Shown here: positions 1-64,000 of the stretch, piece by piece | How positions within the stretch are numbered: position 1 is the stretch's first letter | Layout of the letters: each line of letters starts with the position of its first letter | IMG/VR virus record: IMGVR_UViG_3300021256_000005 | Length of the DNA: 64,000 nt | Origin: a virus | Direction: 5' to 3' (one strand) | The notes under the pieces: model-generated | The model's input: the letters and a program-made list of their open reading frames with translations, nothing else | The model's database searches: none | What the model was told of the DNA's origin: nothing | Position numbers and translations under genes: made by a program

Positions 1-1249
1 GATCGAAAATTTCTAACTCAAAACCATCAATAATATTATTCTTAATATAATAGTTCAGCCATGACTCTAAACGGCGCACATAAATAAACATGTTGCCAGT
101 GTCATTAGCAATCGAGTATTTGATACCAGAAGCGTTTGTCGAACTACCAGAACTTACTACTAATTTATTTACACCCGCATTGGAAAACAAATTATTTATG
201 TTTTGATTCAAAGTATCTGTATCGTCATTATTAGTTGATTTATCAAAATTGATAACCTCAAAATCATAAGGAGCAACACCAACACCAACTAAATCTGGAA
301 CACTATTTTCAATGATCGCTTGAAACTGATTTACCATTTCTAGTGAGATAGCAAAATCATCAATATCATTAGAATCCTTCATTAACGGAATTTTACCTAA
401 CAATAATTTATAATTCTGCAACTCCGTTTTAGATGCGAGAATAGCTTCTGTATCAATCAACTGTAAGAGAGAAACAAATAACGGCACAAAATAGGGGAGT
501 GGCATATAAAATTCATCATCTGTTCCGCTAACGATGGTGCAGGTTTTTTCTGGTGTCAGTCGAAACCACTGAGCTGATCTTCCTATTTCTTTATATTGAT
601 TGTATCCATCAATGAAACACTGATCCCAACAACCAGAAGTATCTCCATCAACACCAAGTACAAATTGCTTATTTGTTCCAACATCAAAATATGCGGCGTT
701 AAAATAAGTGATCCATTCACCAGATCCAGTTTTACCATAAACACGACAATACTGTACGTCCAATGGCATTAAAAACATGCCATCATCGTCTGATTCATAC
801 ATAAATCCTGTAAATTGACCATCTCGAATCACACAAGAAATAATATTAAAACACTCTTTTTCCATCTTAAAATGATGAAAAGTTTTTAATATCTTCTGAT
901 AATTCGGCATAATGTTATCAATATCAATTTCTTCGCTTAAATCCATAGTTGGAATAATCGTGTAGCGATATAACGGCATAGTAGCATAGTATAAAATCAG
1001 CTTTTTATACACCATTGATACACGGGTTAGAAACCGAGATGCTTCACGGATATTATCAATATTATTGATAGGCGATTCGAGGTATTGTTGAATAAGAGTC
1101 TTTGTATGCTGTGTGAATGATTTCGTAATGTTTCTTGTTACATCACGCTGTAAAATTTGTTGAATCTTTTCAAAATTTTTAATTGTTTGCGCTCGTTTTC
1201 TCGTATGAGCATAATCTTCACTCGACATAGAACGAGTTATCATTTCCAT
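1..1249 (-). CDS. portal protein candidate (partial, continues beyond window start)
   Basis: Minus-strand frame is open from ATG at 1249 (MEMITRSMSSEDYAHTRKRAQ...) to position 1. It is absent from the ORF track only because no stop lies in the window. It sits directly downstream of the large terminase; function is from synteny only. Confidence 0.5.
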   Translation of the reverse strand, partial: MEMITRSMSSEDYAHTRKRAQTIKNFEKIQQILQRDVTRNITKSFTQHTKTLIQQYLESPINNIDNIREASRFLTRVSMVYKKLILYYATMPLYRYTIIPTMDLSEEIDIDNIMPNYQKILKTFHHFKMEKECFNIISCVIRDGQFTGFMYESDDDGMFLMPLDVQYCRVYGKTGSGEWITYFNAAYFDVGTNKQFVLGVDGDTSGCWDQCFIDGYNQYKEIGRSAQWFRLTPEKTCTIVSGTDDEFYMPLPYFVPLFVSLLQLIDTEAILASKTELQNYKLLLGKIPLMKDSNDIDDFAISLEMVNQFQAIIENSVPDLVGVGVAPYDFEVINFDKSTNNDDTDTLNQNINNLFSNAGVNKLVVSSGSSTNASGIKYSIANDTGNMFIYVRRLESWLNYYIKNNIIDGFELEIFD

Positions 1250-1289
1250 TGACCGTTTAATATTGCGTTCTTTCGTTATTTTTCACCAC

Positions 1290-3062
1290 CTATCTATATC
1301 GAGTTACCCGTTTCGGCATCCTCATATGAATCAACATTTGTGCTTCTTGTTCTTGCGTCTGCTTACGTATTTTCTTTTTTAATCTAATTTGTTGTGCGAC
1401 ATATAGGTTGTATTGCAAAGAAGAGTAGCGGTCTTTTCGCATACCATTCTTCTCTGTAATTCTAATCTTTTCTCCAACAACCTCATACTCCAAATTTATA
1501 AGTTCGTTAATAAGAGCAGATGTCTGCACATATGGATAAAGACATTTCGCCTTTTGAGCGGGATTCAATTTAGAATATCCCTTTTGATTATTAAAATATT
1601 CCTTCGATTGTAACTCTGTAATTGGTAATGTTAGCTTTTTATTTTGTATTTGCGCCCTCAGAGCAGTAGCAGTATCACTATTAAACGTAGCATTTGCCTT
1701 AATAGACCAAAATGCTTTATTAGCATTTGGCTCTTTACAACGTTCAGCCATAGATTCATCGTTAATACATTTTAATGCCTGATATTCAACGCCTAACTCT
1801 GGATCAAAACGATTAACAGCAATATAATCAGCCACGCCTAATCCAACACCATTCGTATCCATCACCAAATCCGTACAATTGAACCGATAGAATGTACGCA
1901 TAATAATCAAACCTAATTCATCTGTAGTCAGTCCTTCATATGTATCAATCGAAACAATATGATTCATATAATCATAATCTGACACTGGAAGATTACGGTT
2001 AATAATCAGCGCAGATGCATCGTTATCGTGTTTTTTCGAGTTCATCAACGCAATATCGACAGATAAAATACGCCGTTCGTTAAATACTAATTTTGGTAAC
2101 TTAAAGTGCATAGTAGAATAATCATAAGCTTCTAGCGGATAGATAATAGAATCTCGTTCAGTCCGTAACGGTTCAATATCAGAAAACTTAAAGAATGAAC
2201 CATCCGTATCGCTGTACCATAATGAACCCATTTCAATATCAAATGACATCTGATCGAAATCATCTTCGGACATTTCATCTTCAATCTGCTCACGCATCAG
2301 TAATCCTTCTTTAATAGAAAGCTGATATGGCAATGCACAGACAAAATATCTCTTTGTATGATCCAACATATTCTTCACAAAAGAAACAAATCTTTTATAA
2401 GACCAATGGCTTTTATACCATGCACTAGTCGCATACATTTCCATATTACGTTCTTGTAAATGAACGTATTCTGGTTTATCTAAATATAACGGATGACGAG
2501 GATCTGTTAAGAATTTCTTCAATACATTATCTATGATCTTTTTCGCAACCATACGGTATTCATCGACAATCACGATATTGGCACGATTATGTCTGGCATT
2601 ATCATCAGAAGTAACAACTTTAATAGTTGAACCATTTCTCCATTTACAAATTGGTTTATTTACACCAGTGTGTAATTCTTCAATTTCATTACGAATATTG
2701 GCAGAACCCCACGTGTAGTTTTTACAAAATTCTTCATCAATCTTTGTTAAGATTTCCAATGCTTGACCTTTTGTACCAGAAGCAATAACAATCTTCGTGC
2801 CTGGATATAAAATGCATCTACAAATACAGAATAGTGCAAGTAGCCACGATTTACCCTGACCACGTGCCGCCACGTATATCACATGAGTCGAATGCATCAT
2901 TTCATATAAATTTATTTTCTGAAATGTCTTTAACCCAGTGATATTGCAATAATCAACACAAAAACGTTGTGGATTCTCACGGTAAAAAGTACCACGTTCT
3001 GCCACAACATACATCATTTGTTCTACTTTGTCTTGAAATACTTGTTTCGTTGTTTTCGACAA
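1290..3062 (-). CDS. terL: terminase large subunit
   Basis: 590 aa. Walker A VAARGQGKS, Walker B IVIVDEY, C-terminal nuclease-like acidic motifs (SVDIALM, MDTNGVG). Followed by the portal-like ORF. Confidence 0.85.
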   Translation of the reverse strand: MSKTTKQVFQDKVEQMMYVVAERGTFYRENPQRFCVDYCNITGLKTFQKINLYEMMHSTHVIYVAARGQGKSWLLALFCICRCILYPGTKIVIASGTKGQALEILTKIDEEFCKNYTWGSANIRNEIEELHTGVNKPICKWRNGSTIKVVTSDDNARHNRANIVIVDEYRMVAKKIIDNVLKKFLTDPRHPLYLDKPEYVHLQERNMEMYATSAWYKSHWSYKRFVSFVKNMLDHTKRYFVCALPYQLSIKEGLLMREQIEDEMSEDDFDQMSFDIEMGSLWYSDTDGSFFKFSDIEPLRTERDSIIYPLEAYDYSTMHFKLPKLVFNERRILSVDIALMNSKKHDNDASALIINRNLPVSDYDYMNHIVSIDTYEGLTTDELGLIIMRTFYRFNCTDLVMDTNGVGLGVADYIAVNRFDPELGVEYQALKCINDESMAERCKEPNANKAFWSIKANATFNSDTATALRAQIQNKKLTLPITELQSKEYFNNQKGYSKLNPAQKAKCLYPYVQTSALINELINLEYEVVGEKIRITEKNGMRKDRYSSLQYNLYVAQQIRLKKKIRKQTQEQEAQMLIHMRMPKRVTRYR

Positions 3063-3074
3063 TTTATCACCGCC

Positions 3075-4112
3075 TTATTCCTCAAGGTCATGACCAAAGA
3101 TATTGTCAAAAGCAATTTCTGTATCTGATTCACCTTCATATTCTGGTTTTTTCACGGTATACTTTTCTATAAACCGTCTGTACAAGTGAGAGAGTGGATT
3201 TTTAATTTTCAAATTCTCACACATGTGACCACGATAGAACACATCAATATACTGTCCAATACGATCTACATCCTTTAGTTCTGGGTCAATATCTGGACAT
3301 GGACGTTCGGTTTCCCATTTTTGAATCAGAGTACCAAAGGTTTGCGCTTCTGAAAAAGCATCCAACACGTTTTGTTTTGGCGTTAAATTTCCAGAGTTCA
3401 TTAACTCCTGTAAAGTTTTATATAAGTCTTTAGTCGGCAAATCATCTTGATTAGCCTTGCGGATTTTTAACTGTGTTTCAGCAATACTCTGTAACACAAT
3501 TTCCATAGACTTAGTATTACACTCATAGCGGGTACTCCAATCTTTATACTGCTCATATAAAAACTTATAATCTTCTGTAGAGTATCCACGCCCGAAACGT
3601 GCTATGGTGTCTTTTAACTGCTCCTTCGTAAGTCCATACTCACTTAAATTCTGCGTTGTATCACTCGATTGCTCAAAACTCATAGTACGATAATTTGCAT
3701 TTCTTTGTAATATACCTAAATACTGCTCATTAACATACATAACTTTTGTTGGGTCTGAATTGTTTTTAACCATCTCTTGCGCTGATTCATAAATAGAATC
3801 AATAAACGGCAAATCTATTAGTTTTAATCCTTTTTTTAACGTATCAATATTTTCATACTTGATACCAGTTCCAGTATCGGTTGGGATTATAACTTGTTTG
3901 ACGCATTGTTTACAAATAGGCAAAACATTTGATCCCCATTTCTCGCTTTTATAAAAATCAGATTTAGGTTTAAATTCAGCACAGCAATGACAATAAGCTC
4001 CATTTTTCATAGACTCATAAGCTTTACTCAAAGTCTTGTACATCTGTTTTACTTCATTTGGGGTTTTGCCTTTTAGAACGTCAACATCATCAAATGCAGT
4101 AATTTTTTTCAT
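3075..4112 (-). CDS. hypothetical Cys-rich protein (possible small terminase by position only)
   Basis: 345 aa with RBS (aaaaggagaaatagg) upstream of the ATG. CxxC pairs (CHCC...CKQC). Lies immediately upstream of terL. Confidence 0.55.
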   Translation of the reverse strand: MKKITAFDDVDVLKGKTPNEVKQMYKTLSKAYESMKNGAYCHCCAEFKPKSDFYKSEKWGSNVLPICKQCVKQVIIPTDTGTGIKYENIDTLKKGLKLIDLPFIDSIYESAQEMVKNNSDPTKVMYVNEQYLGILQRNANYRTMSFEQSSDTTQNLSEYGLTKEQLKDTIARFGRGYSTEDYKFLYEQYKDWSTRYECNTKSMEIVLQSIAETQLKIRKANQDDLPTKDLYKTLQELMNSGNLTPKQNVLDAFSEAQTFGTLIQKWETERPCPDIDPELKDVDRIGQYIDVFYRGHMCENLKIKNPLSHLYRRFIEKYTVKKPEYEGESDTEIAFDNIFGHDLEE

Positions 4113-4135
4113 CCTATTTCTCCTTTTGACATATT

Positions 4136-4684
4136 AAAACAACTATTGAGTGATATTTCTATCTGCCAATATATATCTTCATACATATTCAGACACGTAG
4201 CATATAACAGCCGAGCAGTCGGGAGCGACCCAACTGCTTTGTTATACCTATAAAACTACGGATAGACTGCTTACTATCACCTTTTACACACCTTTCGGCA
4301 CAAATATCGTTTTGTTTTAGAATGTACTTGTATAAAAAGCCTTGTGCTACTCAGACCAAACTCCAACGTTATACACGCATTTCTGCGCTTCACGGCTCTA
4401 CAGATTATTGATATTCCGCAGGTTTGATACAGTCATCGGCTAAACCCTAACTACGGTTATTGTACACAGTACCGTCTATTGCTCTGTCCGTCTCGTTTGT
4501 TCCTTTGTATGCGACACATATTGACACATATTCTTGATGTTGAGATTCTGTCTCTCCTTGCACAATATCACTATTATGCAACAGCAATAAACACAAGGTA
4601 TACCTCATGCGCTTACTGATCTTCCGAACATTCTCAGCACCGTTGGTTTCACGGCTCTGCACTGAGTTACTCAATAGCTGTTTT
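4136..4684 (-). ncRNA. candidate large structured RNA (alternatively a cos/pac region)
   Basis: 549-nt non-coding stretch whose ends form a 16-bp helix (4136-4151 with 4669-4684). Its single non-Watson-Crick position is G-U only in minus sense. Internal GAAA-tetraloop hairpin at 4375-4388 and an 11-nt repeat ttcacggctct at 4389 and 4648. Confidence 0.35.
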
Positions 4685-4691
4685 AATGTTT

Positions 4692-4725
4692 CAAAAAAAT
4701 AGTGGGTATTTTTCGTACCCACTAT
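4692..4725 (-). terminator. rho-independent terminator
   Basis: Minus sense: 10-bp stem atagtgggta/tacccactat with a 7-nt loop, followed by a T7 run. The stem overlaps the TAG stop of the 4722-5879 gene. Confidence 0.7.
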
Positions 4726-5879
4726 TTAATACCACCTAATTCAAAAGTGTATTCAATTGCTTTTCCTTGTTCATTAAAAATAAATAAATTTGATTTTGGT
4801 GTAGAAGATAACACCTGTGACGTAGCATATGGATCAATGCCAATCACGCTACCTACAGATAACACATTGCACCGAGTGCCAACTTCTTTTGACTGGCTAT
4901 GATGAATGTGTCCAGAAATTAAGTAGTTAATATCTGTATGATACAGCCTAGTAAATTCATGAATTGCGGTAGAAAGATTTTTTACTTCACCATGAATCCC
5001 TAAAATATTAAATCCACAAATGGTTTCAAAATTCATTCCAGTTGGATTTTCAGCAATTGTTATGTGATTATTATTCCGTAATCTTATTTTTAAAAACTCA
5101 CGAATCACGTAACTCATGTTTTCATCTGGGAAAGAATTTTTCGGCTGTCCAAGTAAACGTAATTGATTATGGTTAGAATCACTCACCATCTGAAATTTTA
5201 CATCTACATACTGACTAATATCGTTTAGCCATTCTGCAATATATTCAGCATAACGAATGGCTGATTCGATCACACCATACTGCAATTGTTTCAGCTGAGA
5301 ACTAAGCCTAAGCATACCTTGTACACTATCGCCTAATTCCCAAATAGAAATAGAAGATAAGTTTTCACGTTTAATAGCATCTAATAAACACTGTTTCATA
5401 TATTCCATACGGCTTACGAATACATGACTATTGTACTTATTAACAACATTACCTGCTAAATCTTTAATACAAAACTCAATTCCGAAATGACAATCAGAAA
5501 AGACAAATAGTCCCGCTCTGTTATTATCGGTTTCTTTAACAGGCAGTCCGACTGACCGATAATCCATATCTGGAAGTGCCTTAATAGCGTCAACTATCTT
5601 TTCTGTAATTAATTCATCACGTGCTTTCTCACGCAGTAAACGGTTGTATTCAATTTTTTCAGTTTGAATCTTTTTTCTTTCTTTAAGCAATTCATAATAT
5701 TCCGCACTAGCGGTTAAACTAGCATATTGCTTACGATATTTACTTTCCGTATATTTCACATGCAGTATATCATTTAATACATTCGCCACATCTTCCCACG
5801 TACCAATAGTATCTTTTAACGAACAAATTCTTTTAATTACATCTTCATCAGATTCATTTGGTAAACGCTCAAACTGCAT
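4722..5879 (-). CDS. calcineurin-like metallophosphoesterase
   Basis: Motifs in order: SDCHFG (DxH), GDSVQG (GD), SNHNQ (GNHD/E-like), GIHGE, GHIHH. Confidence 0.75.
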   Translation of the reverse strand: MQFERLPNESDEDVIKRICSLKDTIGTWEDVANVLNDILHVKYTESKYRKQYASLTASAEYYELLKERKKIQTEKIEYNRLLREKARDELITEKIVDAIKALPDMDYRSVGLPVKETDNNRAGLFVFSDCHFGIEFCIKDLAGNVVNKYNSHVFVSRMEYMKQCLLDAIKRENLSSISIWELGDSVQGMLRLSSQLKQLQYGVIESAIRYAEYIAEWLNDISQYVDVKFQMVSDSNHNQLRLLGQPKNSFPDENMSYVIREFLKIRLRNNNHITIAENPTGMNFETICGFNILGIHGEVKNLSTAIHEFTRLYHTDINYLISGHIHHSQSKEVGTRCNVLSVGSVIGIDPYATSQVLSSTPKSNLFIFNEQGKAIEYTFELGGIK

Positions 5880-6061
5880 TACACTAGTTCCTCATCTTTG
5901 GTTGTAACAAGAATAGAAACCTCTGTGCCATCAGTGAAATATTGATTTATTACATCCATCAGATCAATCAGTTCATCATCCTCTGACACCAATTCATTGT
6001 TTGTTACACACGCATTATTTATTTTTAATTTAGTTGTCGTTGTCCTTTTTACTTCAATCAT
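5879..6061 (-). CDS. hypothetical protein
   Basis: 60 aa, start/stop-coupled with both neighbours in the minus-strand operon. Confidence 0.5.
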   Translation of the reverse strand: MIEVKRTTTTKLKINNACVTNNELVSEDDELIDLMDVINQYFTDGTEVSILVTTKDEELV

Positions 6062-6455
6062 TTTTTACATCCATTTCTGCAACAAAACGCTGTTTTGGTG
6101 AATACTCATTAAACTTGCACGGTATTAACACACCACCTGAAGTAACCTTCCTAAGTTCTTCAAATGATTCATAAGTACAGAATACTATATCATTTTCGAG
6201 AAACAAATATTCTCCATTCTTTGCTCTTGCGGGTTCAATCCATAATTCATCGTTGCAAATTGTCACATAATATCCACCTCCATAATCATAATAGTCCACT
6301 TTTAATAATTTAATATCAAGTTTTCTATTAAAATTACGGATTAAATAAATAACACAATCAACAATATCTTTATCTGGACACACGAAACTTACATTATAAT
6401 CACTACTCAGTTCAATAATGTTGTCGTATAAATTCTCATGATCTTTAAAAATCAT
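6054..6455 (-). CDS. hypothetical protein
   Basis: 133 aa. Overlaps the upstream gene stop by 4 nt (translational coupling). Confidence 0.6.
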   Translation of the reverse strand: MIFKDHENLYDNIIELSSDYNVSFVCPDKDIVDCVIYLIRNFNRKLDIKLLKVDYYDYGGGYYVTICNDELWIEPARAKNGEYLFLENDIVFCTYESFEELRKVTSGGVLIPCKFNEYSPKQRFVAEMDVKND

Positions 6456-7567
6456 AACCTTTTCTCCGTTAAATCACGAAGAAATCCTGTGATTTGAATT
6501 AACTTATCAATCACATAATCAATTTCTTCTTTTGTATTAGTATAATAAAAACTAAATCTTACACAGGTATAAATTTCTGGCTCTTTCATACCTATAGCTT
6601 CTAACACGTAAGATTTCTCAAGTACATTAGAATTACAAGCAGAACCAGTCGATGCGCAAATTCCAATATTATCTAGCATAGAAACGATTGTATTTCCATC
6701 ACAACCATCAAATTGTACGTTTACAATGTGCGGAGACACGTTCTCATTTAACACTACATGGGCGTAAGGTATTCTGCTGACACAATCAACAAAATAATCA
6801 TGCAAGTCACGCATATAATGTCTAGGTTGACATACAATATCTTTTAATGCTACAGATAATCCAACGATTGCCGCTGTATTCTCTGTACCACCAACTAACC
6901 CTTTTTCTTGATGACCATGAATAATCGTGCGAAGCGGAATAGAAGAGTACAATACAGCCGCACCACGAATACCGCCTATTTTATGCGCACCAAACGTGAA
7001 TATATCAACATGTAAGTGTCGAATGTTTACAATTTCATATCCAATTGCTTGCGTAGCATCACACATAAGTACATGATTATACCGATGCGCTATATCCGCA
7101 AGTTTACAAATTGGCTGAATACACCCAGTTTCATTATTAACATATTGCACAATCACCAAAGAATTAGCAGGAGCGTGCTGACAAAATTCCTGATATGAAG
7201 ACATATTTATCAATCCATTACTATCGACTGGTAAAATGTAAGAATTATAAGACTGTACACATTCGATAATATCAACGTGTTCTACTGCCGAACATAAAAT
7301 ATGCACAGAAGGATGAGATTTCATATAGCCTTGAATTGCTATATTATTTGCAGTAGTAACTGAGTTAGTAAAATAGACGTTTTCTACTTCACCGCGTAGA
7401 ATATCAGCAATATCAGCACGTGCCTTTTCAATCGCTTCACGTGATTGTTTTCCTAACGAATGAGTTGAATTTGGGTTTCCGTATATTGTTGTCAGATAAG
7501 GCGTAATTGCGTCTAACACGTGTTTTGAAGGCCGTGTTGTAGCCGCCTGATCGAAATTCACTCTCAT
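6452..7567 (-). CDS. cysteine desulfurase (class V aminotransferase, NifS/IscS-like)
   Basis: N-terminus FDQAATTRP...YGNPNSTHSLG, PLP-lysine context FGAHKIGG, active-site loop STGSACNS. Confidence 0.85.
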   Translation of the reverse strand: MRVNFDQAATTRPSKHVLDAITPYLTTIYGNPNSTHSLGKQSREAIEKARADIADILRGEVENVYFTNSVTTANNIAIQGYMKSHPSVHILCSAVEHVDIIECVQSYNSYILPVDSNGLINMSSYQEFCQHAPANSLVIVQYVNNETGCIQPICKLADIAHRYNHVLMCDATQAIGYEIVNIRHLHVDIFTFGAHKIGGIRGAAVLYSSIPLRTIIHGHQEKGLVGGTENTAAIVGLSVALKDIVCQPRHYMRDLHDYFVDCVSRIPYAHVVLNENVSPHIVNVQFDGCDGNTIVSMLDNIGICASTGSACNSNVLEKSYVLEAIGMKEPEIYTCVRFSFYYTNTKEEIDYVIDKLIQITGFLRDLTEKRL

Positions 7568-7685
7568 TTTATACCTCTATACAAATAGTACCTTATAAAG
7601 CAAAAAGACCTTGAAGCTAAAAATTTTCAATGTCTTTTGCGCCCGCTCAGCAGGCATTCGCTAATTAAAACTATGGTGCCATATT

Positions 7686-7721
7686 ATAACAAAAAGGAGA
7701 ACCAGACGCATCCGATTCTCC
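7686..7721 (-). terminator. rho-independent terminator
   Basis: Minus sense ggagaa-N14-ttctcc followed by tttttgtt. An extended -10 (tgttataat) for the desulfurase gene follows immediately. Confidence 0.55.
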
Positions 7722-7817
7722 TAAGTGCGCTCCACTTGAAGAGACGCACCGCAATTCACACTGTTAGTATAATACGGACTCTATATCATTACATCTAGCA
7801 TGTACTACTTGTTTTAC

Positions 7818-8105
7818 TTATGCTTCAATACGAATATCTCTAAGCGGCTTTGTCATTTTTACTTTCACACCAATGTGAGCAGAATCTGACCACGGTCGCC
7901 CATTACACATACCAGTGCGGTCTGGATATTCCTTCATTTTATACTGCACGCCAAATAAAGACATTTCTTCTTTGGATTTTAAGTTATTGTAAATTGTAGT
8001 AAACATTGCCTGATAAATGTCGTTCAGTTCATGTAACGAATATTTTGTACCACACTCATTCACAACTAACTCCTGTACGGCTCTAATGAAATTTTCCTTT
8101 GTCAT
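7818..8105 (-). CDS. HU/IHF-like DNA-binding protein
   Basis: 95 aa. The pattern matches bacterial histone-like proteins (N-terminal helices, then ...EYPDRTGMCNGRPW...VKVKMTKPLRD arm). Confidence 0.55.
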   Translation of the reverse strand: MTKENFIRAVQELVVNECGTKYSLHELNDIYQAMFTTIYNNLKSKEEMSLFGVQYKMKEYPDRTGMCNGRPWSDSAHIGVKVKMTKPLRDIRIEA

Positions 8106-8235
8106 AACTTTTTCTCCTTTGATTCGTATAAGACATTGGTATAAGTATATTCACACCATGTCTTAAATTGTTGTTTTTGTTACTTCTCTTCTCAATATAT
8201 AGTTTTTGACATAATCCTCTATAATTGCGCTATTA

Positions 8236-9045
8236 TCAGCTCTCAGAGGAACTTAAAAGAACTTTTTTACACGTTTGCGAACAAAATTGTTTGTTTTTGT
8301 ATGCTTCAAATAAGTGATGGCACACAGGACACTCTTTCAAATTCTTCACTAGTTTATAATGCGCATAATATTGTTTTCCCAAGTTATTAAAGTTCTCAAC
8401 CCAAAATGCAACTGGTTTAGTTGTGTCAAGGTTCAAAATATTTACTTTGAACATATCAAGTTTGTCCACATGCAAGGTTTGTTTCGTCCCACGGTCAACA
8501 GTGCGAATATCATAATTTAACATTCCTTTACCAATCAAATCATTTAAACACTTGAAATACTTGTCAGTGTTAAAGTTGGTTACATCCGCCAACTGTTTCA
8601 GATCAACCGCTAAAATATGAAACCAATACCAATATTTCTCACTGGACAAATAATCGTCCACATGATACTTTTCCATGTGGCAGGTATCAATCCACTTTTT
8701 ATGTACCAATAAAGCGAACAAGACTTTTTCATACTCCCAATTTTTCACTGACCGTATATTTTCCAGTTCGCATTCATAAACAGGCACTTTCACGTTATAG
8801 TCTTTAATGCGAGTAGCAGAAGCAATGAAGCGGTTATAAATCTCAGTTTTATCCTTTACGTCTAAATAACATAATACACCATCACTTAATTCATCAAATT
8901 TATATCTGATTTCTCCCTTCGTGTAATTATTGTTCAACATATAAACAGCAACAGCGGTTAACTCTTGTCTGCTAAACTGTTTTGTTTTTAATTTACCAAT
9001 CTTAAAAATATATTCGCCGTATGTATAATAATTATGAATAATCAA
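8236..9045 (-). CDS. hypothetical protein with C-terminal zinc ribbon
   Basis: 269 aa. C-terminus CPVCHH...CSQTCKK. Overlaps the RNAP gene stop by 4 nt. Confidence 0.6.
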   Translation of the reverse strand: MIIHNYYTYGEYIFKIGKLKTKQFSRQELTAVAVYMLNNNYTKGEIRYKFDELSDGVLCYLDVKDKTEIYNRFIASATRIKDYNVKVPVYECELENIRSVKNWEYEKVLFALLVHKKWIDTCHMEKYHVDDYLSSEKYWYWFHILAVDLKQLADVTNFNTDKYFKCLNDLIGKGMLNYDIRTVDRGTKQTLHVDKLDMFKVNILNLDTTKPVAFWVENFNNLGKQYYAHYKLVKNLKECPVCHHLFEAYKNKQFCSQTCKKVLLSSSES

Positions 9046-11822
9046 ATTTGCACCTCTGTATATTTCTTCCCTAAATACTCTGCACCGCTTTTATCTTCAA
9101 TTACCGCAATATGCCTACCTTCCGGTAGTATGCTCAAAATATCTTCGCCCAACATATCCCAGATGAACGCTTCATCAAAACCGGATGTTTTATTGCCAAA
9201 ATCAATCAGCACGTTAAATAAGTCGTATGTATTAGTTACAAGTTCGTCCAATTTGCCACGATATTCTAAATCGAACATACGTTTGGCATTACTGATAATA
9301 CGGTGAAAATCGTCGTCATTGATATTGTCAAGCAAGTGTCTCACTAATGAGAGATATTTATTATTACAATAGTCACGGTAAATCTCGTAAACAGTGTCGT
9401 AATTATATCTCACTGGTGGCATCCCGTATGACATCAAAACATTTTCTCCCTTGATTTTACGGAACGAAATATTATCCTCAACCCGCTCAAATTTGTGGCA
9501 AAGCTTATTCATAATGCATGGCGAATCCAGAACAGGAGAGAAGTATTCAACACGATTCACGAATTTACGTTCTTCTTTTGTTTTGTTCGGCTTATATTTC
9601 AAGTCGTTGTATTTGATTTGAAATTTTGCCTTACAGATTTTCTGAAAACTTTTCATATGATTTGTATACGATTTATGCAAATTATCATACAGATAAATCA
9701 TAAAGTACGGCTTCTTTGTAATCACCAACGAATTACGTTTGTATTTTGCGTCTATCACCTCTGGACTATCATTTTCTAAATCAATTTTTACACGCTTAAT
9801 CCATTCTTCTGGAAATTCAGGAGATACACCAAGTTTAATTTTATCAATCTCTGCACCAATGATCTCACGCAGTAATTTCAGACGTGTTAAAATGATTCTA
9901 TGTTCTTCTGGTTTGGTATCAGCAGGAAACAAAGGCAACATAGCATTGAGAGATGTGCTATTGTTCGTGATTTGACCTACTAAAGTGTCGAATCCGTCCA
10001 TATCGCAAGCAATCATGTTAGCGTATGTCGGCTTTCGTTTCGGTGCTTTGTCTTTGTCATATGTGATTACATTGTTTTTATAATACGCCCCCTCAATTAG
10101 TTGCTGATTATCAGTTGTAAACGCAATATCACCGTCGAAATCCGAGTCACTATGGCGTATTGTGCTAGTATCATAAATACTATACACGATTCCAGAATAC
10201 AAATACTGAAACCATTGTTCGCATTCATCGTCATCGTACACAGATAAGATATTATGTTCATGCCGATCCACCATAGGACTTCGCATCGCATCTATAGTAT
10301 TTACACCACGGTTCAGCCAAAACTGTGTATATACACAATTAGCAGGAATAAACCCCTGTATTGGCATATTAGAAGCTTGTTGCAGTAGCGGAATAGGATC
10401 AGCCAACTGGAACTGATAATTTCCCTTCGCCCAAACACGACCAAGTTTTGCTTGCTTGAATGATTCCTTAATACTGTGATAAATCTTACGCTGTATGTAT
10501 TCGTCTTTAAGCAAGTCTTGATTTTTCACAATTGCCTTTGTAAATAAACTACCGCAACTATTCATCATATCCTGCCAAGTTTCATCGGCGTGTTTACACC
10601 CAATAGCATACAGATTAGCGTATAACGATTCACCGCTACAGATTTTTTGAAACCATTCAATTGTCGGCTGTATCAACTCGTCTATCGCTTTATCGGACAA
10701 TCCGCAATTCTGAATGTACTGGTAATTCAGTTGAGAATATTCTGCGTCATATTTTTTGTTGTATCTAGCAACACCCCAGTACAGTCCGTATTTGTCATGA
10801 TAGTCAACATACTCACGCACCGATGAATAGTAATCATGCATCTTAAACTGCGACTCTGTGAGTAAAACGTCTATTTCGTCCACATTAAACAATTCGCCGT
10901 AAATACTGCGGATTTCAGTTACCCCACACCGTTCCTTTAAGTATTTACGGAAATCAAACGTCAGCAGATTGCCCTTTACGAATGCCGTCCTAATTACGAA
11001 CTGGCAAGCAGTATATCCAATCCCCATATCCTCAGACCAAAGTTCAGCCATTTCTGGCGTGATTAAACCTTCGCCATCACAGCTGTTCAAAACAACGTCC
11101 ATAGTAGTAGGTTCGACTGTCTTTGTTCCATCCTCATGCTTCACGATATAGTCTATCTTCTGCTGTGGAATAGTAGTTTCAACGTCAGCAATTACGCAAA
11201 TTCGAGGTTTTCTCACCCACAGAACGGAAGAAAACGACAGGGCAAAATACGCTGATAGTTTCGACAGTACAATTTCATCAATCGTACCGTAGAGTCCGCA
11301 GTACAAATGTTCATTGAGTATATCGTAATATTCATCGTTGATAAACGTCACGGTATTACGTCTCATTTGTCCTGCACCACAACAGAACCGAACGTAATGT
11401 TTACCATTGCAGTAGAAGCCGTGTTCCGCTATATGCTTATAGTGTGCCTTATTTACAACTTTGACATTGATAAAATCCGTCAGGTAAGTCATATCGAGTA
11501 GTTTGTCCTTCAACTGTTTAATAGACTTTTTGGTACGCTGATTTGTGTGCTTTGTACGTACTTTATCAATTTGTACCCGCACTTCTTGAATGTCGTTGTA
11601 TAATTCAAGCGGTGTGCGTTTCTCCCCCTGTAAGTCTCTCAGCTTGCGTAATACTAAATTGTCACCAATGGAAACAATTTCTTTATTTTTAACCGCCTTC
11701 TGATAACTGTACTGTCCCAGATCGAATCGTGGCTCAGTTGGTAGTTTCCCACCAACTAAACCTGTCCGATAAATCTTCGTTGTTTTAATTTTTAGTATGT
11801 CGTATAAAATTTGTTTTGGCAT
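9042..11822 (-). CDS. single-subunit two-barrel RNA polymerase, YonO / cellular RdRP-like
   Basis: 926 aa. DFDGD (residues 561-565, nt 10128-10142) matches the Mg-binding loop of multisubunit RNAP beta-prime (NADFDGD) and the DxDGD of YonO/QDE-1. It is preceded by AMRSPMVDRHEH, which resembles the RxP strand of the same barrel. Confidence 0.6.
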   Translation of the reverse strand: MPKQILYDILKIKTTKIYRTGLVGGKLPTEPRFDLGQYSYQKAVKNKEIVSIGDNLVLRKLRDLQGEKRTPLELYNDIQEVRVQIDKVRTKHTNQRTKKSIKQLKDKLLDMTYLTDFINVKVVNKAHYKHIAEHGFYCNGKHYVRFCCGAGQMRRNTVTFINDEYYDILNEHLYCGLYGTIDEIVLSKLSAYFALSFSSVLWVRKPRICVIADVETTIPQQKIDYIVKHEDGTKTVEPTTMDVVLNSCDGEGLITPEMAELWSEDMGIGYTACQFVIRTAFVKGNLLTFDFRKYLKERCGVTEIRSIYGELFNVDEIDVLLTESQFKMHDYYSSVREYVDYHDKYGLYWGVARYNKKYDAEYSQLNYQYIQNCGLSDKAIDELIQPTIEWFQKICSGESLYANLYAIGCKHADETWQDMMNSCGSLFTKAIVKNQDLLKDEYIQRKIYHSIKESFKQAKLGRVWAKGNYQFQLADPIPLLQQASNMPIQGFIPANCVYTQFWLNRGVNTIDAMRSPMVDRHEHNILSVYDDDECEQWFQYLYSGIVYSIYDTSTIRHSDSDFDGDIAFTTDNQQLIEGAYYKNNVITYDKDKAPKRKPTYANMIACDMDGFDTLVGQITNNSTSLNAMLPLFPADTKPEEHRIILTRLKLLREIIGAEIDKIKLGVSPEFPEEWIKRVKIDLENDSPEVIDAKYKRNSLVITKKPYFMIYLYDNLHKSYTNHMKSFQKICKAKFQIKYNDLKYKPNKTKEERKFVNRVEYFSPVLDSPCIMNKLCHKFERVEDNISFRKIKGENVLMSYGMPPVRYNYDTVYEIYRDYCNNKYLSLVRHLLDNINDDDFHRIISNAKRMFDLEYRGKLDELVTNTYDLFNVLIDFGNKTSGFDEAFIWDMLGEDILSILPEGRHIAVIEDKSGAEYLGKKYTEVQI

Positions 11823-11831
11823 ATATTCCTC

Positions 11832-13571
11832 TTAAATAATCCACGCTTCACATTGAATATTGCTAATATTTAATTCGTGTTTAGCACGTGTCATTGCTAC
11901 ATACATAAGTCGTGCTTCGTTTTCTGGTGCGTCACGCCAACTTGGAAACCTATCTGGCTCGCAACCAATAATATACACACGGTCAAATTCCAATCCTTTA
12001 CTGCCATGAATCGTCATAAGAGAAACACCGCTATGATCGGATTTCTTTTTCTTATGATTCATCGTGCTAAATACAATAAAGTTATCAATCGAACTAAACC
12101 GCCACGCCATAGAAGTAAGGTTGAAAATTGAATCTCGTTTATCTTCGACTGATACTGAATCATATCGTTCATCAAGCCACTGATTCACCCTGCACAGTGC
12201 AACAATACTATCAATGATTTTTCCAACCTGCACGTTCCGTTCTTCTTTGGTCTTTAACCGAGAAATTATATTATTGAGTTTCTCTACGTTATCTCTTTCA
12301 AATGCCTTGTCAAACTTGTGGTCAAGTAATGCTTCATACATAGAATAGTTTCGCATGGTGGCTTCTGCCCGCAGATCATCTACCAAACTTGACTTAAAGT
12401 AAGTAGCAGGGTATAAGCGTGATTCTAACAGTTGTTCCAATGCTTCATCATCACTTGTGCGATTAACTAATCTTAATACCGCCATAATACCTTTAATCGG
12501 CTGACGCTCAAAAAACGAATCACTACTATATAGCGTGTAAGGAATGTTCTTATCTTTTAGCAAGGCTTCAAGCGAGTCTACCATTGCGTTGTTACGGTAC
12601 AGAACAGCCGTGTTGTTCAATTCTGCTTCTGACAGCTTCGACAAACGTTCACAAATACTCTCTGCTTCATCCAATGGAGTATCATAAGTGCTTATATTTA
12701 TTTTAGTTTTAGAGCAGTCATTAGCTTTGGCGTAATATTTTACCTTGTCACCCACAAAAGGTTTAATAAAATCATTAGACGCCGTTACTATTGTATCGTT
12801 GGAGCGATAGTTCGTATTCATGTAGATTACGTGATCCGCTTTATTACTGAACTGATAAAACAGCTCAGAATTAGCACCCCGAAACGAATAAATAGATTGT
12901 AAATAATCGCCTACAATGAAGATGTTGTTATCAGGACACATCAATTCCATTAACTTGTACTGAACTACGTTGTTATCCTGCGCTTCATCGTTCAATAAGT
13001 ATTTCCAAGTACGTCCAATATTGTCCGCCTGATATTCCTTTAAGGTAAGCAGTAACCATTCGTCAAAGTCGTACAGATGATGTTTATGACAGTAGTCCTG
13101 ATAATCGCTGTAGTAGTAGCGCATCTGCTTCTCAGAGTATTCGCAATCCTTCTCCTTAAATTCATCGGTTGGATAAATACCCCAGTTTTTCTGATAAGAA
13201 ATCCAAGCACGAATATCTTTGATGTTAATTTTTGGATTGTCTTTCGACCATCTGCGTTTCAGCTGATAATCTTTTGGCATATTGAGAAGATCCTCGTAAC
13301 CGATTTCTTCCAATAAACGCTTGCAGATTGAGTGCATTGTGCCAGTGGTGACGCCGGTAATATTTTTGTCTGCCAGTTTCTTCTTTAGATCATTAGAAGA
13401 AGCAAGAGTGAAAGACAGAGCAACAATGTCATTTGGATTGATGCCTTGTTCAATCATATAGTTAATCCGTTCTACTAATACAGTAGATTTTCCGGAACCC
13501 GCTGAAGCAACCACTTGAACAGAACCGTCAATTGTGTGAATTGCTTCAAGTTGCTGTTTGTTATATTCCAT
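11832..13571 (-). CDS. UvrD/PcrA/Rep-family SF1 DNA helicase
   Basis: Walker A ASAGSGKST, DEAQD, TIHGSKGLEFD, YVAMTRAK. Confidence 0.85.
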   Translation of the reverse strand: MEYNKQQLEAIHTIDGSVQVVASAGSGKSTVLVERINYMIEQGINPNDIVALSFTLASSNDLKKKLADKNITGVTTGTMHSICKRLLEEIGYEDLLNMPKDYQLKRRWSKDNPKINIKDIRAWISYQKNWGIYPTDEFKEKDCEYSEKQMRYYYSDYQDYCHKHHLYDFDEWLLLTLKEYQADNIGRTWKYLLNDEAQDNNVVQYKLMELMCPDNNIFIVGDYLQSIYSFRGANSELFYQFSNKADHVIYMNTNYRSNDTIVTASNDFIKPFVGDKVKYYAKANDCSKTKINISTYDTPLDEAESICERLSKLSEAELNNTAVLYRNNAMVDSLEALLKDKNIPYTLYSSDSFFERQPIKGIMAVLRLVNRTSDDEALEQLLESRLYPATYFKSSLVDDLRAEATMRNYSMYEALLDHKFDKAFERDNVEKLNNIISRLKTKEERNVQVGKIIDSIVALCRVNQWLDERYDSVSVEDKRDSIFNLTSMAWRFSSIDNFIVFSTMNHKKKKSDHSGVSLMTIHGSKGLEFDRVYIIGCEPDRFPSWRDAPENEARLMYVAMTRAKHELNISNIQCEAWII

Positions 13572-13609
13572 ACAGTCTCCTTTTATAAATTTATGTTTGG
13601 TTTAAGAAC

Positions 13610-13638
13610 AGTATAATCCGGAATGGGGTTAAAGTCAA
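13610..13638 (-). promoter_or_regulatory. sigma70-type promoter for the helicase/RNAP operon
   Basis: Minus sense TTGACT (13638-13633), 17-nt spacer, TATACT (13615-10), about 40 nt upstream of the helicase ATG. Confidence 0.6.
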
Positions 13639-13662
13639 GAGAAAATAAAAATAAATTAAGTA

Positions 13663-13691
13663 TTGACAAAATTAAAAAGTTGTGTTATTTT
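13663..13691 (+). promoter_or_regulatory. weak candidate rightward promoter into the hub
   Basis: TTGACA (13663-68), 17-nt spacer ending TGT, then TATTTT. The extended -10 TG is present but the -10 hexamer is poor. Confidence 0.25.
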
Positions 13692-13787
13692 ATTATAATA
13701 TATATATATTAATTATATATTATATATATTTATATATTAATTATATATAAATTATATATTATTAATATAATATTATTACGTTTTATT

Positions 13788-13877
13788 CGGCAGTCGTGTC
13801 AACGACTGACGATAGCGTGACGTTGCATCGCAACGGAACGCGCCCCGCCGACAGGCGGCGTTGCCGACAGGCAACTG
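13788..13877. repeat. GC-rich palindrome island 1 (four adjacent hairpins)
   Basis: Hairpins at 13791-13808, 13815-13841, 13845-13858 and 13861-13874. The last two share a GACA loop. Confidence 0.85.
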
Positions 13878-13962
13878 TATAATAGTATTATATATATTTA
13901 TATTATATATAATATATATTATATTTATATATATATATATATTATATATTTATATTACATAC

Positions 13963-14038
13963 ACTTAGACAGCTACGCCAGTAGCTGGCTAACGGTGCTG
14001 GTATTGCGTAGCAATGCCTGCGCCGAAGCGTCGCAGAC
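13963..14038. repeat. GC-rich palindrome island 2 (three hairpins)
   Basis: cagctac-gcca-gtagctg 13970-13987; attgc-gta-gcaat 14003-14015; ctgcg...cgcag 14018-14036. Confidence 0.8.
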
Positions 14039-14055
14039 ATATATATTATATATAT

Positions 14056-14099
<44 letters not shown>

Positions 14100-14389
14100 T
14101 ATACAATAAGATAATATATTTGTCAAGTATAAAATTATAATTATTTTAATAATATATTTAATTAAATATATTTAAGTATTATATTATATACTATATATTT
14201 AGTTAAATATATTTAAGTATTATTATAATATATAATTATTTATATATTATTATATATCACTGTATATTATTATATAATAATTAAGCACCATAGTTATTAT
14301 ATATTATATATTACTAATTACATACATCATCAATTACATACATTACTAATTACCAGAGTTATTATTTTATTATTGTTTATTGTTTATAT

Positions 14390-14462
14390 ACTTTTGGCTC
14401 CTTTTGCTAACGCAAAAGATCACCAAAAGTTCGTATTCCTTCGCAAGCGAAGAAATACGAGT
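14390..14462. repeat. GC-rich palindrome island 3 (nested hairpin plus 30-nt palindrome)
   Basis: acttttgg/ccaaaagt encloses ttttgc-taac-gcaaaa (14390-14430). A near-perfect palindrome spans 14431-14460. Confidence 0.8.
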
Positions 14463-15950
14463 GTAATATATATAAATAAATATATTATTATATTTATATT
14501 ATTATATATTTATTATATATTATTATATTATATATTTATTATTATTTATATTATTATATATCTATTATTCTGCTGAGTTATATTATATTAAACAGTGTGG
14601 TTGCTATATATTATTATTTATTAAATATTTTATCTATTACTTTATCTATCGTTTGTATTATTCATTCACACTATTGAATTGTTATTATATACCCATACAA
14701 CAACACACAGTCATTTTGTGCGCTGTTTTATATATGCAGTTTAATAAGTTTACCCTAAATTATTAAAACGTCTGTATAAGCCTAATAGATATGTTATTTG
14801 AGGTGTGCCTTTTTTGGCGGGTTCTATTTTGTTGCGTGCTAGTTCCTGAGCTGTTTAGTTTATTATTTAATCGCTGTTATTTGCGCCGCCAAATTATATA
14901 TACCAAACGTCCTGTATTTTTAGCGTGTTTGTATTTGTTTGGTTGCCTATTTAGTTTAGTGTTCTGTAAGATGAGACAGTAAACTATTTGGATGTTATAT
15001 TTAGTTATATATTATATTATATATTTATATATTATTGACTGTCCAATTATTTTTCTGCGCCTTGTATCTTTGTCGGCTTTGTTTTATATTATTACTACAG
15101 TATTTTATAGAACCGCTTGTCTGAAACATGCCTATATCTACACCTATTGATTGTACGCATGTTTTTATGACACCACCCTATAACTTTTACGTCTGAGAAT
15201 AAAAACGTCTATATGAGCGTTTTAGAGCATTGTATAATACATTGATGATTGTCTATGTGTTTTGTTTAGTTAAATAAATTTAATTAAATTTCTTTAAGTA
15301 TTTATTGGTGCGCCACTAGAAATATAGGCAGTATTTGACTGCTTTGTTTTGCGATGGTAAACTGTATTAAATAATTATTTGCGTGTTTTATTACCGCCTG
15401 CGAAATAGAATAATGTATATTTATTCATTGTTTATACATTTTGACTTGTTTGGTTGTTAATTTTTGCGGCTGTAATTTTTGGTTGTAGCCGTTAATGTTT
15501 GCGATGGTCTGTTTAATGTGTAAATATACCCCGCCTGTTTATTAAGTATGAGATCGCTGTTGGAGTACTTTTTTAATGTGTTTTGTATGTTATTTAGCTG
15601 AAAGATAGTTAAGCCATTAAGCAGTCAATTAGTTTAGATGATTGTTTTATGTTTGATTGAACAGAGCAATAGTGGTTGTTTCGTATTATTATATAGCACT
15701 TAAATGATTGCTATTGTTTTGCTGATGGTTTATTCTGCGTTATTAGACAGCTAATTAGTTGAGCAGATATATGCTAATTTGTCCGCGCTGTAATTAGTTT
15801 ATTTATTGGAGCAGTAAGTGATTTGCTAGTTCTATATTGCAGTTGTTTAGTCAGTGATGTTTGATGTTAAATTAGTTAGGTTCCTAACTAACTAGGTGCT
15901 AAGCCATTTTTGTGGCGACTGAGGGTGTTATTTTATATTAATTATATATA

Positions 15951-16235
15951 GTTACTAATTAGTTACTAGTATTTAGCGGTTGATAATATAGTGCAGGACA
16001 ATTGCCTAATTTATATGGTTACTTATTGGTTACTAATTATGTTGTTGTTTTATGCAGTGAGTGGATTCTATTAGGCGATTGAGAAGTTGATTCTGGCAGT
16101 TAATTATTATTGAATTAAGCCGCTGAATTACTTTATTTGATTGTTGTTTTGGAAGGTGTTATTTTGTGTTGATTCGAAATTATTAGGACGTGATGTAACT
16201 AATTGTAGTTACTAATTGGTTATTAGTTACTTATT
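15951..16235 (+). repeat. iteron-like direct repeats GTTACTAATT / GTTACTTATT
   Basis: GTTACTAATT at 15951, 16029 and 16208. GTTACTTATT at 16018 and 16226. Further variants (gttactag 15962, gtaactaatt 16195). All on the same strand. Confidence 0.7.
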
Positions 16236-17217
16236 AGGTATTAAGTATGTTGTTAGTTATTTATTAGTTACGTTGCGATTTATTTAGTTGCTTCTTAATT
16301 TATTTATGTTTTGTAATATTACTTATTCTGCGACTGATTAAGTATTGGGAAATTCATTAATCTACTGATTTTGTTATGGTTTCTAAGATATCTTCTGACG
16401 TAAAATTGGTTTTGATTAATAGTTAAATATATTTAATTATTTAGTTGAGTAGTTTTACGATTGCTGTATTGATCTGATTGTAGTTGGTAAGAAGTAATAT
16501 TATTGGCTGTTAGAACTATATGGTATTAGCAGAGTATATGATTGTTGTAGTTTAGTGGTTAATTTGTTGTGTTGTTTAATTATTAAACAGTGATTTATTT
16601 AGTAGCGAGCAACAATAAGTAATAAGTTTTTAGTTAGAGTGTTAATTAGTTGTAGTGCTGATTGAACACTGATGGTTTAGTAGTGATTTATTAGAGTGAT
16701 GATTGATTTATTTATGTTTTGGTAAATTTATTTGGTTTTTGTAAATAATTTTAGGTAGATATATTTAATTATTATTTATAATGACTGAGTTGGCAAGTTA
16801 TGAATGTTACTTGAAGTATTCAATTCATTTTAATAAGCCTGAGATTTTCTTGTGTCGATTTAACTTATTGAGAGTAGTTTTATAGGACGCAATTCTGATG
16901 GAACAGTTTAACAATAAGGCTACTTGATCGTTTAATTAATTAGTTAGTTATTAGGTTTTTAGTTTTTTAGAGATTGATTTAGTGGATAGTTATTTATTAA
17001 TGCGGGATTTGGTGAGTAGAACTTTTATTTAGTGAATGTGGCAGTTTGATAAGTAGGTGATGGTATAGGTTGTTAGTTAGTAATGTTGATTGGTGGTAGT
17101 GTTTATAGATTAGTGGTTATTTAGTGAATTAGTTAGTGATTGTTGCTGATGTTGATTGGTTGATAGTGTATTAGTTATGATGTTTGTTTGATTGATAGGT
17201 GTGATGGCTGTTTGTGG

Positions 17218-17384
17218 GTGAGTGAGTTATTTGGTAATTTTATTTGATTTTTTTGTAATTAGTTTTTGTTAGTTTCTTTAATAGTGAGTTATTTATTTGG
17301 TGAGTTTGTTGGATTTTTGGAATGTTAGTGAGTTTTTAGTGAGTTGGGAAGTGAGAAGGGTGAGATTTTGACGGGGTGTGTGAG
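17218..17384 (+). repeat. GTGAG direct-repeat array
   Basis: GTGAG at 17218, 17222, 17284, 17300, 17328, 17339, 17351, 17360 and 17380. The 17328-17360 group is spaced 9-12 nt apart. Confidence 0.75.
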
Positions 17385-17416
17385 TTTACCTCCATATAGC
17401 TATTTTAGCTTTACAC

Positions 17417-17503
17417 TTTTGTCAAAATGTATAAATAACCCCCTTTTGACGTCGGATAATAAAAATTACCCGACATGGCACTTTTTTGACATTTATGTCA
17501 AAA
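17417..17503. promoter_or_regulatory. operator-like TTTTGAC half-sites and palindrome
   Basis: ttttgtcaaaa 17417-27, ttttgac 17444-50, and the 20-nt palindrome ttttgacatttatgtcaaaa at 17484-17503. Confidence 0.5.
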
Positions 17504-17624
17504 ACTTAATAGTTAAATTTTTTTAACTAATTTTTTAATTATATATTATATATTATGCATAATATATTATATATCATATATTATATAAAATTATATTTGA
17601 CACAATATAAATTTCCAGAGCAAC

Positions 17625-17724
17625 AAAATACTTAAAAATCTTTAACCATTCCCATCCCATCAAAAATACTTAAAATAATTTAACTATTATTTTTGCTCTA
17701 AAAATACTTAAAAATTTTTAACTA
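17625..17724 (+). repeat. three 24-nt direct repeats at exact 38-bp phasing
   Basis: aaaatacttaaaa(t/a)-n-tttaac(c/t)a starts at 17625, 17663 and 17701, 100-200 bp upstream of the consensus promoter. Confidence 0.8.
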
Positions 17725-17821
17725 TCTCACCAGAACAAAAAATATATTTCATCAAATATAATTTGATACAACGTTATGCTGCACGTCACCAAACAAAAAA
17801 TAAATTTTTTCCAAAAACCTA

Positions 17822-17850
17822 TTGACACAACGCGATACTAGTGCTATACT
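17822..17850 (+). promoter_or_regulatory. near-consensus sigma70-type promoter
   Basis: TTGACA (17822-27), 17-nt spacer, TATACT (17845-50). First strong rightward promoter before the plus-strand arm. Confidence 0.75.
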
Positions 17851-17856
17851 ATAGTC

Positions 17857-18440
17857 AAGATAAAGATATAACTTATTTATCTTATCGTTCGGGCACTCTG
17901 CCCGCCCACCGCTATCACAGCGGGCGTACCTTGACAAGTTACCTGTTGGTAACTCATAAGATAGGAGAACACCGTGACGGGTGAACTCTGCCTATCGTTA
18001 GTTTGATAATTCTAACGCCTAAAAATTATCAGCCTATCTATAGGCGTAGTTTGCATACCCATGATAGGTTTACTATGAAATCGGCAACTGAAACCGTAGT
18101 TATGATAGAGTCGTTTAGACTCAAGTAGTCGGGTACAAGCCGAGTAGTAAATTGGGATTCATGGCAGACAAACTACAGCTATAGACAGGTGACTTACCCT
18201 TTGTATATGTGAGGGTGTCGGGCTTTTCGGGTGTCCCATCAATACATCCAGGACGAAAATCATATACCGAACAAAATTGTCAACCGACGTGCCAGGGGTT
18301 GAATGTTTGCGGACTCAGTGCGCTTAAATAGCAGATAAATTTACACCGCAACATTGGCCGCCTGGTATGTCGTTACCTTGTAAGTTGCTTTAATTGCATG
18401 AGTTTATCGTGCAATTAACGCAACTTATAAAGCGCAATAA
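17857..18440 (+). ncRNA. candidate ~590-nt structured leader or large ncRNA
   Basis: No ORF. GC content is higher than the surroundings. Many local helices: 17891-17903, 17909-17923, 17937-17954, 17960-17996, 18108-18122. An H-type pseudoknot arrangement lies at 18005-18046. A 17-bp terminal hairpin lies at 18381-18427. Confidence 0.4.
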
Positions 18441-18454
18441 AAAAGGAGAAAACT

Positions 18455-19030
18455 ATGTTAAAATTTAATCAGATTTCAAACGGCTTTATTGACAAGACAG
18501 CAAAGGAAAACAAGGCGGGCATTACCCGCATAATTAACTACGGCGTATCCCTCGTTGATCACGCCGAGAAACTTCTGTCTTTGCAGGAAGAAAAGAAGGA
18601 AGCAGAAAACAATCTGAATTCTGCTTCTGAAAAGTTAGACGGCACAATCTCCATTGACGAACGTGCCGCAACTCTGTTATCGTATCGGCTGAAAGTTAAC
18701 GCAGTCAGTGAGAAGATTAAAGCAGAAAACAAAAGTTTTCGCTCGAAATCAAAGGTATTCACCGATGCCTTCAAGACGTCTGAATTATATCAGGCGTACA
18801 AAGAGTTTGACGGAACTGGAAACAGTTACCTTGATGCCATGTCAACGTTTCTTGATTTAGTCGGTATTGTACCGACTAAAAAAACTGTCAAAAAACTTTG
18901 CCGTCTTGCTGGTGGCTCAGTAACTACTGGCAATAAAGAAATAATAAATTGCCAATTCACAAAACGCCTGTCTAAAAAGGCGTTTGAAACTTTAATCATT
19001 AGATTGCTGTGTGAAGAGTTCGCACAATAA
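18455..19030 (+). CDS. hypothetical protein (coiled-coil-like)
   Basis: 191 aa, strong RBS aaaaaggagaaaactATG, first gene of the plus arm. Confidence 0.7.
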   Translation: MLKFNQISNGFIDKTAKENKAGITRIINYGVSLVDHAEKLLSLQEEKKEAENNLNSASEKLDGTISIDERAATLLSYRLKVNAVSEKIKAENKSFRSKSKVFTDAFKTSELYQAYKEFDGTGNSYLDAMSTFLDLVGIVPTKKTVKKLCRLAGGSVTTGNKEIINCQFTKRLSKKAFETLIIRLLCEEFAQ

Positions 19031-19046
19031 TTAGAAGGAGGAAATT

Positions 19047-19232
19047 ATGAGTTGGTTTGATGCAACAAAAAATTATCACGGGTATACAAAAGAAGAGTTC
19101 TATTCGGTATTCACCGATGAAGAACTCAATAGGAAATATGCCGAACTGGTTGAACATTATGATTCAATCAGGCAGGCTGACGCAGGGATACTATATGATA
19201 TTCTCTGTGAACTATCAATAAAAATAAAATAG
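19047..19232 (+). CDS. hypothetical protein
   Basis: 61 aa, RBS gaaggagg, followed by a terminator. Confidence 0.6.
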   Translation: MSWFDATKNYHGYTKEEFYSVFTDEELNRKYAELVEHYDSIRQADAGILYDILCELSIKIK

Positions 19233-19256
19233 GGCGCAAGCCCTATTTCTTTTTTA
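19230..19256 (+). terminator. rho-independent terminator
   Basis: tagggc-gcaa-gcccta (GNRA loop) followed by tttctttttt. Confidence 0.7.
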
Positions 19257-19324
19257 TTATTATATATACATGTGTCACGTTTAATGGGTTCCCATAAAAA
19301 CGTGGCAGAACAGAAAGGGACACG

Positions 19325-19600
19325 ATGAAAAAGAAAATAATCATTTTAGCTGTAGCATTCGGCATGGCTTTAATCATTGGTGGTCACTCTGACTATGAAA
19401 CCACTAGAGCAGAAAAAGATGTCTTTTCTACTTATTCCACCGTTGAAAATATCAACGGTCAAACATGCGTAAATGTCAAAGGTGATTACTTCGCTTTTGA
19501 TGATGATTCAATCAAAGAAAACAACTACGTGAGTGTTACAGTTGATACTCACGGTTCAGACAATAAGCATGACTGGACACTTGTCCGAGTGTGCAAGTAA
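19325..19600 (+). CDS. hypothetical secreted/membrane-anchored protein
   Basis: 91 aa with an N-terminal hydrophobic segment KKKIIILAVAFGMALIIGG. Confidence 0.6.
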   Translation: MKKKIIILAVAFGMALIIGGHSDYETTRAEKDVFSTYSTVENINGQTCVNVKGDYFAFDDDSIKENNYVSVTVDTHGSDNKHDWTLVRVCK

Positions 19601-19635
19601 CCAATAAGATATAGATAAATATAAAGGAGCAAACT

Positions 19636-19977
19636 ATGGAAATAATTAACTTAACCCCTCATGCAATCAACATTATTACAAATAAAACCACTATCACTAT
19701 TGAACCGAGTGGCACAGTCGCACGTGTCACGGCTAAAACTGTTCAGGTGGGAACGATGAACTGTGTGGATTGTGATGGTGTTAATATCCCTGTTACTACA
19801 ACCGTCTTTGGGGAGATTGAAAATCTTCCCGAAGAAAAACCAGAGACAATTTATATTGTATCGGCTATAGTTGCGAAATGTTGTACAAATCGGTTCGATG
19901 TATTTGTTCCTAATGGATCTGTTAGGGATGATAATGGGCGGATCATCGGATGCAAGTCACTCAGTAGAATTTATTAA
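19636..19977 (+). CDS. hypothetical protein
   Basis: 113 aa, RBS aaaggag. Confidence 0.6.
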   Translation: MEIINLTPHAINIITNKTTITIEPSGTVARVTAKTVQVGTMNCVDCDGVNIPVTTTVFGEIENLPEEKPETIYIVSAIVAKCCTNRFDVFVPNGSVRDDNGRIIGCKSLSRIY

Positions 19978-19994
19978 GAAGGGAGAAAGAAATT

Positions 19995-20351
19995 ATGAGC
20001 ATGAAAACTACCAGAAAAGCAGTCGTTAATAACTACCCGAATATCAGGTCAGCAGACTACTGTGATTTACAGGCATTACTGCGCAATCATAACCCCCTTT
20101 GCCATACAGAAGGCATTTACGGGTGGAACTTTGACGTATACAGCGTATACGGTCTGACAATCTGCACAGGATACCGTAACATGCCGGGAAAACGTTTAGA
20201 AGGCATTGGAACCTATGAGAAAAAAGCCGCCGCAATATGGTCAGATTATGATAATTATAAAGGTGTTGGCGGATTCGAAAAACAGCAGTCAGAAGTAGAA
20301 GAACTCTTAAAAGAGTTTTGCAAGTTGAATGGAGGGAACAATTATGAATAA
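19995..20351 (+). CDS. hypothetical protein
   Basis: 118 aa, RBS aagggag. Confidence 0.6.
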   Translation: MSMKTTRKAVVNNYPNIRSADYCDLQALLRNHNPLCHTEGIYGWNFDVYSVYGLTICTGYRNMPGKRLEGIGTYEKKAAAIWSDYDNYKGVGGFEKQQSEVEELLKEFCKLNGGNNYE

Positions 20352-20637
20352 ATATAAATTTACAAGTAAGGGACGCACATTTACACGTGTAAGTAAGACA
20401 GCCGCAAAAAAGGCATTTATAAATGGTTTTACTATTGCGTTATGTCCTTCTAATTTACGCCCGGGTGCGCCATGGCACCCGGAAACAATTACAAACAGAG
20501 AAATAATTGGCGCAGAAAATCCGGCTACGGGTTTTGACGTATTATTAAGTTCGTTCGAATACTTTAATTGCACGAACACAGAAACAGGAAGATATGCGGA
20601 GTTCTTTATCGAAAGCGAGAATAACGAAGGAGAGTAA
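20344..20637 (+). CDS. hypothetical protein
   Basis: Start moved to the ATG at 20344, which is preceded by ggaggg (track start is 20329). Confidence 0.55.
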   Translation: MNKYKFTSKGRTFTRVSKTAAKKAFINGFTIALCPSNLRPGAPWHPETITNREIIGAENPATGFDVLLSSFEYFNCTNTETGRYAEFFIESENNEGE

Positions 20638-20639
20638 CT

Positions 20640-21188
20640 ATGACAAAATCTAGCATCACCAAATTCATCAACTTTTTTAAGAAGGAAAATAATTTAATTC
20701 TGGAACGTCATAATGAAACCATTCTTATTTCTGAGGGTCATGCAATTTATGAAATAGATTCATATATTTATGACACATATTTCAGTATTAAAAGTCCTAG
20801 ATTTCAATTTCCAGAACTGGAAAATCATGTGTGTTACATGGCAAACAGGAAGAATGAAATTCCTAGTCCTACAGGGAGCAATAAGTTGAAAGATATATAT
20901 GAAAAAGCTAAACACTCAGCCACAAAATCAGTGGAATTAACGAAGTGGGTAATTAAAGATGATGCAGATTTGATGCGACTATATAAAGGCGATGAATTTG
21001 TTGTTTCGTGCAATGAAAAGTTCGTTGAACTGGCGTCATATCTTAGTGTGGACGTTCACATGGCATTAGGCAGTGATTACAAATCACCAGTAGTATTTAA
21101 TACATGCATGGTTTTACCAATGCTGATTAAAGATTCTGAAGTGTGGAATCAGCTGGCAGAAATCATGAAGGTTAAAACTACACACTGA
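20640..21188 (+). CDS. hypothetical protein, paralog of 38478-39083
   Basis: 182 aa. Shares ...ERH(N/D)ET(I/V)(L/F)(I/V)S(E/D)(G/S)HAIY(E/K)I...SPRF...SP(V/I)VF(N/D)(T/N)C with the later ORF. Confidence 0.7.
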   Translation: MTKSSITKFINFFKKENNLILERHNETILISEGHAIYEIDSYIYDTYFSIKSPRFQFPELENHVCYMANRKNEIPSPTGSNKLKDIYEKAKHSATKSVELTKWVIKDDADLMRLYKGDEFVVSCNEKFVELASYLSVDVHMALGSDYKSPVVFNTCMVLPMLIKDSEVWNQLAEIMKVKTTH

Positions 21189-21204
21189 AAACAATTCGGG
21201 TCTG

Positions 21205-21292
21205 GAAAGAATTTCAAATTAGGTACTGATTTTTGAAAGCAGTGAAAACTGAATGCCGAAAAGAATTTGAAAATAGGTACTAGTTTCAAAGG
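21205..21292 (+). promoter_or_regulatory. twin ~35-nt hairpin repeats abutting the RBS of the next gene
   Basis: Copy 1: tttcaaa-N13-tttgaaa (21212-21238). Copy 2: tttgaaa-N11-tttcaaa (21266-21290). Both loops contain taggtact, and the stem arms are swapped between copies. Confidence 0.5.
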
Positions 21293-21303
21293 AGGAAACT
21301 ATA

Positions 21304-23019
21304 ATGAGCTTAAAAAATGACGTAATCGAAGTATTAGATAATGAGAAATATATCTATTACAATGATGCAGTGTCAAGAATTATTAACGCTTATGAACCAA
21401 ATAAACATGAGGTAGTTGACATTTTACGCCGTCATCCTGACTGGAACGAGGATAATATGTCAATCTGTATCCCCGCAACATCGTATACACGAAAGTTCAA
21501 TAGTAATGCAATTTCCACGTTTGTAGATTACCTGATAGGCAGTATTTATTTCTCTGAGGAATTTCAGAATAATCTGGTAACATACTGTGCCGTGATGAAT
21601 TATCAGTTACTCTCCAAATCTTTAGGAATAATATATTGTAGTGAAGTCATGCGTAAATGGTGGTTTGAAGAAAATGAACCATTGGTTAATGAGGATGGTG
21701 CCCTTCTATACACACGGAATAAAGTTAGTACAGGAAAATATAATACTATTTTTCATGTATGCCCGAAAATAACGAAGGTGTTATCTTTCATTAGTTCGCT
21801 TAATACAGTTTTTTTCAATGCTGATATGGACGACGAATTAAATGAACTTAACGCCGATTTCCCGGCGTTCCATCTGCGAAACAACATGAAAACGTCAAAG
21901 GCAATCGGCAAAATTTGTAGAGAAATGGGTTGGGATAAATTTCCCAAATATAATGAAAAGTATGCGGCACTGTGTGACGAGATTAACCCATTAACAGTGC
22001 ATACGCCTACATATATCAGTGTTCACCCTTGTGATTATTTATATATGTCAGATGGACATTCATGGACTAGCTGTCATGATATTCGAAACGCTGATGATCC
22101 GGGATGCTACAGTTCTGGCACTATCAGTTATATGTTAGATCATTATAGTTTCATCGTATACACACTGCCAGAAGTAGTAACCGAAAAACCGTGGAATCAG
22201 CCGAAACTGCAAAGGGAAGTGTTTGCTCTGAAAGACGGTGTTATATTACAGAGCAGATTATATCCGCAGAGCTGTGATAACGGTTCAGGGGATGCTTATA
22301 GGGAAATCCGCAACGTTGTACAGAAGGTAATTGCGGATTGTCTTGGGCAGCCTAATCTGTGGCAGACAAAACATTACCCGAATGTAGAACAGTACATCGT
22401 CCATGGTGACGGTGCTACCTGCTATCCAGATTGGAAAGACGGAAATCCTGGATCTACATATTGTTCCCTGACGTTCTTAAAGGGAATTGATCTCACCCAT
22501 TTCTCAATGGAAATCGGTGCAACACCTGTATGTCCAAACTGCGGAATGGAACATTGTCGTGAAGACAGTATTATCTGCGAAGATTGTGGAAACATTATCA
22601 CCTGTGCAGATTGTGGCTGTGAGATGGACAGAGACTGCGCTTACATGATTGATGATGAATATTATTGTGAAGGTTGTGTCTTTTGGTGTGAATACCACGA
22701 GGATTACGAACTAATTTCTAATGGTGTAACAGAAGTTGACGGATACGGTCAGGTTTGTGATCGAGCGTTAGAATATGGAGATTTTTACCAATGTGAATAT
22801 TGCGGGGAATGGAAGTACGTAGAGGATATAATCCGCACAGAAGATGGTTGTTATTACTGTTGTGAAGAATGTGCAATTAGAGATGGTTATAGGGAAACCA
22901 CCGATGGATGGTATCTTGAACGTAAAACAGTAAAATGTCCACATTGCGGACGTTACAATTTAGAAGAAGACGATCAGTGCTATTGGTGCGGTAAATTTGT
23001 TGCGGGGGTGGCATCATGA
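21304..23019 (+). CDS. hypothetical protein with a C-terminal multi-CxxC (zinc-ribbon-rich) region
   Basis: 571 aa with many CxxC pairs in the last ~170 aa. Confidence 0.7.
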   Translation: MSLKNDVIEVLDNEKYIYYNDAVSRIINAYEPNKHEVVDILRRHPDWNEDNMSICIPATSYTRKFNSNAISTFVDYLIGSIYFSEEFQNNLVTYCAVMNYQLLSKSLGIIYCSEVMRKWWFEENEPLVNEDGALLYTRNKVSTGKYNTIFHVCPKITKVLSFISSLNTVFFNADMDDELNELNADFPAFHLRNNMKTSKAIGKICREMGWDKFPKYNEKYAALCDEINPLTVHTPTYISVHPCDYLYMSDGHSWTSCHDIRNADDPGCYSSGTISYMLDHYSFIVYTLPEVVTEKPWNQPKLQREVFALKDGVILQSRLYPQSCDNGSGDAYREIRNVVQKVIADCLGQPNLWQTKHYPNVEQYIVHGDGATCYPDWKDGNPGSTYCSLTFLKGIDLTHFSMEIGATPVCPNCGMEHCREDSIICEDCGNIITCADCGCEMDRDCAYMIDDEYYCEGCVFWCEYHEDYELISNGVTEVDGYGQVCDRALEYGDFYQCEYCGEWKYVEDIIRTEDGCYYCCEECAIRDGYRETTDGWYLERKTVKCPHCGRYNLEEDDQCYWCGKFVAGVAS

Positions 23020-23870
23020 ATTTTATACAGATATTGAAAAAAAGTCAGGCAGACCTGAAATCAGAACTGGAAAGTAATTTAAGATCCTATGGATACAAAG
23101 TCACTAATGGAAACGGTTATCTGTATAAAGACGGTACATTTCCTGTATTACTGGTGGCACATATGGATACTGTCCACAAAGAGAAACCTTTGCAAATCAT
23201 CAAACACGGAAACGTATGGTCATCCCCGCAGGGCATTGGTGGAGATGATAGATGTGGCATATATATGATTCTGAAAATTATAGAAAAATATGATTGCGCC
23301 GTGTTGTTTACGGAAGATGAAGAAATCGGCTGTATTGGCGCAAGCAAATTTGTAACATCAGACCTATGTAAATCATTAAAAGGAAAGTTCAATTACATCA
23401 TCGAACTGGACAGACACGGGAAAAATGATGCGGTGTTCTATGAGTGTGCCAATGATGATTTTGAAACATTTATAACAGAAAGGTACTGGGAAACAAAGCA
23501 GGGCAGTTATAGTGATATCTGCGAGATTGCTCCTGCACTTGGCGTGGCGGCTGTTAATTTAAGCTGTGGATATCACAGCGAACATCAAACAACGGAAACT
23601 GTGAATGTAGCGGAAATGAATCGCAACATAAAAGAAGTCTGTAATTTGTTATCCCGCACGAAAGACACTGTATATGAATATGTCAGCTTCTGTAATAGCT
23701 ATTGGTGGGATGGTCAAACAGAATACGAAATTATATATAATAACTATTATGAGGTGGAGTATATTCTTGCAGAAAGTAAAGCAGAAGCAATTGGTATTTT
23801 TTGTATGAACCATCCACAGGTATCGTATAGTGAAATCGACAGTGTAAAGGATGATATGTTGTTTTGGTAA
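23016..23870 (+). CDS. M20/M28/M42-like metallopeptidase-fold protein
   Basis: VAHMDTVH, GGDDRCG, EDEEIGCIGA, GYHSEH. ATGA overlap with the upstream gene. Confidence 0.5.
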   Translation: MNFIQILKKSQADLKSELESNLRSYGYKVTNGNGYLYKDGTFPVLLVAHMDTVHKEKPLQIIKHGNVWSSPQGIGGDDRCGIYMILKIIEKYDCAVLFTEDEEIGCIGASKFVTSDLCKSLKGKFNYIIELDRHGKNDAVFYECANDDFETFITERYWETKQGSYSDICEIAPALGVAAVNLSCGYHSEHQTTETVNVAEMNRNIKEVCNLLSRTKDTVYEYVSFCNSYWWDGQTEYEIIYNNYYEVEYILAESKAEAIGIFCMNHPQVSYSEIDSVKDDMLFW

Positions 23871-23903
23871 GATCGAGAGTTGACGCAAAAAGAAAGGAGA
23901 TAT

Positions 23904-24077
23904 ATGGATAACGTAGTAGCTGTAGGAAATGATAACAAGGTACTGTTCATAGATAGTGCCGCCAATGAATACGCAGTTTTTATGATTGAGAACGGCGTAG
24001 AACACCAGAAAACAAGATGGACAACTTTAGAAAAAACTCGAAAGAGTTTTGATAAAATTGTAGAAAACGAACTGTAA
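23904..24077 (+). CDS. hypothetical protein
   Basis: 57 aa from the ATG at 23904, preceded by aaaggaga (track start is 23880). Confidence 0.5.
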   Translation: MDNVVAVGNDNKVLFIDSAANEYAVFMIENGVEHQKTRWTTLEKTRKSFDKIVENEL

Positions 24078-24102
24078 ATTTAAGAAGAAAAGGAGAAAAA
24101 TT

Positions 24103-25263
24103 ATGTTAACATTTGAAAGAAATTACACTGACAAAACTGCAAAGAGCATCGCTAAAATGATTAACGGAAACCGCACAGAAATGACGTTTGATAACTGCGT
24201 TCAGCGGAACTATGTGTGGAAAATTGAACAGCAGTCAATGTTAATTGATTCAATTTTACGTGGGTATCCTGTGCCAGACATTTACGCAAACCGCACAGAA
24301 GCTCATACAGAAAAAGGCACAAAATACTATGTCTATGATGTGTTGGATGGTCAGCAGAGATTAACTACAATTGCTCGATTCGTGGCAGGCAAATTCGCAT
24401 TGAAAGGACTGCCTGAGTTCGAGGATGAAGAAGGCAACAGTGTTGATCTGAATGATTGCTACTATGACGATCTTGACGAGAATTACAAAGAGGTACTGAA
24501 CAACTTTACATTCCGCATCCAGTATTATGACAACATGGATGATGAATCGGTTGCTGAGATTTTCCGTAGGCTGAATAACGGGAAGTCGTTAACCAACATT
24601 GAAAAGATTCGTGTTTATGCGAAATCGTTTGATACGATTCGAGAATTAGCAAATCACCCGATTTTCAATATTGGCGAGATGATGACCGAAGCATCCCGCA
24701 GAGGTTATCACAATGAAGATATGGTGATTAAATTATTCATGATTCTTCATGACGACACTAATCTTGACGCAAAACACGTGAAAGAAGTTCTTGCTAATGC
24801 TGAGTTTACTGAACAGGATGTTACGCAGATCAAAACAATTTTAGATTATGCACGGAAGATTCATGACACAATTTTAGCCGATGATACAGATTTGAAATTA
24901 AATAAGAAAATCGCTAAACGGATGTATGGCAAGGTGCATTTTGTATCACTTATTCCGCTGTTCATGGAGACGATTGAAAATGGAATGCCTGATAGTTCTG
25001 TAGTTGAATTTTTACAGGTGTTCTACGGTAGCAAAACAGCTTCTATTAGCACTCGTTACAATGGATGCAGTCATAGCGGAAGTAACCATAAATCTTCCGT
25101 GGATACCCGCATTGCTGAGGTAAAAAAGGCGTGGGAAGAATTTGAGCCAATGAAAGTAAAAGAGGACTCCGAAGTAGGTACTGAGTCTGTAGAGGACGTA
25201 GAACAGGAAGAAATCTCTGATTCTATAGTGGACGATCTTCTTGCCGATTTAGCAAACGAGTAA
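24103..25263 (+). CDS. DUF262 (ParB-like nuclease / GmrSD N-terminal domain) protein with an acidic tail
   Basis: VQRNYVW...LIDSILRGYPVP and DGQQRLTTI motifs. No DUF1524/HNH half. The C-terminal 40 aa are strongly acidic. Confidence 0.75.
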   Translation: MLTFERNYTDKTAKSIAKMINGNRTEMTFDNCVQRNYVWKIEQQSMLIDSILRGYPVPDIYANRTEAHTEKGTKYYVYDVLDGQQRLTTIARFVAGKFALKGLPEFEDEEGNSVDLNDCYYDDLDENYKEVLNNFTFRIQYYDNMDDESVAEIFRRLNNGKSLTNIEKIRVYAKSFDTIRELANHPIFNIGEMMTEASRRGYHNEDMVIKLFMILHDDTNLDAKHVKEVLANAEFTEQDVTQIKTILDYARKIHDTILADDTDLKLNKKIAKRMYGKVHFVSLIPLFMETIENGMPDSSVVEFLQVFYGSKTASISTRYNGCSHSGSNHKSSVDTRIAEVKKAWEEFEPMKVKEDSEVGTESVEDVEQEEISDSIVDDLLADLANE

Positions 25264-25276
25264 TAAATTTATACCA

Positions 25277-25300
25277 TGCGCCGAATACAGATTCGGCGTA
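25277..25300 (+). terminator. strong hairpin (possible terminator, no U-tract)
   Basis: t-g-cgccgaat/attcggcg-t-a (8 Watson-Crick bp plus an outer G-T and T-A pair) with loop acag, between the DUF262 and ArdC genes. Confidence 0.35.
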
Positions 25301-25355
25301 TGAATAAGGTTATTACCTTGCAACTTACTAAACTATAATAAGAAGGAGAAAAACT

Positions 25356-26243
25356 ATGGCAAATGTGTATGAAATTGTAACAAACAACATTATCGAGGAA
25401 ATGAAAAAAGGAATCATCCCTTGGAAAAAGCCGTGGACAAATGAAATCTATGTTGACGCAAATGGCAACCGCAGACCGTTTGGAGCCTACAATAGAATTA
25501 CGAGACAGCCATACCACGGGATTAACCGTTTGTTATTACCGCTCGAAGGTGAGTATGCAACATTCAAACAGTGGCAGAAATTAGGTGGCAAAATTAAAAG
25601 AGGTGAACATGGACACATGGTAGTTTATTACAAAATCATGTCACCGATGAAAGACGATACAGAAGAAGAAGCAGAAATTAAAAAAGGATTCCCACTGTTA
25701 AGATATTACACTGTATTCCATGTATCACAGGTAGAAGGCGTTGAGCCTGTAAAGTGGCGCAAATTATCTGTGCAGGAAGAAACATTGAGCGGTGACGAGG
25801 TGGAAGAAAACGCAGATAAGGTACTGAATGATTATTATAAGCGTGAAGCCATTACAGTAACTGAGATCAATGGAGATAGAGCATTTTACAGACCCATGAC
25901 AGATTCGATTTGTTTGCCTGAAAAATCTCAGTTCAAAGAGTTGAGTGAATATTACAGCACGAAAATTCATGAAACTGTGCATAGTACAGGACATACAAAA
26001 AGGCTAAATAGGTTTGAACCTGGCGGATTTGGTAGTGAATCGTATAGCAAAGAAGAATTGGTTGCAGAAATTGGTTCTGCTATTTTGATGAACATATTAG
26101 GAATTGATACAGAATCCACATTCAAAAATTCAGTTGCTTATTTACAGAGTTGGATTTCTGTATTGCAGAATAATCCGAAGTGGATTGTACAGGCGAGTAG
26201 CAAAGCAGAAAAAGCAATTAAGCTGATTACAGGGGAGGAATAA
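25356..26243 (+). CDS. ardC: ArdC-like antirestriction protein (ssDNA-binding N-domain plus HExxH metalloprotease)
   Basis: GIIPWKKPW...YHGINRLLL...FKQWQKLGGKIKRGEHG, then YYSTKIHETVHSTGHTKRLNR. Confidence 0.8.
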   Translation: MANVYEIVTNNIIEEMKKGIIPWKKPWTNEIYVDANGNRRPFGAYNRITRQPYHGINRLLLPLEGEYATFKQWQKLGGKIKRGEHGHMVVYYKIMSPMKDDTEEEAEIKKGFPLLRYYTVFHVSQVEGVEPVKWRKLSVQEETLSGDEVEENADKVLNDYYKREAITVTEINGDRAFYRPMTDSICLPEKSQFKELSEYYSTKIHETVHSTGHTKRLNRFEPGGFGSESYSKEELVAEIGSAILMNILGIDTESTFKNSVAYLQSWISVLQNNPKWIVQASSKAEKAIKLITGEE

Positions 26244-26246
26244 AAA

Positions 26247-26519
26247 ATGGTAGAATTTACAATGGAAGATTGCAGAACCAGCAAACAGAAAGCAAGGGAA
26301 TATGACTGGCGCATTGATTATGTTTTAGCAGACAAAATGTTTCACTCAGATGATGACACAGATATAAATTGCGCCGTGGCAATTATCACGTTAGGGATTG
26401 AAATTTATCTGAGAAAAAATACAGTCTATATCATGTCAAATCCCGCTAGTAACGTAAATAATTTTCCGTATATTGATTATGTTTGTGAAACATTAACATA
26501 TAATAAATTGTGCAAATAG
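26247..26519 (+). CDS. hypothetical protein
   Basis: 90 aa, RBS ggggagg. Confidence 0.55.
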   Translation: MVEFTMEDCRTSKQKAREYDWRIDYVLADKMFHSDDDTDINCAVAIITLGIEIYLRKNTVYIMSNPASNVNNFPYIDYVCETLTYNKLCK

Positions 26520-26531
26520 GAAGGTGTTATT

Positions 26532-26747
26532 ATGAAAAAACGTGCAAAACAGGTACAGATAATGATTGACAGCGCAAATGATTATTTAATGATGAATCAT
26601 GTTAGAAGCGTATATGAAGATTTTGCTTGTGTATTTATGGATTGTCTAATAAAAGCAGGTGTGTATAATGGATTTAACATGTACACAAAAGATGGCAAGT
26701 TGAGCTGTGGAGATGAATCAACAACGGATTACATTCAGTTTTATTAA
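26532..26747 (+). CDS. hypothetical protein
   Basis: 71 aa, RBS aggaaggtg. Confidence 0.55.
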   Translation: MKKRAKQVQIMIDSANDYLMMNHVRSVYEDFACVFMDCLIKAGVYNGFNMYTKDGKLSCGDESTTDYIQFY

Positions 26748-26760
26748 AGGAGTAATAACT

Positions 26761-27537
26761 ATGAGAAAAGGTTTAATATATGAAATTGATAACTATTTAG
26801 CGGAAAATAATTTAGGTGAACTTGAATATATCGTAAAAAATACAAACTCTGATTATATCTACGGAGTTGTAGCGTGGAAAAATGGCGAATATCGTTGTTG
26901 GACACATTATAATACGGAGCTACATTCAATGAATTGTGGACATTATGGAATAGAAGTAGATGAATGTTTCGAAGTATTTGATAACGTATACGGGAAAAAT
27001 GCATGGAAAATAATTTGTATATATGGTGTTAGACCATTTGGGGTTGACGAAAACGTAATCAAACATGAGATTGAAAAAATTTGTGGAAATTATAAACATT
27101 GTGGAGTACATCATGATGCATTTCTTTCAATTACAGAGAATAGGATATATGATTCATTTAATAAATTATGCGAACCAACGTTGTGTGAAATTAGTTCTAT
27201 ATTAAATGGACACATGAAGAATTTATTAAATAAATATTCTGTGAGTGGAAATGCGTTTGTTTTGAAACAGGCAAACAGAGGGGAAATTGTGAAAGATGTT
27301 TCTATTGCAGTCATTATGAACAATTATGTGTTGCGAAAGATTGAAAATTTAATAGGAGAATTTTATTTGTTACCGTCTTCTCGATTTGAGTGGATTGTTA
27401 TTCCATACGATCATGAAATTCCTATGAATGATTTAATGGATATGGCACATAATGTGGACAATGAAGTAGTAGAAGATGATTATATATTATCGTATCAAGT
27501 GTTACGGTGTAGTAACGGACGGCTGACACCTGTGTAA
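26761..27537 (+). CDS. hypothetical protein
   Basis: Start moved to the ATG at 26761, preceded by aaaggag (track start is 26707). Confidence 0.6.
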   Translation: MRKGLIYEIDNYLAENNLGELEYIVKNTNSDYIYGVVAWKNGEYRCWTHYNTELHSMNCGHYGIEVDECFEVFDNVYGKNAWKIICIYGVRPFGVDENVIKHEIEKICGNYKHCGVHHDAFLSITENRIYDSFNKLCEPTLCEISSILNGHMKNLLNKYSVSGNAFVLKQANRGEIVKDVSIAVIMNNYVLRKIENLIGEFYLLPSSRFEWIVIPYDHEIPMNDLMDMAHNVDNEVVEDDYILSYQVLRCSNGRLTPV

Positions 27538-27652
27538 TAGGAAGAATTTTGGCGAAAGCATTGTTATTAAATGGTGATTCAATTATTATAGTACATATAT
27601 GTAATTATTGAAAGCAAACAATATCGTTCGATTAGATTAGGAGATATAGAAG

Positions 27653-27997
27653 ATGTGTAAATATAATTATTTCAGAACAATAAAAGAAGCGAGAGAATAT
27701 ACGGGATTGACTCAGGCTCAATTTGCTGAATTAACTGGGTTATCAGTTAGGAGAATACGAGGATTTGAGCAAGAGACTCGGAACGCTGAAAGTTTAATAT
27801 TCGATCATGTTCAGTTGTGTGCGTGGCAATATAAACATCGTGTTGTTGTACTTAAAGATCCTTATCAAGAAGCATTGATTTCCATATATGAAAAGACAAA
27901 TGAACAGCCAATGTATATTGGGTGTGAAACAGCGGAAGAATTATTTAATGAGTTACAGTATTATTTTGATCATAACTACAAAATTGAATTTCATTAA
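27653..27997 (+). CDS. XRE-type helix-turn-helix protein
   Basis: IKEAREYTGLTQAQFAELTGLSVRRIRGFEQ. Confidence 0.65.
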   Translation: MCKYNYFRTIKEAREYTGLTQAQFAELTGLSVRRIRGFEQETRNAESLIFDHVQLCAWQYKHRVVVLKDPYQEALISIYEKTNEQPMYIGCETAEELFNELQYYFDHNYKIEFH

Positions 27998-28036
27998 GGT
28001 ATGTTTTATACTGAAAACAAAAAAGGAGATAAAGAA

Positions 28037-28204
28037 ATGACAAGATTTTATCTTAGCGGAAAAGAAGTAGACAAAAAAGAATTTGAAAAGCATTTCGGAC
28101 ATGAAGATGTTGATTGGAGAATTGAAACGATGGTTTTAAACGGTATTAAAGAGTTTACGAAGGAAGGACCGTATAATCGGATCTGCAAAATTGTGATAGG
28201 CTGA
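28037..28204 (+). CDS. hypothetical protein
   Basis: 55 aa from the ATG at 28037, preceded by aaaggagat. Confidence 0.5.
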   Translation: MTRFYLSGKEVDKKEFEKHFGHEDVDWRIETMVLNGIKEFTKEGPYNRICKIVIG

Positions 28205-28232
28205 CAAGGCAAGATGAGGAAAGGAAAAGAAT

Positions 28233-28550
28233 ATGAAAAAATATTACGAATTAAAATACGACACACGTGTTGGCGGTGATTATGTTATATTTTATGATGA
28301 AAATCTGACGAGATTGGACACCATGGTATATAAAGAAGATAGATTTGGCAGGATCATTGGTAGAGAAACAGGACTTTCATTAATTTCTGAGGATATGGTA
28401 CAGATAGCACGGCGAGGATCTGCCGCAGAAATTATGCATCATGGCAAAGTAATTCCTAATACGGATTTTGTTGAAATCGGAGGGTATAGGGATTTGACAG
28501 ATAGTCAGATCAAAAATATAGCGAACAATATTGAAGAAAAAATGAAATAG
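28233..28550 (+). CDS. hypothetical protein
   Basis: 105 aa with an RBS. Confidence 0.55.
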   Translation: MKKYYELKYDTRVGGDYVIFYDENLTRLDTMVYKEDRFGRIIGRETGLSLISEDMVQIARRGSAAEIMHHGKVIPNTDFVEIGGYRDLTDSQIKNIANNIEEKMK

Positions 28551-28576
28551 GATAAAAGTTCCGAAAGGAGAATATT

Positions 28577-28828
28577 ATGAAGAAATATCAGATTTATACT
28601 AACCTCAATGACAACGGTTGGAATCCAGAAGACAGCAGGCCGCCATTTGAAGCAAAGAGCGAAGATGATGCAGTCAATAAATATTTGGAAGAATGTGCAG
28701 ATAATTTGATTGATGCAACAAGACTTGAAGAAGTAAATGGTTGTAAATGCCTGTATACAACATACGGATATTGGAATGATGATAATTATTCTATTATTGA
28801 ATTTAAGGCAGAACAGGTTGATAATTAG
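28577..28828 (+). CDS. hypothetical acidic protein
   Basis: 83 aa, RBS aaaggag. Confidence 0.55.
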   Translation: MKKYQIYTNLNDNGWNPEDSRPPFEAKSEDDAVNKYLEECADNLIDATRLEEVNGCKCLYTTYGYWNDDNYSIIEFKAEQVDN

Positions 28829-28839
28829 GGTGATGCATT

Positions 28840-29238
28840 ATGAAATATATGATTAAACGTTGTGTTGATAATCGGCGTAAATATAATTGTACATTAGATG
28901 AAGTGAAAAACTGGTTTACGATTGAGCCAGATGACTGCGAAAACGATGCAGAAGATGAAAAACCTGACATTCCTGATTTTTCGCATTGCAACGATGCGGA
29001 CGATATTAACGCTGTTTTGTATGATTTAGAAAATGGCAATCCGCTGTATTTAGTATATGAACAGTTTGACATTGGTAGTTATCTGAATGACGGAAATACT
29101 ACTTGGAAGATTTTAGACTGGGACGAGTGTCAATACGGTGCGGATCAGTTTGTTTTAGTGGGTATTGATGGCAGTGAAAAAATCAGGCGTAAGGTTCCAT
29201 ATAGTGAACTTGTAGCGATGAAAAGAATTGAATTATAA
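28840..29238 (+). CDS. hypothetical acidic protein
   Basis: 132 aa, D/E-rich central region. Confidence 0.55.
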   Translation: MKYMIKRCVDNRRKYNCTLDEVKNWFTIEPDDCENDAEDEKPDIPDFSHCNDADDINAVLYDLENGNPLYLVYEQFDIGSYLNDGNTTWKILDWDECQYGADQFVLVGIDGSEKIRRKVPYSELVAMKRIEL

Positions 29239-29285
29239 GGAGTTTCCAATGCATTATAGCGCGTAGAGGGAAGAATTTCCCTCGA

Positions 29286-29314
29286 TTGACAAAACATGGT
29301 AAAAATAGTATAAT
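29286..29314 (+). promoter_or_regulatory. perfect consensus sigma70 promoter
   Basis: TTGACA (29286-91), 17-nt spacer, TATAAT (29309-14). Preceded by hairpin gagggaa-gaat-ttccctc (29266-83). Confidence 0.8.
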
Positions 29315-29341
29315 ATTATTCCATATATAGGAGGGAAATAT

Positions 29342-30505
29342 ATGTTAAAACGACAGGAATACTGTGATAGTATTCATGGCATTGTGCAGGAATACACATC
29401 ACGCAGGAGATTTTTTAGAGCTGTTAACACTGAGTTAAATCGCTTGCATAATTTTTATGACGGCAATCAAGTTATGCTGTCCGAAGATGTGAAAGATTTT
29501 TCAGATGAAGTTCTATTTTGGGTTGGTTCTGCAATCAACTCAGTGTTAGGTACTGAGAAAATTCATATGAATGAATATTTCTCACCACATGAATTTCAGA
29601 TGTATAAAAAATCTCGAATGCAGATCAAGAATACCGTTGAGTACCCTGTCGTTTTTAACAACGTACAGAAAGTTGCCGAAGATCAATATATTTGCGTAAC
29701 AGATGCAGAATTTATTTATCAGTTATATCAAGGACAGCTAATAAATTATAATTATAATACACAGCGTCCTGCCGTGAAGAAAACCTTAAACGGAATTACA
29801 AGCTATAAGATTGCTGTTAATGAAAAGTCTGTGAAAGAAATTGCGAAACTTATGAAGCAGAATGAGTTCATTCCGAATGCACTGACATTAAATGCCAACT
29901 TGGATAATGAAAATACAGCAATACAATTTAACGGCAAAGAATTATTTTTAACAAGTGGACAGTTGGACATTCTTGATGGATTTCATCGGTATCGAGCAAT
30001 TACAATGTTGCGAAAAGAAGATGAAACGTTTCGGTATCCTGTTATATTAAATATTATGCAGTTCGATGAAGAAAAAGCGTGTACATATATTGCGCAGGAA
30101 GATAAGAGAAACCGCATTAAGAAATCCTATGCGAAAACACTGGACGCAACAAATCCGATAAACTTTATTATTCAGCGTTTGAATACGGATTCATTGTCTT
30201 ACTTGCGTGGTAAAATTAGTCGTACTCACGGATATTTAGCGCAGGACTTTTATCAGGCAATAGAACAATTTTGTGACGTAACTAATCAGATGGCAACGTA
30301 TAAGCGGTTACGGAATGTGTATAATTCGCTGATGGAAGAAAACGTGTTGACAGATGATAAATATATTATCGCTCTAGCAACGAAAGCGGGAATGATGTAT
30401 GATAGCGTAGCAGATATGATTACGTTTATTAACAATCATAAATATGATAGTCATGTTTCTAATTTCAAACATTATTTAAAAACTTTGGATGAAGCAGAGA
30501 GGTAA
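29342..30505 (+). CDS. ParB/Srx-fold protein, DndB/DGQHR-like
   Basis: 387 aa. QLDILDGFHRYRAI resembles the DGQHR/ParB-like DGxHR motif. Confidence 0.5.
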   Translation: MLKRQEYCDSIHGIVQEYTSRRRFFRAVNTELNRLHNFYDGNQVMLSEDVKDFSDEVLFWVGSAINSVLGTEKIHMNEYFSPHEFQMYKKSRMQIKNTVEYPVVFNNVQKVAEDQYICVTDAEFIYQLYQGQLINYNYNTQRPAVKKTLNGITSYKIAVNEKSVKEIAKLMKQNEFIPNALTLNANLDNENTAIQFNGKELFLTSGQLDILDGFHRYRAITMLRKEDETFRYPVILNIMQFDEEKACTYIAQEDKRNRIKKSYAKTLDATNPINFIIQRLNTDSLSYLRGKISRTHGYLAQDFYQAIEQFCDVTNQMATYKRLRNVYNSLMEENVLTDDKYIIALATKAGMMYDSVADMITFINNHKYDSHVSNFKHYLKTLDEAER

Positions 30506-30510
30506 TAGGT

Positions 30511-31422
30511 ATGTATAATGAATCTGTAAAATGTGAATTTATAAATGAATTGCCAGTATCGTATGCGAAAATTGCAGAAGAAGCGTTTCAAATGTCAGCA
30601 CCATATGAAGAACATTATAAAAAGGACATCTGTAATTTTATTGAACCAGAGATTGATACTGTTCTGTATGGGTTGAATGCATCGTCTATAAACTCGTTGC
30701 AGAACAGAGTTACAATTTATAAGAAATATACAACGTGGGCGATTGATAGGCAGATCAATGTGGATCATATTAACAGGTTTGAGTTTTATAGTAAAAACGT
30801 ACTATTAAAATATATCAACCAAAAAGCAAATAAGGAGCGTATTATATCGAAAGATCAGCTGTTTGAGCTATTCGATCAGTTGCAGAACCCGTCAGATAGG
30901 TATGTTATTTTAGGAGCTTTTGAAGGATTGATGGGAACTAATTGGTCTGAGTTGTTAAGTGTGACAGAAGATATGATTCATGGCAATGAAATTCAGTATG
31001 ATGGATATACGAAACATATATCTGATAATTTGAAACAATTTGCAATTGAAGCTTGTAACACATATACATATAAAACCGTAGCAGGATTCGAATATAATCT
31101 TGATGAAGGAGATCCTACTGTGTGGAAATCGAGAGCTAACGCCAGATTTAATACAGCTGAAGCACGTAAAAAAAGATTGATTAGTCGGTTGAATAAAATC
31201 CGTGAAACATATTTATTGCCGCTTAAATTAAAGAATTTACGGAATAGTGGTATTGTATATGAAATGCAAAAAGTGATTGACAATAATCATTTAACAGCGT
31301 ATGAGTGTACACAGTCTCCTAAAATCATTGACATTTTGAGACAGTATGATATGATGCACGTAAAGGATTACAGCTTACGGCAAAGTTATTTAGAATTTTT
31401 GAGGGATTGGGATGGAAGATAG
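30511..31422 (+). CDS. tyrosine-recombinase-fold protein with degenerate catalytic residues
   Basis: 303 aa. Box-I-like GLMGTNWSELLSV has the Arg replaced. Box-II-like LKNLRNSG has the His replaced. Confidence 0.4.
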   Translation: MYNESVKCEFINELPVSYAKIAEEAFQMSAPYEEHYKKDICNFIEPEIDTVLYGLNASSINSLQNRVTIYKKYTTWAIDRQINVDHINRFEFYSKNVLLKYINQKANKERIISKDQLFELFDQLQNPSDRYVILGAFEGLMGTNWSELLSVTEDMIHGNEIQYDGYTKHISDNLKQFAIEACNTYTYKTVAGFEYNLDEGDPTVWKSRANARFNTAEARKKRLISRLNKIRETYLLPLKLKNLRNSGIVYEMQKVIDNNHLTAYECTQSPKIIDILRQYDMMHVKDYSLRQSYLEFLRDWDGR

Positions 31423-32020
31423 AGATTATAAAGTGTATCATTGGTACGAAGCGAAAAAATATACCATCATTGGTGTGATACTATTTCTTTTTTCAGCATT
31501 TACTATGAGCGGAGCAACAGCACCAGGATGGGTATTAGCATGGATATGGTATGTAATCCATGTAAGTAGAAAATATTGTCATTGGTTGCACGATCCATAT
31601 ACACAGCAAAGACGAAAAGAATTAGAACAATATGTTGAACCGATTCCGTATGTGACGGAAGATGACTGGTGCATTAAGAAGGTTATGACCACGGAAGATG
31701 AGGGAGCGGCTATAACATATTATGAATCTCATGCAACCGCATTAGTAAAGTCATATTTGGAGCAAAATAATGTTAGATATTTTAGTGATTATGAGATTCA
31801 GCAAATTGAAATAATTTTAGATTATCGTCAACGTAATGGATATTGCCCGTATAAAGACGAATATGATCTCGATTGTTTTTATATGGAAGATGATGAAAAA
31901 CTTTATCGTCCAGACGACGCAGAATGGAACGATGCAATTACAGAATTGATTGAATTAAGCAGGAGAAGAAACTATGAGTGGGAGAAAAGAAAACGAGAAG
32001 CAGGCTACGCAGAAGATTAA
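31412..32020 (+). CDS. membrane protein
   Basis: 202 aa. Two N-terminal hydrophobic helices (IIGVILFLFSAF..., WVLAWIWYVIHV). Confidence 0.55.
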   Translation: MEDRDYKVYHWYEAKKYTIIGVILFLFSAFTMSGATAPGWVLAWIWYVIHVSRKYCHWLHDPYTQQRRKELEQYVEPIPYVTEDDWCIKKVMTTEDEGAAITYYESHATALVKSYLEQNNVRYFSDYEIQQIEIILDYRQRNGYCPYKDEYDLDCFYMEDDEKLYRPDDAEWNDAITELIELSRRRNYEWEKRKREAGYAED

Positions 32021-32930
32021 AAACTTACTGAATGAGAACCCGTACTTAAAAGGATTTTATTTTTCCATGATGAATAGTGGGAAAACGCAGTCTTATAACA
32101 CACATTATAAATATTTACATTGCATCAAAACACTGCATGACGAGTTGGGAAAAGATTTGGTAGCGGCATCCTATGATGATTTAACAGAATTTTTATATTA
32201 TCAGTCTTTCAAAGAAAACGGCGAAAAGAAATCTGGGAACTCAATGATTGTTATGTATTCAGCGGTTAAAAAGTATTATAAATATTTAACTGCATCACGT
32301 CAAATTACAAACAATCCAGCAGAACTAATTGAACGTCCTGCACAGAAACCAAAAGATCAGATACACCGTGATGTATTAACGAAGGAAGAAATCAAAGAAA
32401 TGTTTAATAACATTCCTAAAAATAAAAATTACAATCGTAATTATGCGATTCTTCTATTGGCGTTATACACTGGTATTCGTTGTACGCCGCTGACAGAAAT
32501 TGACTTAGAGGATTTTGATTGGAAAGCAAAAACGGTTACGGTAATTCAGAAAAGAAATAAGAAACATACTTATTATTTATCTGATAGTGTAATGCGGGCA
32601 ATTGGGCGTTGGATGTATGATCGTGAAAAGATACTTGGCGAAGAATATCACAAAAAAGGAGCGTTGTTTGTATCAACAAAAAAAACTAGAATGACTCCTA
32701 GAACGATGGAACGTATTGTTGAAGTGTTGAATCCGACTGACAAACACATTACACCACATAGGTTGCGTGGAACGTTTGCAACAAATATGATTGATGCAGG
32801 ATGTAACTTATATGAAGTTCAGCAGATGATGGGACATGAATCCCCAAAAACAACTGAGATTTATATTAAACCATCTGAGACATTGATTAAACAGGCAAGT
32901 GAAAAAGCTGATGTATTTTTAAGCGTGTAA
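31974..32930 (+). CDS. tyrosine recombinase, XerC/XerD-like
   Basis: LYTGIRCTPLTEI (Arg), HRLRGTFAT (HxxR), GHESPKTTEIY (His...Tyr). Confidence 0.8.
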   Translation: MSGRKENEKQATQKIKNLLNENPYLKGFYFSMMNSGKTQSYNTHYKYLHCIKTLHDELGKDLVAASYDDLTEFLYYQSFKENGEKKSGNSMIVMYSAVKKYYKYLTASRQITNNPAELIERPAQKPKDQIHRDVLTKEEIKEMFNNIPKNKNYNRNYAILLLALYTGIRCTPLTEIDLEDFDWKAKTVTVIQKRNKKHTYYLSDSVMRAIGRWMYDREKILGEEYHKKGALFVSTKKTRMTPRTMERIVEVLNPTDKHITPHRLRGTFATNMIDAGCNLYEVQQMMGHESPKTTEIYIKPSETLIKQASEKADVFLSV

Positions 32931-32943
32931 AGGAGACATAGTT

Positions 32944-33309
32944 ATGAAAAAGATGTTGATTATGTTTTTATTAGCTGTAACTATTTCAGTTATAGGTACT
33001 GGATGTGGAACTGGTTCCGTAAAAAGAATTGCGACAAAATCAGTTGAGCAGACGTTTGGAGAAGAACCAACAGATATGAAATTATTGCACGACAAAGATA
33101 CCGATGATTATGTTGTTGTTTGTATGATTGATGGAGAACTTAAAGCAGGGTACATGGAAAATGGTAACGAAGCATTTGAGTTTGCAGAGGATTATCCAGA
33201 TCAGTCTGATTTTAACGTTTTGGCGAAGGTATATGTAATCAATGAAAAAACGTTAGAAGCCATGACAGCATATCAAAATAAGGACGATAGTGTATGGGAA
33301 GTAGAATAG
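32944..33309 (+). CDS. secreted protein, possible lipoprotein
   Basis: Signal peptide MKKMLIMFLLAVTISVIGTGC with a Cys after the hydrophobic core. Confidence 0.55.
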   Translation: MKKMLIMFLLAVTISVIGTGCGTGSVKRIATKSVEQTFGEEPTDMKLLHDKDTDDYVVVCMIDGELKAGYMENGNEAFEFAEDYPDQSDFNVLAKVYVINEKTLEAMTAYQNKDDSVWEVE

Positions 33310-33473
33310 CAACGGTAAACAGAATCACAAGTATTGCAATTTTAGCGATAGGCGTAAAATGTGTGGTTGATATTATTCGCATGAATTTAGATAAATGCTT
33401 TATTGAGTGTTTAGTAATAATTGTACTTGGAATAATTTGGTGCATTAGCAGAATTTACTTGCATAGATTATAA
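33294..33473 (+). CDS. small membrane protein (59 aa, below track cutoff)
   Basis: MGSRIATVNRITSIAILAIGVKCVVD...VIIVLGIIWCISRIY. Two hydrophobic helices. Overlaps the upstream stop. Confidence 0.4.
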   Translation: MGSRIATVNRITSIAILAIGVKCVVDIIRMNLDKCFIECLVIIVLGIIWCISRIYLHRL

Positions 33474-33527
33474 CTGTATGATAAACTATAAATAAATTTA
33501 AAACATGCATACGGAAGGCGGGAAAAC

Positions 33528-34013
33528 ATGAAAATCAAACGTACAGTGGATGTTGAAACGAACGATTTTGAAATTGGCGATAGGCTAATTATTAACGATG
33601 CAGAGTGGAAAATATTAGATATAGTTGATAATGAGGTTTTAATATGGAAATGTACGAATGTTGAAAAGCGTTGTTTTAATCGTGATAAAAATAATGTTTA
33701 CGAAGGTTCAGATATTCAAAGATATTTGCAGAATGATTTCTTGAAAGAATTTCCAGAATATATGCTTAAAAATGTAAGTAATGAAGGATTTTTCTTGTTG
33801 ACAGTCGATCAAATTAATAAGTATATGCCGATTCCATCTGATAGAACTGTAACAAATTTAAAAATGTACAACATTGGGTGGTGGACTTCTACGCCGTATG
33901 TCTGTGACAGTAGGTATGTCAGTAGCGTTCACACTACAGGCCATGTCTCCGCAGATCCTGTCCGTTTCCATGGTGGTGTTGCTCCCGCTTGTTGGTTAAA
34001 GATTCAACAGTAA
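33528..34013 (+). CDS. hypothetical protein, paralog of 37214-37711
   Basis: Shared blocks W(K)(I/V)LDI...LIWKCTNV...SDIQ(R/K)YL(Q/R)NDF...EGFFLLTV(D/E)QI(N/R)KYMP...GVAPA. Confidence 0.7.
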   Translation: MKIKRTVDVETNDFEIGDRLIINDAEWKILDIVDNEVLIWKCTNVEKRCFNRDKNNVYEGSDIQRYLQNDFLKEFPEYMLKNVSNEGFFLLTVDQINKYMPIPSDRTVTNLKMYNIGWWTSTPYVCDSRYVSSVHTTGHVSADPVRFHGGVAPACWLKIQQ

Positions 34014-34026
34014 AAGGAGAAATTGT

Positions 34027-34209
34027 ATGATAGATATTACAATGTGTTTTTCTAAAGATTGTCCAAGAAAAACCACGTGTTATCGACATGAAGCCAAACC
34101 AAATCCATATTGGCAATCTTATTCTGATTTTCACAAAAGTGAATGTAATAATAAGAATGGGTATAGAAAATATATTCCAATAGATAATGATGCTTGTAAA
34201 AATAAATAG
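34027..34209 (+). CDS. small Cys-rich protein, paralog of 56866-57042
   Basis: MIDITMCFSKDCPRKTTCYRHEA.P..W.SYSD...GY(R)KYIPI is shared with the later ORF. Confidence 0.6.
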   Translation: MIDITMCFSKDCPRKTTCYRHEAKPNPYWQSYSDFHKSECNNKNGYRKYIPIDNDACKNK

Positions 34210-34266
34210 AATATATTTTGATGATTTATAAGCAAAACATAAATATAAAGAGATAGAGGCTATAAG

Positions 34267-34800
34267 ATGCAATTTAATGTTGGTGATAGAGTTTATATTG
34301 GAAAATTAGTAAGATATACTAGCGACACTAATCATCATGAGACACTTCGGTTATTAAAAGACGAGTTTGGAAAAATTACTAAAATTTATACGAACAAATT
34401 ATATAAGATAGAAATAGGCGAAACAAACATTGTTGTGACTGAAGAGTGGTTAATTAAAAAGCAAGAGGATTATATTAGAAGTATTTCACAAAGAACAATT
34501 AACATGAGTGATATAAAATCATTAACTTATGAAGACTTTTGTCGTTATGCAGTGCGTGATGAAGTTAAACTGTATCGCTTTATAAAATCCAGACAAATTA
34601 GTAGTGTTGAATTATATAGTGGTGAAGAAATTAATGTTATTGGAAAATATTTCTATGCATATAATAAACGAAATAATAAATGGATGACAGATTATGAAGA
34701 TAGGCTATGCGCACAGATACTGGACGAGTGGTTGGTAAAAAACAAATTTTGTATCAATGATGTTGAATTTTTTATGGTAGACCCAAATGAGGTACTGTGA
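34267..34800 (+). CDS. hypothetical protein
   Basis: 177 aa with an RBS. Confidence 0.6.
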   Translation: MQFNVGDRVYIGKLVRYTSDTNHHETLRLLKDEFGKITKIYTNKLYKIEIGETNIVVTEEWLIKKQEDYIRSISQRTINMSDIKSLTYEDFCRYAVRDEVKLYRFIKSRQISSVELYSGEEINVIGKYFYAYNKRNNKWMTDYEDRLCAQILDEWLVKNKFCINDVEFFMVDPNEVL

Positions 34801-34837
34801 TGAAATTTCGTATATGTGATAAAGTTTCATAGGAGGT

Positions 34838-35068
34838 ATGATGAACAACAAACGAATAAATATTGGTTCAACAGTAGTAGTTAAGAAACAGATTATGGCT
34901 TATGAAAATGGACGTGAATATGCATTAGAGCTTCAAATAAAAGGAACTGTTGATTATATTGATGAAAAAGACATAGAAGTGGTTTTGGATTCATCAACAC
35001 CCATATATACGACTACATTACCCATAGAAGGAGATGAGTTAGAGACGGATTCAAAACAATTAGACTGA
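34838..35068 (+). CDS. hypothetical protein
   Basis: 76 aa, RBS aggagg. Confidence 0.55.
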   Translation: MMNNKRINIGSTVVVKKQIMAYENGREYALELQIKGTVDYIDEKDIEVVLDSSTPIYTTTLPIEGDELETDSKQLD

Positions 35069-35111
35069 TTGGAGAATATTTGCAGTGGTTTGAAGAAAGG
35101 AAATCTTGGGC

Positions 35112-35300
35112 ATGATTGAAAGAAAAGTAACGTTAGAAGAAGCAAAAGAAGCTATCAACACAATTAGTAAGTTTTGTGAACAGGTGAGTTCTACAGATTG
35201 TTTTCATGCCGCATGTCCTGTACATGACTGGTGCGTAAAAAGAGAAGAAGAAATCCCAGCAGATTGGGAGCGACATGAAGGGAGAAAGGGAAATGACTAA
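35112..35300 (+). CDS. hypothetical small Cys-containing protein
   Basis: ATG at 35112 (track gives a TTG at 35106). Confidence 0.5.
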   Translation: MIERKVTLEEAKEAINTISKFCEQVSSTDCFHAACPVHDWCVKREEEIPADWERHEGRKGND

Positions 35301-35658
35301 AGAGGAATTTAATAAACAAATAAAGCGGTATTTCGATTCTATAAGTCCAGAAAGGGGAGAAGTCACTTATGGTGTCGTTTGTCGTGGATCAATGTGCAAA
35401 GACTGCATGTTTAATAAAGACTTACGCTGTGAACTGGATGATTTTTTTGAAATCATGGAAGAGTTTGAAAAGTGGGTAAAAGAGCATCCACCCATTACGA
35501 ACAAAGAAAAGATGGAAGAGGTGTTCGGTGCAAAAGTTGACACAAAATGTGAATGCCCACCTGGTATAGAAATGTGCGGTAGTCCAACATGCAAGGAATG
35601 TAGAAAATGGTGGAATAAAGAATACAAGGAGCAGAATGGCGAGGAGGGAGAACGATGA
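35293..35658 (+). CDS. Cys-rich protein family, copy 1
   Basis: MTKEEFNK...RYFDS...C.G..C..CMF...EKWVKEHP.ITNK(E/D)K..EVFG...C.....C..CR.WW(N/D)(K/E)EYK is shared with 36847-37227. Confidence 0.7.
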   Translation: MTKEEFNKQIKRYFDSISPERGEVTYGVVCRGSMCKDCMFNKDLRCELDDFFEIMEEFEKWVKEHPPITNKEKMEEVFGAKVDTKCECPPGIEMCGSPTCKECRKWWNKEYKEQNGEEGER

Positions 35659-35685
35659 AATTGGTGTATTGGAGAGAGGCTGAAG

Positions 35686-36838
35686 ATGAGTAAACACACA
35701 ATACAAGAACTTCGTGAAAAACAGGGACTACCACTTTCCATGAAGATCAAAATGACTGAGCACAGAATTAGGGAATGGGTTAGAAAATATGATATAGGTG
35801 GTGTATATGTCAGTTTTTCTGGCGGAAAGGATTCTACAGTTCTTCTCGACATTGCCCGCCATTTATACCCAGAAATGTTAGCTGTGTATGTTGACACAGG
35901 ACTGGAATATCCAGAAGTGAGAAACTTTGTAAAAACATACGACAATGTAGAGTGGCTAAAACCAAAAAAGAATTTTCGACAGGTTATTGAAGAACATGGA
36001 TACCCATTTATTAGTAAAGAAGTTTCGGATAAGGTTTCTGGCGCAAGACGCTATGTAAAGGCAGTTCGAGAGAGAGAGTCGGCGTCCGATTCCTTACTCA
36101 CCGTTCATGGCGGATTTGCTAGGAATAGACCGCAGAATCAACAAAGAGAATCAAGACTATCAAAATCTCAAGGCGGGGATTATCCCTAGGCAAACTTCAC
36201 GCTACATGCAAGTCGAAGGTACATATCTGAGCAAAGACGGGAAGCCGAGTGCATACAATGTATCAAAATATAAATTTTTCCTCGAAGCTCCATTCGAAAT
36301 ATCAGCAAATTGCTGTAACGTGATGAAGAAATATCCAGTTCACTCTTTTGGACGAAAGACCGGGAGAAAGCCGATAACAGCACAAATGGCGTCTGAATCT
36401 CGCTTGCGAACATCACAATGGCTGAAGAATGGTTGTAATGGTTTTGAGATGAAATCTCCAATTTCAAATCCCATGAGCTTTTGGACGGAACAAGACGTAC
36501 TTCTTTATATCAAGGAGCATAACCTCCCCGTAGCTTCTGTTTATGGAGAAATCATTGAAGTTAATGGAAAAGAAACGCAGGTAAAAGATGATATGAAAGA
36601 ATTGTTCGATCTGGACAGACCATTTCTCAAAACCACAGGTTGTGATCGTACTGGTTGTATGTTCTGCGGTTACGGTTGCCATCTTGAAAAACCCGGGGAA
36701 GGTCGTTTCTTGAGAATGAAAGAAACTCACCCAAAGCAGTACGATTATATCATGCGTCCAAAAGAGCAAGGCGGTCTGAATTACAAAGAAGTCATTGATT
36801 GGATCAATGAGCATGGAGGATTTCACATTGAATACTAG
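35686..36838 (+). CDS. PP-loop ATP pyrophosphatase, PAPS-reductase/DndC-like family, split by a +1 frame change
   Basis: SFSGGKDS PP-loop lies in the first frame (35686-36189). The remainder, with C-terminal CDRTGCMFCGYGC, lies in the +1 frame (open from 36059). The overlap contains (GA)5G at 36068-36078. Confidence 0.7.
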
Positions 36839-36846
36839 GAGAAATT

Positions 36847-37227
36847 ATGACTAAAGAAGAATACAAGAAAAATTTAACACGATACTTTGACTCTGTAAGG
36901 AGAGGTGAAGAAGCGAAGAACTACATGGGGACGGCTCTTTGCTGCGGTGTGGCATGTACAACGTGCATGTTTGCGTACCTATGTGAACATATACATCTCC
37001 CAGAAAAGGCATTGGATTGTGTTGAATTACTCGAGAAGTGGGTGAAAGAACATCCAGTGATTACAAATAAAGATAAATTTAAAGAGGTTTTTGGTGTAGA
37101 ACCGGATGATGACAGTTGTCCACCTGTTAGCAATATATGCGGAGTTGCCAAATACCTATCGGACTGCAATGCGTGTAGGAGATGGTGGGATGAAGAATAT
37201 AAAGGAGATCAAAATGCGAATAATTAA
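36847..37227 (+). CDS. Cys-rich protein family, copy 2
   Basis: 126 aa, a clear paralog of 35293-35658. The two copies flank the PP-loop gene. Confidence 0.7.
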   Translation: MTKEEYKKNLTRYFDSVRRGEEAKNYMGTALCCGVACTTCMFAYLCEHIHLPEKALDCVELLEKWVKEHPVITNKDKFKEVFGVEPDDDSCPPVSNICGVAKYLSDCNACRRWWDEEYKGDQNANN

Positions 37228-37711
37228 TGTTGAAAGGCAAGTAAGATTACATATTGACCCAACCGAATTGCAAGTAGGGGACGTGATGAAATTTCCTAGT
37301 GGTGATTGGAAAGTGTTGGATATTAAAGATAACAAGGCATTGATTTGGAAATGCACTAACGTTAAAGATCATGTTTTTAATGAGAATAGCAAGAATATAT
37401 ATAATGATTCTGATATTCAGAAATATCTTCGGAATGATTTTAAAGAAAATGTACCAATGGATATTTTGGAAAGGGTCACAATCGAAGGTTTCTTCTTATT
37501 GACCGTAGAGCAGATCAGGAAGTACATGCCTAATGAGCTGGACAGAATTGCTACAGATGAGTATGGCAGAACTACAGGATATTGGATCGCTTCTCCTTGC
37601 GTTGGTACTGGTAGTGGTGTCCGTAGCGTTGATACGGATGGTAACATCTACATCAATTATGCTGGCAATAGTTACGGAGTAGCACCAGCTCGTTTGGTTA
37701 GTCTGCCGTAA
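37214..37711 (+). CDS. hypothetical protein, paralog of 33528-34013
   Basis: Start moved to the ATG at 37214, preceded by aaaggagat (track start is 37106). Confidence 0.7.
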   Translation: MRIINVERQVRLHIDPTELQVGDVMKFPSGDWKVLDIKDNKALIWKCTNVKDHVFNENSKNIYNDSDIQKYLRNDFKENVPMDILERVTIEGFFLLTVEQIRKYMPNELDRIATDEYGRTTGYWIASPCVGTGSGVRSVDTDGNIYINYAGNSYGVAPARLVSLP

Positions 37712-37720
37712 GGAGGATTT

Positions 37721-38494
37721 ATGAGAACTAGTATGAACAGAAAACTTGTAGATATATTAAGAAATCACAAACACTGGTTAGATAAAGACTGCGATGGATT
37801 TGTATATATGAGAGCCGATTTACGGGAAAGAGATTTACGTAGAGCTAATTTATATAAAGTCGACTTACAAAAAAGCTATTTACAGTATACTTGTTTCCGT
37901 GACGCCTTCTTAGCTCGTGCCAATTTATTCGCAGCTTATTTGTATGGAGCCGACATGCAGGGTTCTAATTTATATGAAACCGATTTAAGGAACACCGATT
38001 TAAGAAAAAGTGATTTAAGAAAAAGTGATTTACGGGGTGCGGATTTAAGGGATTCTGACTTACGTGGGAGCGATTTACGTGACGCCAAATTACAACATGC
38101 CAAGTTGCAGGGCGCAAAACTCCCATACATCCCTTACGCCTGCCCTGAAGCGGGAGCTTTTATAGGCTTCAAAAAATGCCGTGGACTTTTAATTGTTGAG
38201 ATGGAAATTCCCGCAGATGCAAAGAGACTGTCAGGTACGGGTCGCAAATGCAGGTGCGATAAAGCTAAAGTCTTGCGGATTTGGAATTTAGATCACACGG
38301 AATCTGATAAAAACAAAGCAATTAGCAAATATGATGAAAATTTCGTGTACGAAGTCGGCAAAACGGTGTGCGTGGATGATTTTGAAGAAGACAGATGGGC
38401 AGAATGCGCACCTGGGATACACTTTTTTATCAACTTCCAAGAAGCTGTTGATCACGGTCTAATGAATAGAGGAATATATGAAAGAACTAAATAA
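37721..38494 (+). CDS. pentapeptide-repeat protein with a C-terminal globular domain
   Basis: About 20 consecutive A(D/N)LxX pentads (ADLRERDLRRANLYKVDLQ...SDLRGADLRDSDLRGSDLRDAKLQHAKLQGAKL). Confidence 0.85.
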   Translation: MRTSMNRKLVDILRNHKHWLDKDCDGFVYMRADLRERDLRRANLYKVDLQKSYLQYTCFRDAFLARANLFAAYLYGADMQGSNLYETDLRNTDLRKSDLRKSDLRGADLRDSDLRGSDLRDAKLQHAKLQGAKLPYIPYACPEAGAFIGFKKCRGLLIVEMEIPADAKRLSGTGRKCRCDKAKVLRIWNLDHTESDKNKAISKYDENFVYEVGKTVCVDDFEEDRWAECAPGIHFFINFQEAVDHGLMNRGIYERTK

Positions 38495-39083
38495 TTTTAT
38501 AAACACGTTAAAAAATGAATACCAGTTAATTATTGAGCGTCATGACGAAACAGTTTTTGTTTCTGACAGTCATGCAATTTATAAAATACAATTGGATATA
38601 TATAATAAGCATTTCAGACTTGCTAGTCCGAGATTTCCAGAACTTATAAACAATACTACATACAGATCAATAAAACAGAATATTTCCTATCCTTATTGGG
38701 GAGACTGTTATTTAGAAAAACTTTATAAAAGCGCACGAAAGTCAGCAATTTATACTGTCAGACAAACCAGTGTACAGTTTAAAACAGATTCATCAATCAA
38801 ACAAATTTATACAAACGATAGGTTGAGCATATGTGTTGATGTCAAATATATCGACTTAGCTAATAGTATTGGAATCCGTACGTACACTGCATTTGTTGAT
38901 AAATCAACATCGCCAATCGTATTCGACAATTGTATAATCCTTCCTGCAATCACTAGTGAAAGTATACCGTGGAAAGATTTAATTGCAATTGCCAAAACAT
39001 ATGAAAAGAATGAAGCACTCAGTATCACACGTGTGCAAGATACAAACATCACATCGTGCGTCCCAAAAGGTAAGACTGTTTGA
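38478..39083 (+). CDS. hypothetical protein, paralog of 20640-21188
   Basis: 201 aa, shared blocks as listed for 20640. Confidence 0.7.
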   Translation: MKELNNFINTLKNEYQLIIERHDETVFVSDSHAIYKIQLDIYNKHFRLASPRFPELINNTTYRSIKQNISYPYWGDCYLEKLYKSARKSAIYTVRQTSVQFKTDSSIKQIYTNDRLSICVDVKYIDLANSIGIRTYTAFVDKSTSPIVFDNCIILPAITSESIPWKDLIAIAKTYEKNEALSITRVQDTNITSCVPKGKTV

Positions 39084-39131
39084 ATTATCGAAATCTTATG
39101 TCTATTAGAAAAAGAAAAAGGAATAAATAAG

Positions 39132-39374
39132 ATGAAAGTAATAAACCAGTATAAATGCGAAGTATGCGGTACAGCATATACCGACAAAAAGAAGTGTGAA
39201 GCTTGTGAATCGGGTCATAAAAAACCTACGAAAATCATAAATCGAAGGTATCGGGCAATCGGGATCAATTCCTCTGGTTTTCCTGATAAACTCACCGTTG
39301 CAACAAAAGATGGCGAGGAAGCGGTCTACAAATTTATTGGAAAGAAGGTGTACGATAATAATGTCTTGTGCTAA
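39132..39374 (+). CDS. hypothetical zinc-ribbon protein
   Basis: CEVCG...CEAC near the N-terminus. Confidence 0.55.
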   Translation: MKVINQYKCEVCGTAYTDKKKCEACESGHKKPTKIINRRYRAIGINSSGFPDKLTVATKDGEEAVYKFIGKKVYDNNVLC

Positions 39375-39555
39375 GAAATGTGACAGGTGTGGGAAGTATT
39401 ATGATTATTGCTATGATGATATTGTATACGGTTTTTCTCTCCTATCATATGATAGAAAAACAGACAAGCATCGCAATGAGGTAGAATTTGACATTTGCCC
39501 CGACTGTGTAGAATCATTCAACGAGTGGTTCATAAAAAAGGATTATATAAAATGA
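39361..39555 (+). CDS. hypothetical zinc-ribbon protein
   Basis: ATG at 39361 (MSCAKKCDRCGKYYDY...CPDC) overlaps the previous stop. The track start at 39298 is unlikely. Confidence 0.5.
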   Translation: MSCAKKCDRCGKYYDYCYDDIVYGFSLLSYDRKTDKHRNEVEFDICPDCVESFNEWFIKKDYIK

Positions 39556-39779
39556 ACAATAAATATAAACCGAGAGATACTGTATGCGTTTCTGAACTCA
39601 GTAAGAATTTTGGATTGGTGCCAAAAGAAACTTACGGTACTGGTTTTGGAAGAATCGTAACAGTATTAGAAAATAACGAATATATAATTAGATTCGATAA
39701 TGGAGTTGATATTATTCCAGAGAAATTTATTCTATTTAAAATCAGCGTTAGTCCTTTGGGAATATCAAAACTGAGGTAA
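39552..39779 (+). CDS. hypothetical protein
   Basis: ATG at 39552 overlaps the previous stop (ATGA). Confidence 0.5.
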   Translation: MNNKYKPRDTVCVSELSKNFGLVPKETYGTGFGRIVTVLENNEYIIRFDNGVDIIPEKFILFKISVSPLGISKLR

Positions 39780-39784
39780 TATAC

Positions 39785-39943
39785 ATGATAGATGAGGAAT
39801 TGTTCAATAAATTGTTGATGTGATACTTTAAAGGTTCGAGAACCTGTGCAGGTATTAGTTGTAGCAATTGCATGTTTGATAGCATCAGAGGATTCCAGAT
39901 TGGCGAGAAAGAAAAAGCGTTTAAAAAGTTAAAGGAGAATAGA
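39785..39943 (+). pseudogene. decayed third copy of the Cys-rich family with an in-frame TGA
   Basis: Good RBS (gagg-N8-ATG). MIDEELFNKLLM-TGA-YFKGSRTCAGISCSNCMFDS... aligns to MTKEEFNK..(K/T)RYFDS...C.G..C..CMF. The TGA at 39821 aligns to CGA/CGG Arg in the paralogs. Confidence 0.55.
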
Positions 39944-40435
39944 ATGAAAAAGAATGAATTATTTACGAATGAAGAATGGCAGATATTGCAGGCTACAGAT
40001 AAAAAGTATAAGTGGATTATGAGAGATACCAATGGAGATTTAGTTCTTTATGAAAGTAAACCGAGATTTAATGTAGTTTCTTGTACATATCATAGTAGTG
40101 GATCAACATGTATATTAGGTGGTTTTAATGAAAAATTCAAATGTTTAGTTTCTAATTCATTACCATCAATGGCTATTCAGTTTAGAGAAGATATTATTGA
40201 CGAGATCGAAAAGGAATATTTGAATAGTGTTCTGAAACCATTACCAGAAGTAAAATATATTATGTTGTTATTGATTCCCACTGGAAATAAAACAGGCGTA
40301 ACACACAATAATAGGTTACTTGTGAAATTTAAAACTGGTGAAAAGTTAGAGTTTCCAGAATTTCCATCAGGTCATATGTACGAAAATATGAGTTATAACG
40401 TCGAATACACACCAGAAGAATTAGGGTTATCGTGA
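39944..40435 (+). CDS. hypothetical protein
   Basis: ATG at 39944 is preceded by aaaggagaat. The track ORF begins upstream in the same frame. Confidence 0.6.
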   Translation: MKKNELFTNEEWQILQATDKKYKWIMRDTNGDLVLYESKPRFNVVSCTYHSSGSTCILGGFNEKFKCLVSNSLPSMAIQFREDIIDEIEKEYLNSVLKPLPEVKYIMLLLIPTGNKTGVTHNNRLLVKFKTGEKLEFPEFPSGHMYENMSYNVEYTPEELGLS

Positions 40436-40459
40436 TACTAGAGATGAAGAGGTAAAATT

Positions 40460-41335
40460 ATGACGCAATTTACTATGCTAATTGGATTGCCCGCCAGTGG
40501 GAAAACAACGTTGGCAAAAAGTCTAAAAACAGAATTAAACGCTGTCATATTGAGTTCTGATGAAATCAGAGCAGAATTATACGGAGATGCTGAAAATCAA
40601 GAGCATAATCCAGAAGTATTTAATCATATGAATAAACTGACACGAGAGTATTTACAAAAAGGTACTTCTGTAATTTATGACGCAACAAATATCAATTATA
40701 AAAAGCGTATGAATTTATTAAAACAGTTACCAGAGTGTCAAAAGGAATGTATTTTGGTAATGACTCAATATGAACAGTGTTTAATTAACAATCTCAGTCG
40801 AGAACGCAGAGTTCCGACTGAAGTTATAAAACGTATGTATCGTTCCTTTGTAGTACCGTATTATTATGAGGGGTGGGACGATATAAAAATACATTATTCG
40901 TTTGAATATAATGATGCAACATATTATCAATGGTTAAAAGACGCAGATAATTTTAATCAGGAAAATTATCATCACACATTGTTGCTCGGAGATCATATGC
41001 GCAAAACAGCAGAACATGTGTTGAGTACAACTGGAAAGAAAGATGAATTGTATTATGCCGCTTGTATCCACGATATTGGAAAAATGAAAACGCAAACAAA
41101 AACAAAGGTTGACAAACAGGCGCATTATTTTGGACACCAGAACGTTGGAGCGTATGATAGTTTTTTCTTTACCAGAGAAAACTGTGATTTACTAAAACGA
41201 GCAATTTTGATCCAGTGGCACATGTTGTTGTACACGGTAAAGATTGACACAAACGTAAAATGGCAAAATTTATTAGGAGACAGTTTGATAAATCAATTAC
41301 AGATTTTATTTGAAGGAGACAAGCTTGCTAAATGA
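40460..41335 (+). CDS. P-loop polynucleotide kinase-like domain fused to an HD phosphohydrolase domain
   Basis: LIGLPASGKTT Walker A at the N-terminus. HHTLLLGDH...CIHDIGK (H...HD) in the C-terminal half. Confidence 0.65.
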   Translation: MTQFTMLIGLPASGKTTLAKSLKTELNAVILSSDEIRAELYGDAENQEHNPEVFNHMNKLTREYLQKGTSVIYDATNINYKKRMNLLKQLPECQKECILVMTQYEQCLINNLSRERRVPTEVIKRMYRSFVVPYYYEGWDDIKIHYSFEYNDATYYQWLKDADNFNQENYHHTLLLGDHMRKTAEHVLSTTGKKDELYYAACIHDIGKMKTQTKTKVDKQAHYFGHQNVGAYDSFFFTRENCDLLKRAILIQWHMLLYTVKIDTNVKWQNLLGDSLINQLQILFEGDKLAK

Positions 41336-42492
41336 AACCAGTTAATAATATATTGAAACCAAAGATTAGCAATTCTTATATCTGTAGGCTTATTTATAAA
41401 GATCCAAACTGGCGTCAGGTACTAAAGGATAAACAAATCACCGTCAAACAAGAGGGGAATTTAATCATTTGCAATTATAGGCAGGGAGCAAATTTTTCTG
41501 ATGAAATAGTTCGAGAAGCCAGAGGAATTATTATAAACATAGATACTTGCAGAGTGGTTTGTTTTCCTATGAATAAATTTGGCAACTGGAATGAGTATTA
41601 CGCTGACACGATTGATTGGATAATGGGTAACTTTACTGTCTATGATAAAATAGATGGTTCGTTGGTGAAATTATGGTACAACGAAGCTATTGGTGAATGG
41701 CAGTGGAGTACCAACGGCTGTATTACTACAGATAATATTGCTTATCAAAACGAATATGTTTCCTACACGTGGAATGACTTGATCCATATGGCACAGAATT
41801 ATAATCAGCTGAATTTTGATAAGCTACAAAAATATGTTACCTATATGTTTGAGTTGATTAGTCCTTACACGCAGATTGTTGTTAAGTATCCAATTACGAG
41901 ATTGTATTATTTAGCCGCCAGACAAAATATCAGTGGTGAGGAAATCAGGCAAGACAATATCGGAATTAGCAGACCATCTACGCATAGATACACCAGTTTG
42001 GAACATTGTGTATCTCATGCAGAGCGATTAAATACAAAAGATCACATAACGGACGAGGGTTATGTAATTGTTGATAAAGAATTTCACAGAATCAAAGTGA
42101 AGTCACCGTCTTATATTGCTTATCATTATTTGCGCACTGGAACAAATTTTTCTAAACGTAAGATGATAAAGCTGATTCAAGATCCAAACGTGAATCAAGG
42201 TGCGCTTAATGAAAAGTCAACGGAATTTACGATGTATTGGAATTATTATCAGTTCCGTGTTAGTGAATTGGAATATCATGTGGAACGATATATAACTTAT
42301 GTTAGAGCGTTATATGAAGAATTATCACATGATAGAAAAGCAGTTTATGAGCAGATACATAAAGACAAATATGGTTGTGCAGGATTGTCTGCTATTGGTA
42401 ATGAACGCACAGCAAAAGAAATTTTGAATCAGATTTATGCTTATCAAACAAAAAAATATTTATCATGGATAAAAGAATTTCCAAAAAAGTAA
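41332..42492 (+). CDS. ATP-dependent RNA ligase (Rnl family)
   Basis: Nucleotidyl-transferase motifs KIDGS (I), DEGYVIVD (IV), RIKVKSPSY (V). Confidence 0.7.
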   Translation: MKPVNNILKPKISNSYICRLIYKDPNWRQVLKDKQITVKQEGNLIICNYRQGANFSDEIVREARGIIINIDTCRVVCFPMNKFGNWNEYYADTIDWIMGNFTVYDKIDGSLVKLWYNEAIGEWQWSTNGCITTDNIAYQNEYVSYTWNDLIHMAQNYNQLNFDKLQKYVTYMFELISPYTQIVVKYPITRLYYLAARQNISGEEIRQDNIGISRPSTHRYTSLEHCVSHAERLNTKDHITDEGYVIVDKEFHRIKVKSPSYIAYHYLRTGTNFSKRKMIKLIQDPNVNQGALNEKSTEFTMYWNYYQFRVSELEYHVERYITYVRALYEELSHDRKAVYEQIHKDKYGCAGLSAIGNERTAKEILNQIYAYQTKKYLSWIKEFPKK

Positions 42493-42511
42493 AGTAATTA
42501 TAAATTTACAG

Positions 42512-42540
42512 TTGACAGAGTAACTAGAAAGTGGTAAGAT
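42512..42540 (+). promoter_or_regulatory. candidate promoter upstream of the tRNA and replication module
   Basis: TTGACA (42512-17), 17-nt spacer, TAAGAT. Flanked by inverted copies of cagttgac/gtcaactg-like words. Confidence 0.45.
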
Positions 42541-42628
42541 AATTACAGTTGATGAAGTTCTTTGGAACTGTCAACAAAATATAGTTTCCTTTCCTTCTTA
42601 GAATTGGTGGATGTTCTTCCACCAATTT

Positions 42629-42700
42629 ACCCCCATCGCCAAATGGTTAAGGCATAGCACTTTGACTGCTACACTACTGGTTCGAGTCCAGTTGGGGGTG
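42629..42700 (+). tRNA. tRNA-Gln (anticodon UUG)
   Basis: Perfect 7-bp acceptor stem accccca/tgggggt. Anticodon stem tagca/tgcta with loop cuUUGac. T arm actgg-ttcgagt-ccagt. 72 nt, no encoded CCA. Confidence 0.85.
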
Positions 42701-42761
42701 TTTAAAACAATAAAAAATATAAAGAAAGGAGTCCATATGAATAAAATTGCAAGAATTAGAA

Positions 42762-42917
42762 ATGGGGATGTATGAATGTACATTTTGCAAAACAATTAAA
42801 CCGTTAAAAATGGTTATTGATCGCTGTCCAGTATGTCAGCGAAGTATCCGTATATTTAATCTAACAGACAATGATGAACAATGGCTAGAAAAAATTTCAG
42901 AAAGATTTTCTAAATAG
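42762..42917 (+). CDS. small zinc-ribbon protein (51 aa, below track cutoff)
   Basis: MGMYECTFCKTIKPLKMVIDRCPVCQRS..., two CxxC pairs. The start codon is uncertain (ATG at 42762 or 42768). Confidence 0.4.
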   Translation: MGMYECTFCKTIKPLKMVIDRCPVCQRSIRIFNLTDNDEQWLEKISERFSK

Positions 42918-42931
42918 AGAAAGGAAATAAT

Positions 42932-43981
42932 ATGGTAGATAAATTTAATTTCGTAGGAGAATTATTCGTGCCAAAACGTGACGGTGCGCCAAACATGTGC
43001 CGTACAGCAAAGACAAAAAGTGGAGATAAATATCACTCGTTATCTTTTGGGATCAAAGAGTCAGATCATAATATGGCATTTGTAGAACTGTTTGGTATGA
43101 GAACAGATACCATTAAAGTTTTTACAACTGACAGAGAACGTGTCGAGATTGAATGGGAAGATCGTTTTGATTCGGACAATGTTGCAAATGCAATGATGAA
43201 ATATTCTGTGACATTCGATGAGCGTAAGGAATTTATCTCTGCATATGACGCAATTGAATACTTCATGGATAATTATGAAGATTATAAAGATAAAAAGTTC
43301 CGTGTGTCTGGTAGGATTCGTATGAATGTATATCAGGGTAAAGTTACACCACGTTATGAAATTCAGTATGTTTCGGTCGTAGATGCAGACACGAAATCTA
43401 AACTGCGCACAAGCATTGATGTATATTACAACAAAGAATCTTTAGATACTGCCGATTGGAAAAAAGAAAAAATCGTTCGGCTGAATGGTTATCAGAAGGC
43501 TTATATTGACAAAGAAAACGGTGTCAAATACGTGCCAAGCACATTTGTTTTTAACTGTTCTAAAGTTGACTTTGATAACGAAAAACAAAAAGCCGCTGTT
43601 GATTTCAGAATGAATGAATTTCTGAAACTGAAACAGAAAGGTTACGTTCATATGGGATGGACATGTGGTGTTGTTAATGGTACAGAAGAAGCAGAAATTT
43701 CATATGATGATTTAACCAAAATGCAGAAAAAGTGCATTGATGCGGGAATTAACACACTGGACGATTTCAAAGAAAAAACATTTGGAAATCGTGTACAGGA
43801 AATGCGTCTGATTTCCCCTATTGTTATGGGAGAGTTTGAAGATGGTGTTGTCGGATGTGATATGAGTGATTCTGATTTTGAGGATGAAATTTATCATTAC
43901 CATCAGCCAGAAGAAAAAGAAGAATCTGAAATGTTTGACGATGCTGTAATGGACGATGATGAAGAAAATTTATTCGGTTAA
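42932..43981 (+). CDS. hypothetical replication-module protein, possible ssDNA-binding protein
   Basis: 349 aa. First gene of the replication block. Acidic C-terminal tail ...DDAVMDDDEENLFG. Function inferred from position and tail only. Confidence 0.6.
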   Translation: MVDKFNFVGELFVPKRDGAPNMCRTAKTKSGDKYHSLSFGIKESDHNMAFVELFGMRTDTIKVFTTDRERVEIEWEDRFDSDNVANAMMKYSVTFDERKEFISAYDAIEYFMDNYEDYKDKKFRVSGRIRMNVYQGKVTPRYEIQYVSVVDADTKSKLRTSIDVYYNKESLDTADWKKEKIVRLNGYQKAYIDKENGVKYVPSTFVFNCSKVDFDNEKQKAAVDFRMNEFLKLKQKGYVHMGWTCGVVNGTEEAEISYDDLTKMQKKCIDAGINTLDDFKEKTFGNRVQEMRLISPIVMGEFEDGVVGCDMSDSDFEDEIYHYHQPEEKEESEMFDDAVMDDDEENLFG

Positions 43982-43990
43982 GAGGTAACG

Positions 43991-45109
43991 ATGGGAAAAT
44001 ACGGAAAGAAAAATCATGTAGACTTAAATCCACTGCACTATAACATTTGTCTGCTTGGTGAAGGTGGTATTGGTAAAACAACTATTATTTATCAGATGTG
44101 TGAGAAATTAGTTGGTTCTGATGGATATATTCATTTCGATATGGGTCGTGAAGATGGAGCATCGGCAATTGAGGGAATTGTATCAGAGCCAATTGAAGAC
44201 TGGCAAAAACTTGTAGACGTAGTAGACGATATTGTAGATAATAAAACAACTGATTACCAAGATTTACAGGTTGTTATTTTTGATAGTTTTGACGAACTGA
44301 TGCGTTTAGCAGAAATCGAGACAATTCGTCAGCATAATAAGAAAAAACCAGATAACCGTGTAGATAGCATCAATTCTGCGTTTGGCGGGTTTGGTAAAGG
44401 ATTAGACTATGCAGTTGGTCTTGTTCTCGATACGATGTGGGAACTGAAAAACGTTGGCGTTAATTCAATTATTATCGGGCATGTAAAACGCACCGATATT
44501 GTAGATCCGATCACGCAGGAATCTTATTCTAAACTGACAGCTGATTCTACACAGAGATATTTTAATCAGATTAAAAACAAGATGCACTTTGTTGGTCTGG
44601 CATACATTGATCGGGAGATTGTCAAAGAAAAAACAGGAAGAAAAGATATTCATAAAAAAGATATTACTATTGACAGAGTTACTGGTGAGAGCCGAATTAT
44701 TAGTTTTAGGGATGATTCTTATTCTGTAGATTCTAAGTCTCGATTTGCTAATATCGTTGGTCAGATTCCGTTTGATTGTGATGCGTTTATCAAGGCAATG
44801 CAGGATGCGATTTTAGCAGAACAGTCAAAAGGAACAGAATCATTAGAAGATGCTAAAAAGAGACAGGAAGAAAAAGATAAAGAGTCTGCTCAAAAAGCAA
44901 AAGAATACTCTGAGTCTGCTGTAGAAAACAAGGTGGATTTAGAACAGAATCTGGAACTGAAATCAAAAATCCTTAGTGCGTACAAAGTAGCTACAGATGA
45001 TGAAAAAGACGCAATGAAAGAAATTTTATCTGATGCAGGCTTTGATCGAGTAGATGCGGAGTCAATTCCGACCAAAACGATGGAGAGATTATTAAAAGCA
45101 TTACAGTAG
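43991..45109 (+). CDS. AAA ATPase, Sak4-like / RecA-fold recombination protein
   Basis: Walker A LLGEGGIGKTT, Walker B VVIFDSFDE. Typical position next to the SSB-like gene and the helicase. Confidence 0.6.
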   Translation: MGKYGKKNHVDLNPLHYNICLLGEGGIGKTTIIYQMCEKLVGSDGYIHFDMGREDGASAIEGIVSEPIEDWQKLVDVVDDIVDNKTTDYQDLQVVIFDSFDELMRLAEIETIRQHNKKKPDNRVDSINSAFGGFGKGLDYAVGLVLDTMWELKNVGVNSIIIGHVKRTDIVDPITQESYSKLTADSTQRYFNQIKNKMHFVGLAYIDREIVKEKTGRKDIHKKDITIDRVTGESRIISFRDDSYSVDSKSRFANIVGQIPFDCDAFIKAMQDAILAEQSKGTESLEDAKKRQEEKDKESAQKAKEYSESAVENKVDLEQNLELKSKILSAYKVATDDEKDAMKEILSDAGFDRVDAESIPTKTMERLLKALQ

Positions 45110-45119
45110 GTGATGTAAT

Positions 45120-45620
45120 ATGGCAAGAAAATGCAAATGTTGGATAACAAAAGAAGAAGGCACAACAGATGTATTTTTTAAAGCACCAGACGGACATTAT
45201 TATAAAACAGAAGAATTATATTTAGAGTGTCAGAGAGATAAACAATATCGCAAAGATACTTTGAATTTGATTGGGGAACTTGTTGGATATTCTTCAACCA
45301 AAAAGTTCCCCACTGTAATTACAAAAAAACTTAAAGAACTTGAAGTAAATTATTCTCGCAAAATAATCTATTATACATTTCTGTATTGTACCGATCAATT
45401 AAATTGGGCGGTGCGAAATAAAAGGTTTCAGAGTGACTATGGAATGTGTGCTTATATTATGGCGATCATTGCTAATCATATAGAAGAAATTGACAAAAAA
45501 TTAAAGAAGGAGAAGGCTAACAATTCAGCAGTAGAAATCTTTGAGAATTACGATGATTTAAAAGTTTCCACTGTGCGGAAACCAACACACGATATTAGCC
45601 AATTTATCAATGGAAGTTAA
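45120..45620 (+). CDS. hypothetical protein
   Basis: 166 aa with an RBS. Overlaps the helicase start. Confidence 0.6.
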   Translation: MARKCKCWITKEEGTTDVFFKAPDGHYYKTEELYLECQRDKQYRKDTLNLIGELVGYSSTKKFPTVITKKLKELEVNYSRKIIYYTFLYCTDQLNWAVRNKRFQSDYGMCAYIMAIIANHIEEIDKKLKKEKANNSAVEIFENYDDLKVSTVRKPTHDISQFINGS

Positions 45621-47091
45621 AGATATATTAAAAAAAATCAACAAAAACAGAGATGAAATAGAAGCACCTTTTATTTTTTGTCTTTGGAAAGATCCTAATC
45701 TGTACGATGATTATAAATCAATCAATGTACGTGGAGATAAAACAATACAGAGCAAAGATGGACTGTTCTATTTTCAGTTAGGGCGAGGAATGTATAATGA
45801 AGGTTATCGCAACTTTGATAGTATTACGCTTGACTCATATCTGAAAGACAAGCCAAAAATTAGTCAGCAGTTTGAAGAATATGGCGGTTTTGGCGAAGTC
45901 GAGGAAATGACGCAACTTGTTGATGTTGAGAATGTAGACGCTTATTATGACAAACTCGCTAAAATAAACATATTAAGCAACTTGCTTGTAAACTATGCTG
46001 ATACGTTTAATAATCTGGATGATGTTGCAGGAATGACAAGTCAGAATGTGTATGATTTATTTGAGTACACATTAAATAATGTTTCGCTTGCTGTAAATCA
46101 TGATATAAAAGTTCAGAGTCTTGTTTTAGACGATGCCTACATTGAAGAATGTAACAACGGCGAAGCGATGGGATTATCTTATGCAGAAAATTGTCCTAGG
46201 CTATCTAGTAAGACTTTAGGTTTACCACTCGGAGATCTGTATATGTTAGGCGCACATTCTGGTGTTGGTAAAAGTTCTTTCATGTTTGAGAACTTTATTT
46301 TGCCGCTGAATAATCAAGGAATTAAAGTTGCGATTGTTTCTAACGAGATGCAGTTAAAAGCGTATCAGAATTTAATATTAGTACATATTCTGACGCATGA
46401 GTTAAACTATTGGAAGTTGACGAGAAAACACTTGAAAGTCGGTCACTTTACTGATGAACAGATAGATCTGATTAAACAGGCGCAAAAAATTTCAGAAGAT
46501 AAATATTCTAATATAAGGTTTGTAAAGATTTTTGATACAGACACGAACAAGCTGCTCAAAATTATTAAGAAACTTGCTAAAGTTGGTTATCAATGTATTT
46601 GCTATGACACAATGAAAGCAGACGACTCAACAGCAGATAATATGTGGCAACGGTTAATGATTGATAGCAGGAGAATTTTTCAGCTTGCAAGCAAAGAGAA
46701 TATAAGTATTGTTGTTACTTATCAGTTAGCGTTATACACAGAGAATCAGCGATATTTAAGTGCATCTTGTTTGTCGAATAGTAAGCAGATTAAGGAAGTT
46801 TTTTCTGAGATGGTTTATATGCGTAACATTTGGCACGATGAATTTCCGAAGGAGCAATATGATATTAAGCCGTATACGCTAGAAAAGAAAACAGATGGCA
46901 GTGGATGGTATCGTAACTACAATAGTATTAAGCTAGATAAAAACAAGAAATATATCATTGCTTTTTTGGATAAAACAAGAAATGATGAAAATAATATTCA
47001 GATTCTTTACGAATGGAATGCTCGGTTTAATTATTGGAAGGAGATTGGTTATTGCACTGTAGTAAATGAACACAGAGGGATTACTAGATGA
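45610..47091 (+). CDS. DnaB-like replicative helicase
   Basis: RecA-type Walker A LGAHSGVGKSSF in the C-terminal half. The size and N-terminal domain are typical of DnaB-family proteins. Confidence 0.7.
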   Translation: MEVKDILKKINKNRDEIEAPFIFCLWKDPNLYDDYKSINVRGDKTIQSKDGLFYFQLGRGMYNEGYRNFDSITLDSYLKDKPKISQQFEEYGGFGEVEEMTQLVDVENVDAYYDKLAKINILSNLLVNYADTFNNLDDVAGMTSQNVYDLFEYTLNNVSLAVNHDIKVQSLVLDDAYIEECNNGEAMGLSYAENCPRLSSKTLGLPLGDLYMLGAHSGVGKSSFMFENFILPLNNQGIKVAIVSNEMQLKAYQNLILVHILTHELNYWKLTRKHLKVGHFTDEQIDLIKQAQKISEDKYSNIRFVKIFDTDTNKLLKIIKKLAKVGYQCICYDTMKADDSTADNMWQRLMIDSRRIFQLASKENISIVVTYQLALYTENQRYLSASCLSNSKQIKEVFSEMVYMRNIWHDEFPKEQYDIKPYTLEKKTDGSGWYRNYNSIKLDKNKKYIIAFLDKTRNDENNIQILYEWNARFNYWKEIGYCTVVNEHRGITR

Positions 47092-48104
47092 ACGCAGAGA
47101 TTCTGCGGAATGAGTTAATTTGTAATCAAGAAGCAGTTGAAGATATTCTGACGGCACTTGGATTTGAACATATTAGAGATTGTGGTCATAATTTTCGGTT
47201 TCCAAATATAGATGGTGATAATCCTACGGCGATTAGCTTATGGAAAGATAATTTAGTATATCAAAACTTCACACGGAATAAGCATGGAAACTTGTTTACG
47301 CTCGTTATGGATATATTACAATGTTCATTTCCAACGGCATTAGAATTTTGTGCCAAACATGGTAAGATTCAGCGATCTAAATTAAACCAGAAGCGAGTTA
47401 AACCGTTCCGTGGATTTTATAAAAAATTTCATAAGTCTGCATCCGACACTGTGTTTGATATTAAAACATATGATGAATCGCTCATAGAAGATTATACAGG
47501 ATATTTTAATACGATGTGGTTGAATGATGGTGTGAGTTTCGAGACACAGGAGAAATTCAATATCGGATATTCTATACAAGACAATGCCATTACAATTCCG
47601 ATTTATAATACAGAAGGTCGGCTTGTTGGGTGTAAAGCAAGAACGAATGACTCACGCTGTCCACTCGATCAGCGTTGGTGGGCGATTATTCCGTTCCGTA
47701 AGACACAAGTTGTATACGGATACCATACAAACTACTGTTCGATTATTGAAAAGAATATTTGTGTGATTGGAGAAGCAGAAAAGTTTGTTTGTCAGCTTGA
47801 TTCGATGAACTGTCATGTAGGACTCGCAATTATGGGACACGAACTATCAAAGGTGCAAACGAGATATATCAAAGGCTTACAAACAAAAAAGATTATACTG
47901 GCGTATGATGAAGGAATTTCAGAAGATATATTACGATCCGAAGCAGAGAAATTGAAAATTGATACACCGATGCTGAAAAATCAAGTGGGATATATTTATG
48001 ATAAAGATAATAAATATTTATCACTCGGTAGTAAAGATAGTCCGTCTGATTTAGGGAAGTCTGGATTTTGTGGCTTAATTAAGGAGTGCGTAACATGGAT
48101 ATAA
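47088..48104 (+). CDS. DnaG-like primase (Toprim domain)
   Basis: Toprim Glu in VIGEAEKF and an acidic DxD-like ILAYDEG. Start/stop-coupled to the helicase gene. Confidence 0.55.
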   Translation: MNAEILRNELICNQEAVEDILTALGFEHIRDCGHNFRFPNIDGDNPTAISLWKDNLVYQNFTRNKHGNLFTLVMDILQCSFPTALEFCAKHGKIQRSKLNQKRVKPFRGFYKKFHKSASDTVFDIKTYDESLIEDYTGYFNTMWLNDGVSFETQEKFNIGYSIQDNAITIPIYNTEGRLVGCKARTNDSRCPLDQRWWAIIPFRKTQVVYGYHTNYCSIIEKNICVIGEAEKFVCQLDSMNCHVGLAIMGHELSKVQTRYIKGLQTKKIILAYDEGISEDILRSEAEKLKIDTPMLKNQVGYIYDKDNKYLSLGSKDSPSDLGKSGFCGLIKECVTWI

Positions 48105-48367
48105 ATGTACACGATGAATTAAAAGATACGTACGGGAAGCCTGTAACGGTACAAAAAATCCTTGGAGATACGGTTTTTGTAAAAGGTAAAGATGGAAATG
48201 TTTGCTCATACAAGATGGTGGAACTTTTAAAATTTCAAAAGATGTTTCCAACAATTGAACCACTGCATGTGAATGAAATGATGAATGATCAAACTGTGTT
48301 ATTGATGGTGATAAAAAAGGTAAATGAAATTATCAAATATCTAAACGAAGGACAAGATAATGGCTGA
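48095..48367 (+). CDS. hypothetical protein
   Basis: ATG at 48095 lies 8 nt after aaggag. Confidence 0.5.
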   Translation: MDINVHDELKDTYGKPVTVQKILGDTVFVKGKDGNVCSYKMVELLKFQKMFPTIEPLHVNEMMNDQTVLLMVIKKVNEIIKYLNEGQDNG

Positions 48368-49469
48368 GCGAAAAAAACAAGTAGAATTACAGAAATTATT
48401 TGAACAAGGAATTGAGATATATAGCTTTTCTAAATTAGACACGATCAATCAGTGCTTATATCAGGCTTATTTAACGTATTTAGAGCATAGACGTGGCACT
48501 GATAATATTTATGGCATGATGGGAACTGTTGTCCATGATGCGCTTGAAAATTTAATCCATGATGATATTGCGGAAGATGATATTCTGCCAATTATTCAGA
48601 ACGGATTGAGCGACTGTGAATTGCTCGGTGTAGAGTTTCCGAAAGACAAGAATGGTCAAGAAACAATTAAAAATAATTGGGTGAAAGACATGGTTCATTT
48701 TGCGAAAACATTCCGCAAACCAAACGGCAAATTCGATACTGAGCGATTCTTCTTGTACAAAACAAATAAAAATATTTATGTACAAGGTTATATTGACTTG
48801 ATTTTACACAATGAAGATGGAACAATCTCGATTTTAGACTGGAAAACATCATCGAAGTACAAAGGCAAAGACGTTGATGAACACGGTAGACAGCTTGCTA
48901 TTTATGCACTGGCACTCGAACAGCAAGGATATGAAGTAGCAGACGTTAGTTGGGTATTCTTAAAATATGTTGATGTGACTTATTATGGTTACAAAACTTC
49001 TCGATCAAAGAAGAAAACAGAAATTACCAAAACGATTGAAAGACGTTCACTTGTAAATACTTTAGCACCATGCATTATAGACGAACTACGTGCAAAAAAT
49101 GTTGACGAATTTGATATAATTATGATGATGGAAGAAGCTAGAAAAACAAATACAATTCCAGATATTGTAGCAGATCGTTTTCGTCTGAAGCCATGTGTAT
49201 TGAAATATGAGCTAACCGATAAACGTAAAGATGACGTGATTAAATATATTAACAAAACAGCAAAGTTTTGGGAGTTAAACAAAAATAAAATTGTTCCTGA
49301 TAGCTGTGAACACATCGCAATGACACGTCCTACAAAAACTGGAAAAGAAGTAGATGATTCATTTTTTTGCAGACAATTATGTAACTATAGAGACACTTGT
49401 ATATATTTAAAGAACTATATTGCAGAAACAGAAAAGCAGAAAGATGAAGAAGAAATTTTATTCGGGTGA
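48360..49469 (+). CDS. PD-(D/E)xK exonuclease, Cas4/RecB-like
   Basis: GYIDLIL...ILDWKTS (D...DxK), RQLAIYALAL (QxxxY), and a C-terminal Cys cluster CRQLCNYRDTC with an N-terminal Cys (Fe-S type). Confidence 0.7.
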   Translation: MAERKKQVELQKLFEQGIEIYSFSKLDTINQCLYQAYLTYLEHRRGTDNIYGMMGTVVHDALENLIHDDIAEDDILPIIQNGLSDCELLGVEFPKDKNGQETIKNNWVKDMVHFAKTFRKPNGKFDTERFFLYKTNKNIYVQGYIDLILHNEDGTISILDWKTSSKYKGKDVDEHGRQLAIYALALEQQGYEVADVSWVFLKYVDVTYYGYKTSRSKKKTEITKTIERRSLVNTLAPCIIDELRAKNVDEFDIIMMMEEARKTNTIPDIVADRFRLKPCVLKYELTDKRKDDVIKYINKTAKFWELNKNKIVPDSCEHIAMTRPTKTGKEVDDSFFCRQLCNYRDTCIYLKNYIAETEKQKDEEEILFG

Positions 49470-49475
49470 TCTTGA

Positions 49476-52400
49476 ATGCAAAACTATCATAAACATACGT
49501 ATTGGTCAAACATTTCTACACCAGATAGCTGTGTAAGTTATCAGGCTTATGCAGACAGAGTAAAAGAGTTAGGACATAAAGTTTTATCTTCTGTTGAGCA
49601 TGGATGGCAGGGAAATTACTTTGAAACGTTTGACGTAGCAAAGAAAAACGGATTGAAGTTCGTTTTTGGCTGTGAAGCTTACTGGGTAAAAGATAGATTA
49701 AAAGAATATGACACTGGCAGAGTTGATAAAAATAAGAAGCCGATTACACAGTTAGATGGGAGCAATAAACATATCGTTATATTGGCTCGCAATGAGCGTG
49801 GCAGACGGGCAATCAATAATATGTTGAGCGAAGCTAATATTAGCGGGTATTATTATAAACCCAGAATTGACCGTGAATTGATTTTCCAATTGCCACCAGA
49901 AGATGTGTTTATCACCAGTGCTTGTATTGAGTTTGATGGATATGATGATACTGAGGACATTATAAAGTCACTGCATGATTATTTTGGTAAGAACTTTATG
50001 TTGGAGATTCAGTATTATGATAACGATAAACAAAAGGCGTGGAATCGTAAATTAAAAGAGTGGTCAAAGAAATACAACATTGAAATGATTGTCGGATTAG
50101 ACTCGCATTATATTAAGCCAGAACAGTCAGAACAGCGTGATTATTTTCTGAAATCGTTTATAGCTAATAAGAATTACACTACCGATGATATTCTGGATTA
50201 TCCAGACGATGCTACTGTTGTAGAAAGATTTTTACAGCAAGGGATATTTTCACAAGACGAAATTCAGCGGGCGATGGACAATACGGATGTATGTTTAGAA
50301 TTTGACGATTACGATAATGAGCGTGTGTTTACAACCGATATAAAATTGCCGAACATCTTATATAAAGATAAAACACTCGAAGAAAAGAATGAGATTTTCG
50401 GTCGGCTGATTACAAAGCAGTTCAAGAAATATATGAAAGAAATTGACAGTAGTCGATATGATGAATATTTCAACGCTGTCAAAGACGAGGTAAAAACATG
50501 GACAGATACCAAAATGGTAGACTATCCATTATTAAATTATAGAGTTATCAACGAAGCAAAGAAGATGGGAGGTATGCTTACACTAACAGGGCGTGGTTCA
50601 GCTAGTTCATTTTTTACAAATACGTTACTTGGCTTCTCAACTATTGATCGGCTATCTGCGCCCATTCAGCTATTTCCATCACGCTTTATGTCAACGACAC
50701 GTATTCTGGAAACTCACAGCTTACCAGATATTGATTTTAACTGCGGTAATATACCAGTGTTTGAGAAAGCACAGGAAAAAGTGTTAGGCAAAGATCATGC
50801 CATTGCTATGTGTGCATATGGTACATATAAAAAGAAGTCAGCATTTAAAATGTTTGCCCGTGCAGTTAGTATGGATTTTCAGTTAGCTAATACGATTTCA
50901 GAACAGTTAGGTGCTTATGATAAAGCGGTTTCTCATGCGGATGAAGGTGAAGAAATTAACTTAGCGGACTATGTAGATGAACAGTACATGAAGTATGTTG
51001 AAGAAAGTAAAACATATCAAAACATCGTTGTTTCACGTTCTAAAGCACCGTCAGCATATCTGTTATATGATGGAAACATTAGAGAGGAAATAGGATTATT
51101 CAAATGTAAAAGTAAAACAACCAAAAAAGAATATCTAACCTGCATTATGGATGGTGCTGTTGCTGAGAAGAATAAATTTTTGAAAAATGATTTATTAAAA
51201 GTAGACGTCGTTCCGCTGATTATAAAGATTTTTGAGCGCATTGGAATTAAACCTTTCACAGCAAAAGAATTGGAAAAGATTGTCGAGAACGATTCAGAGG
51301 TCTGGGATTTATATGCAAACGGATATACTATCGGCTTAAATCAGTGTGAAAAACCATCGGCACGTAAAAAACTTATGGCTTATAAACCACATTCAGTTGC
51401 AGAGCTGACAGCGTTTGTAGCCGCCATTAGACCATCGTTCCAGTCAATGTATAAGCAGTTTGAGTCCAGAGAAAGTTTTGATTATGGGATTCCTGCTTTA
51501 GATAAAATTATTCAAACGCCACAAATGCCGTATTCATACTTATTGTATCAGGAAAGCGTTATGAATATTTTATATTATGCGGGATTTCCTATGAGTGAAT
51601 GTTACAGTGCTATTAAAGCTATCGCAAAGAAACATCCAGAAAAAGTCGTTGTGTTAAAGCAGAGATTTATGGATGGATTTAATGATCGGCTGATTAACGA
51701 AGAACATGTTTCCTTAGAATCCGCAAACGAAACTAGTGAGAAAGTTTGGCGTATCGTTGAAGATTCCTGTGGATATGGATTTAACTGTTCTCATGCGTAT
51801 TCCGTTGCGTTGGACAGTCTGTATAATGCTTGGCAAAAAGCGCATTATCCGTATGAGTTTTATGAGTTTGAGTTACAGTATTTTTGCGATAAAGGTAATA
51901 AGGCAAAAGTCGCATTATTGAAAAAAGAAATGACAGAAGCGTTTGGCATTGAAGAAGGTGCATATAAATTTGGTTTAGATAATCGACACTTTTCTTCCGA
52001 TAAAGAGCATCACGTTATTAACCCTGCACTGAAATCAATTAAAGATATGTCGGATGATTGCGCAGAAGCACTATGGGAGTTAGGGCAAAAACAGTACGAT
52101 AACTTTGTTGATTTATGTATAGATGTGCAAAGCGCTGTGAAAAGAAATCAGTTGGATATATTGATTCATTTGAACTATTTTAGTGACTTTGCAAAAAGTC
52201 AAAAGATATTAAAATTTGTAGAAGCGTTTAACAGTTTGTATGGCAAGAAGCAATTCAATAAAGAGAACAATAGTGAAGTGTTTCATAAATATTTTTCTTT
52301 GATTGAACCATTTTTTAGAAAGACTACACCGAAACAATATAGAGAATTTGATTCGATTGGCGCACTGAAAGCAATTTGGGATTTTTTACCGAATACAGAA

Positions 52401-52769
52401 ATATCAGTTAGGGAAAGATTGGAATGCGAATATGAAAAATTAGGATACAATACAATTACAAATCATCATGTCGGAAAACAATATGTTTTTGTACAGGAAT
52501 ATGAATGTAAATATAAAAATCCTAAACTGACGGTTTATCGTATGAAGGATGGAGCTATAGAAGTAATTAAGATTAAAGCGAATAAATATCAAGAGAATCC
52601 GATCAATCAGTATGATGTAATTGAAATGGTAGATGTGAAGGAACAGCCGATATGGGTAAAAGACGGTTGGAAGGACGAAGCATGTACGAAGCCAAACTGG
52701 GTAAGAGATTATTCTCGCACTGAAACATTATTAAATAGTTGGAATTTCATAGGTAAACACGAACGATGA
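49476..52769 (+). CDS. dnaE: DNA polymerase III alpha subunit (DnaE-type, N-terminal PHP domain)
   Basis: 1097 aa. PHP histidines (HKHTYWSN, SSVEHG). Palm motif LPDIDFN. Confidence 0.85.
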   Translation: MQNYHKHTYWSNISTPDSCVSYQAYADRVKELGHKVLSSVEHGWQGNYFETFDVAKKNGLKFVFGCEAYWVKDRLKEYDTGRVDKNKKPITQLDGSNKHIVILARNERGRRAINNMLSEANISGYYYKPRIDRELIFQLPPEDVFITSACIEFDGYDDTEDIIKSLHDYFGKNFMLEIQYYDNDKQKAWNRKLKEWSKKYNIEMIVGLDSHYIKPEQSEQRDYFLKSFIANKNYTTDDILDYPDDATVVERFLQQGIFSQDEIQRAMDNTDVCLEFDDYDNERVFTTDIKLPNILYKDKTLEEKNEIFGRLITKQFKKYMKEIDSSRYDEYFNAVKDEVKTWTDTKMVDYPLLNYRVINEAKKMGGMLTLTGRGSASSFFTNTLLGFSTIDRLSAPIQLFPSRFMSTTRILETHSLPDIDFNCGNIPVFEKAQEKVLGKDHAIAMCAYGTYKKKSAFKMFARAVSMDFQLANTISEQLGAYDKAVSHADEGEEINLADYVDEQYMKYVEESKTYQNIVVSRSKAPSAYLLYDGNIREEIGLFKCKSKTTKKEYLTCIMDGAVAEKNKFLKNDLLKVDVVPLIIKIFERIGIKPFTAKELEKIVENDSEVWDLYANGYTIGLNQCEKPSARKKLMAYKPHSVAELTAFVAAIRPSFQSMYKQFESRESFDYGIPALDKIIQTPQMPYSYLLYQESVMNILYYAGFPMSECYSAIKAIAKKHPEKVVVLKQRFMDGFNDRLINEEHVSLESANETSEKVWRIVEDSCGYGFNCSHAYSVALDSLYNAWQKAHYPYEFYEFELQYFCDKGNKAKVALLKKEMTEAFGIEEGAYKFGLDNRHFSSDKEHHVINPALKSIKDMSDDCAEALWELGQKQYDNFVDLCIDVQSAVKRNQLDILIHLNYFSDFAKSQKILKFVEAFNSLYGKKQFNKENNSEVFHKYFSLIEPFFRKTTPKQYREFDSIGALKAIWDFLPNTEISVRERLECEYEKLGYNTITNHHVGKQYVFVQEYECKYKNPKLTVYRMKDGAIEVIKIKANKYQENPINQYDVIEMVDVKEQPIWVKDGWKDEACTKPNWVRDYSRTETLLNSWNFIGKHER

Positions 52770-53299
52770 TAAGTTATTACAAATATTCCGATAAAGAAAT
52801 CAAAGATATTCTACAGTCTATTGTTGTAGTGGTGGATAGTAGAGAACAGAAGAATAAACACATTCTTGACGTATTTGATAAACATAAAATTAAATATATC
52901 ACAAAAAAGCTTGACGAGGGGGATTATACTTTTTATGTACCACAAAATACAGAGTACGGATTTTTACGTGACCTGTGGTTTGATAGACAGTTAATTTTTG
53001 AAAGAAAAGCAAGTCTGGAAGAACTATCTGGTAACTTTTCTAAAGATCGAAGCAGACTTGAAAAAGAATTTGCCACAATGAAAGCACAAAATAAAATTCT
53101 AATCATTGAAAACAGTCAGTACGGAGATATTGTCAGTGGGAATTATAACACACAATACAGCATAAAAAGTTATCTTGCTACGTTACATACGTTTGCAAGT
53201 CGATATAATTTAGATATAATGTTTATGCCGACACCAGAGCATACAGCACTATATATGTTATATTCCATGCGTTATTATCTAAGAGAGGTATTAAAATGA
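52766..53299 (+). CDS. ERCC4-type (XPF/Mus81-like) structure-specific nuclease
   Basis: VVVDSRE, EGDYTF, FERKASLEELSGN, matching the GDxn-ERKxxxDL signature. Confidence 0.6.
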   Translation: MISYYKYSDKEIKDILQSIVVVVDSREQKNKHILDVFDKHKIKYITKKLDEGDYTFYVPQNTEYGFLRDLWFDRQLIFERKASLEELSGNFSKDRSRLEKEFATMKAQNKILIIENSQYGDIVSGNYNTQYSIKSYLATLHTFASRYNLDIMFMPTPEHTALYMLYSMRYYLREVLK

Positions 53300-54060
53300 A
53301 ATTATACGTCAAAGTAGAAGTTTTTCGAGAGTTGTTAGATCGGTTTGAAACTGATGATATTAAGAAGTATTGTATAGATATGATTGCGGAGATTCCAGAT
53401 TATATTTTTATCATTCCAAGTAGCACTACAGGTAAGTATCATAACGCTACGCAGTGCCAGATGCACGGACAGCTGTTTCATATCTATGCATTTGGACAAA
53501 TCATGAATTATATGCTTGATCTGGAATATAATCAGCATAAGTTTAAGTCACCAATTCAAAGAGATTTATTACGCTGTACACCGATCCTGCATGATGGATG
53601 GAAGTGTGGTGAGACAGAAAGTAAATACACTGTATTTGAACATCCAGTAATTGCAGGTGAGAAAATCCGCACATTGAAAGTTACACATGACATTAATCAG
53701 GATTATAAAAATTATTTAGCTGATCTTTGTGCGTCTCACAGTGGACAGTGGACTACTTCTAAACGGTCAGATATAGTATTACCAAAACCCAAATCAGAAG
53801 CTCAGTATTTAGTACATCTGTGTGATTATTTATCGAGTCGTAATGACATTGATTTGTTACCGACAGACACGTTGTTAAAAGCTTGCAAACAAGTTGAAGA
53901 TGCAATTGCTAGTGATAAATATATTTTTACTTTTGGAAAATATCAAGGCGAAGAATTTGATGACGTATTAAAACAGGACAGTAATTATATTGAGTGGTTA
54001 AAAAATGAATATGATTCGATTGATACTTTAATGGTGAAATTAAAGGCAAACAAATTATAA
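53296..54060 (+). CDS. HD-domain-like protein with a C-terminal DUF3820-like FGKYQG motif
   Basis: GKYHN...ILHDGWK...CASHSG. C-terminus FTFGKYQGEEFDDVLKQDSNYIEWL. Confidence 0.4.
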   Translation: MKLYVKVEVFRELLDRFETDDIKKYCIDMIAEIPDYIFIIPSSTTGKYHNATQCQMHGQLFHIYAFGQIMNYMLDLEYNQHKFKSPIQRDLLRCTPILHDGWKCGETESKYTVFEHPVIAGEKIRTLKVTHDINQDYKNYLADLCASHSGQWTTSKRSDIVLPKPKSEAQYLVHLCDYLSSRNDIDLLPTDTLLKACKQVEDAIASDKYIFTFGKYQGEEFDDVLKQDSNYIEWLKNEYDSIDTLMVKLKANKL

Positions 54061-54077
54061 ATTTATCCGCAAAATAA

Positions 54078-54143
54078 TTGACATAATTTTGTAAAATTGC
54101 TATTATAATACTAGCTTGACAACTGAACTTGTTGGAGTATAAT
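54078..54143 (+). promoter_or_regulatory. two tandem near-consensus promoters
   Basis: TTGACA-17-TATTAT (54078-54106) and TTGACA-16-TATAAT (54116-54143). Confidence 0.6.
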
Positions 54144-54408
54144 AAAAACAAACACATGTTCGATAAAATGAAAGGAGAAGAAAATTTTGATTGAAGATTT
54201 AAAAGACTGGTTGAATCACCATCCAAACGAAACACACGCTGTTTCAATGGACGATAATGGATTAGTAGTTGTGTCTCGATTACCAGAAGACGATATGTTT
54301 GTTATAATCACAAGTTCGGATTATCAAACACAGTATCATCACCTGAGTACGTGTTAAAACTGCTTACGGTATCTCAACAGCTCTCAATAAAAAGTAAAGG
54401 ATGATTAT

Positions 54409-54996
54409 TTGAAGATAACAAAGAAAATAGGAACTCTGGCATTATTGTCGGTACTAACTTTTTCAATGGGAACACCTGCATATGCATCTACGGCGGTTTA
54501 TGTAAATGCAAAAAGCGGATTAAACATTCGTAAAACACCCAATACTAATAAAAAAGCAGTTGACACTGTGACTTTTGGTACAAAGTTAGTTAGAATCAAA
54601 AAAGGAAAAGCGTGGGACACGATTTCATATCATGGAAAAACACGTTATGTGTCGAACAAACACATTTCTACAAGAATGGTAAAACAACCTAATCGTTCTG
54701 TTGTTAAATCCAACGCAAAATATTCCAATAGTTATTTTAAGCGTATGGGAATTATACGATGGAACGGAAAACGTTTCACATGGTATTCTCAGCGTGTTTT
54801 ATCAGGAAGTGGATTAAAAATTCCTGGCAGACACGTAGATGGATGCGGTTATGTATGTGATCGTAATGGTTATATTTGTGCGGCATCATCTGTATTGCGT
54901 AAAGGTGCGATAACATCAACACCTTTTGGAAAGCCTTGTAAAATCTACGACTACAATGCTTCTAATTCAGCAATAGATATATATGTAAACTGGTAA
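54409..54996 (+). CDS. secreted SH3b-domain protein with a 3D/RlpA-like C-terminal domain (cell-wall hydrolase candidate)
   Basis: TTG start after aaagga. Signal peptide ...SMGTPAYAS. SH3b-like GLNIRKTPNT...KAWDTISYHGKTRYV. C-terminus ...TSTPFGKPCKIYDYNASNSAIDIYV. Confidence 0.5.
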   Translation: MKITKKIGTLALLSVLTFSMGTPAYASTAVYVNAKSGLNIRKTPNTNKKAVDTVTFGTKLVRIKKGKAWDTISYHGKTRYVSNKHISTRMVKQPNRSVVKSNAKYSNSYFKRMGIIRWNGKRFTWYSQRVLSGSGLKIPGRHVDGCGYVCDRNGYICAASSVLRKGAITSTPFGKPCKIYDYNASNSAIDIYVNW

Positions 54997-55076
54997 ACAA
55001 AAGATAATTAGATACCGTTTGTATTGGTGGCGTTTATGCGCCACTGGTACATAAAACTAAATCAAAGGAGCAAGAA

Positions 55077-55685
55077 ATGAAAACTGAATTTAACGCCTTT
55101 ATTGATGATTGGCGCAGGGTAAAAAATCATTGTCGAACTACAGACAATAAAGATTTTACGGAAAAAGAACCAACGAATGAGTTTAAGAAAAAACTTCTGA
55201 TGTCTGAACATTCACCGATTCGCCTGTTAGAATTTGATTGGTCTTGGAAACAGATTCCATACTGGGTATCAACAGAATGGAGCAGACATAAACACGAAAA
55301 ATTCATCAGCACTCAGCGAGACGATAGGTTAAAAGATGAAACACCTAGAGGTAAAAAGCCACAAGATGCCCTTGTAAATCACGATGGTTATGCTAATATG
55401 CAACATCTGATTGACGCTTTTCGTAAGCGGTTATGTTATCAAGCTACTAAAGAAGCACGGGAATTAGGAGAAGATTTCAAGCTGACGTTAGGAACATCTC
55501 ATAAAGCAGAAAGTGATGTATTAGTTCCGAACTGTGTTTATCGTGGTGGTTGTCCAGAATTTCATAGTTGCGGTTGGTGGCATAGTTTTGACAACTACTG
55601 TTATGAACATAGCGTTGATATTTGCGATCTGTTTGAACGATATGAAGCTTATAACGCTTATTTTACAAAAACAAAAGGAGAATAA
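55077..55685 (+). CDS. thyX: ThyX-like flavin-dependent thymidylate synthase (divergent)
   Basis: EHSPIRLLEFDWSWKQIPYWVSTEWSRHKHEKF aligns to the ThyX core (H..P.EH..F.F......V..Q..RHR). NMQHLIDAFRKRLCYQATKEAREL aligns to N..SL..F..LR....AQ.EI. Confidence 0.55.
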   Translation: MKTEFNAFIDDWRRVKNHCRTTDNKDFTEKEPTNEFKKKLLMSEHSPIRLLEFDWSWKQIPYWVSTEWSRHKHEKFISTQRDDRLKDETPRGKKPQDALVNHDGYANMQHLIDAFRKRLCYQATKEARELGEDFKLTLGTSHKAESDVLVPNCVYRGGCPEFHSCGWWHSFDNYCYEHSVDICDLFERYEAYNAYFTKTKGE

Positions 55686-55687
55686 AT

Positions 55688-55807
55688 ATGCATCATTATA
55701 TGACAAAATATATTGCCAACAACAAACAGTATGTAACTTCTTGGTTTCAGATTAACGTGTTCGGTAAACCTTTTTGTTTTTCCAAACGTACAGTAGTCGT
55801 AGATTAG
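55688..55807 (+). CDS. small hypothetical protein (39 aa)
   Basis: ATG preceded by aaaaggaga. Below the track cutoff. Confidence 0.3.
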   Translation: MHHYMTKYIANNKQYVTSWFQINVFGKPFCFSKRTVVVD

Positions 55808-55817
55808 GAGAATTTCA

Positions 55818-56354
55818 ATGCATAATGTTTTTTGTTTCATCGGAAAGTCTGGGAGTGGTAAAACCACCGTAGCAGAAGAATTAAGTCAGTATGGATATAA
55901 ACAGTTAATTTCATATACCACAAGAAAACAGCGTAATCCGAATGATAATAGTCACATTTTTGTATCGCAGGAAGAATATGATGCGATTCCGTCAAAAGAT
56001 AAATGCGCAGAGGTGTGTTTCGATGGTAATTGGTATTGTGCTACAGTTAAACAGTTATTAAATTGTGATATATACGTGGTTGACCCGATTGGGTTTCAGC
56101 GATTAAAAACATATGTTACAGATAACAAAATTCCTGTCAGACTACATTCCGTCCTGTTTGATGTTCCAACGCAGATTTGTATTCAGCGCATGAAAATTCG
56201 TGGTGATTCACTCGACATGATTGAACAGCGAGTTGAACATGATAAGAAAGTCTTTGAGCCAGATTTAAAGTATCGAGTGAACTTTGCCGTGAATGGTACG
56301 ATTATGTCAGTCACTCAGCAGTTAAGAATGATTATGGAGTTGTTTGATGCATAG
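55818..56354 (+). CDS. guanylate-kinase-like nucleoside monophosphate kinase
   Basis: P-loop GKSGSGKTT and YTTRKQRNPNDNSHIFVSQEEYD (TTR..R....Y.FVS..EF pattern). Confidence 0.65.
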   Translation: MHNVFCFIGKSGSGKTTVAEELSQYGYKQLISYTTRKQRNPNDNSHIFVSQEEYDAIPSKDKCAEVCFDGNWYCATVKQLLNCDIYVVDPIGFQRLKTYVTDNKIPVRLHSVLFDVPTQICIQRMKIRGDSLDMIEQRVEHDKKVFEPDLKYRVNFAVNGTIMSVTQQLRMIMELFDA

Positions 56355-56781
56355 AACAAAAAGAATTTATTTGGCGGGCGGTATTCAGAAATTTTTCGAT
56401 AATGACAAAATGACAGAAGCAAAAACTTGGCGAGAAGAAATTGCGGAATTATATAAAGATAATGACGAGATTCAGATTATTGATCCAGTAAAATTGTTTG
56501 AGTTTCGTAATGATTATTCGCTTGGTAAAGAACGTATAATCTTAGAGCAGGAGTTTGAACTGATACAAGAATCAGATCTTGTAGTGGCATATTTTAATGA
56601 TCCTAAGTCGTTAGGAACAATGTCTGAAATTACTGCGGCATATGTTTATGGCGTTCCTGTAGTTGGAGTTACGAATAATATTTATGCGTGCGTGAGTCTA
56701 CACACATGGCAGAAACTTTTGTGTAAGTATTTAGTCTATTGGGATGAAGTTAAGGATGTAATTGATTATGCGATTAAGTAA
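56344..56781 (+). CDS. nucleoside 2-deoxyribosyltransferase-like protein
   Basis: RIYLAGGI at the N-terminus and SLGTMSEITAAYVYGVPVVGV, matching the NDT-family pattern. Confidence 0.5.
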   Translation: MMHRTKRIYLAGGIQKFFDNDKMTEAKTWREEIAELYKDNDEIQIIDPVKLFEFRNDYSLGKERIILEQEFELIQESDLVVAYFNDPKSLGTMSEITAAYVYGVPVVGVTNNIYACVSLHTWQKLLCKYLVYWDEVKDVIDYAIK

Positions 56782-56865
56782 AACAGAAATTTATTATTGA
56801 GTGTCGTTCAATTATAGCAGTACCATTTCTTAGATGAATGGTATAGCACAGTATGGAGGTATTAT

Positions 56866-57042
56866 ATGCCAGATATTACAATGTGTATTTCAGAAATGTG
56901 TCCAAGAAAGCATAGATGTTTTCGTCATGAAGCACAGCCAAAAGAGCGTTGGCAGTTTTATTCTGATCGTCGTCTATACGGATGTAGGAAACTTAGTGGT
57001 TACAAAGATTATATTCCGATAAATAGTAATTCAAAAAAATAA
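56866..57042 (+). CDS. small Cys-rich protein (58 aa), paralog of 34027-34209
   Basis: MPDITMCISEMCPRKHRCFRHEAQPKERWQFYSDRR...GYKDYIPI, RBS ggaggt. It replaces the out-of-frame track ORF 56834-57022. Confidence 0.6.
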   Translation: MPDITMCISEMCPRKHRCFRHEAQPKERWQFYSDRRLYGCRKLSGYKDYIPINSNSKK

Positions 57043-57057
57043 AGAGAGGGCAAAAAA

Positions 57058-57504
57058 TTGAATCATTTTGCAAATCAAATCTTAGAAAATATCTGGAAGG
57101 ATAGATACCAGAAGAAAGGAGAATCTTATGAAGAAAATCTTTGCAGAGTAGCAGATTATTGCGGAAAGACAAGTAGAGAAAAAGACGAATTTTTCAATGT
57201 AATGTATAAAGGGTTGTTTTTTCCTGCGGGTAGAGTAATGAGCAACTCTGGGATTGGGAAGAAACTAACCCTTAATAATTGTTTCGTAGCACCACCTATT
57301 GAAGATTCAATTGATGATATTTTCCAGAAAGTATCCCTTGGCGCAAAAACGCACCAGTCGGGTGGTGGCATAGGTTATGATTGGTCTAATTTACGTCCTG
57401 CGGGATGCCCCACATCAAACGATGCAATAGCGTCTGGGGCATTGTCATTTATGGATGTATTTAATGCTCAGACCGAAACAATAATGGCTGGTGGGCGTAG
57501 AGGT
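57058..57504 (+). CDS. nrdJ: class II (B12-dependent) ribonucleotide reductase NrdJ, exon 1
   Basis: LNNCFV, GGGIGYDWSNLRPAG. Ends ...IMAGGRRG at a complete codon. The stop at 57508 is intronic. Confidence 0.8.
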
Positions 57505-57847
57505 ATATAATTGTGCCTCATAACTATGTGAACGTAAGCAAAAACGGTGTACGGAAACGTGCTAACGGTATCAGCGAACTAAGACTTTTCATTGAAAGCT
57601 ACAGCAGATAATGGAATTAACACAAAGACGAATAAGCTGACTAAGAAACCCTAAACCTGCAATATGGTGAGATCAAGGGAATACCGTGTTAAGTTTATTT
57701 AAGGAGATAATATAATCCTTAAATAAAAAAATGTATCGACTATCCCGCAAGGGAGTAGGGCAGAGATTAGCACTGTCCGAAGCGCATAGCCATTCTAATG
57801 AATGTGAAGATATAGTCAGGCTTGCACGAAAGTGTCAAGATTAAACG
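57505..57847 (+). mobile_element. group I self-splicing intron (no homing endonuclease ORF)
   Basis: Exon 1 ends in U and the intron ends in G. P1: exon gaggU (57500-04) pairs with intron Gcctc (57515-19), with a U-G wobble at the splice site. P10: ttgt (57511-14) pairs with exon 2 gcaa (57848-51). Splicing restores GGRRG-ANMG. Confidence 0.75.
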
Positions 57848-60196
57848 GCAAACATGGGAGTGATGAACATTTATCATATGGATATTATGGATTTCATCAC
57901 AGCAAAAAGTAAAGACGAAAAACGATTAAACCATTTTAATTTATCAGTCATGGTTGATGATGCTTTTATCGAAGCAGTAAAAAATGATGATACTATTTTT
58001 CTGCATCATCCTGTATATGATAAAGATGGAAAAATCGAAAACAATCCAAACAACTGGATTTATAGCAAAGAAGTTAAAGCTGTTGATATTTGGAACGAGG
58101 TGATGAAACAGGCGTATAACACAGGTGAACCTGGAGTTCTGTTCTATGACAATATGAATAAAGACAACAATATTTATTATATTGAAAATATGGTTTGCAC
58201 AAATCCTTGCTTCTCTGGTGATATGAGGTTATTAACGGTCGATGGGTACAAAACATTCAAAGAACTCGATGGAACTGCACCTATGATTGTTAATTTTAAA
58301 GGTAAAATTGTCAAGAGCAAAGTTTGGTGTAGTGGTGTAAAAGACACCGTTATTGTATCAACAGCGAATAGTTCTGTAGTTTGTACGCCAAATCATAGAT
58401 TTATGACTCCGAATGGAGAATGTGAAGCACAGAATTTAAAAGTTGGTAGTACAGTAGTGTCTGCTGATTATACACATCATAAAATTCTGAGTGATTTGAC
58501 ATTATTTGAGGATGAAGTTGTATCCGTAAAACCATATAAAAAGATGAAGGTTTATGATTTTGAAGAACCAGAAACGCATTGGGGAATTGTGGAAGATTTT
58601 GTTGTACATAACTGCGGTGAGTATTTAGCAGGAACAGTTTACGGTAACAATCCAATTACTAATGAACCATTAAAACGTGAAGATTATGGTGGTGCTTGTA
58701 ATCTCGGAAGTCTGTTCTTACAGAACTTCGTGGTAGAACCTTTTACAAAAAAGGCGCATATTGACTACGGCGAATTAAAACGAACAATCAATACGGCAGT
58801 AAGATTCTTAGACAATATCATTGACATCAATCATTTCCCAAATAAGATTTACGAAAATTATCAGAAAGCCTTTCGTACCATTGGCCTTGGTGTAACTGGA
58901 TTAGCGGATATGCTTGTGATGATGAACATGAAATATAATTCACCAAAAGCACGTATGTTTGTTGATACACTGATGGAAGATATTGCGTTGAATGCATATT
59001 GGGCATCTACACAATTAGCGAAAGAAAAGGGGTGTTTTCCGTTTTGTGATAAAAATAAATTTTTGCAAAGTGGATATATTTTAAAACATCTCAAAGGAGA
59101 TCATAGCGAAGAATGGAAAGATGTTGTTGAGGAAATAAAAAAATACGGTATTCGCAATGCAAGGTTAATTTCCGTTGCTCCCTGCGGCACCATCTCTCTT
59201 ACATTCGGCAATAACTGTTCCTCTGGAATTGAACCAATCTTTTCACTGGAATATGAACGTAAGGTGAAGTTTGGTGGACAGAGCGATGATGATATTCAGA
59301 TTGTAAAAATGCAGGATTACGCATATGGCAAGTGGTTACAGGTCAAAGATGATCCAGACTGTATCGTTAAAAAGGATTGTTTTATTACTGCACTTGAAAT
59401 GACTGTCAATGAACATGTGGATATGCTTGCTAAAATCGCACACCATGTAGACATGAGCGTATCAAAGACGATCAACGTACCAACCGAGTATTCATTCGAG
59501 GATACAAAGCGTATCTATATGAAATGTTGGGAGTATGGAATTAAGGGGTGTACCATCTTTAGACCGAATGAAATTAGACAGGGCATTATGGTAACAGACA
59601 ATCAGAAAAAAGATACCGAAGAAACGATGACAGATACAACACTACCGAGAGGGTTTGTAATTCAGGTGGACAATAACTGTATCGGACTGAAACGTGATCT
59701 TCAGACTGGTTGTGGAAAAGCACACTTAACAGCATTCTTTGATCCGATTAACGGTCAGCTACTTGAAACATACATTAGCCGTGGTAGTACAGGTGGATGT
59801 GCGAACTTCCAGACAGCTACCAGTCGAATGATTAGCCTTTCTGCGAGACTTGGAGCAGACATTGACACAATTATCGACCAGTTAGATTCATGCGGTGTAT
59901 GCCCGTCATATGCAGTTAGAACAGCAACACAGCATGATACTAGTAAAGGTAGTTGTTGTCCAGTAGCGATCGGTAATGCACTGAGAAGTATGGATAAAGA
60001 GATAAAAGATTATCTCGGTATTGATGCACCTGTGAATCAGGCAAACATTAAAGTAAAAGCTGTGGAAACACCAGATAAGAAACATACACAACATTATGAG
60101 GTTGTTTCTGCTAAATGCCCTGAATGCGGAGAGCCAATGAGTGTGGAAGGTGGATGTTCCATTTGTAAGTCTTGCGGATATACACACTGCGAATAA
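57848..60196 (+). CDS. nrdJ: class II ribonucleotide reductase NrdJ, exon 2 (contains a mini-intein)
   Basis: ANMGVMNIYHMDIMDFITAK..., active-site TNPC-GEY once the intein is removed, C-terminal zinc ribbon CPECG...CSICKSCG. Confidence 0.8.
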   Translation, partial: ANMGVMNIYHMDIMDFITAKSKDEKRLNHFNLSVMVDDAFIEAVKNDDTIFLHHPVYDKDGKIENNPNNWIYSKEVKAVDIWNEVMKQAYNTGEPGVLFYDNMNKDNNIYYIENMVCTNPCFSGDMRLLTVDGYKTFKELDGTAPMIVNFKGKIVKSKVWCSGVKDTVIVSTANSSVVCTPNHRFMTPNGECEAQNLKVGSTVVSADYTHHKILSDLTLFEDEVVSVKPYKKMKVYDFEEPETHWGIVEDFVVHNCGEYLAGTVYGNNPITNEPLKREDYGGACNLGSLFLQNFVVEPFTKKAHIDYGELKRTINTAVRFLDNIIDINHFPNKIYENYQKAFRTIGLGVTGLADMLVMMNMKYNSPKARMFVDTLMEDIALNAYWASTQLAKEKGCFPFCDKNKFLQSGYILKHLKGDHSEEWKDVVEEIKKYGIRNARLISVAPCGTISLTFGNNCSSGIEPIFSLEYERKVKFGGQSDDDIQIVKMQDYAYGKWLQVKDDPDCIVKKDCFITALEMTVNEHVDMLAKIAHHVDMSVSKTINVPTEYSFEDTKRIYMKCWEYGIKGCTIFRPNEIRQGIMVTDNQKKDTEETMTDTTLPRGFVIQVDNNCIGLKRDLQTGCGKAHLTAFFDPINGQLLETYISRGSTGGCANFQTATSRMISLSARLGADIDTIIDQLDSCGVCPSYAVRTATQHDTSKGSCCPVAIGNALRSMDKEIKDYLGIDAPVNQANIKVKAVETPDKKHTQHYEVVSAKCPECGEPMSVEGGCSICKSCGYTHCE
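58208..58612 (+). mobile_element. mini-intein (135 aa) in the NrdJ active-site TNPCGE motif
   Basis: Begins CFSGDMRLLTVDG (block A), CTPNHRF (block B TxxH), ends VYDFEEPETHWGIVEDFVVHN followed by +1 Cys. No endonuclease domain. Confidence 0.8.
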
Positions 60197-60206
60197 AGGA
60201 GTAATA

Positions 60207-60380
60207 ATGAAAGAAGATCGATTTGTCAAAGATCTTCAACAAATTGCAACAGAAGCGGTCACGAAGGTGATCGCTTCTGCTAAAAAGAATCATGTTGAAG
60301 AAATTAAAGCAGTAGAAAGATTAGGTATGATTATTTCTACGTTTGCGGTACTTAGCGGAAGTCGAGTAAAAGATGAATAA
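60207..60380 (+). CDS. hypothetical protein
   Basis: 57 aa from the ATG at 60207, preceded by aaaggag. Confidence 0.5.
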   Translation: MKEDRFVKDLQQIATEAVTKVIASAKKNHVEEIKAVERLGMIISTFAVLSGSRVKDE

Positions 60381-60425
60381 TTATGAGCTTGTTCAGCATA
60401 TAAAATTGATTGTGGGGTAATTAAC

Positions 60426-61337
60426 TTGACAGAAGAAAAGCCAAGCAATAAGGCAAAACCATTTTTAAAATGGGCGGGTGGAAAAGGACAATTGCTATCA
60501 GAAATTTCAAAGCATTATCCATTTGATGAAAATAAAAATATAAACAAATATGCTGAACCTTTTGTGGGTGGTGGCGCAGTTCTGTTTGATATATTAGATA
60601 AATATAACTTAAAAGAAATCTATATCAATGATGTTAATGAGGACTTAATAAACGCATATAAATGTGTAAAAGATCATCCAGAAGAATTGATTTCGCTACT
60701 CAAAACAATGCAGAAAGAATTTATTCCTCGCAATAATGAAGAAAGAAAGGAATATTATCTTGAGCAGAGAAACTTGTTTAACACTATAAAATTATCATAT
60801 GATGAGTCAAACAACCTGACAAAAGCGGCGTTAATGATTTTCTTAAATAAGACATGCTTTAATGCTCTATATAGGGTGAACAAAAAAGATGAATTTAATG
60901 TACCTATGGGTTCATACAAAAATCCTTTGATTTGTGATGAATCTAATCTGCGTAACGTATCACAGAAGTTGCAGAAAGTAAGGATTTTTTGTGGAGATTA
61001 TAAGAGTTCTTATGATTTCATAGATAGTAAAACATTTGCATATTTTGATCCACCATATAGACCGTTAACTAATACAGCCAGTTTTACTTCATATACGAAA
61101 AATGGATTCGGAGACAATGAGCAAAAGGAATTAGCAGAGTTTGTTAAATCATTAGATGCGAAGGGCGCAAAAGTTGTTGTCAGTAATTCAGATCCTAAAA
61201 ATGTAGATTCAAAAGATGACTTCTTTGATAATATATACTCGTATCTGAATATTACAAGAGTAACAGCTAACCGAATAATAAATAGTAAAGCAAAAGAAAG
61301 AGGAAAAATAAATGAATTGCTTATTACAAATTGTTAA
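60426..61337 (+). CDS. dam: Dam-type N6-adenine DNA methyltransferase
   Basis: KWAGGKGQL, EPFVGGGAV (SAM binding), DPPY. TTG start. Confidence 0.85.
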   Translation: MTEEKPSNKAKPFLKWAGGKGQLLSEISKHYPFDENKNINKYAEPFVGGGAVLFDILDKYNLKEIYINDVNEDLINAYKCVKDHPEELISLLKTMQKEFIPRNNEERKEYYLEQRNLFNTIKLSYDESNNLTKAALMIFLNKTCFNALYRVNKKDEFNVPMGSYKNPLICDESNLRNVSQKLQKVRIFCGDYKSSYDFIDSKTFAYFDPPYRPLTNTASFTSYTKNGFGDNEQKELAEFVKSLDAKGAKVVVSNSDPKNVDSKDDFFDNIYSYLNITRVTANRIINSKAKERGKINELLITNC

Positions 61338-61437
61338 GAGATATGAAAGGACGGCTTAAAGCTTGTTGATTCTATTGTTATGGGTTCTATTATTATTGAT
61401 TGTACTGTTCAATCTAAAAAGGTAAGGAAAAGAAAAA

Positions 61438-61590
61438 ATGAGTAAATTGATTTGTACAGACAAATGCGAGAAATGTAAATACGGCTCAGTTCAAGACAAA
61501 CACCATTTGCATATACTTTGCCATAAACGCAAGAAAGTATATGTATACGGTCAGTATTTACCATGCGAAGATTATCTAAAAGGGAGATAA
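61438..61590 (+). CDS. small Cys-rich protein (50 aa)
   Basis: MSKLICTDKCEKCKYGS...CHKRKK...LPCEDY. Below the track cutoff. The opposite-strand track ORF 61409-61657 is unlikely. Confidence 0.4.
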   Translation: MSKLICTDKCEKCKYGSVQDKHHLHILCHKRKKVYVYGQYLPCEDYLKGR

Positions 61591-61593
61591 ACA

Positions 61594-62100
61594 TTGAAGA
61601 ATGTAGCACACTTTGAGAAAGTATCATTTGATAGATTTTGCGAAGATTGGATGTCATTATCTAATGGTAATACATCGCATGATGCGCACGTTGCTTATAG
61701 CGGTATTGCACTACCAACAAGAGCAACAACGGGTTCGGCAGGACATGATATTTGCACACCATTTGAAATCCAACTTGGAGCAGGACAAAATTGCAAAATG
61801 CCGACTGGGTTAAGATGCGCTATTGATGATGGATACGTTATGTTGATCGTTCCACGTAGCAGTATTGGAATGAAGCATAATTTAATTATCAAAAACACAA
61901 TTGGAGTCATTGATTCTGATTACTACAGCGCAGACAATGAAGGACACATTTGGTTGTCGTTTCATAATTACGGAAATAAACCAGTTCACATTAACGCTTT
62001 TGACCGTGTGGCGCAGGCGGTATTTGTGCCATATGGTGTAGCAGACACAGAAGAAGTAACCGCAAAAAGAACATCTGGAATTGGGAGTACAGGACGATGA
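61594..62100 (+). CDS. dut: dUTP diphosphatase
   Basis: GSAGHDI, GVIDSDY, RTSGIGSTG. TTG start. Confidence 0.85.
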   Translation: MKNVAHFEKVSFDRFCEDWMSLSNGNTSHDAHVAYSGIALPTRATTGSAGHDICTPFEIQLGAGQNCKMPTGLRCAIDDGYVMLIVPRSSIGMKHNLIIKNTIGVIDSDYYSADNEGHIWLSFHNYGNKPVHINAFDRVAQAVFVPYGVADTEEVTAKRTSGIGSTGR

Positions 62101-62381
62101 ACGTTGAAAAATTCAAACAGGCAAACGAATTATTAGCTAAAATGTGCGAAGATGATGAAGGATTCATTTTTGCTTGCGATTTTGATGAACAGGCAATCGG
62201 AATAAAGATGCCTACATATGCTGATTTTTGTATCTTAATGAGTAATATTATAAACGTATATATTAAAAATGTAGAAAAAACAAGATCATTTTCTGATGTA
62301 ATTTTTGAGATTGCCGCTGTAGATAGGATGATGAAAAATGCAGAAAAGATTAAAAAATATTTCGACAACTGTTCAGAATGA
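62097..62381 (+). CDS. hypothetical protein
   Basis: 94 aa, ATGA overlap with dut. Confidence 0.55.
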   Translation: MNVEKFKQANELLAKMCEDDEGFIFACDFDEQAIGIKMPTYADFCILMSNIINVYIKNVEKTRSFSDVIFEIAAVDRMMKNAEKIKKYFDNCSE

Positions 62382-62619
62382 CGAAATAGCTGATACATAT
62401 TATTATGCACGGATCTTTTCTAAACTACAGATTTATGATGTGCTAGAGATAAAAGTTCGTGCAATATATGATGGTTATTTTGTTGGATTAGATACTAGAG
62501 ATAAGATAGCATATCTGTTTAACTTTTCCGATATAGATGAGATCGTATTTGAAAATCGGGATAAAGCTTTGCAGAAAGTATTACTTTGCGAGGAACATGA
62601 CATATTAAACGCAGAATAA
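62338..62619 (+). CDS. hypothetical protein
   Basis: 93 aa. The start is uncertain (44-nt overlap with the previous ORF). Confidence 0.45.
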   Translation: MQKRLKNISTTVQNDEIADTYYYARIFSKLQIYDVLEIKVRAIYDGYFVGLDTRDKIAYLFNFSDIDEIVFENRDKALQKVLLCEEHDILNAE

Positions 62620-62656
62620 ATAGAAGCAATATAATTTATAATAGCACTCTAAAAAT

Positions 62657-63910
62657 ATGATAAAATCAGACAAACTCATATCTTCTGAGACGCTTTTTGC
62701 TTTATGTGACGATATGCAGAATGGTATAATTTCACCAGACATTCTAAAAATCGCCACTAATGATATGTATAAAAGAAAGGTATTAGAAGTACATCATTAC
62801 AAGATTTCACCGCCAACAGAAACGTGCCAATATTGGCAGACGCATTTTGTTGACGAAAACGGAAATAGAAAGCGGGTGAAAAGTGTTTCAGAAGAACGTT
62901 TGTTTGCAAAATTATATCGGCTTTATTTTGATAAAACACAGTATACATTAGAACATGTATTCGATAAAAGAGAAGAGAAGCGCAGATTGATTGGCTTGAG
63001 TCCACGGACAATTTTGCGGGAACGACAACGATTTAACAAGTATGTTCAAAACACTAAAATCGCAAAGTGTCAGATACATCAGATTACAGACACGATGGTT
63101 GAAACCGCAATTTATCAAACAATCAAGCAGTATAAATTAAACCCAAAAGAATTATCTTCTCTTTTAGGTATTTACTATGGTTGTTTTCGATTTGCTGTAA
63201 AAGAAAAGATTGCAACAACCAATATTATGAATACCGTTGATATAAACATTAACGTGTGTTCGCCATCTAATGTATATACAAAAGAACAACGTGTGTATTT
63301 GTTACCTGAACAACAAAAAATATTAAAAGAATCACAGAAAGAATTCGAAAGTAACAATATTATTACACCATTAGCTGTTCAGTTAGAGTTCAAGTTAGGA
63401 CTCCGAATTGGTGAGTTAGTTGCTTTGAAATTTTCTGATGTTTCGGATCATACAATACATATTCAGAGAATGGAGACAAAAGATGAGAATGACAAACCAA
63501 TCGTTGTGAACTACTTGAAAAAGAAAAGTACACAAAGTAACAGACAACTGCCAATTGGACAGTATGAGCTAGGTATAATTGAGCAAATTAAACAATTCAA
63601 TGAACGTAACAATTATCACGACGAAGATTATATGTTCTTAAATCAACATGGTAGAATACATAGTAAAGCAGTAGATTATTGTATTCGCAAACTATGTAAC
63701 AACATAGGAATAGAACCAAAATCTTGTCATGATATTAGACGAACAGTAGCTTCAACATTACATATGAATCATGTGCCAATTGAGATTATAAAAAATTATA
63801 TGGGTCATAGTGATGAAAAGACTACTTGGGGGTATATTTACGATACCCAAACACAGCAAGAATCTAACTATATGATTCAAAAAGCACTGTTACAACTTAA
63901 TGCGAGGTAA
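62657..63910 (+). CDS. int: tyrosine integrase
   Basis: GLRIGELVALKFSDV (Arg), HDIRRTVAST (HxxR), GHSDEKTTWGYIY (His...Tyr). Confidence 0.85.
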   Translation: MIKSDKLISSETLFALCDDMQNGIISPDILKIATNDMYKRKVLEVHHYKISPPTETCQYWQTHFVDENGNRKRVKSVSEERLFAKLYRLYFDKTQYTLEHVFDKREEKRRLIGLSPRTILRERQRFNKYVQNTKIAKCQIHQITDTMVETAIYQTIKQYKLNPKELSSLLGIYYGCFRFAVKEKIATTNIMNTVDININVCSPSNVYTKEQRVYLLPEQQKILKESQKEFESNNIITPLAVQLEFKLGLRIGELVALKFSDVSDHTIHIQRMETKDENDKPIVVNYLKKKSTQSNRQLPIGQYELGIIEQIKQFNERNNYHDEDYMFLNQHGRIHSKAVDYCIRKLCNNIGIEPKSCHDIRRTVASTLHMNHVPIEIIKNYMGHSDEKTTWGYIYDTQTQQESNYMIQKALLQLNAR

Positions 63911-63975
63911 CCAATAGTAACCCAAATTATAATTGGCACAACGCAGCAATATCAATGGATTGAGCAGGTTTTATT

Positions 63976-64000
63976 GCGGGTTCGAGTCCCGTCTCGCGCT
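63976..64000 (+). other. tRNA 3'-end fragment (T arm plus acceptor strand), candidate attP core
   Basis: gcggg-ttcgagt-cccgt then ctcgcgc. No matching 5' acceptor strand, D arm or anticodon arm can be folded upstream. Lies 66 nt after the integrase stop. The window ends here. Confidence 0.45.

Follow-up and report, generated by a model that had tools for sequence, protein, structure and literature searches.

The closest described counterpart of the RNA gene discussed here is ROOL (Rfam family RF03087), a large phage RNA with a family mean length of 581 nt (Weinberg et al., 2017, PMC5737381). ROOL env-120, the only member for which cage assembly has been seen, was solved by cryo-EM as an octamer (PDB 9MDS), in which the B4 kissing loop is intermolecular, the loop L18 forms the symmetric cage bridge B6, and a disordered loop lies inside the cage (PMC12286853). 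GOLLD is likewise a large ornate RNA of phages and prophages, often located in tRNA islands; it forms an RNA-only cage of 14 copies and is expressed late in lysis (PMC12286853), whereas its sequence and fold are unrelated to those of ROOL. In SPbeta, YonO transcribes the late genes in a single operon, whose start lies ahead of yonK and of a non-coding RNA (PMC5467207). The DUF3800-VIII RNA (RF03075), a non-coding RNA that SPbeta carries in the late operon transcribed by YonO, ahead of yonK/yonJ (PMC5467207), is comparable to ROOL in that respect, but it is a 64-nt motif of unrelated fold, and its place is upstream of yonK, not in the yonJ-yonG interval. The occurrence of a non-coding RNA in the SPbeta late operon indicates that SPbeta-like genomes can carry RNA genes in this part. 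An Rfam match to RF03075 (L004:1982-2047) may be the non-coding RNA mentioned by Forrest et al.

The 64-kb stretch of viral DNA analysed here (the window) derives from an SPbeta-like phage, with YonO, YonN, YonJ, YonG, TerL and portal genes in order. The minus strand encodes a YonO-like single-chain RNA polymerase (9042-11822; PF05183, E = 9.5e-13), a YonJ-like exonuclease (4722-5879; PHROG 284 exonuclease, E = 4e-47; PF27386/PF27387 YonJ), a YonG-like protein (3075-4112; PF27269/PF27316) and a YonF-like large terminase (1290-3062; Pfam Terminase_6N; 45% identity to SPbeta YonF), with the YonJ and YonG assignments taken from precomputed Pfam matches and PHROGs. The initial annotation, made from the sequence alone, had called the yonJ-like gene a metallophosphoesterase and had described the region between it and the gene upstream of terL as a 549-nt non-coding segment that might fold into a large RNA on the minus strand. 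This structural prediction was borne out by a full-length match to ROOL and by covariation among 54 homologues.

In a covariance-model search, which had been proposed as a check, cmscan matched RF03087 to 4690-4133 of the window, on the minus strand only, with a score of 300.3 bits (E = 4.9e-68; gathering cut-off 99.1 bits), and the match covers model positions 1-574 of 574 without truncation. The matched segment (4133-4690) is 558 nt long and, together with a 28-nt inverted repeat (I1) that extends the terminal helix, the gene spans 4124-4696 (573 nt); both lengths are near the family mean and exceed the 549 nt first given. We conclude that the minus strand of 4124-4696 is a ROOL RNA gene and not a novel RNA, since the candidate belongs to a known family that had gone unrecognised, and ROOL RNA is the annotation to use for what had been listed as a non-coding region. 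The match takes up 558 of the approximately 609 non-coding bases, and the remainder consists of a terminator and a ribosome-binding site. The suggestion that this was the second large structured RNA of the phage was not supported: ROOL is the only large RNA family recovered when the whole 64-kb window was searched against Rfam at E <= 1: the other hits were one tRNA and a chance match on that tRNA, with no match to GOLLD, phi29 pRNA, self-splicing introns or other large RNA families. Taken as a whole, we hold with high confidence that the region is the ROOL gene of an uncultivated SPbeta-like phage, whose RNA would be made by late read-through, cut out at its stem and, by homology, assembled into a cage.

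Sequence similarity among ROOLs is low, and the window copy is 43-57% identical to the 53 other phage ROOLs that were fetched. A BLASTN search in distant mode with 4100-4730 as query found nothing in 50,697 GenBank phage records, because ROOL sequences diverge too far for BLAST, and nhmmer with the window ROOL alone recovered, among the YonG loci, its own copies and the L019 locus only. TerL as a single query also retrieved no related loci from viral or genome contigs, and an alignment of YonG homologues was needed to reach them. The relatives belong to genome bins of Clostridia from the gut and the rumen.

When the window sequence was threaded onto the Rfam structure, 153 consensus pairs were present, comprising 110 Watson-Crick, 25 G-U and 18 non-standard pairs, so that 135 of the 153 (88%) are standard; six further model pairs are lost to deletions. 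The 25 G-U pairs of the minus-sense RNA would read A-C in plus sense, and the earlier argument from strand-specific wobble pairs, made for two positions, thus holds for the whole molecule. The minimum free energy of the minus strand is -173.3 kcal/mol (z = -6.2), compared with -127.0 kcal/mol (z = -3.2) for the plus-strand fold. Covariation was assessed in 54 ROOLs (the window copy and 53 others from phages) using a sequence-only MAFFT alignment, which makes the counts conservative. Paired cells amounted to 72.9%, against 55.5% after column shuffling (none of 500 shuffles reached the observed value) and 39-47% in slid registers, and the covariation score was 0.473, against at most 0.200 in controls. 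Compensatory change among relatives had been named beforehand as a test of the structure, and 139 of the 153 pairs change on both sides. These data indicate strong covariation in all helices of the window ROOL, in agreement with R-scape covariation published for the same helices (PMC12286853).

The individual features first described are far beyond chance and lie where they were reported. The proposed 16-bp closing helix (4136-4151 with 4669-4684; ROOL positions 13-549) is the ROOL stem P1, with 15 Watson-Crick pairs and one G-U pair, and in its helix 2, 78% of cells are paired and 11 of 11 pairs show compensatory changes. The GCGCA-GAAA-UGCGU hairpin (4375-4388, minus strand; model positions 306-319), whose closing pair (303-316) is G-U in minus sense as had been noted, is the most conserved hairpin of the family and appears as helix 25 in the covariation analysis, 99.6% paired with compensatory changes present. 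Of two hairpins described as mutually exclusive, the one at 4215-4237 (minus strand) is P18, carrying the conserved L18 sequence GGGUCGCUCCC at 4221-4231, which agrees with the Rfam consensus GGUcGCUCC; the other, at 4211-4222, lies outside the consensus structure and borrows a pseudoknot strand (UCGGC), so we rejected the reading of the two as mutually exclusive. The final hairpin, GAUA-GAAA-UAUC (4152-4163, minus strand; helix 35, 97% paired), directly precedes the P1 3' strand. An exact 11-nt repeat at 4389 and 4648 does exist, and extends to 13 of 14 matching bases (4389-4402 and 4648-4661; repeat D4); by our own calculation, about 0.04 exact 11-nt repeat pairs are expected in 558 nt. However, it is missing from the other 53 ROOLs in the alignment, and we treat it as a coincidence; a hairpin stem that varies among ROOLs is formed by one copy, while the second copy runs into the conserved GccuUGAa junction.

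Two further long-range contacts are post hoc, as the alignment scanned to detect them also served for counting them. In the first, GCCGA at the linker's 3' end (4295-4299, minus strand) forms a pseudoknot with UCGGC in the internal loop J17/18 (4210-4214, minus strand) through five Watson-Crick pairs, of which the core three are 98% paired in the 54 sequences; relative to the consensus UCUGA/UCAGA, the window carries two double changes here. In the second, A44-C45-C46 in the first-hairpin loop GAAACCA (4644-4650, minus strand) pair with G399-G400-U401 (4290-4292) on the 3' flank of the linker. In the aligned sequences, pairing at the two contacts amounts to 87%, compared with 19-33% in slid registers. 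The linker itself (4292-4341, minus strand; ROOL positions 350-399) is a variable, unpaired, A/U-rich stretch of 50 nt aligned to the long loop of the model, and is the counterpart of the disordered loop inside the solved cage (PMC12286853). The complementarity corresponding to bridge B4 lies between GAUG in loop L8 (CCGAUGA, 4433-4439, minus strand) and UAUC in J6/8 (4410-4413, minus strand), with three Watson-Crick pairs and one G-U pair. At least four Watson-Crick pairs are found at B4 in 30 of 36 distinct ROOL sequences, which places the window copy at the weak end of the family; most relatives have UGGU/ACCA at this bridge.

Taken together, the window copy resembles other ROOLs (RF03087; PMC5737381; PDB 9MDS, PMC12286853) in its full-length match, size, P1-P19 architecture and phage origin, in the conserved GAAA hairpin, the L18 sequence and the unpaired variable linker, and in pseudoknot and kissing-loop complementarities that are kept through compensatory changes. 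It differs from them in its B4 sequence, in the lack of an adjacent tRNA gene, and in its position inside a late gene block, where the terminator of a protein gene and a ribosome-binding site flank it. By homology to env-120, eight copies would form a closed, hollow, protein-free cage with a diameter of approximately 28 nm, in which kissing loops and A-minor contacts join the copies and the linker lies inside; octameric assembly of the window ROOL is thus an expectation by analogy, and we estimate from its length that such an octamer would have a mass of about 1.5 MDa.

Within the late gene block, the ROOL gene fills the space that the yonJ terminator and the ribosome-binding site of yonG leave between them. 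The former, as read from the sequence, is a likely intrinsic terminator or attenuator (4697-4727, minus strand): a U-run comes after a hairpin with 12 bp and a 7-nt loop, the 5' arm of which includes the yonJ stop codon TAG (4722-4724). The P1 5' strand (4669-4696, minus strand) begins within this U-run; its positions 4669-4684 are the 16-bp arm first described, and 4686-4696 are the extension. The P1 3' strand (4124-4151, minus strand) ends 1 nt before GGAG, the Shine-Dalgarno sequence of yonG (4120-4123, minus strand), which stands 7 nt ahead of the ATG at 4110-4112. According to the repeat finder, the lengthened helix (4124-4151 with 4669-4696) is 89% complementary over its 28 nt. The terminal helix has a median of 27 bp in 47 distinct ROOL loci, compared with 28 bp in the window, and this helix of approximately 27 bp looks like a processing stem, which would be the one modest new point about the family.

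Based on its context, ROOL would be transcribed on the late-gene strand in the order yonO ... yonJ - ROOL - yonG - terL. A scan for sigma-70 promoters returned 20 sites against 16.2 expected, with nothing above chance, and no terminator was found between ROOL and yonG. The sole terminator called by the promoter/terminator scan lies inside a ROOL hairpin, while the yonJ hairpin was missed because of the T-run rule of the scan, which we did not use as evidence. Given the lack of a convincing promoter of its own, and a terminal helix that spans from the yonJ U-run to the yonG ribosome-binding site, ROOL most likely arises by read-through within the late polycistronic transcript. It would then probably be freed by cleavage in or beside the 28-bp helix, in the manner of the RNase III processing stems of rRNA and tRNA operons, where long complementary flanks likewise surround an RNA within a polycistronic transcript; in ROOL, by contrast, the folded RNA includes the stem itself, as P1, and both the likeness and processing by RNase III are inferred. 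Most transcription could end at the yonJ hairpin and U-run, before ROOL is reached, and the RNA may have a promoter of its own within the 3' end of yonJ, YonO promoters being undefined. For the window ROOL, the transcript is a prediction, as are its ends, abundance and timing.

In many relatives, tRNA genes lie just upstream of yonG. At roughly two thirds of 102 YonG loci, the 4 kb upstream of yonG include co-oriented tRNA genes, and a co-oriented ROOL is found in the same gene block in other SPbeta-like lineages as well: in the L019 clade after tRNA-Leu and upstream of yonJ, in locus L168 just downstream of yonJ, and in L163, a close relative of L168, about 1.8 kb upstream of yonG. A tRNA gene lies within 1.5 kb in 42 of the 54 ROOL loci, always on the same strand as ROOL, and in SPbeta-like loci ROOL is on the late-gene strand. 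The sole tRNA gene of the window is 38 kb from ROOL and on the opposite strand.

As for function, a role of the cage in translation or in the RNA economy of infected cells fits best with its position, in a region that holds tRNA genes in relatives, and with the predicted late timing, although we advance this role tentatively, as a possibility with less than even chances. A role in DNA packaging seems less likely. The pRNA of phage phi29, which is about 170 nt long and portal-dependent, is also encoded by a phage and forms a ring through intermolecular loop-loop pairing, and a functional parallel is tempting since the window ROOL adjoins packaging genes. However, the window has no Rfam match to pRNA, most ROOL loci lie in tRNA islands, and in the stretches fetched most have no packaging gene. 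The likeness between pRNA and ROOL is a resemblance only.

Alternative to a free RNA, ROOL might act chiefly in cis, as a 5' leader whose fold tunes the translation or stability of the yonG-terL-portal mRNA. Consistent with such a leader, no terminator separates ROOL from yonG, the P1 3' strand ends 1 nt from GGAG and 12 nt from the ATG, and at least two other ROOLs (L108 and L114) are directly followed on their 3' side by an AAGGAG-type site. However, the Shine-Dalgarno sequence itself is unpaired, at most loci tRNA genes follow ROOL or any ORF is distant, and in the L019 clade ROOL lies upstream of yonJ instead of yonG. Further, published work reports that ROOL exists as an RNA in its own right, which is very abundant and forms cages (PMC12286853). 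We therefore regard a mainly cis-acting role as highly unlikely.

It had also been suggested that the region is a cos or pac site, for which only its position, approximately 1 kb upstream of terL, speaks. By contrast, the ROOL model explains 558 of the approximately 609 bases, with the terminator and ribosome-binding site making up the rest, and most homologous ROOL loci have no terminase gene in the stretch fetched. SPbeta-like phages package by the headful mode, and their genome opening point has been mapped to the interval from yonR to yonP (bioRxiv 10.1101/2021.11.22.469490). The syntenic counterpart in the window is the strand-switch region at 13571-18455, where we would expect packaging to start, away from the yonJ-yonG interval that holds ROOL. 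The chance that packaging starts here is, in our view, very remote.

Even less probable is the earlier proposal that inverted repeats flank a segment flipped by a tyrosine recombinase, for which the presence of long repeats (28 nt) 517 nt apart speaks. The pairing of these repeats includes one G-U and two mismatched positions, their covariation among homologues of unrelated sequence is that of an RNA helix, and the orientation of ROOL is identical in four assemblies, that is, the window and three independent metagenome contigs. The contig of the window is present in the samples ERZ12302812, ERZ12302851 and ERZ28612969. The constant orientation of ROOL relative to neighbouring tRNA genes and to the late genes argues against inversion as well.

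The initial statement that the region lacks a credible ORF needs qualification, as the mechanical ORF list does contain a 91-aa frame (4447-4722, minus strand), but the chance that it encodes a small protein is practically negligible, given that its GTG start lies within the yonJ terminator hairpin and lacks a ribosome-binding site, that a 1-nt deletion at 4650, a base in the RNA hairpin loop where metagenome copies vary by this indel, shifts the frame in two otherwise identical contigs, and that the full-length covariance-model match accounts for the entire stretch.

With the ROOL identity of the locus in place, a broader hypothesis can be framed, which we consider speculative and, in its full form, unlikely: ROOL would be a late-operon module transcribed by YonO, interchangeable with the tRNA arrays upstream of yonG and cut out via a processing stem of approximately 27 bp that is absent from the Rfam model and the cryo-EM construct, and its cage would capture tRNAs or ribosomes late in infection for phage translation or, less likely, help in head assembly or packaging in a pRNA-like manner. 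SPbeta has good genetics in Bacillus and a known late polymerase, YonO, and the timing and processing of ROOL are therefore testable in principle. ROOL is among the few natural RNAs known to make a closed cage without protein; the window copy adds no new type of molecule, but it offers a clean and interpretable genomic context. If the hypothesis is true, the SPbeta-like group would provide the first defined promoter, timing and genetic context for ROOL.

A scan with all Rfam families of the stretch between the genes at 4722-5879 (-) and 3075-4112 (-) returned ROOL RNA (RF03087), a known large phage RNA, at 4690..4133 on the minus strand, with a score of 300.3 bits (E = 4.9e-68; gathering score 99.1 bits) and an untruncated match to model positions 1-574 of 574. 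Since the match is full-length, the "549-nt non-coding region" of the initial annotation (4113-4721) is, judged by its sequence, the complete gene of a known large RNA. This supports the main reading offered there, a large structured RNA on the transcribed minus strand, and the covariance-model search that it had proposed recovers the family end to end. In the whole 64-kb window, the same scan at E <= 1 yielded, beyond ROOL, only one tRNA-Gln and a chance match on that tRNA. A mechanical ORF listing places a 91-aa ORF inside the region, which would be frameshifted by a 1-nt deletion at 4650 (ROOL position 41, in the first hairpin loop) carried by two otherwise identical metagenome copies; over a 750-nt region, no other difference separates the four phage copies, which come from different assemblies (the window and L001 versus L002 and L003). 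The element is a new, divergent member of a family that was already known.

Threaded on the Rfam consensus structure, the 16-bp closing helix recognized earlier (4136-4151 with 4669-4684) corresponds to P1, the outermost helix of ROOL, with 15 Watson-Crick pairs and one G-U, and a repeat finder lengthens it to 28 positions with 89% complementarity (4124-4151 with 4669-4696). The GCGCA-GAAA-UGCGU hairpin (4375-4388) is likewise present, with G-U as its closing pair, and is the most conserved hairpin in the family. Of two hairpins that had been considered mutually exclusive, the one spanning 4215-4237 is P18 and carries the conserved GGGUCGCUCCC, whereas that at 4211-4222 lies outside the fold, its UCGGC being instead a pseudoknot strand. 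An 11-nt repeat is indeed exact, but it is absent from 53 other ROOLs, and we treat it as a coincidence. The window copy retains 153 consensus pairs (110 Watson-Crick, 25 G-U, and 18 non-standard), and the earlier argument from strand-specific wobble pairs extends over the whole molecule, as the 25 G-U pairs would read A-C on the plus strand. The folding energy is −173.3 kcal/mol (z = −6.2) for the minus strand and −127.0 kcal/mol (z = −3.2) for the plus strand.

Searching viral contigs with a pattern of conserved ROOL words yielded 65 loci, almost all classed as ROOL by nhmmer; even the nearest shares only about 57% identity with the window copy. We aligned 54 ROOLs on sequence alone and then mapped the Rfam structure of the window copy onto their columns. 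Standard pairs occupy 72.9% of the cells, compared with 55.5% when columns are shuffled (72.9% is reached in 0 of 500 shuffles) and 39–47% when the partner is slid by 1–3 columns; the covariation score is 0.473, as against 0.184 for shuffled and at most 0.200 for slid columns, and both sides have changed in 139 of the 153 pairs. These numbers are conservative, as the structure played no part in making the alignment. The originally proposed helix is 78% paired, and all 11 of its counted pairs are compensatory. These figures agree with the published R-scape table, in which P1 (nt 1-17 with 642-659 of env-120, a ROOL solved by cryo-EM) and most other stems covary significantly (PMC12286853).

A search for covarying unpaired columns in this alignment revealed two long-range contacts. 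In the first, the variable linker pairs through its 3′ end with the J17/18 internal loop. The family consensus is UCUGA/UCAGA; the window reads GCCGA (4295-4299)/UCGGC (4210-4214), so that two double changes leave five Watson-Crick pairs intact. The second pairs ACC (4645-4647) in the first hairpin loop with GGU (4290-4292). The two are jointly 87% paired, compared with 19–33% in slid registers, a post hoc comparison, as this alignment had also served to find the pairs. Covarying pairs between L8 and J6/8 have been annotated as bridge B4, a kissing loop joining neighboring cage chains (PMC12286853). At this site at least four Watson-Crick pairs can form in 30 of 36 distinct sequences, with varying words (UGGU/ACCA, UGAGA/UCUCA, GUGACA/UGUCAC, and others); in the window, GAUG/UAUC gives three Watson-Crick pairs and one G-U, a contact retained but weak. 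The L18 loop, which forms the symmetric bridge B6, agrees with the Rfam consensus, and the 50-nt unpaired A/U-rich stretch at 4292-4341 corresponds to the variable linker, which is disordered inside the cage (PMC12286853).

The window phage is SPbeta-like as judged by its genes: its large terminase shares 45% identity with SPbeta YonF, and the neighboring genes belong to the YonG, YonJ, YonD, and YonB families, together with a YonO-type polymerase domain. In minus-strand order, YonO (9042-11822) is followed by a 269-aa protein, HU-like YonN (7818-8105), a class-V aminotransferase with a cysteine-desulfurase-like fold (6452-7567; Pfam PF00266, E = 2e-57), two small ORFs, the exonuclease YonJ (4722-5879), ROOL, YonG (3075-4112), and TerL (1290-3062). 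The order corresponds to that of SPbeta, where yonI and yonH, and no ROOL, lie between yonJ and yonG. In the interval holding the aminotransferase, SPbeta has just non-coding sequence and yonK. Three ENA metagenome assemblies contain the same contig, and the ROOL in them is essentially identical; the nearest YonG homolog outside this phage cluster is 45% identical.

A 12-bp hairpin (4697-4727) whose 5′ arm contains the yonJ stop codon is followed by a U-run, and it is in this U-run (4693-4696) that the ROOL terminal helix starts; its other end, at 4124, lies 1 nt before the GGAG of yonG (4120-4123). A promoter scan and sequence reading gave no convincing promoter in the yonJ-ROOL interval, and a terminator scan and sequence reading gave no terminator between ROOL and yonG. 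The simplest reading is therefore that ROOL would be transcribed by read-through within the late transcript and then excised; we infer that RNase III could cut at the terminal helix. Excision is also suggested by the length of this helix, which across 47 distinct ROOL loci (from L019 and L107-L170) has a median of 27 bp, reaches at least 25 bp in 32, and is 28 bp in the window, far exceeding the 16–17 bp of the Rfam model and the cryo-EM construct. It may represent a processing stem, similar to those of rRNA operons. In loci directly flanked by tRNA genes (the L109 group) it is only about 15 bp. The outer 5′ strand carries the word YYUUGAWAA in 23 of the 47 loci, mostly as CCUUGAAAA; the window has UUUUGAAAC. 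In SPbeta itself, where YonO reads the late genes as a single operon (PMC5467207), the late-operon leader is 1.7 kb long, ORF-free, and holds a DUF3800-VIII RNA (RF03075) in the yonN-yonK interval (L004:1982-2047), which may be the "unannotated non-coding RNA" reported beside the YonO transcription start (PMC5467207). A further DUF3800-VIII RNA lies at L023:1158-1223, in a YonG locus.

Among 102 loci with YonG homologs, about two thirds carry tRNA genes in the 4 kb preceding yonG, in rows of up to 15 (L061, L063) and all co-oriented with yonG; this region thus commonly holds tRNA genes in the SPbeta-like group. One clade (L019, from an Anaerofustis genome bin, with L125, L135, L142, L157, L160, and L162) has a tRNA-Leu, 17 nt, and then a full ROOL (309.6 bits in L019) between yonO and yonJ. 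L168 has ROOL directly downstream of yonJ, like the window, and its close relative L163 about 1.8 kb upstream of yonG. Taken together, these placements indicate that at least three SPbeta-like lineages have ROOL settled, co-oriented, in the same block of late genes. Suppressor-type tRNAs also occur in relatives' tRNA islands, with anticodon CUA in L027, L028, L039, L110, L146, and L154 and UUA at L104:2145-2229; reading UAG or UAA, they hint that those phages reassign or suppress stop codons. ROOL is described as a phage and prophage RNA often near tRNA islands (PMC12286853; PMC5737381), consistent with the 54-locus set, in which 42 loci have tRNA genes within 1.5 kb of ROOL, without exception on its strand. 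The window copy stands out solely in lacking an adjoining tRNA; the only tRNA gene in the window, tRNA-Gln(UUG) at 42628-42701 (+), is 38 kb away on the opposite strand.

Alternatively, the window copy, directly preceding yonG, could be a cis-acting leader for that gene, which we consider improbable because it does not match the contexts of ROOL across the family. A pac or cos packaging site, suggested earlier from the position just upstream of the terminase genes, is less probable still: the gap is already filled by ROOL, and the SPbeta genome, packaged by a headful mechanism, opens between yonR and yonP (bioRxiv 10.1101/2021.11.22.469490). By synteny, that point corresponds to a 4.9-kb strand-switch region (13571-18455) between the UvrD-like helicase gene 11832-13571 (-) and the first plus-strand gene, which may hold the pac site and is probably the other "large RNA candidate" of the initial annotation. 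It has no ORF of at least 90 aa and no Rfam match. The stretch 13600-14800 has 15–26% GC and AT-rich tandem repeats; 15200-17380 has no ORF of at least 40 aa in any frame, a GC skew of up to +0.70 (the plus strand is nearly without C), and many degenerate TTAGTTA/TAATTAG-type repeats. An invertible segment between inverted repeats has almost no probability, since these repeats covary as an RNA helix and four assemblies show one and the same orientation, which also stays fixed with respect to all neighboring tRNA and late genes seen.

Eight copies of env-120 (PDB 9MDS) form a closed, hollow, protein-free cage of about 28 nm with D4 symmetry, which its authors suggest may enclose tRNAs, ribosomes, or other molecules (PMC12286853). 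By homology, the window ROOL should form an eight-copy cage of this kind. This copy is of interest for its long terminal helix and for its defined context within the late operon of SPbeta-like phages. Given the late-operon position and the tRNA-bearing region in relatives, a role in translation or in the RNA economy of infected cells would fit better than one in packaging.

Follow-up and report, generated by a model that had tools for sequence, protein, structure and literature searches.

An almost cytosine-free non-coding block in a phage genome as the probable long arm of a strand-asymmetric structure around a packaging-initiation region

Results

Gene content and layout of the locus

The window, i.e. 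the whole stretch of 64,000 nucleotides of viral DNA that was analysed (IMG/VR record IMGVR_UViG_3300021256_000005), contains a leftward late operon with genes for a helicase and an RdRP-type, YonO-like RNAP and, farther to the left of the RNAP gene, HU-, YonJ-, YonG- and terminase-like genes. The terminase has 45% identity to SPbeta YonF across 92% of its length and is presumed to be the trans-acting partner of a packaging site. Early genes run divergently on the plus strand, and the non-coding block described here lies between the two gene sets, as with the opening region of SPbeta-type phages. The features referred to below are:

1290-3062, minus strand: large terminase subunit of the YonF type (Terminase_6N match)
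9042-11822, minus strand: RdRP-type, YonO-like RNAP
11832-13571, minus strand: helicase
13572-14579, no strand assigned: AT-rich spacer between the arm and the late-side operon, G+C 12-23% outside islands
13610-13638, minus strand: second consensus sigma-A-type promoter, from the promoter scan
14098-14126, minus strand: sigma-A-type promoter, consensus TTGACA-17-TATAAT (12/12), leftward, toward the helicase/RNAP operon
14431-14460, minus strand: terminator-like hairpin with a 13-bp stem at the outer end of the arm; poor in T-run, weak evidence
14580-17384, no strand assigned: long strand-asymmetric arm, non-coding, recognized by composition, gradient and lack of ORFs
16921-17384, plus strand: inner arm, the last 91 nt before 17372 without C
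17284-17384, plus strand: sequence-conserved arm tip
17385-17620, no strand assigned: core of ~235 bp, balanced in composition and rich in inverted repeats, where packaging is predicted to start or a terminal repeat to lie
17621-17800, no strand assigned: short opposite arm, plus strand C/A-rich and G-poor
17822-17850, plus strand: near-consensus extended -10 promoter, TTGACA-17-TGnTATACT, rightward into the early genes
From ~17850, plus strand: early genes

A graded loss of cytosine from one strand

Exact counting gave 734 A, 242 C, 573 G and 1256 T in 14580-17384 and reproduced every count in an initial annotation made by eye: 41 C in 16381-17371, 8 C in 16921-17371 (451 nt), 21 G versus 1 C in 17161-17220, and no C at all in 17281-17371. 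The abrupt end of the skew reported there was likewise recovered, with C returning at 17372, 17389, 17390, 17392 and 17393. The lowest C count of any 450-nt stretch in the window is 7, at 16930, compared with a median of 66 and a 0.1 percentile of 12, and nothing in the rest of the 64 kb comes near this depletion. GC skew in the block peaks at +0.89 to +0.94 in 300-nt windows. Thus, the nearly cytosine-free 2.8-kb block is real.

Its outline has to be redrawn in part. The rightward loss of C stands, whereas the leftmost 700 nt, rich in T (AT skew -0.24 to -0.31), are not depleted of C: GC skew is close to zero from 14580 to ~15150 and begins to climb only at ~15300, from where G progressively supplants C on a plus strand that is T-rich all along. 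Along this gradient C falls from 13.5% through 9.5% to 4.2% and G rises from 14.7% through 20.6% to 24.3%, and T (45%), A (26%) and G+C (28-31%) remain constant; the gradient is therefore an exchange of G for C at constant T and not a simple C-to-T decay. Beyond 17384 the skew inverts, and 17400-17850 is G-poor with a skew of -0.43 to -0.53.

As stated in the initial annotation, no ORF of 60 or more aa lies within 14983-17343 (table 11). Alternative genetic codes do not rescue one, as the plus strand is built almost wholly from the letters that make up all three stop codons and the minus-strand sense, having almost no G, has almost no start codons. TC is depleted (0.4-0.6-fold) in the block, as a deaminase-like signature would have it; given that the unskewed AT spacer, in which C resides in GC islands, is equally depleted, we do not read this as a mutational signature. 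Of the 24 plus-strand copies of TTAGT[TG]A in the window, 18 lie in the block.

Physical properties and searches for motifs

The deduction of a sequence that cannot fold held for both strands of 17001-17400: the DNA MFE is 0.0 and about -1 kcal/mol per 200 nt (0.0 for 17001-17200 and -0.8 kcal/mol for 17201-17400), against a background of -15.2 +/- 4.1 kcal/mol. Palindromes containing G and C are almost absent, also as deduced, with four four-base sites and one six-base site in 16381-17384 compared with 22.8 and 5.5 in the background; GATC, however, which had been seen only at 16471 and 16926, has a third copy at 15552. A leftward transcript would be nearly G-free, as had been proposed, the minus-strand sense of 16921-17371 having 1.8% G, 28% C and an MFE of ~0.

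In the seven arms analysed here and in related phages, no helical periodicity of 10-11 nt in G, GG, T or AA/TT exceeded the 95th percentile of shuffled sequences, the one exception in this test being a 17-nt period of G in 14580-16000. No k-mer was common across lineages and none was enriched in all of them (z <= 2.9). Lacking both helical periodicity and a shared k-mer, the arms do not support an ordered terminase-binding array. All arrays found by TRF are short and local (2-5 copies, differing units), and there is no dominant tandem unit or periodicity. The B. subtilis Chi sequence (AGCGG) has no copy in any arm. The B. subtilis SRS GAGAAGGG occurs once in the 64-kb window, at 17353, with one further copy in an arm of SPbeta and one in an arm of CB457P1; altogether each arm has 0-2 copies of GAGAAGGG and GGGNAGGG, neither of which is conserved in a close relative (L132), in which the GAGAAGGG site of the window reads GAGAGGGG.

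An arm-core-arm structure

The block is one of two arms around a core, a context that the initial annotation had missed. The long arm runs 5' to 3' toward the core on its plus strand. On the other side, the plus strand of the short arm has 9 G in 201 nt (17600-17800), and it is consequently the minus strand that is C-poor and runs 5' to 3' toward the core. The C-lacking strand is thus the one that points toward the core on both sides, with arm skews of +0.94 on the long side and -0.73 on the short side. Three 38-nt direct repeats, AAAATACTTAAAAATNTTTAACYAT, lie in the short arm.

The inverted repeats of the core include TTTTTTGACATTTATGTCAAAAAC, TATATTATATA repeats occupy 17538-17597, and the DNA fold of the core has z = -5.0. 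Nine GTGAG words lie in 17218-17384, clustered in the arm tip and just to the left of it, with a partial spacing of ~9-12 nt (17328, 17339, 17351, 17360), and the opposite strand of the block has none. Five of the 19 copies of TTTTGAC in the window fall in 17366-17503; as a conserved core box this word was rejected, as three of the five core copies are mutated in L132 and only the palindrome is conserved. Outside the long arm, the AT-rich spacer contains (TA)n-type repeats and GC-rich hairpin clusters at 13780-13875 and 13960-14040 (DNA fold z = -9.5). The public contigs of this phage end in the (TA)n spacer (13755-13871) or elsewhere, and not at the core.

Both strong promoters that adjoin the structure, at 14098-14126 and 17822-17850, are located beyond the arms and directed away from them, which favors a role at the DNA level over one at the RNA level. 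The region as a whole has 30 promoter-like matches compared with 36.8 +/- 6.0 in shuffled sequences; on the plus strand in the block or to its left only weak 9/12 matches were found (14589, 14973, 15335, 16079 and 17152), and a weak leftward match, TGGAAA-16-TATAAT, lies at 17617-17590 in a stretch that is 97% conserved in L132. Rfam gave no match in 13400-18600 even at E <= 1.

Conservation in a close relative and searches for further relatives

In L132 the skew and the gradient of the arm are kept, reaching +0.90 beside the core, and the arm aligns patchily, its outer part with 28-95% identity and many indels. By comparison, 17284-17635 is 90-100% identical (90-93% in 17284-17402, which includes the arm tip; 92-100% in the core alone), and the CDS adjoining the core is 78% identical. 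Purifying constraint is thus on the sequence of the core and on the composition of the arm, not on the sequence of the arm.

All relatives were retrieved through the YonO-like RNAP or the terminase, so that an association of the arms with either protein is inseparable from shared ancestry. Megablast searches of GenBank phages with the block and with the helicase/RNAP region gave no match, and a helicase-based locus search in IMG/VR returned no relatives; the helicase homologues L002 and L003 (43-47% identity) have many small same-strand genes upstream without a comparable gap and were uninformative. An exact 20-mer of the core palindrome hit 9 viral contigs and 27 metagenome contigs, all by chance and without similarity to the window. 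In the RNAP relatives at 46% identity (L015-L030, L044, L046, L070) the C-poor stretches are AT-rich coding genes, and the sole one-sided C-rich stretch among them is L070 665-860; none was taken as a further instance of the structure.

The same structure at mapped packaging starts and terminal repeats

An arm-core-arm structure of the same polarity brackets the mapped packaging starts or terminal repeats of SPbeta, phi3T, BUCT082/083 and PMBT24, and both anatomy and polarity are conserved in this position in four related lineages. In SPbeta, with the order yonO/yonP (minus), gap, yonR (plus), the opening point of the genome has been mapped between yonR and yonP, and the published 250-bp pac fragment (L094 3032-3282) is rich in inverted repeats (Kohm et al.), as is the core of the window, which at ~235 bp has a similar length. 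This fragment is bounded exactly by a G-rich arm (+0.70) on one side and a C-rich one (-0.46) on the other, packaging proceeds from the early-side core edge toward yonP/yonO, and the consensus promoters of the flanking operons also lie outside the arms. Base 1 of BUCT082 is the SPbeta packaging start point and is followed by the core and a C arm (-0.7), its record ending in a G/T-rich arm (+0.6 to +0.83); the BUCT083 record begins at the opposite core edge. The Spbetavirus members (SPbeta, phi3T, Goe11-14, BUCT082/083) share with the window the genomic place of the structure, a homologous YonF-type terminase, and arms that are G-rich on the late side and C-rich on the early side. They differ in that their arms are G/A-rich and 130-350 bp long (+0.7 to +0.9 and -0.46 to -0.7), whereas the late-side arm of the window is G/T-rich, graded and 2-2.8 kb long, i.e. 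6-20 times the length in relatives. The size of the flip from G to C is 1.5-1.6 in phi3T-like prophages and 1.67 in the window. With blastn at word size 7, the core of the window had no significant match to the SPbeta and phi3T cores and, in PMBT24/CB473P1, only low-complexity matches of the TATA type. Kohm and Hertel report that the pac site of SPbeta does not resemble that of SPP1.

PMBT24 is of the pac type by PhageTerm, and its authors put base 1 at the pac site (PMC11035940). The end of this record is the exact inner end of a C-free arm (3.6% C), and its start is a core of ~350-360 nt followed by a G-free arm (2.8% G). PMBT24, CB457P1/P2 and CB473P1/P3 share with the window the succession of arm, core and opposite arm, with TATATTATATA-type repeats at the arm borders. 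In contrast to the window, the arms of these Enterocloster phages are ~380 nt long, have 43% G and are G-quadruplex-capable (arm G+C 46% in a genome of 32% G+C), the pac region is amid same-strand small genes ~9.6 kb from the RNAP gene, and the RNAP is only 25% identical to that of the window. Across the five Enterocloster phages, 104 of 204 columns of the inner G arm are variable with at least 114 substitutions, yet only 7 of 955 bases are C; similarly, the inner C arm has at least 98 substitutions and G at 2 of 828 bases, and the core is balanced in composition. That C and G remain so scarce despite so many substitutions shows that composition, and not sequence, is constrained.

Two further phages delimit the association. 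In c-st, which shares related late genes and terminase with the window and has an annotated 404-bp terminal direct repeat, the flanks have the same polarity as in the window but are weak (+0.4 and -0.6 over 150-400 nt). In phiCD211, whose terminase is related (37%) and whose 378-bp terminal repeat was verified by sequence, skewed flanks are lacking altogether, in contrast to the window. Thus, phages with a terminase of this family can do without arms. The terminal repeats of both phages, at a few hundred bp, are comparable in size to the core of the window.

Discussion

By combining the anatomy of the locus with the comparison to phages with mapped ends, we suggest, with a probability of approximately 0.7, that the block is the long, late-side arm of a bipartite strand-asymmetric structure around a packaging-initiation region (a pac site or a short terminal repeat). 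We favor this reading because flanks with the same strand asymmetry are found in related phages whose ends have been mapped; for the phage of the window itself, the link to packaging is drawn by analogy and synteny. In this model, the terminase would cut or nick at the core edges, predicted at ~17385 and/or ~17600-17625, and, as in SPbeta, packaging would proceed leftward via the core and the long arm to the late genes; the C-free strand would then be the 3'-ending strand of the new chromosome end. The most likely role of the skew, which we propose with lower confidence, is to provide the packaging or end-processing machinery with a strand-polar, non-folding and palindrome-free flank. With such a flank, each core edge might be processed on a different strand, and 3' tails exposed at either new end would be non-folding and would lack most restriction sites. 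The length of the window arm, 2-2.8 kb, could correspond to a terminally redundant segment.

A cleavage region with flanking sequences that are needed for terminase recognition is familiar from SPP1 (pacL-pacC-pacR) and P1 (pac hexamers), in which the flanks are ~100-160 bp long and consist of specific repeated boxes or bends. We know of no strand-composition asymmetry in these flanks, and whereas they are defined by boxes, no periodic or shared box was found in the flank of the window. That no phage element of this composition has been described, as was stated initially, agrees with the literature that could be searched, in which the papers mapping the SPbeta and PMBT24 pac sites do not mention a skew; the same skew is nevertheless present, unremarked, in SPbeta itself. 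Outside phages, eukaryotic telomeric repeats resemble the window in that a G-rich, C-poor strand runs 5' to 3' toward the DNA end on both sides, and TTAG-containing words are enriched in the block. In contrast to telomeres, the window has no dominant tandem unit and no telomerase, and its ends would come from the cutting of concatemers.

A more elaborate version, which we consider unlikely, is that the arms serve to tell the two strands apart when chromosome ends are made. On either side of the core, the C-free strand would be nicked at its inner 3' end, i.e. on opposite strands, and strand-displacement synthesis from both nicks would duplicate the ~235-bp core, which would become a short direct repeat at the termini. 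Each new end would have a non-folding, G-rich and C-free 3' strand almost without restriction sites, resulting in a telomere-like design in a tailed phage, and the 2-2.8-kb arm would mark the segment turned single-stranded for circularisation or recombination-dependent replication. In agreement with this idea, both core edges look like termini, to judge from the SPbeta start together with a precise 250-bp over-covered block and from the ends of the BUCT082, BUCT083 and PMBT24 records, and the true terminal repeat of c-st is similar in size to the core.

We consider four rival explanations, all of them improbable. In the initial annotation it was proposed that the block is an R-loop origin, in which a rightward G-rich, C-free transcript would form a stable hybrid and prime replication beside the AT-rich repeats of the core. 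As at ColE1, T4 oriF/oriG and the mitochondrial CSB, the non-template strand would be G-rich and C-free and lie beside AT-rich DNA that is easily melted (17538-17597 and ~13600-14570), and the region is the point at which two gene blocks diverge. Unlike those origins, the window has no supported promoter, the plus-strand candidates being weak and promoter-like matches no commoner than in shuffles; its polarity is mirrored, the local flip from G to C has the polarity of a replication terminus and not of an origin, packaging has been mapped to start in the equivalent region of SPbeta, BUCT082 and PMBT24, and a symmetric second arm is given no role. Having found no direct support for it, we consider an R-loop origin improbable. 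We assign an equally small chance to a role at the RNA level, in which outward G-less, C/A-rich, unstructured transcripts would serve as a rut leader, an attenuator or insulator between the operons, or a sponge. The hypothetical leftward transcript has the character of a rut site, for which C-rich, G-poor and unstructured RNA of at least ~80 nt is required; the hairpin at 14431-14460 might weakly be expected to halt leftward RNAs crossing the arm, and the match at 17617-17590 lies in conserved sequence. Against this, all core promoter candidates are weak and at chance frequency, neither in the window nor in SPbeta do the arms contain the consensus promoters of the two operons, and no Rfam family matches; the Rho-loading or sponge RNA proposed earlier thus has no direct support, the inward and core promoter candidates being weak. 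A leader of a YonO late promoter is rejected on the basis of the late transcription start of YonO in SPbeta, which maps upstream of yonK and outside the yonP-yonR gap (PMC5467207).

No more credible, in our view, is a functionless mutational footprint, in which the resected 3'-ending strand at a recurrent double-strand end loses C by deamination, most strongly near the end. It would explain why the gradient peaks beside the core, ends there abruptly and has a mirror image across the core, why the plus strand of the window arm is T-rich (45-48%), and why turnover between the window and L132 is faster at C positions (~22 of ~55 versus 18% overall). Deamination, however, would raise T and lower G+C, whereas T and G+C are constant and G increases as C drops; the G content and raised G+C of the Enterocloster arms call for G enrichment and not C loss, and phiCD211 has the same kind of ends without the skew. 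Least of all do we expect an array of oriented words (Chi for AddAB/RecBCD, SRS/KOPS for SpoIIIE/FtsK) that is aimed at the cut site and protects new ends or steers a translocase, a very improbable explanation. The polarity, with the G-rich strand running 5' to 3' toward the core on both sides, is indeed that of Chi and of KOPS/SRS around a chromosome terminus, and GAGAAGGG does occur singly in the window and in the SPbeta and CB457P1 arms. Yet AGCGG is missing from all arms, the copy in the window is altered in L132, SRS/KOPS words are as sparse as described above, and no k-mer is enriched in every lineage; the suggestion of a Chi-like sequence or RecA substrate thus found no Chi-, SRS- or KOPS-like oriented word that is enriched or conserved.

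To our knowledge, the packaging sites of the large temperate SPbeta-type phages of Firmicutes are poorly defined, including in how they are recognized, and mapping has so far yielded only a 250-bp fragment. If the packaging-site flank that we favor is correct, a sharp flip from G to C in a non-coding gap would be a locator for packaging sites and termini in metagenomic SPbeta-like genomes, and would also expose spurious small ORFs annotated within arms. The idea is amenable to genetics in B. subtilis with SPbeta or phi3T; should the arms prove dispensable, the finding would be an unusual compositional footprint beside a known kind of site. The composition of the arms is strongly constrained across Bacillus and Enterocloster phages and an uncultured gut phage while their sequence is free to change, and arms with no C on one strand and no G on the other point to a principle of recognition or processing that would read strand composition or the physics of single strands and not a motif.

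Composition and anatomy of the skewed region

The block at 14580-17384 (A734, C242, G573 and T1256 by exact count) belongs to a structure of three parts: a long arm (the block itself), a core and a short opposite arm.

14580-17384: long arm, inner 460 nt almost without C
17385-17620: core, balanced composition, numerous inverted repeats, DNA fold z = -5.0
17621-17800: short opposite arm, C/A-rich, 9 G in 201 nt

Exact counting did not return an ordinary C content but reproduced the depletion described in the initial annotation, with 41 C in 16381-17371, eight in 16921-17371, none in 17281-17371, and 21 G versus one C in 17161-17220. The minimum per 450 nt is 7 C, at 16930, against a median of 66 for the entire 64-kb window; the C-free stretch is ended by a C at 17372, followed by those at 17389-17393. 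Windowed GC skew rises from ~0 at 15000-15300 to +0.89 at 16950-17250 and is -0.43 to -0.53 to the right of the block (17400-17850). The onset had been placed at 14580, but G>C skew begins near 15300, the first 700 nt being merely T-rich. C does fall progressively rightward as described, and the change is an exchange in which G replaces C while T, A and G+C stay constant.

On both sides of the core, the C-poor strand is the one running 5'->3' towards the core. The long arm is enriched in oriented words: AATTAGTT occurs nine times (0.3 expected), 18 of the window's 24 plus-strand copies of TTAGT[TG]A lie there, and GTGAG is found 11 times on the plus strand (nine within 17218-17384) and never on the minus strand. 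A repeat search found no dominant tandem unit in this arm, nor was helical periodicity detected there. At 17001-17400 neither strand folds: per 200 nt the MFE amounts to 0.0 and about -1 kcal/mol (background elsewhere, -15.2 +/- 4.1). Palindromes containing G/C are almost all lost, as anticipated; GATC occurs at 15552 in addition to the two sites listed originally. The short G-poor arm holds three 38-nt direct repeats (AAAATACTTAAAAATNTTTAACYAT...) at 17625-17725, immediately before the early promoter; they may serve as operators or as sites for a regulator.

Genomic setting

The block sits within a 4.2-kb gap free of ORFs, and the reported lack of any ORF of at least 60 aa in 14983-17343 holds. 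The gene order of the window is that of the Bacillus prophage SPbeta; its terminase shares 45% identity with SPbeta YonF, and its RNA polymerase 25-31% with known relatives. To the right, numerous small plus-strand genes are followed by replication genes including a DnaE-type polymerase. Flanking features are:

1290-3062, minus: terminase, left of block
9042-11822, minus: YonO-like single-subunit RNA polymerase, left of block
11832-13571, minus: UvrD-type helicase, left of block
left of block, minus: HU-, YonJ- and YonG-like genes
14126-14098 and 13638-13610, minus: consensus sigma-A-type promoters, outside block, directed away
17822-17850, plus: near-consensus sigma-A-type promoter, outside block, directed away

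Across the region, promoter-like matches show no excess over shuffled sequence.

Several further elements were observed nearby. A full-length ROOL RNA (4133-4690, minus; Rfam RF03087, 300 bits, E = 5e-68) lies within the late operon with YonJ-like and YonG-like genes on either side; the situation may be related to that in SPbeta, for which Forrest et al. mention a non-coding RNA, lacking annotation, at the start of YonO late transcription. Between the promoter at 17822-17850 and the first early gene, a GC-rich leader of ~600 nt without ORF (17857-18452, plus; MFE -206.7 kcal/mol, z = -8.6 versus shuffles) has no match in Rfam at E <= 1 and is 87% identical to the relative contig L132 (downstream CDS, 78%), making it a candidate large structured RNA or long structured 5' UTR. 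Long (TA)n-type repeats surround two clusters of short GC-rich hairpins (13780-13875 and 13960-14040; DNA fold z = -9.5), which comprise six hairpins, two having GACA loops; they might be an origin, small RNAs or signals for single-strand initiation. This hairpin region is also where three independent public contigs of the phage lineage terminate (window 13755, 13839, 13871). In the early region, a GmrSD-N-domain protein and an ArdC-N/MPTase-PolyVal protein (24103-25263 and 25356-26243), adjoining the replication genes, are candidates for anti-restriction or defence-related functions.

Composition is kept while sequence drifts

A close relative of the window phage is represented by two contigs from one sample, L001 (11.9 kb, late-gene side; 94% DNA identity) and L132, which aligns to window 16159-19043; the flanking protein on the early side has 84% identity. 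The L132 arm keeps the gradient, peaking at +0.90 to +0.91 beside the core, with patchy identity to the window (28-95% per 60 columns) and many indels. The segment 17284-17635 is 90-100% identical, above the neighbouring coding gene (78%). Across the region, conservation among five Enterocloster phages is lowest in the innermost arms (pairwise identity 24-75%): despite at least 114 substitutions the C-free arm still has C at only 7 of 955 letters, and despite at least 98 the G-free arm has G at only 2 of 828, with a core of balanced composition between them. Constraint thus acts on sequence in the core and arm tips, and on base composition in the arms. Simple deamination decay was rejected: G rises in the window while T and G+C are flat, and G reaches 43% in the Enterocloster arms at a genome G+C of 32%.

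The same layout at packaging sites of relatives

In four related lineages the layout coincides with mapped termini. A skew scan of fetched loci showed that the Enterocloster phage CB457P1 carries two arms on the plus strand, separated by about 350 nt, one of 380 nt with 2.9% C and the other of 360 nt with 3.0% G. For PMBT24, closely related to CB457P1, a PhageTerm analysis gave a pac-type phage, and the authors set the pac site as base 1 (PMC11035940); the record stops precisely where the C-free arm has its inner end, and its first bases are the core. Phi3T-like Bacillus prophages carry the same skew flip ~4 kb upstream of the RNA polymerase gene, in the region corresponding to the yonP-yonR gap of SPbeta, where the "genome opening point" was located by restriction and read mapping (10.1101/2021.11.22.469490, PMC8270828). 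The published 250-bp SPbeta pac fragment (supplement 11; L094 3032-3282) exactly fills the space between a G-rich (+0.70) and a C-rich (-0.46) arm. According to its authors packaging starts at position 251 and proceeds counter-clockwise, which takes it across the core and then the G-rich arm in the direction of yonP/yonO. The BUCT082 genome, derived from virions, has its first base at this same start point and closes with 300 nt of G/T-rich arm (+0.6 to +0.83), in which GTGAGT-type words occur as they do in the window; the BUCT083 record begins at the opposite core edge.

Many tiny "hypothetical protein" CDS are annotated in GenBank in or beside Enterocloster arms and cores (PMBT24, L010 2762-3856 and L011 608-998; CB457P1, L009 11544-11714; CB473P1, L136 1248-1412); as the packaging-site DNA is non-coding, these are probably artefacts of annotation. 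Two IMG/VR relatives (L070 665-860, L046 226-450; RNA polymerase identity 46%) have a one-sided C-rich, G-poor stretch of ~200 nt with CCCAC, CTCAC and CCATC words, after AT-rich genes and ~9-10 kb upstream of the RNA polymerase gene; one half of the element may be present here, the loci ending close to this stretch.

A probable flank of the packaging site

The evidence best supports reading the block as the late-side flank of a packaging-initiation or terminal region. Analogy with SPbeta would put the terminus at the core edges, with a cut or nick at ~17385 and/or ~17600-17625, and packaging would run leftwards through the core and then the long arm, so that the C-free strand would be the 3'-ending strand of the chromosome end. 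Some mechanism may read the skew. Since the arms are mirror-polar, both core edges are terminus-like, a sharply defined block of 250 bp is over-covered in SPbeta and the terminal repeat of c-st is a true one, it is conceivable, though in our view improbable, that the core is itself a short terminal repeat whose two edges are processed on opposite strands; the arms would then supply polarity and non-folding 3' strands.

The initial annotation offered an R-loop origin, but it has no supported promoter, the skew polarity is wrong for an origin and the second arm is left unexplained. G-less RNA transcribed outward from the core would possess the right properties for a rut site or sponge; however, a supported promoter is lacking here too, the flanking operons begin outside the arms and the YonO start is mapped elsewhere in SPbeta. 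Neither the enrichment in G nor phiCD211 fits a purely mutational footprint, and motif counts support neither the suggested likeness to Chi nor SRS/KOPS arrays.

The pac site of SPbeta-like phages is already known. The papers mapping it do not, as far as they are searchable, mention strand-asymmetric arms, and in a full-text literature search no title or abstract opening concerned strand-skewed pac flanks. Among the phages compared, the window is the most extreme case, with a graded 2-2.8-kb arm that is G/T-rich and not G/A-rich. The feature varies between lineages: the annotated 404-bp terminal direct repeat of the Clostridium phage c-st has flanks of the same polarity that are weak, and phiCD211, with a related terminase and a 378-bp direct terminal repeat confirmed by sequence (L140/L141, the ends of NC_029048.2), shows no skew in the flanks of this repeat. 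PhiCD211 thus provides a useful natural negative control for functional models of the arms.

Follow-up and report, generated by a model that had tools for sequence, protein, structure and literature searches.

Large conserved structured RNAs other than those of the ribosome are rare, and most of those described (ROOL, GOLLD, OLE and raiA) are without a known function. OLE RNA, about 600 nt in length, is co-transcribed within an operon in extremophilic Firmicutes. Structured RNA is also found at the head of early phage transcripts: the R0.3 site of T7 precedes gene 0.3, and a hairpin in the N leader of lambda precedes the ribosome-binding site of N, both leaders being processed by RNase III. 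Firmicutes phages and prophages are also the place where the large, ornate RNAs ROOL and GOLLD occur (Weinberg et al., 2017; PMC5737381), and cryo-EM has shown that they form nanocages (PMC12286853).

The locus considered here belongs to an uncultured human-gut phage. The window, by which we mean the whole stretch of 64,000 nt that was analysed, is part of a 77-kb contig (ENA ERZ12302812; also Logan SRR873596). Immediately in front of a rightward operon it carries what we regard, with good though not complete confidence, as a previously undescribed, lineage-restricted structured RNA of about 575 nt that functions on the plus strand. The RNA family is new, although RNAs of its kind, be they large structured phage RNAs or structured early leaders, are known already. 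The features of the window that bear on this reading are the following.

4133-4690, minus strand: ROOL RNA (RF03087), a full-length model match of 300.3 bits
9042-11822, minus strand: YonO-type two-barrel, single-chain RNA polymerase (Pfam RdRP, 9.5e-13)
17625-17725, plus strand: direct repeat of 25 nt in three copies (AAAATACTTAAAAAT.TTTAAC.AT), period 38 nt, family D10
17822-17850, plus strand: promoter of the sigma-70/sigma-A type, TTGACA-17-TATACT with a TG extended -10, matching 11 of 12 consensus positions
17857-18430, plus strand: conserved structured non-coding RNA element of about 575 nt, from folding, conservation and compensatory pairs
18455-19030, plus strand: first operon gene, 191 aa
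19047-19232, plus strand: second operon gene, 61 aa
19227-19248, plus strand: first intrinsic terminator on this strand
21304-23019, plus strand: 571-aa protein without a Pfam domain, rich in invariant Cys pairs

Leftward genes (ending at 13571) and rightward genes (starting at 18455) are separated by a divergent control region of 4.9 kb (13571-18455) without any ORF of at least 100 aa, and the structured RNA forms its right-hand end. The YonO-type polymerase is 25-31% identical to the proteins of SPbeta, c-st and an Enterocloster phage, and if SPbeta is a guide, it is probably this phage-encoded enzyme that transcribes the leftward operon. The phage also encodes a UvrD helicase, a large DNA polymerase, a ribonucleotide reductase and one tRNA; SPbeta-like YonJ, YonG and YonD proteins were seen in the contig of a relative (L092). 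The ROOL gene sits in the leftward operon between a YonJ-like and a YonG-like gene, 13 kb from the structured RNA, and the phage thus has a known large ornate RNA besides the element at 17857-18430. The 571-aa protein marks a large and mostly uncultured phage group, for its 297 relatives (30-50% identity) come from phage contigs 90-220 kb long.

A consensus promoter at 17822-17850 had been proposed in the preliminary description of the locus, and this reading was borne out: it is the top-scoring site within 17300-19300, it is among the four exact TTGACA-N16-18-TATAMT sites found in the 64 kb, against 0.27 expected, and both of its hexamers are kept in the diverged relative described below. From its position we infer a transcription start near 17857. 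The three direct repeats, which are also kept in that relative, lie some 100 nt upstream of it. A motif, AAATACTTAAAAWNWTTTAAC, is present in 10 copies (0.33 expected), all of them in the non-coding interval 14161-17727, where the left copies are on the minus strand and the right copies, including three at 17625-17725, on the plus strand. The motif has the look of iterons or operators for a DNA-binding protein, and the repeats at 17625-17725 are probably protein-binding sites of the operator or iteron type.

Other parts of the control region have features of their own. The 2.1 kb at 15300-17400 are ORF-free and nearly devoid of C on the plus strand (A 543, C 150, G 468, T 940), with a GC skew of up to +0.89, and are partly kept in the diverged relative (many indels; 82% identity at aligned sites). 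On the minus strand, another promoter with a perfect consensus, TTGACA-17-TATAAT at 14126>14098, is directed at the UvrD/YonO operon. It is followed by a leader of about 520 nt (14126-13572, minus strand) with GC-rich hairpin islands at 13780-13880 and 13960-14040 separated by (TA)n runs; this leader folds with z = -6.2, and the relatives found do not cover it. An origin marked by DnaA boxes was considered for the window and rejected, the count in 13571-18455 being zero.

The stretch that follows the promoter had been described as free of ORFs, which holds for about 575 nt: only ORFs of 40-47 aa with GTG or TTG starts occur, and these are truncated or shifted in the diverged relative. Recoding of a stop codon was considered as well and rejected; TAA, TAG and TGA are all present in each of the six frames, and the indels that separate the two sequences (5, 14, 1, 1, 1, 1 and 5 nt) include no multiple of three. 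The element had also been called noticeably richer in G+C than its surroundings; with a G+C of 0.429 this clearly holds relative to the sequence just upstream (0.216), whereas the excess is slight over the adjacent gene (0.398). The window as a whole has 0.349 and the operon 0.367. On the plus strand the whole element has a minimum free energy (MFE) of -206.7 kcal/mol, with z = -7.84 relative to shuffled sequence; the scores of 16 coding tiles of the same size range from +1.6 to -2.9, that of the relative's own copy is -5.2, and the true ROOL RNA scores -6.3.

The question of whether this folding is maintained by selection could be addressed with the sole diverged full-length relative found, a 2.9-kb Logan contig (L003), whose 191-aa protein is 84% identical. 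Over 17857-18440 the two sequences are 87.7% identical at aligned sites; in the adjacent gene, identity is 87-89% at codon positions 1 and 2 and 57% at position 3. The element is thus as conserved as the first two codon positions and far more so than the third, and is therefore under purifying selection. For the pairs themselves, circularity was avoided by folding the window sequence alone and then scoring the 69 substitutions of L003 on the pairs of that fold. Seven pairs are compensatory where 1.35 +/- 1.13 were expected, and 13 are broken where 25.6 were expected (P about 0.0005 for each, two-sequence permutation test), figures that come from a set in which some compensatory calls depend on the alignment and the power to detect covariation is low, because it holds two full-length sequences of about 88% identity. 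The compensatory pairs are distributed over five separate helices. On this comparison the element is conserved and base-paired, with helices kept through compensatory change; together with the folding statistics and the purifying selection, this supports the core of the preliminary description, in which the promoter leads into a long RNA that is structured and not translated.

The hairpins named in that description are all present where it had placed them and recur in the MFE fold, which from 5' to 3' has the following parts.

17890-17954, plus strand: variable 5' region with hairpins 17890-17904, 17909-17923 and 17937-17954 of the MFE fold
17960-17996, plus strand: hairpin with an internal loop and two compensatory pairs
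18005-18030, plus strand: 8-bp hairpin UGAUAAUU/AAUUAUCA, stem 1 of a proposed pseudoknot, with two wobble changes
18032-18190, plus strand: central domain, a single irregular hairpin of about 49 predicted pairs in 159 nt (model R1)
18194-18218, plus strand: short hairpin with an ACCC/GGGU core, in both sequences with the register shifted
18285-18372, plus strand: long hairpin of about 29 predicted pairs (model R2)
18378-18430, plus strand: 3' terminal hairpin of about 22 predicted pairs with a small internal loop and one compensatory pair, 18397:18411 (CG to UA)
18431-18454, plus strand: variable spacer with the Shine-Dalgarno sequence GGAG (18445-18448), outside the conserved fold

Conservation is lowest at the 5' end, where 17857-18000 is 73.6% identical counting gaps; the hairpin 17937-17954 is cleanly deleted in L003, and is therefore dispensable. 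In the hairpin 17960-17996 the changes are GC to AU at 17965:17991, GC to CG at 17967:17988 and AU to GU at 17961:17995. Both changes in the hairpin 18005-18030 (alignment columns 169:194 and 173:190) give G-U on the plus strand and A-C on the minus strand. An H-type pseudoknot had been proposed at this place, and its words are indeed present, but stem 2 (CGCCUA at 18016-18021 with UAGGCG at 18041-18046) loses three of its six pairs in L003 without compensation, and the pseudoknot is not conserved. C18033:G18189 instead becomes U:A, which supports the long-range helix that closes the central domain. The other compensatory pair of the central domain is 18074:18146 (UA to CG), and the most conserved block of the RNA, 18079-18138 with 98% identity, lies inside this domain. 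All changes in the long hairpin 18285-18372 are compatible with wobble pairing, and at its apex lies an invariant block of 41 nt (18315-18355), most of it unpaired; 18112-18150 is another such block, these blocks being 39-41 nt long. Invariant unpaired stretches of this length point to sequence-specific contacts, beyond what stability alone would call for. As modelled, the overall fold is a row of long irregular hairpins, with no ornate multi-junction core.

The 3' boundary can be placed with the help of a third lineage (L004), which keeps only the last 48 nt and in which 20 of the 21 positions of the 3' arm of the terminal hairpin are identical. The hairpin ends 14 nt before GGAG, and the intervening spacer is unpaired in the MFE fold and differs in length and sequence in all three lineages; since the arm is kept in L004 while the spacer differs, the conserved element stops near 18430 and leaves the Shine-Dalgarno sequence outside. 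The terminal hairpin is not followed by a T-run and is thus not a terminator, and no plus-strand terminator was found between 17857 and 18455, nor any helix that would sequester the Shine-Dalgarno sequence. With no terminator, and with a Shine-Dalgarno sequence lying unpaired in a variable spacer, this is not a leader of the riboswitch or attenuator type. An ordinary long 5' UTR or riboregulator had been offered as a fallback reading; it agrees with the lack of a terminator before the first gene, but a riboswitch-type expression platform is missing.

Either strand of such an element could in principle give rise to the folded molecule, and a transcript from the minus strand has in its favour that this strand folds nearly as well (z = -7.75) and that compensatory counts are equal on both. 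We nevertheless consider a functional antisense RNA very improbable: the strongest promoter able to drive it (18479>18452) matches 9 of 12 positions, the energies of the minus strand are higher in both sequences (consensus energy from alifold -139.4, against -153.5 for the plus strand), and in the best domain, 18283-18372, the plus strand has -37.6 with a structure conservation index (SCI) of 1.02 and the minus strand -28.7 with 0.86. The asymmetry between G-U and A-C, at 5 to 3, does not separate the strands. Besides the energies, the plus strand is favoured by the wobble changes in 18005-18030, by the promoter and by the direction in which the operon runs.

The size of the RNA and its phage context had suggested a likeness to ROOL and GOLLD, and this was examined with the covariance models of Rfam 15 (4227 families), at gathering score and then with permissive filters at E <= 10. 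No family reaches its gathering score over the element, and ROOL has no match within 17500-18700 even at E <= 10; the matches that appear at this permissive level score 12-20 bits and are chance matches, mostly between the 3' hairpin and models for eukaryotic miRNAs or snoRNAs. The ROOL model (gathering score 99.1 bits) works in this window, as its match at 4133-4690 attests. With chance matches only over the element, ROOL, GOLLD, raiA, OLE and HEARO are excluded in the sense of membership in their profiles, and the suggested likeness did not find support. That the element could instead be a strongly diverged member of one of these catalogued families is hardly credible: its length (about 575 nt), its occurrence in a phage and the presence of a ROOL gene 13 kb away would fit, but no match appears even at E <= 10 in a genome where the ROOL model scores 300 bits elsewhere, and the predicted architecture is rod-like. 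The element does share with ROOL and GOLLD its size class, its location in a phage and a strong excess of folding. It differs in standing at the 5' end of an mRNA where those RNAs are free-standing near tRNAs, in being predicted as a row of hairpins where they have a multi-junction, pseudoknotted core, and in having been found in one narrow lineage only. The resemblance to OLE is one of setting, both being large structured RNAs with long conserved unpaired stretches inside a protein-coding transcription unit; the element, however, gives no model match, is encoded by a phage rather than a bacterial chromosome, and has no genes for partners of the OapA/OapB type that we could see.

A pre-primer for replication similar to ColE1 RNA II had been named as a further possibility, and a long structured transcript beside a putative origin-like region is what such a reading would lead one to expect. 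Transcription, however, leaves the AT-rich, iteron-bearing region and directly enters a translated gene with a strong ribosome-binding site, not an origin, and there is no convincing antisense promoter for a partner resembling RNA I (the best has 9 of 12 positions); we regard this explanation as extremely improbable.

Searches for further members of the family returned little. Beyond L003, blastn (word size 11) found nothing in 50,697 phage genomes and 72,556 plasmids; exact-pattern scans of IMG/VR revealed no further homolog, and neither did nhmmer across the 69 IMG/VR loci of the 571-aa protein family. Six exact-pattern matches in GTDB, all in GC-rich bacteria (L005-L010), and two in JGI metagenomes were rejected as chance. 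The covariance models R1 and R2, built from the element, were run over 1.45 Mb of related loci, and their sole additional match (L021:1770-1881) was rejected as it lies inside a coding region. The neighbouring 191-aa protein falls into only three clusters among 5.8 billion proteins, and its AlphaFold model (pLDDT 68) is too weak to serve as a query for structure searches. Neither the 191-aa protein nor the UvrD or 571-aa protein has a close relative in IMG/VR, and the trail of a YonO variant (P0125) ended in the L003 lineage again, on a contig that is broken within the AT repeats. As far as these sequence collections reach, the RNA family is confined to one rare phage lineage, with two full sequences.

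More distant relatives, recognised by a 571-aa protein of 45% identity, are the uncultured phages L017, L018 and L019, and they have a leader of their own at the same position; that of L018 is identical to that of L017.

L017:550-1140 and L019:3463-3916, sense strand: early-operon leaders in relatives, candidate structured RNAs

As in the window, AT-rich direct repeats follow a G/T-rich stretch, and after them come a promoter-like site and an ORF-free leader of about 400-600 nt; the first gene is not homologous. Between these leaders and the window RNA no similarity was detected in sequence or by covariance model. Homology of the L017 leader was rejected, the MAFFT alignment being forced and the words GTCAAGA, TTTTCGGGTG, GAAACCGT and GTTTGATA occurring in another order. 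When the L017 and L019 leaders are compared with each other, 10 pairs are compensatory where 2.3 were expected. Broken pairs are fewer than expected in the sense orientation alone, with 12 where 26 were expected; in antisense there are 22, the expectation being 25.6. The minimum free energy of the L017-type leader is -117 in sense and -96 in antisense, with no match in Rfam; overall, the L017 leader folds no better than shuffled sequence (z = -1.17). Other ORF-free regions served as controls for the pair test and gave mixed results, and the test is thus not trivially positive.

Further observations were made in these and related phages. A G/T-rich stretch like that at 15300-17400 of the window also lies 5' of the L017 leader (L017:120-350), and words similar to DnaA boxes occur at L017:40-110. 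A twister-P5 ribozyme (L019:4718-4789, 40.6 bits) and a HEARO RNA (L033:20265-20485, 126 bits) were found. In phages of about 160 kb there is an ORF-free region of 1.5 kb with a GC of 0.45 (L045:4151-5665 and L064:340-1853), with a minimum free energy of -496 on the plus strand and -432 on the minus strand; all six of the one-sided differences between the two copies keep the plus-strand pairs, there is no match in Rfam, and the region may, to judge from these comparisons, be another large RNA.

Given the position of the element at the border of the control region, its hairpins might serve as DNA, in an origin, a packaging site or a single-strand initiation signal, folding in single-stranded DNA. 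The neighbouring 3.7 kb look non-transcribed and have iteron-like repeats and a strong strand skew, and the pair statistics of the minus strand are nearly as good as those of the plus strand, all of which would fit such a function. We judge it improbable all the same: the element lies inside a transcription unit, 3' of a consensus promoter, G-U pairs favour the plus strand energetically, pair conservation is specific to the sense strand in the analogous L017 and L019 leaders, and there is no cluster of DnaA boxes. A true DNA palindrome also looks very different. The cultured Enterocloster phage PMBT24 (L093) has, at 8798-9520, an AT-rich and near-perfect inverted repeat of several hundred bases (z = -17), located in the divergent gap adjoining YonO with consensus promoters immediately beside the flanking genes; PMBT24, the nearest cultured YonO phage checked, was rejected as an analog.

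For the plus-strand RNA, the order of events we envisage begins with host RNA polymerase, which would start at the promoter 17822-17850 and make this RNA the first product after infection. At the head of the first rightward transcript, of the immediate-early kind, the RNA would form its 5' domain. The transcript would reach at least the terminator at 19227-19248, taking in the 191-aa gene and running on into an operon with many anti-restriction or "polyvalent protein" domains; domains encoded in the operon are ArdcN (ArdC-N), MPTase-PolyVal, GmrSD_N, LPD24 and DUF5688, and HTH proteins are encoded as well. It would fold into a chain of hairpins, chiefly 17960-17996, 18005-18030, 18032-18190, 18285-18372 and 18378-18430, and an enzyme of the RNase III type would then cut the terminal hairpin, releasing a stable leader RNA of about 0.57 kb and a trimmed mRNA. 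The leaders of T7 and lambda are the model for this last step: like them, the locus combines an early promoter for the host polymerase and a long untranslated leader with a hairpin of at least about 20 bp close upstream of the first ribosome-binding site, here 18378-18430, which by this analogy is a candidate RNase III-type processing site. The leader is longer than theirs (575 nt against about 220-400 nt), and we know of no conservation over the whole length with compensatory changes in the T7 and lambda leaders such as is seen in 17857-18430. As no terminator follows the RNA, a discrete species would need processing, and we place the accumulation of such a species close to, though under, an even chance.

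The hairpins may instead act purely in cis, in a long 5' UTR that stabilises, times or processes the early mRNA, for example by shielding its 5' end against RNase J or RNase Y or by offering entry sites to RNase III, with no discrete RNA and no function in trans. We take this main rival to be a serious possibility, if short of a probable one. The start site and the ATG are not separated by a terminator, a predicted series of rods suits a simple stabilising or processing leader, and the leaders that related phages have at this position, unrelated in sequence, speak for a generic requirement and not for one particular fold. Invariant and mostly unpaired blocks of 39-41 nt, however, exceed what stabilising hairpins need; conservation equals that of codon positions 1 and 2; and there is no attenuator and no helix sequestering the Shine-Dalgarno sequence, whose spacer is the least conserved segment.

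A more far-reaching and rather unlikely reading is that the RNA represents a new class of large phage RNAs, cut from the immediate-early transcript and active in trans while the host is being taken over. It might then serve, for instance, as a scaffold or decoy directed at host defence, or assemble with itself as ROOL and GOLLD do, and the L017 and L019 leaders would be its functional counterparts. Such a class would amount to a general RNA-based function of early infection, with a turnover as fast as that of anti-defence genes.

The recurrence of unrelated structured leaders suggests that the position matters more than any single fold. The setting is an informative one, with a consensus promoter, the head of an anti-restriction operon, and a phage that has both a ROOL RNA and a YonO-type RNA polymerase. 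If the leader serves in processing or stability only, it would be a clear case of selection maintaining the structure of a leader over 575 nt; if the RNA acts during takeover, it would offer a testable entry into RNA-based conflict between phage and host.
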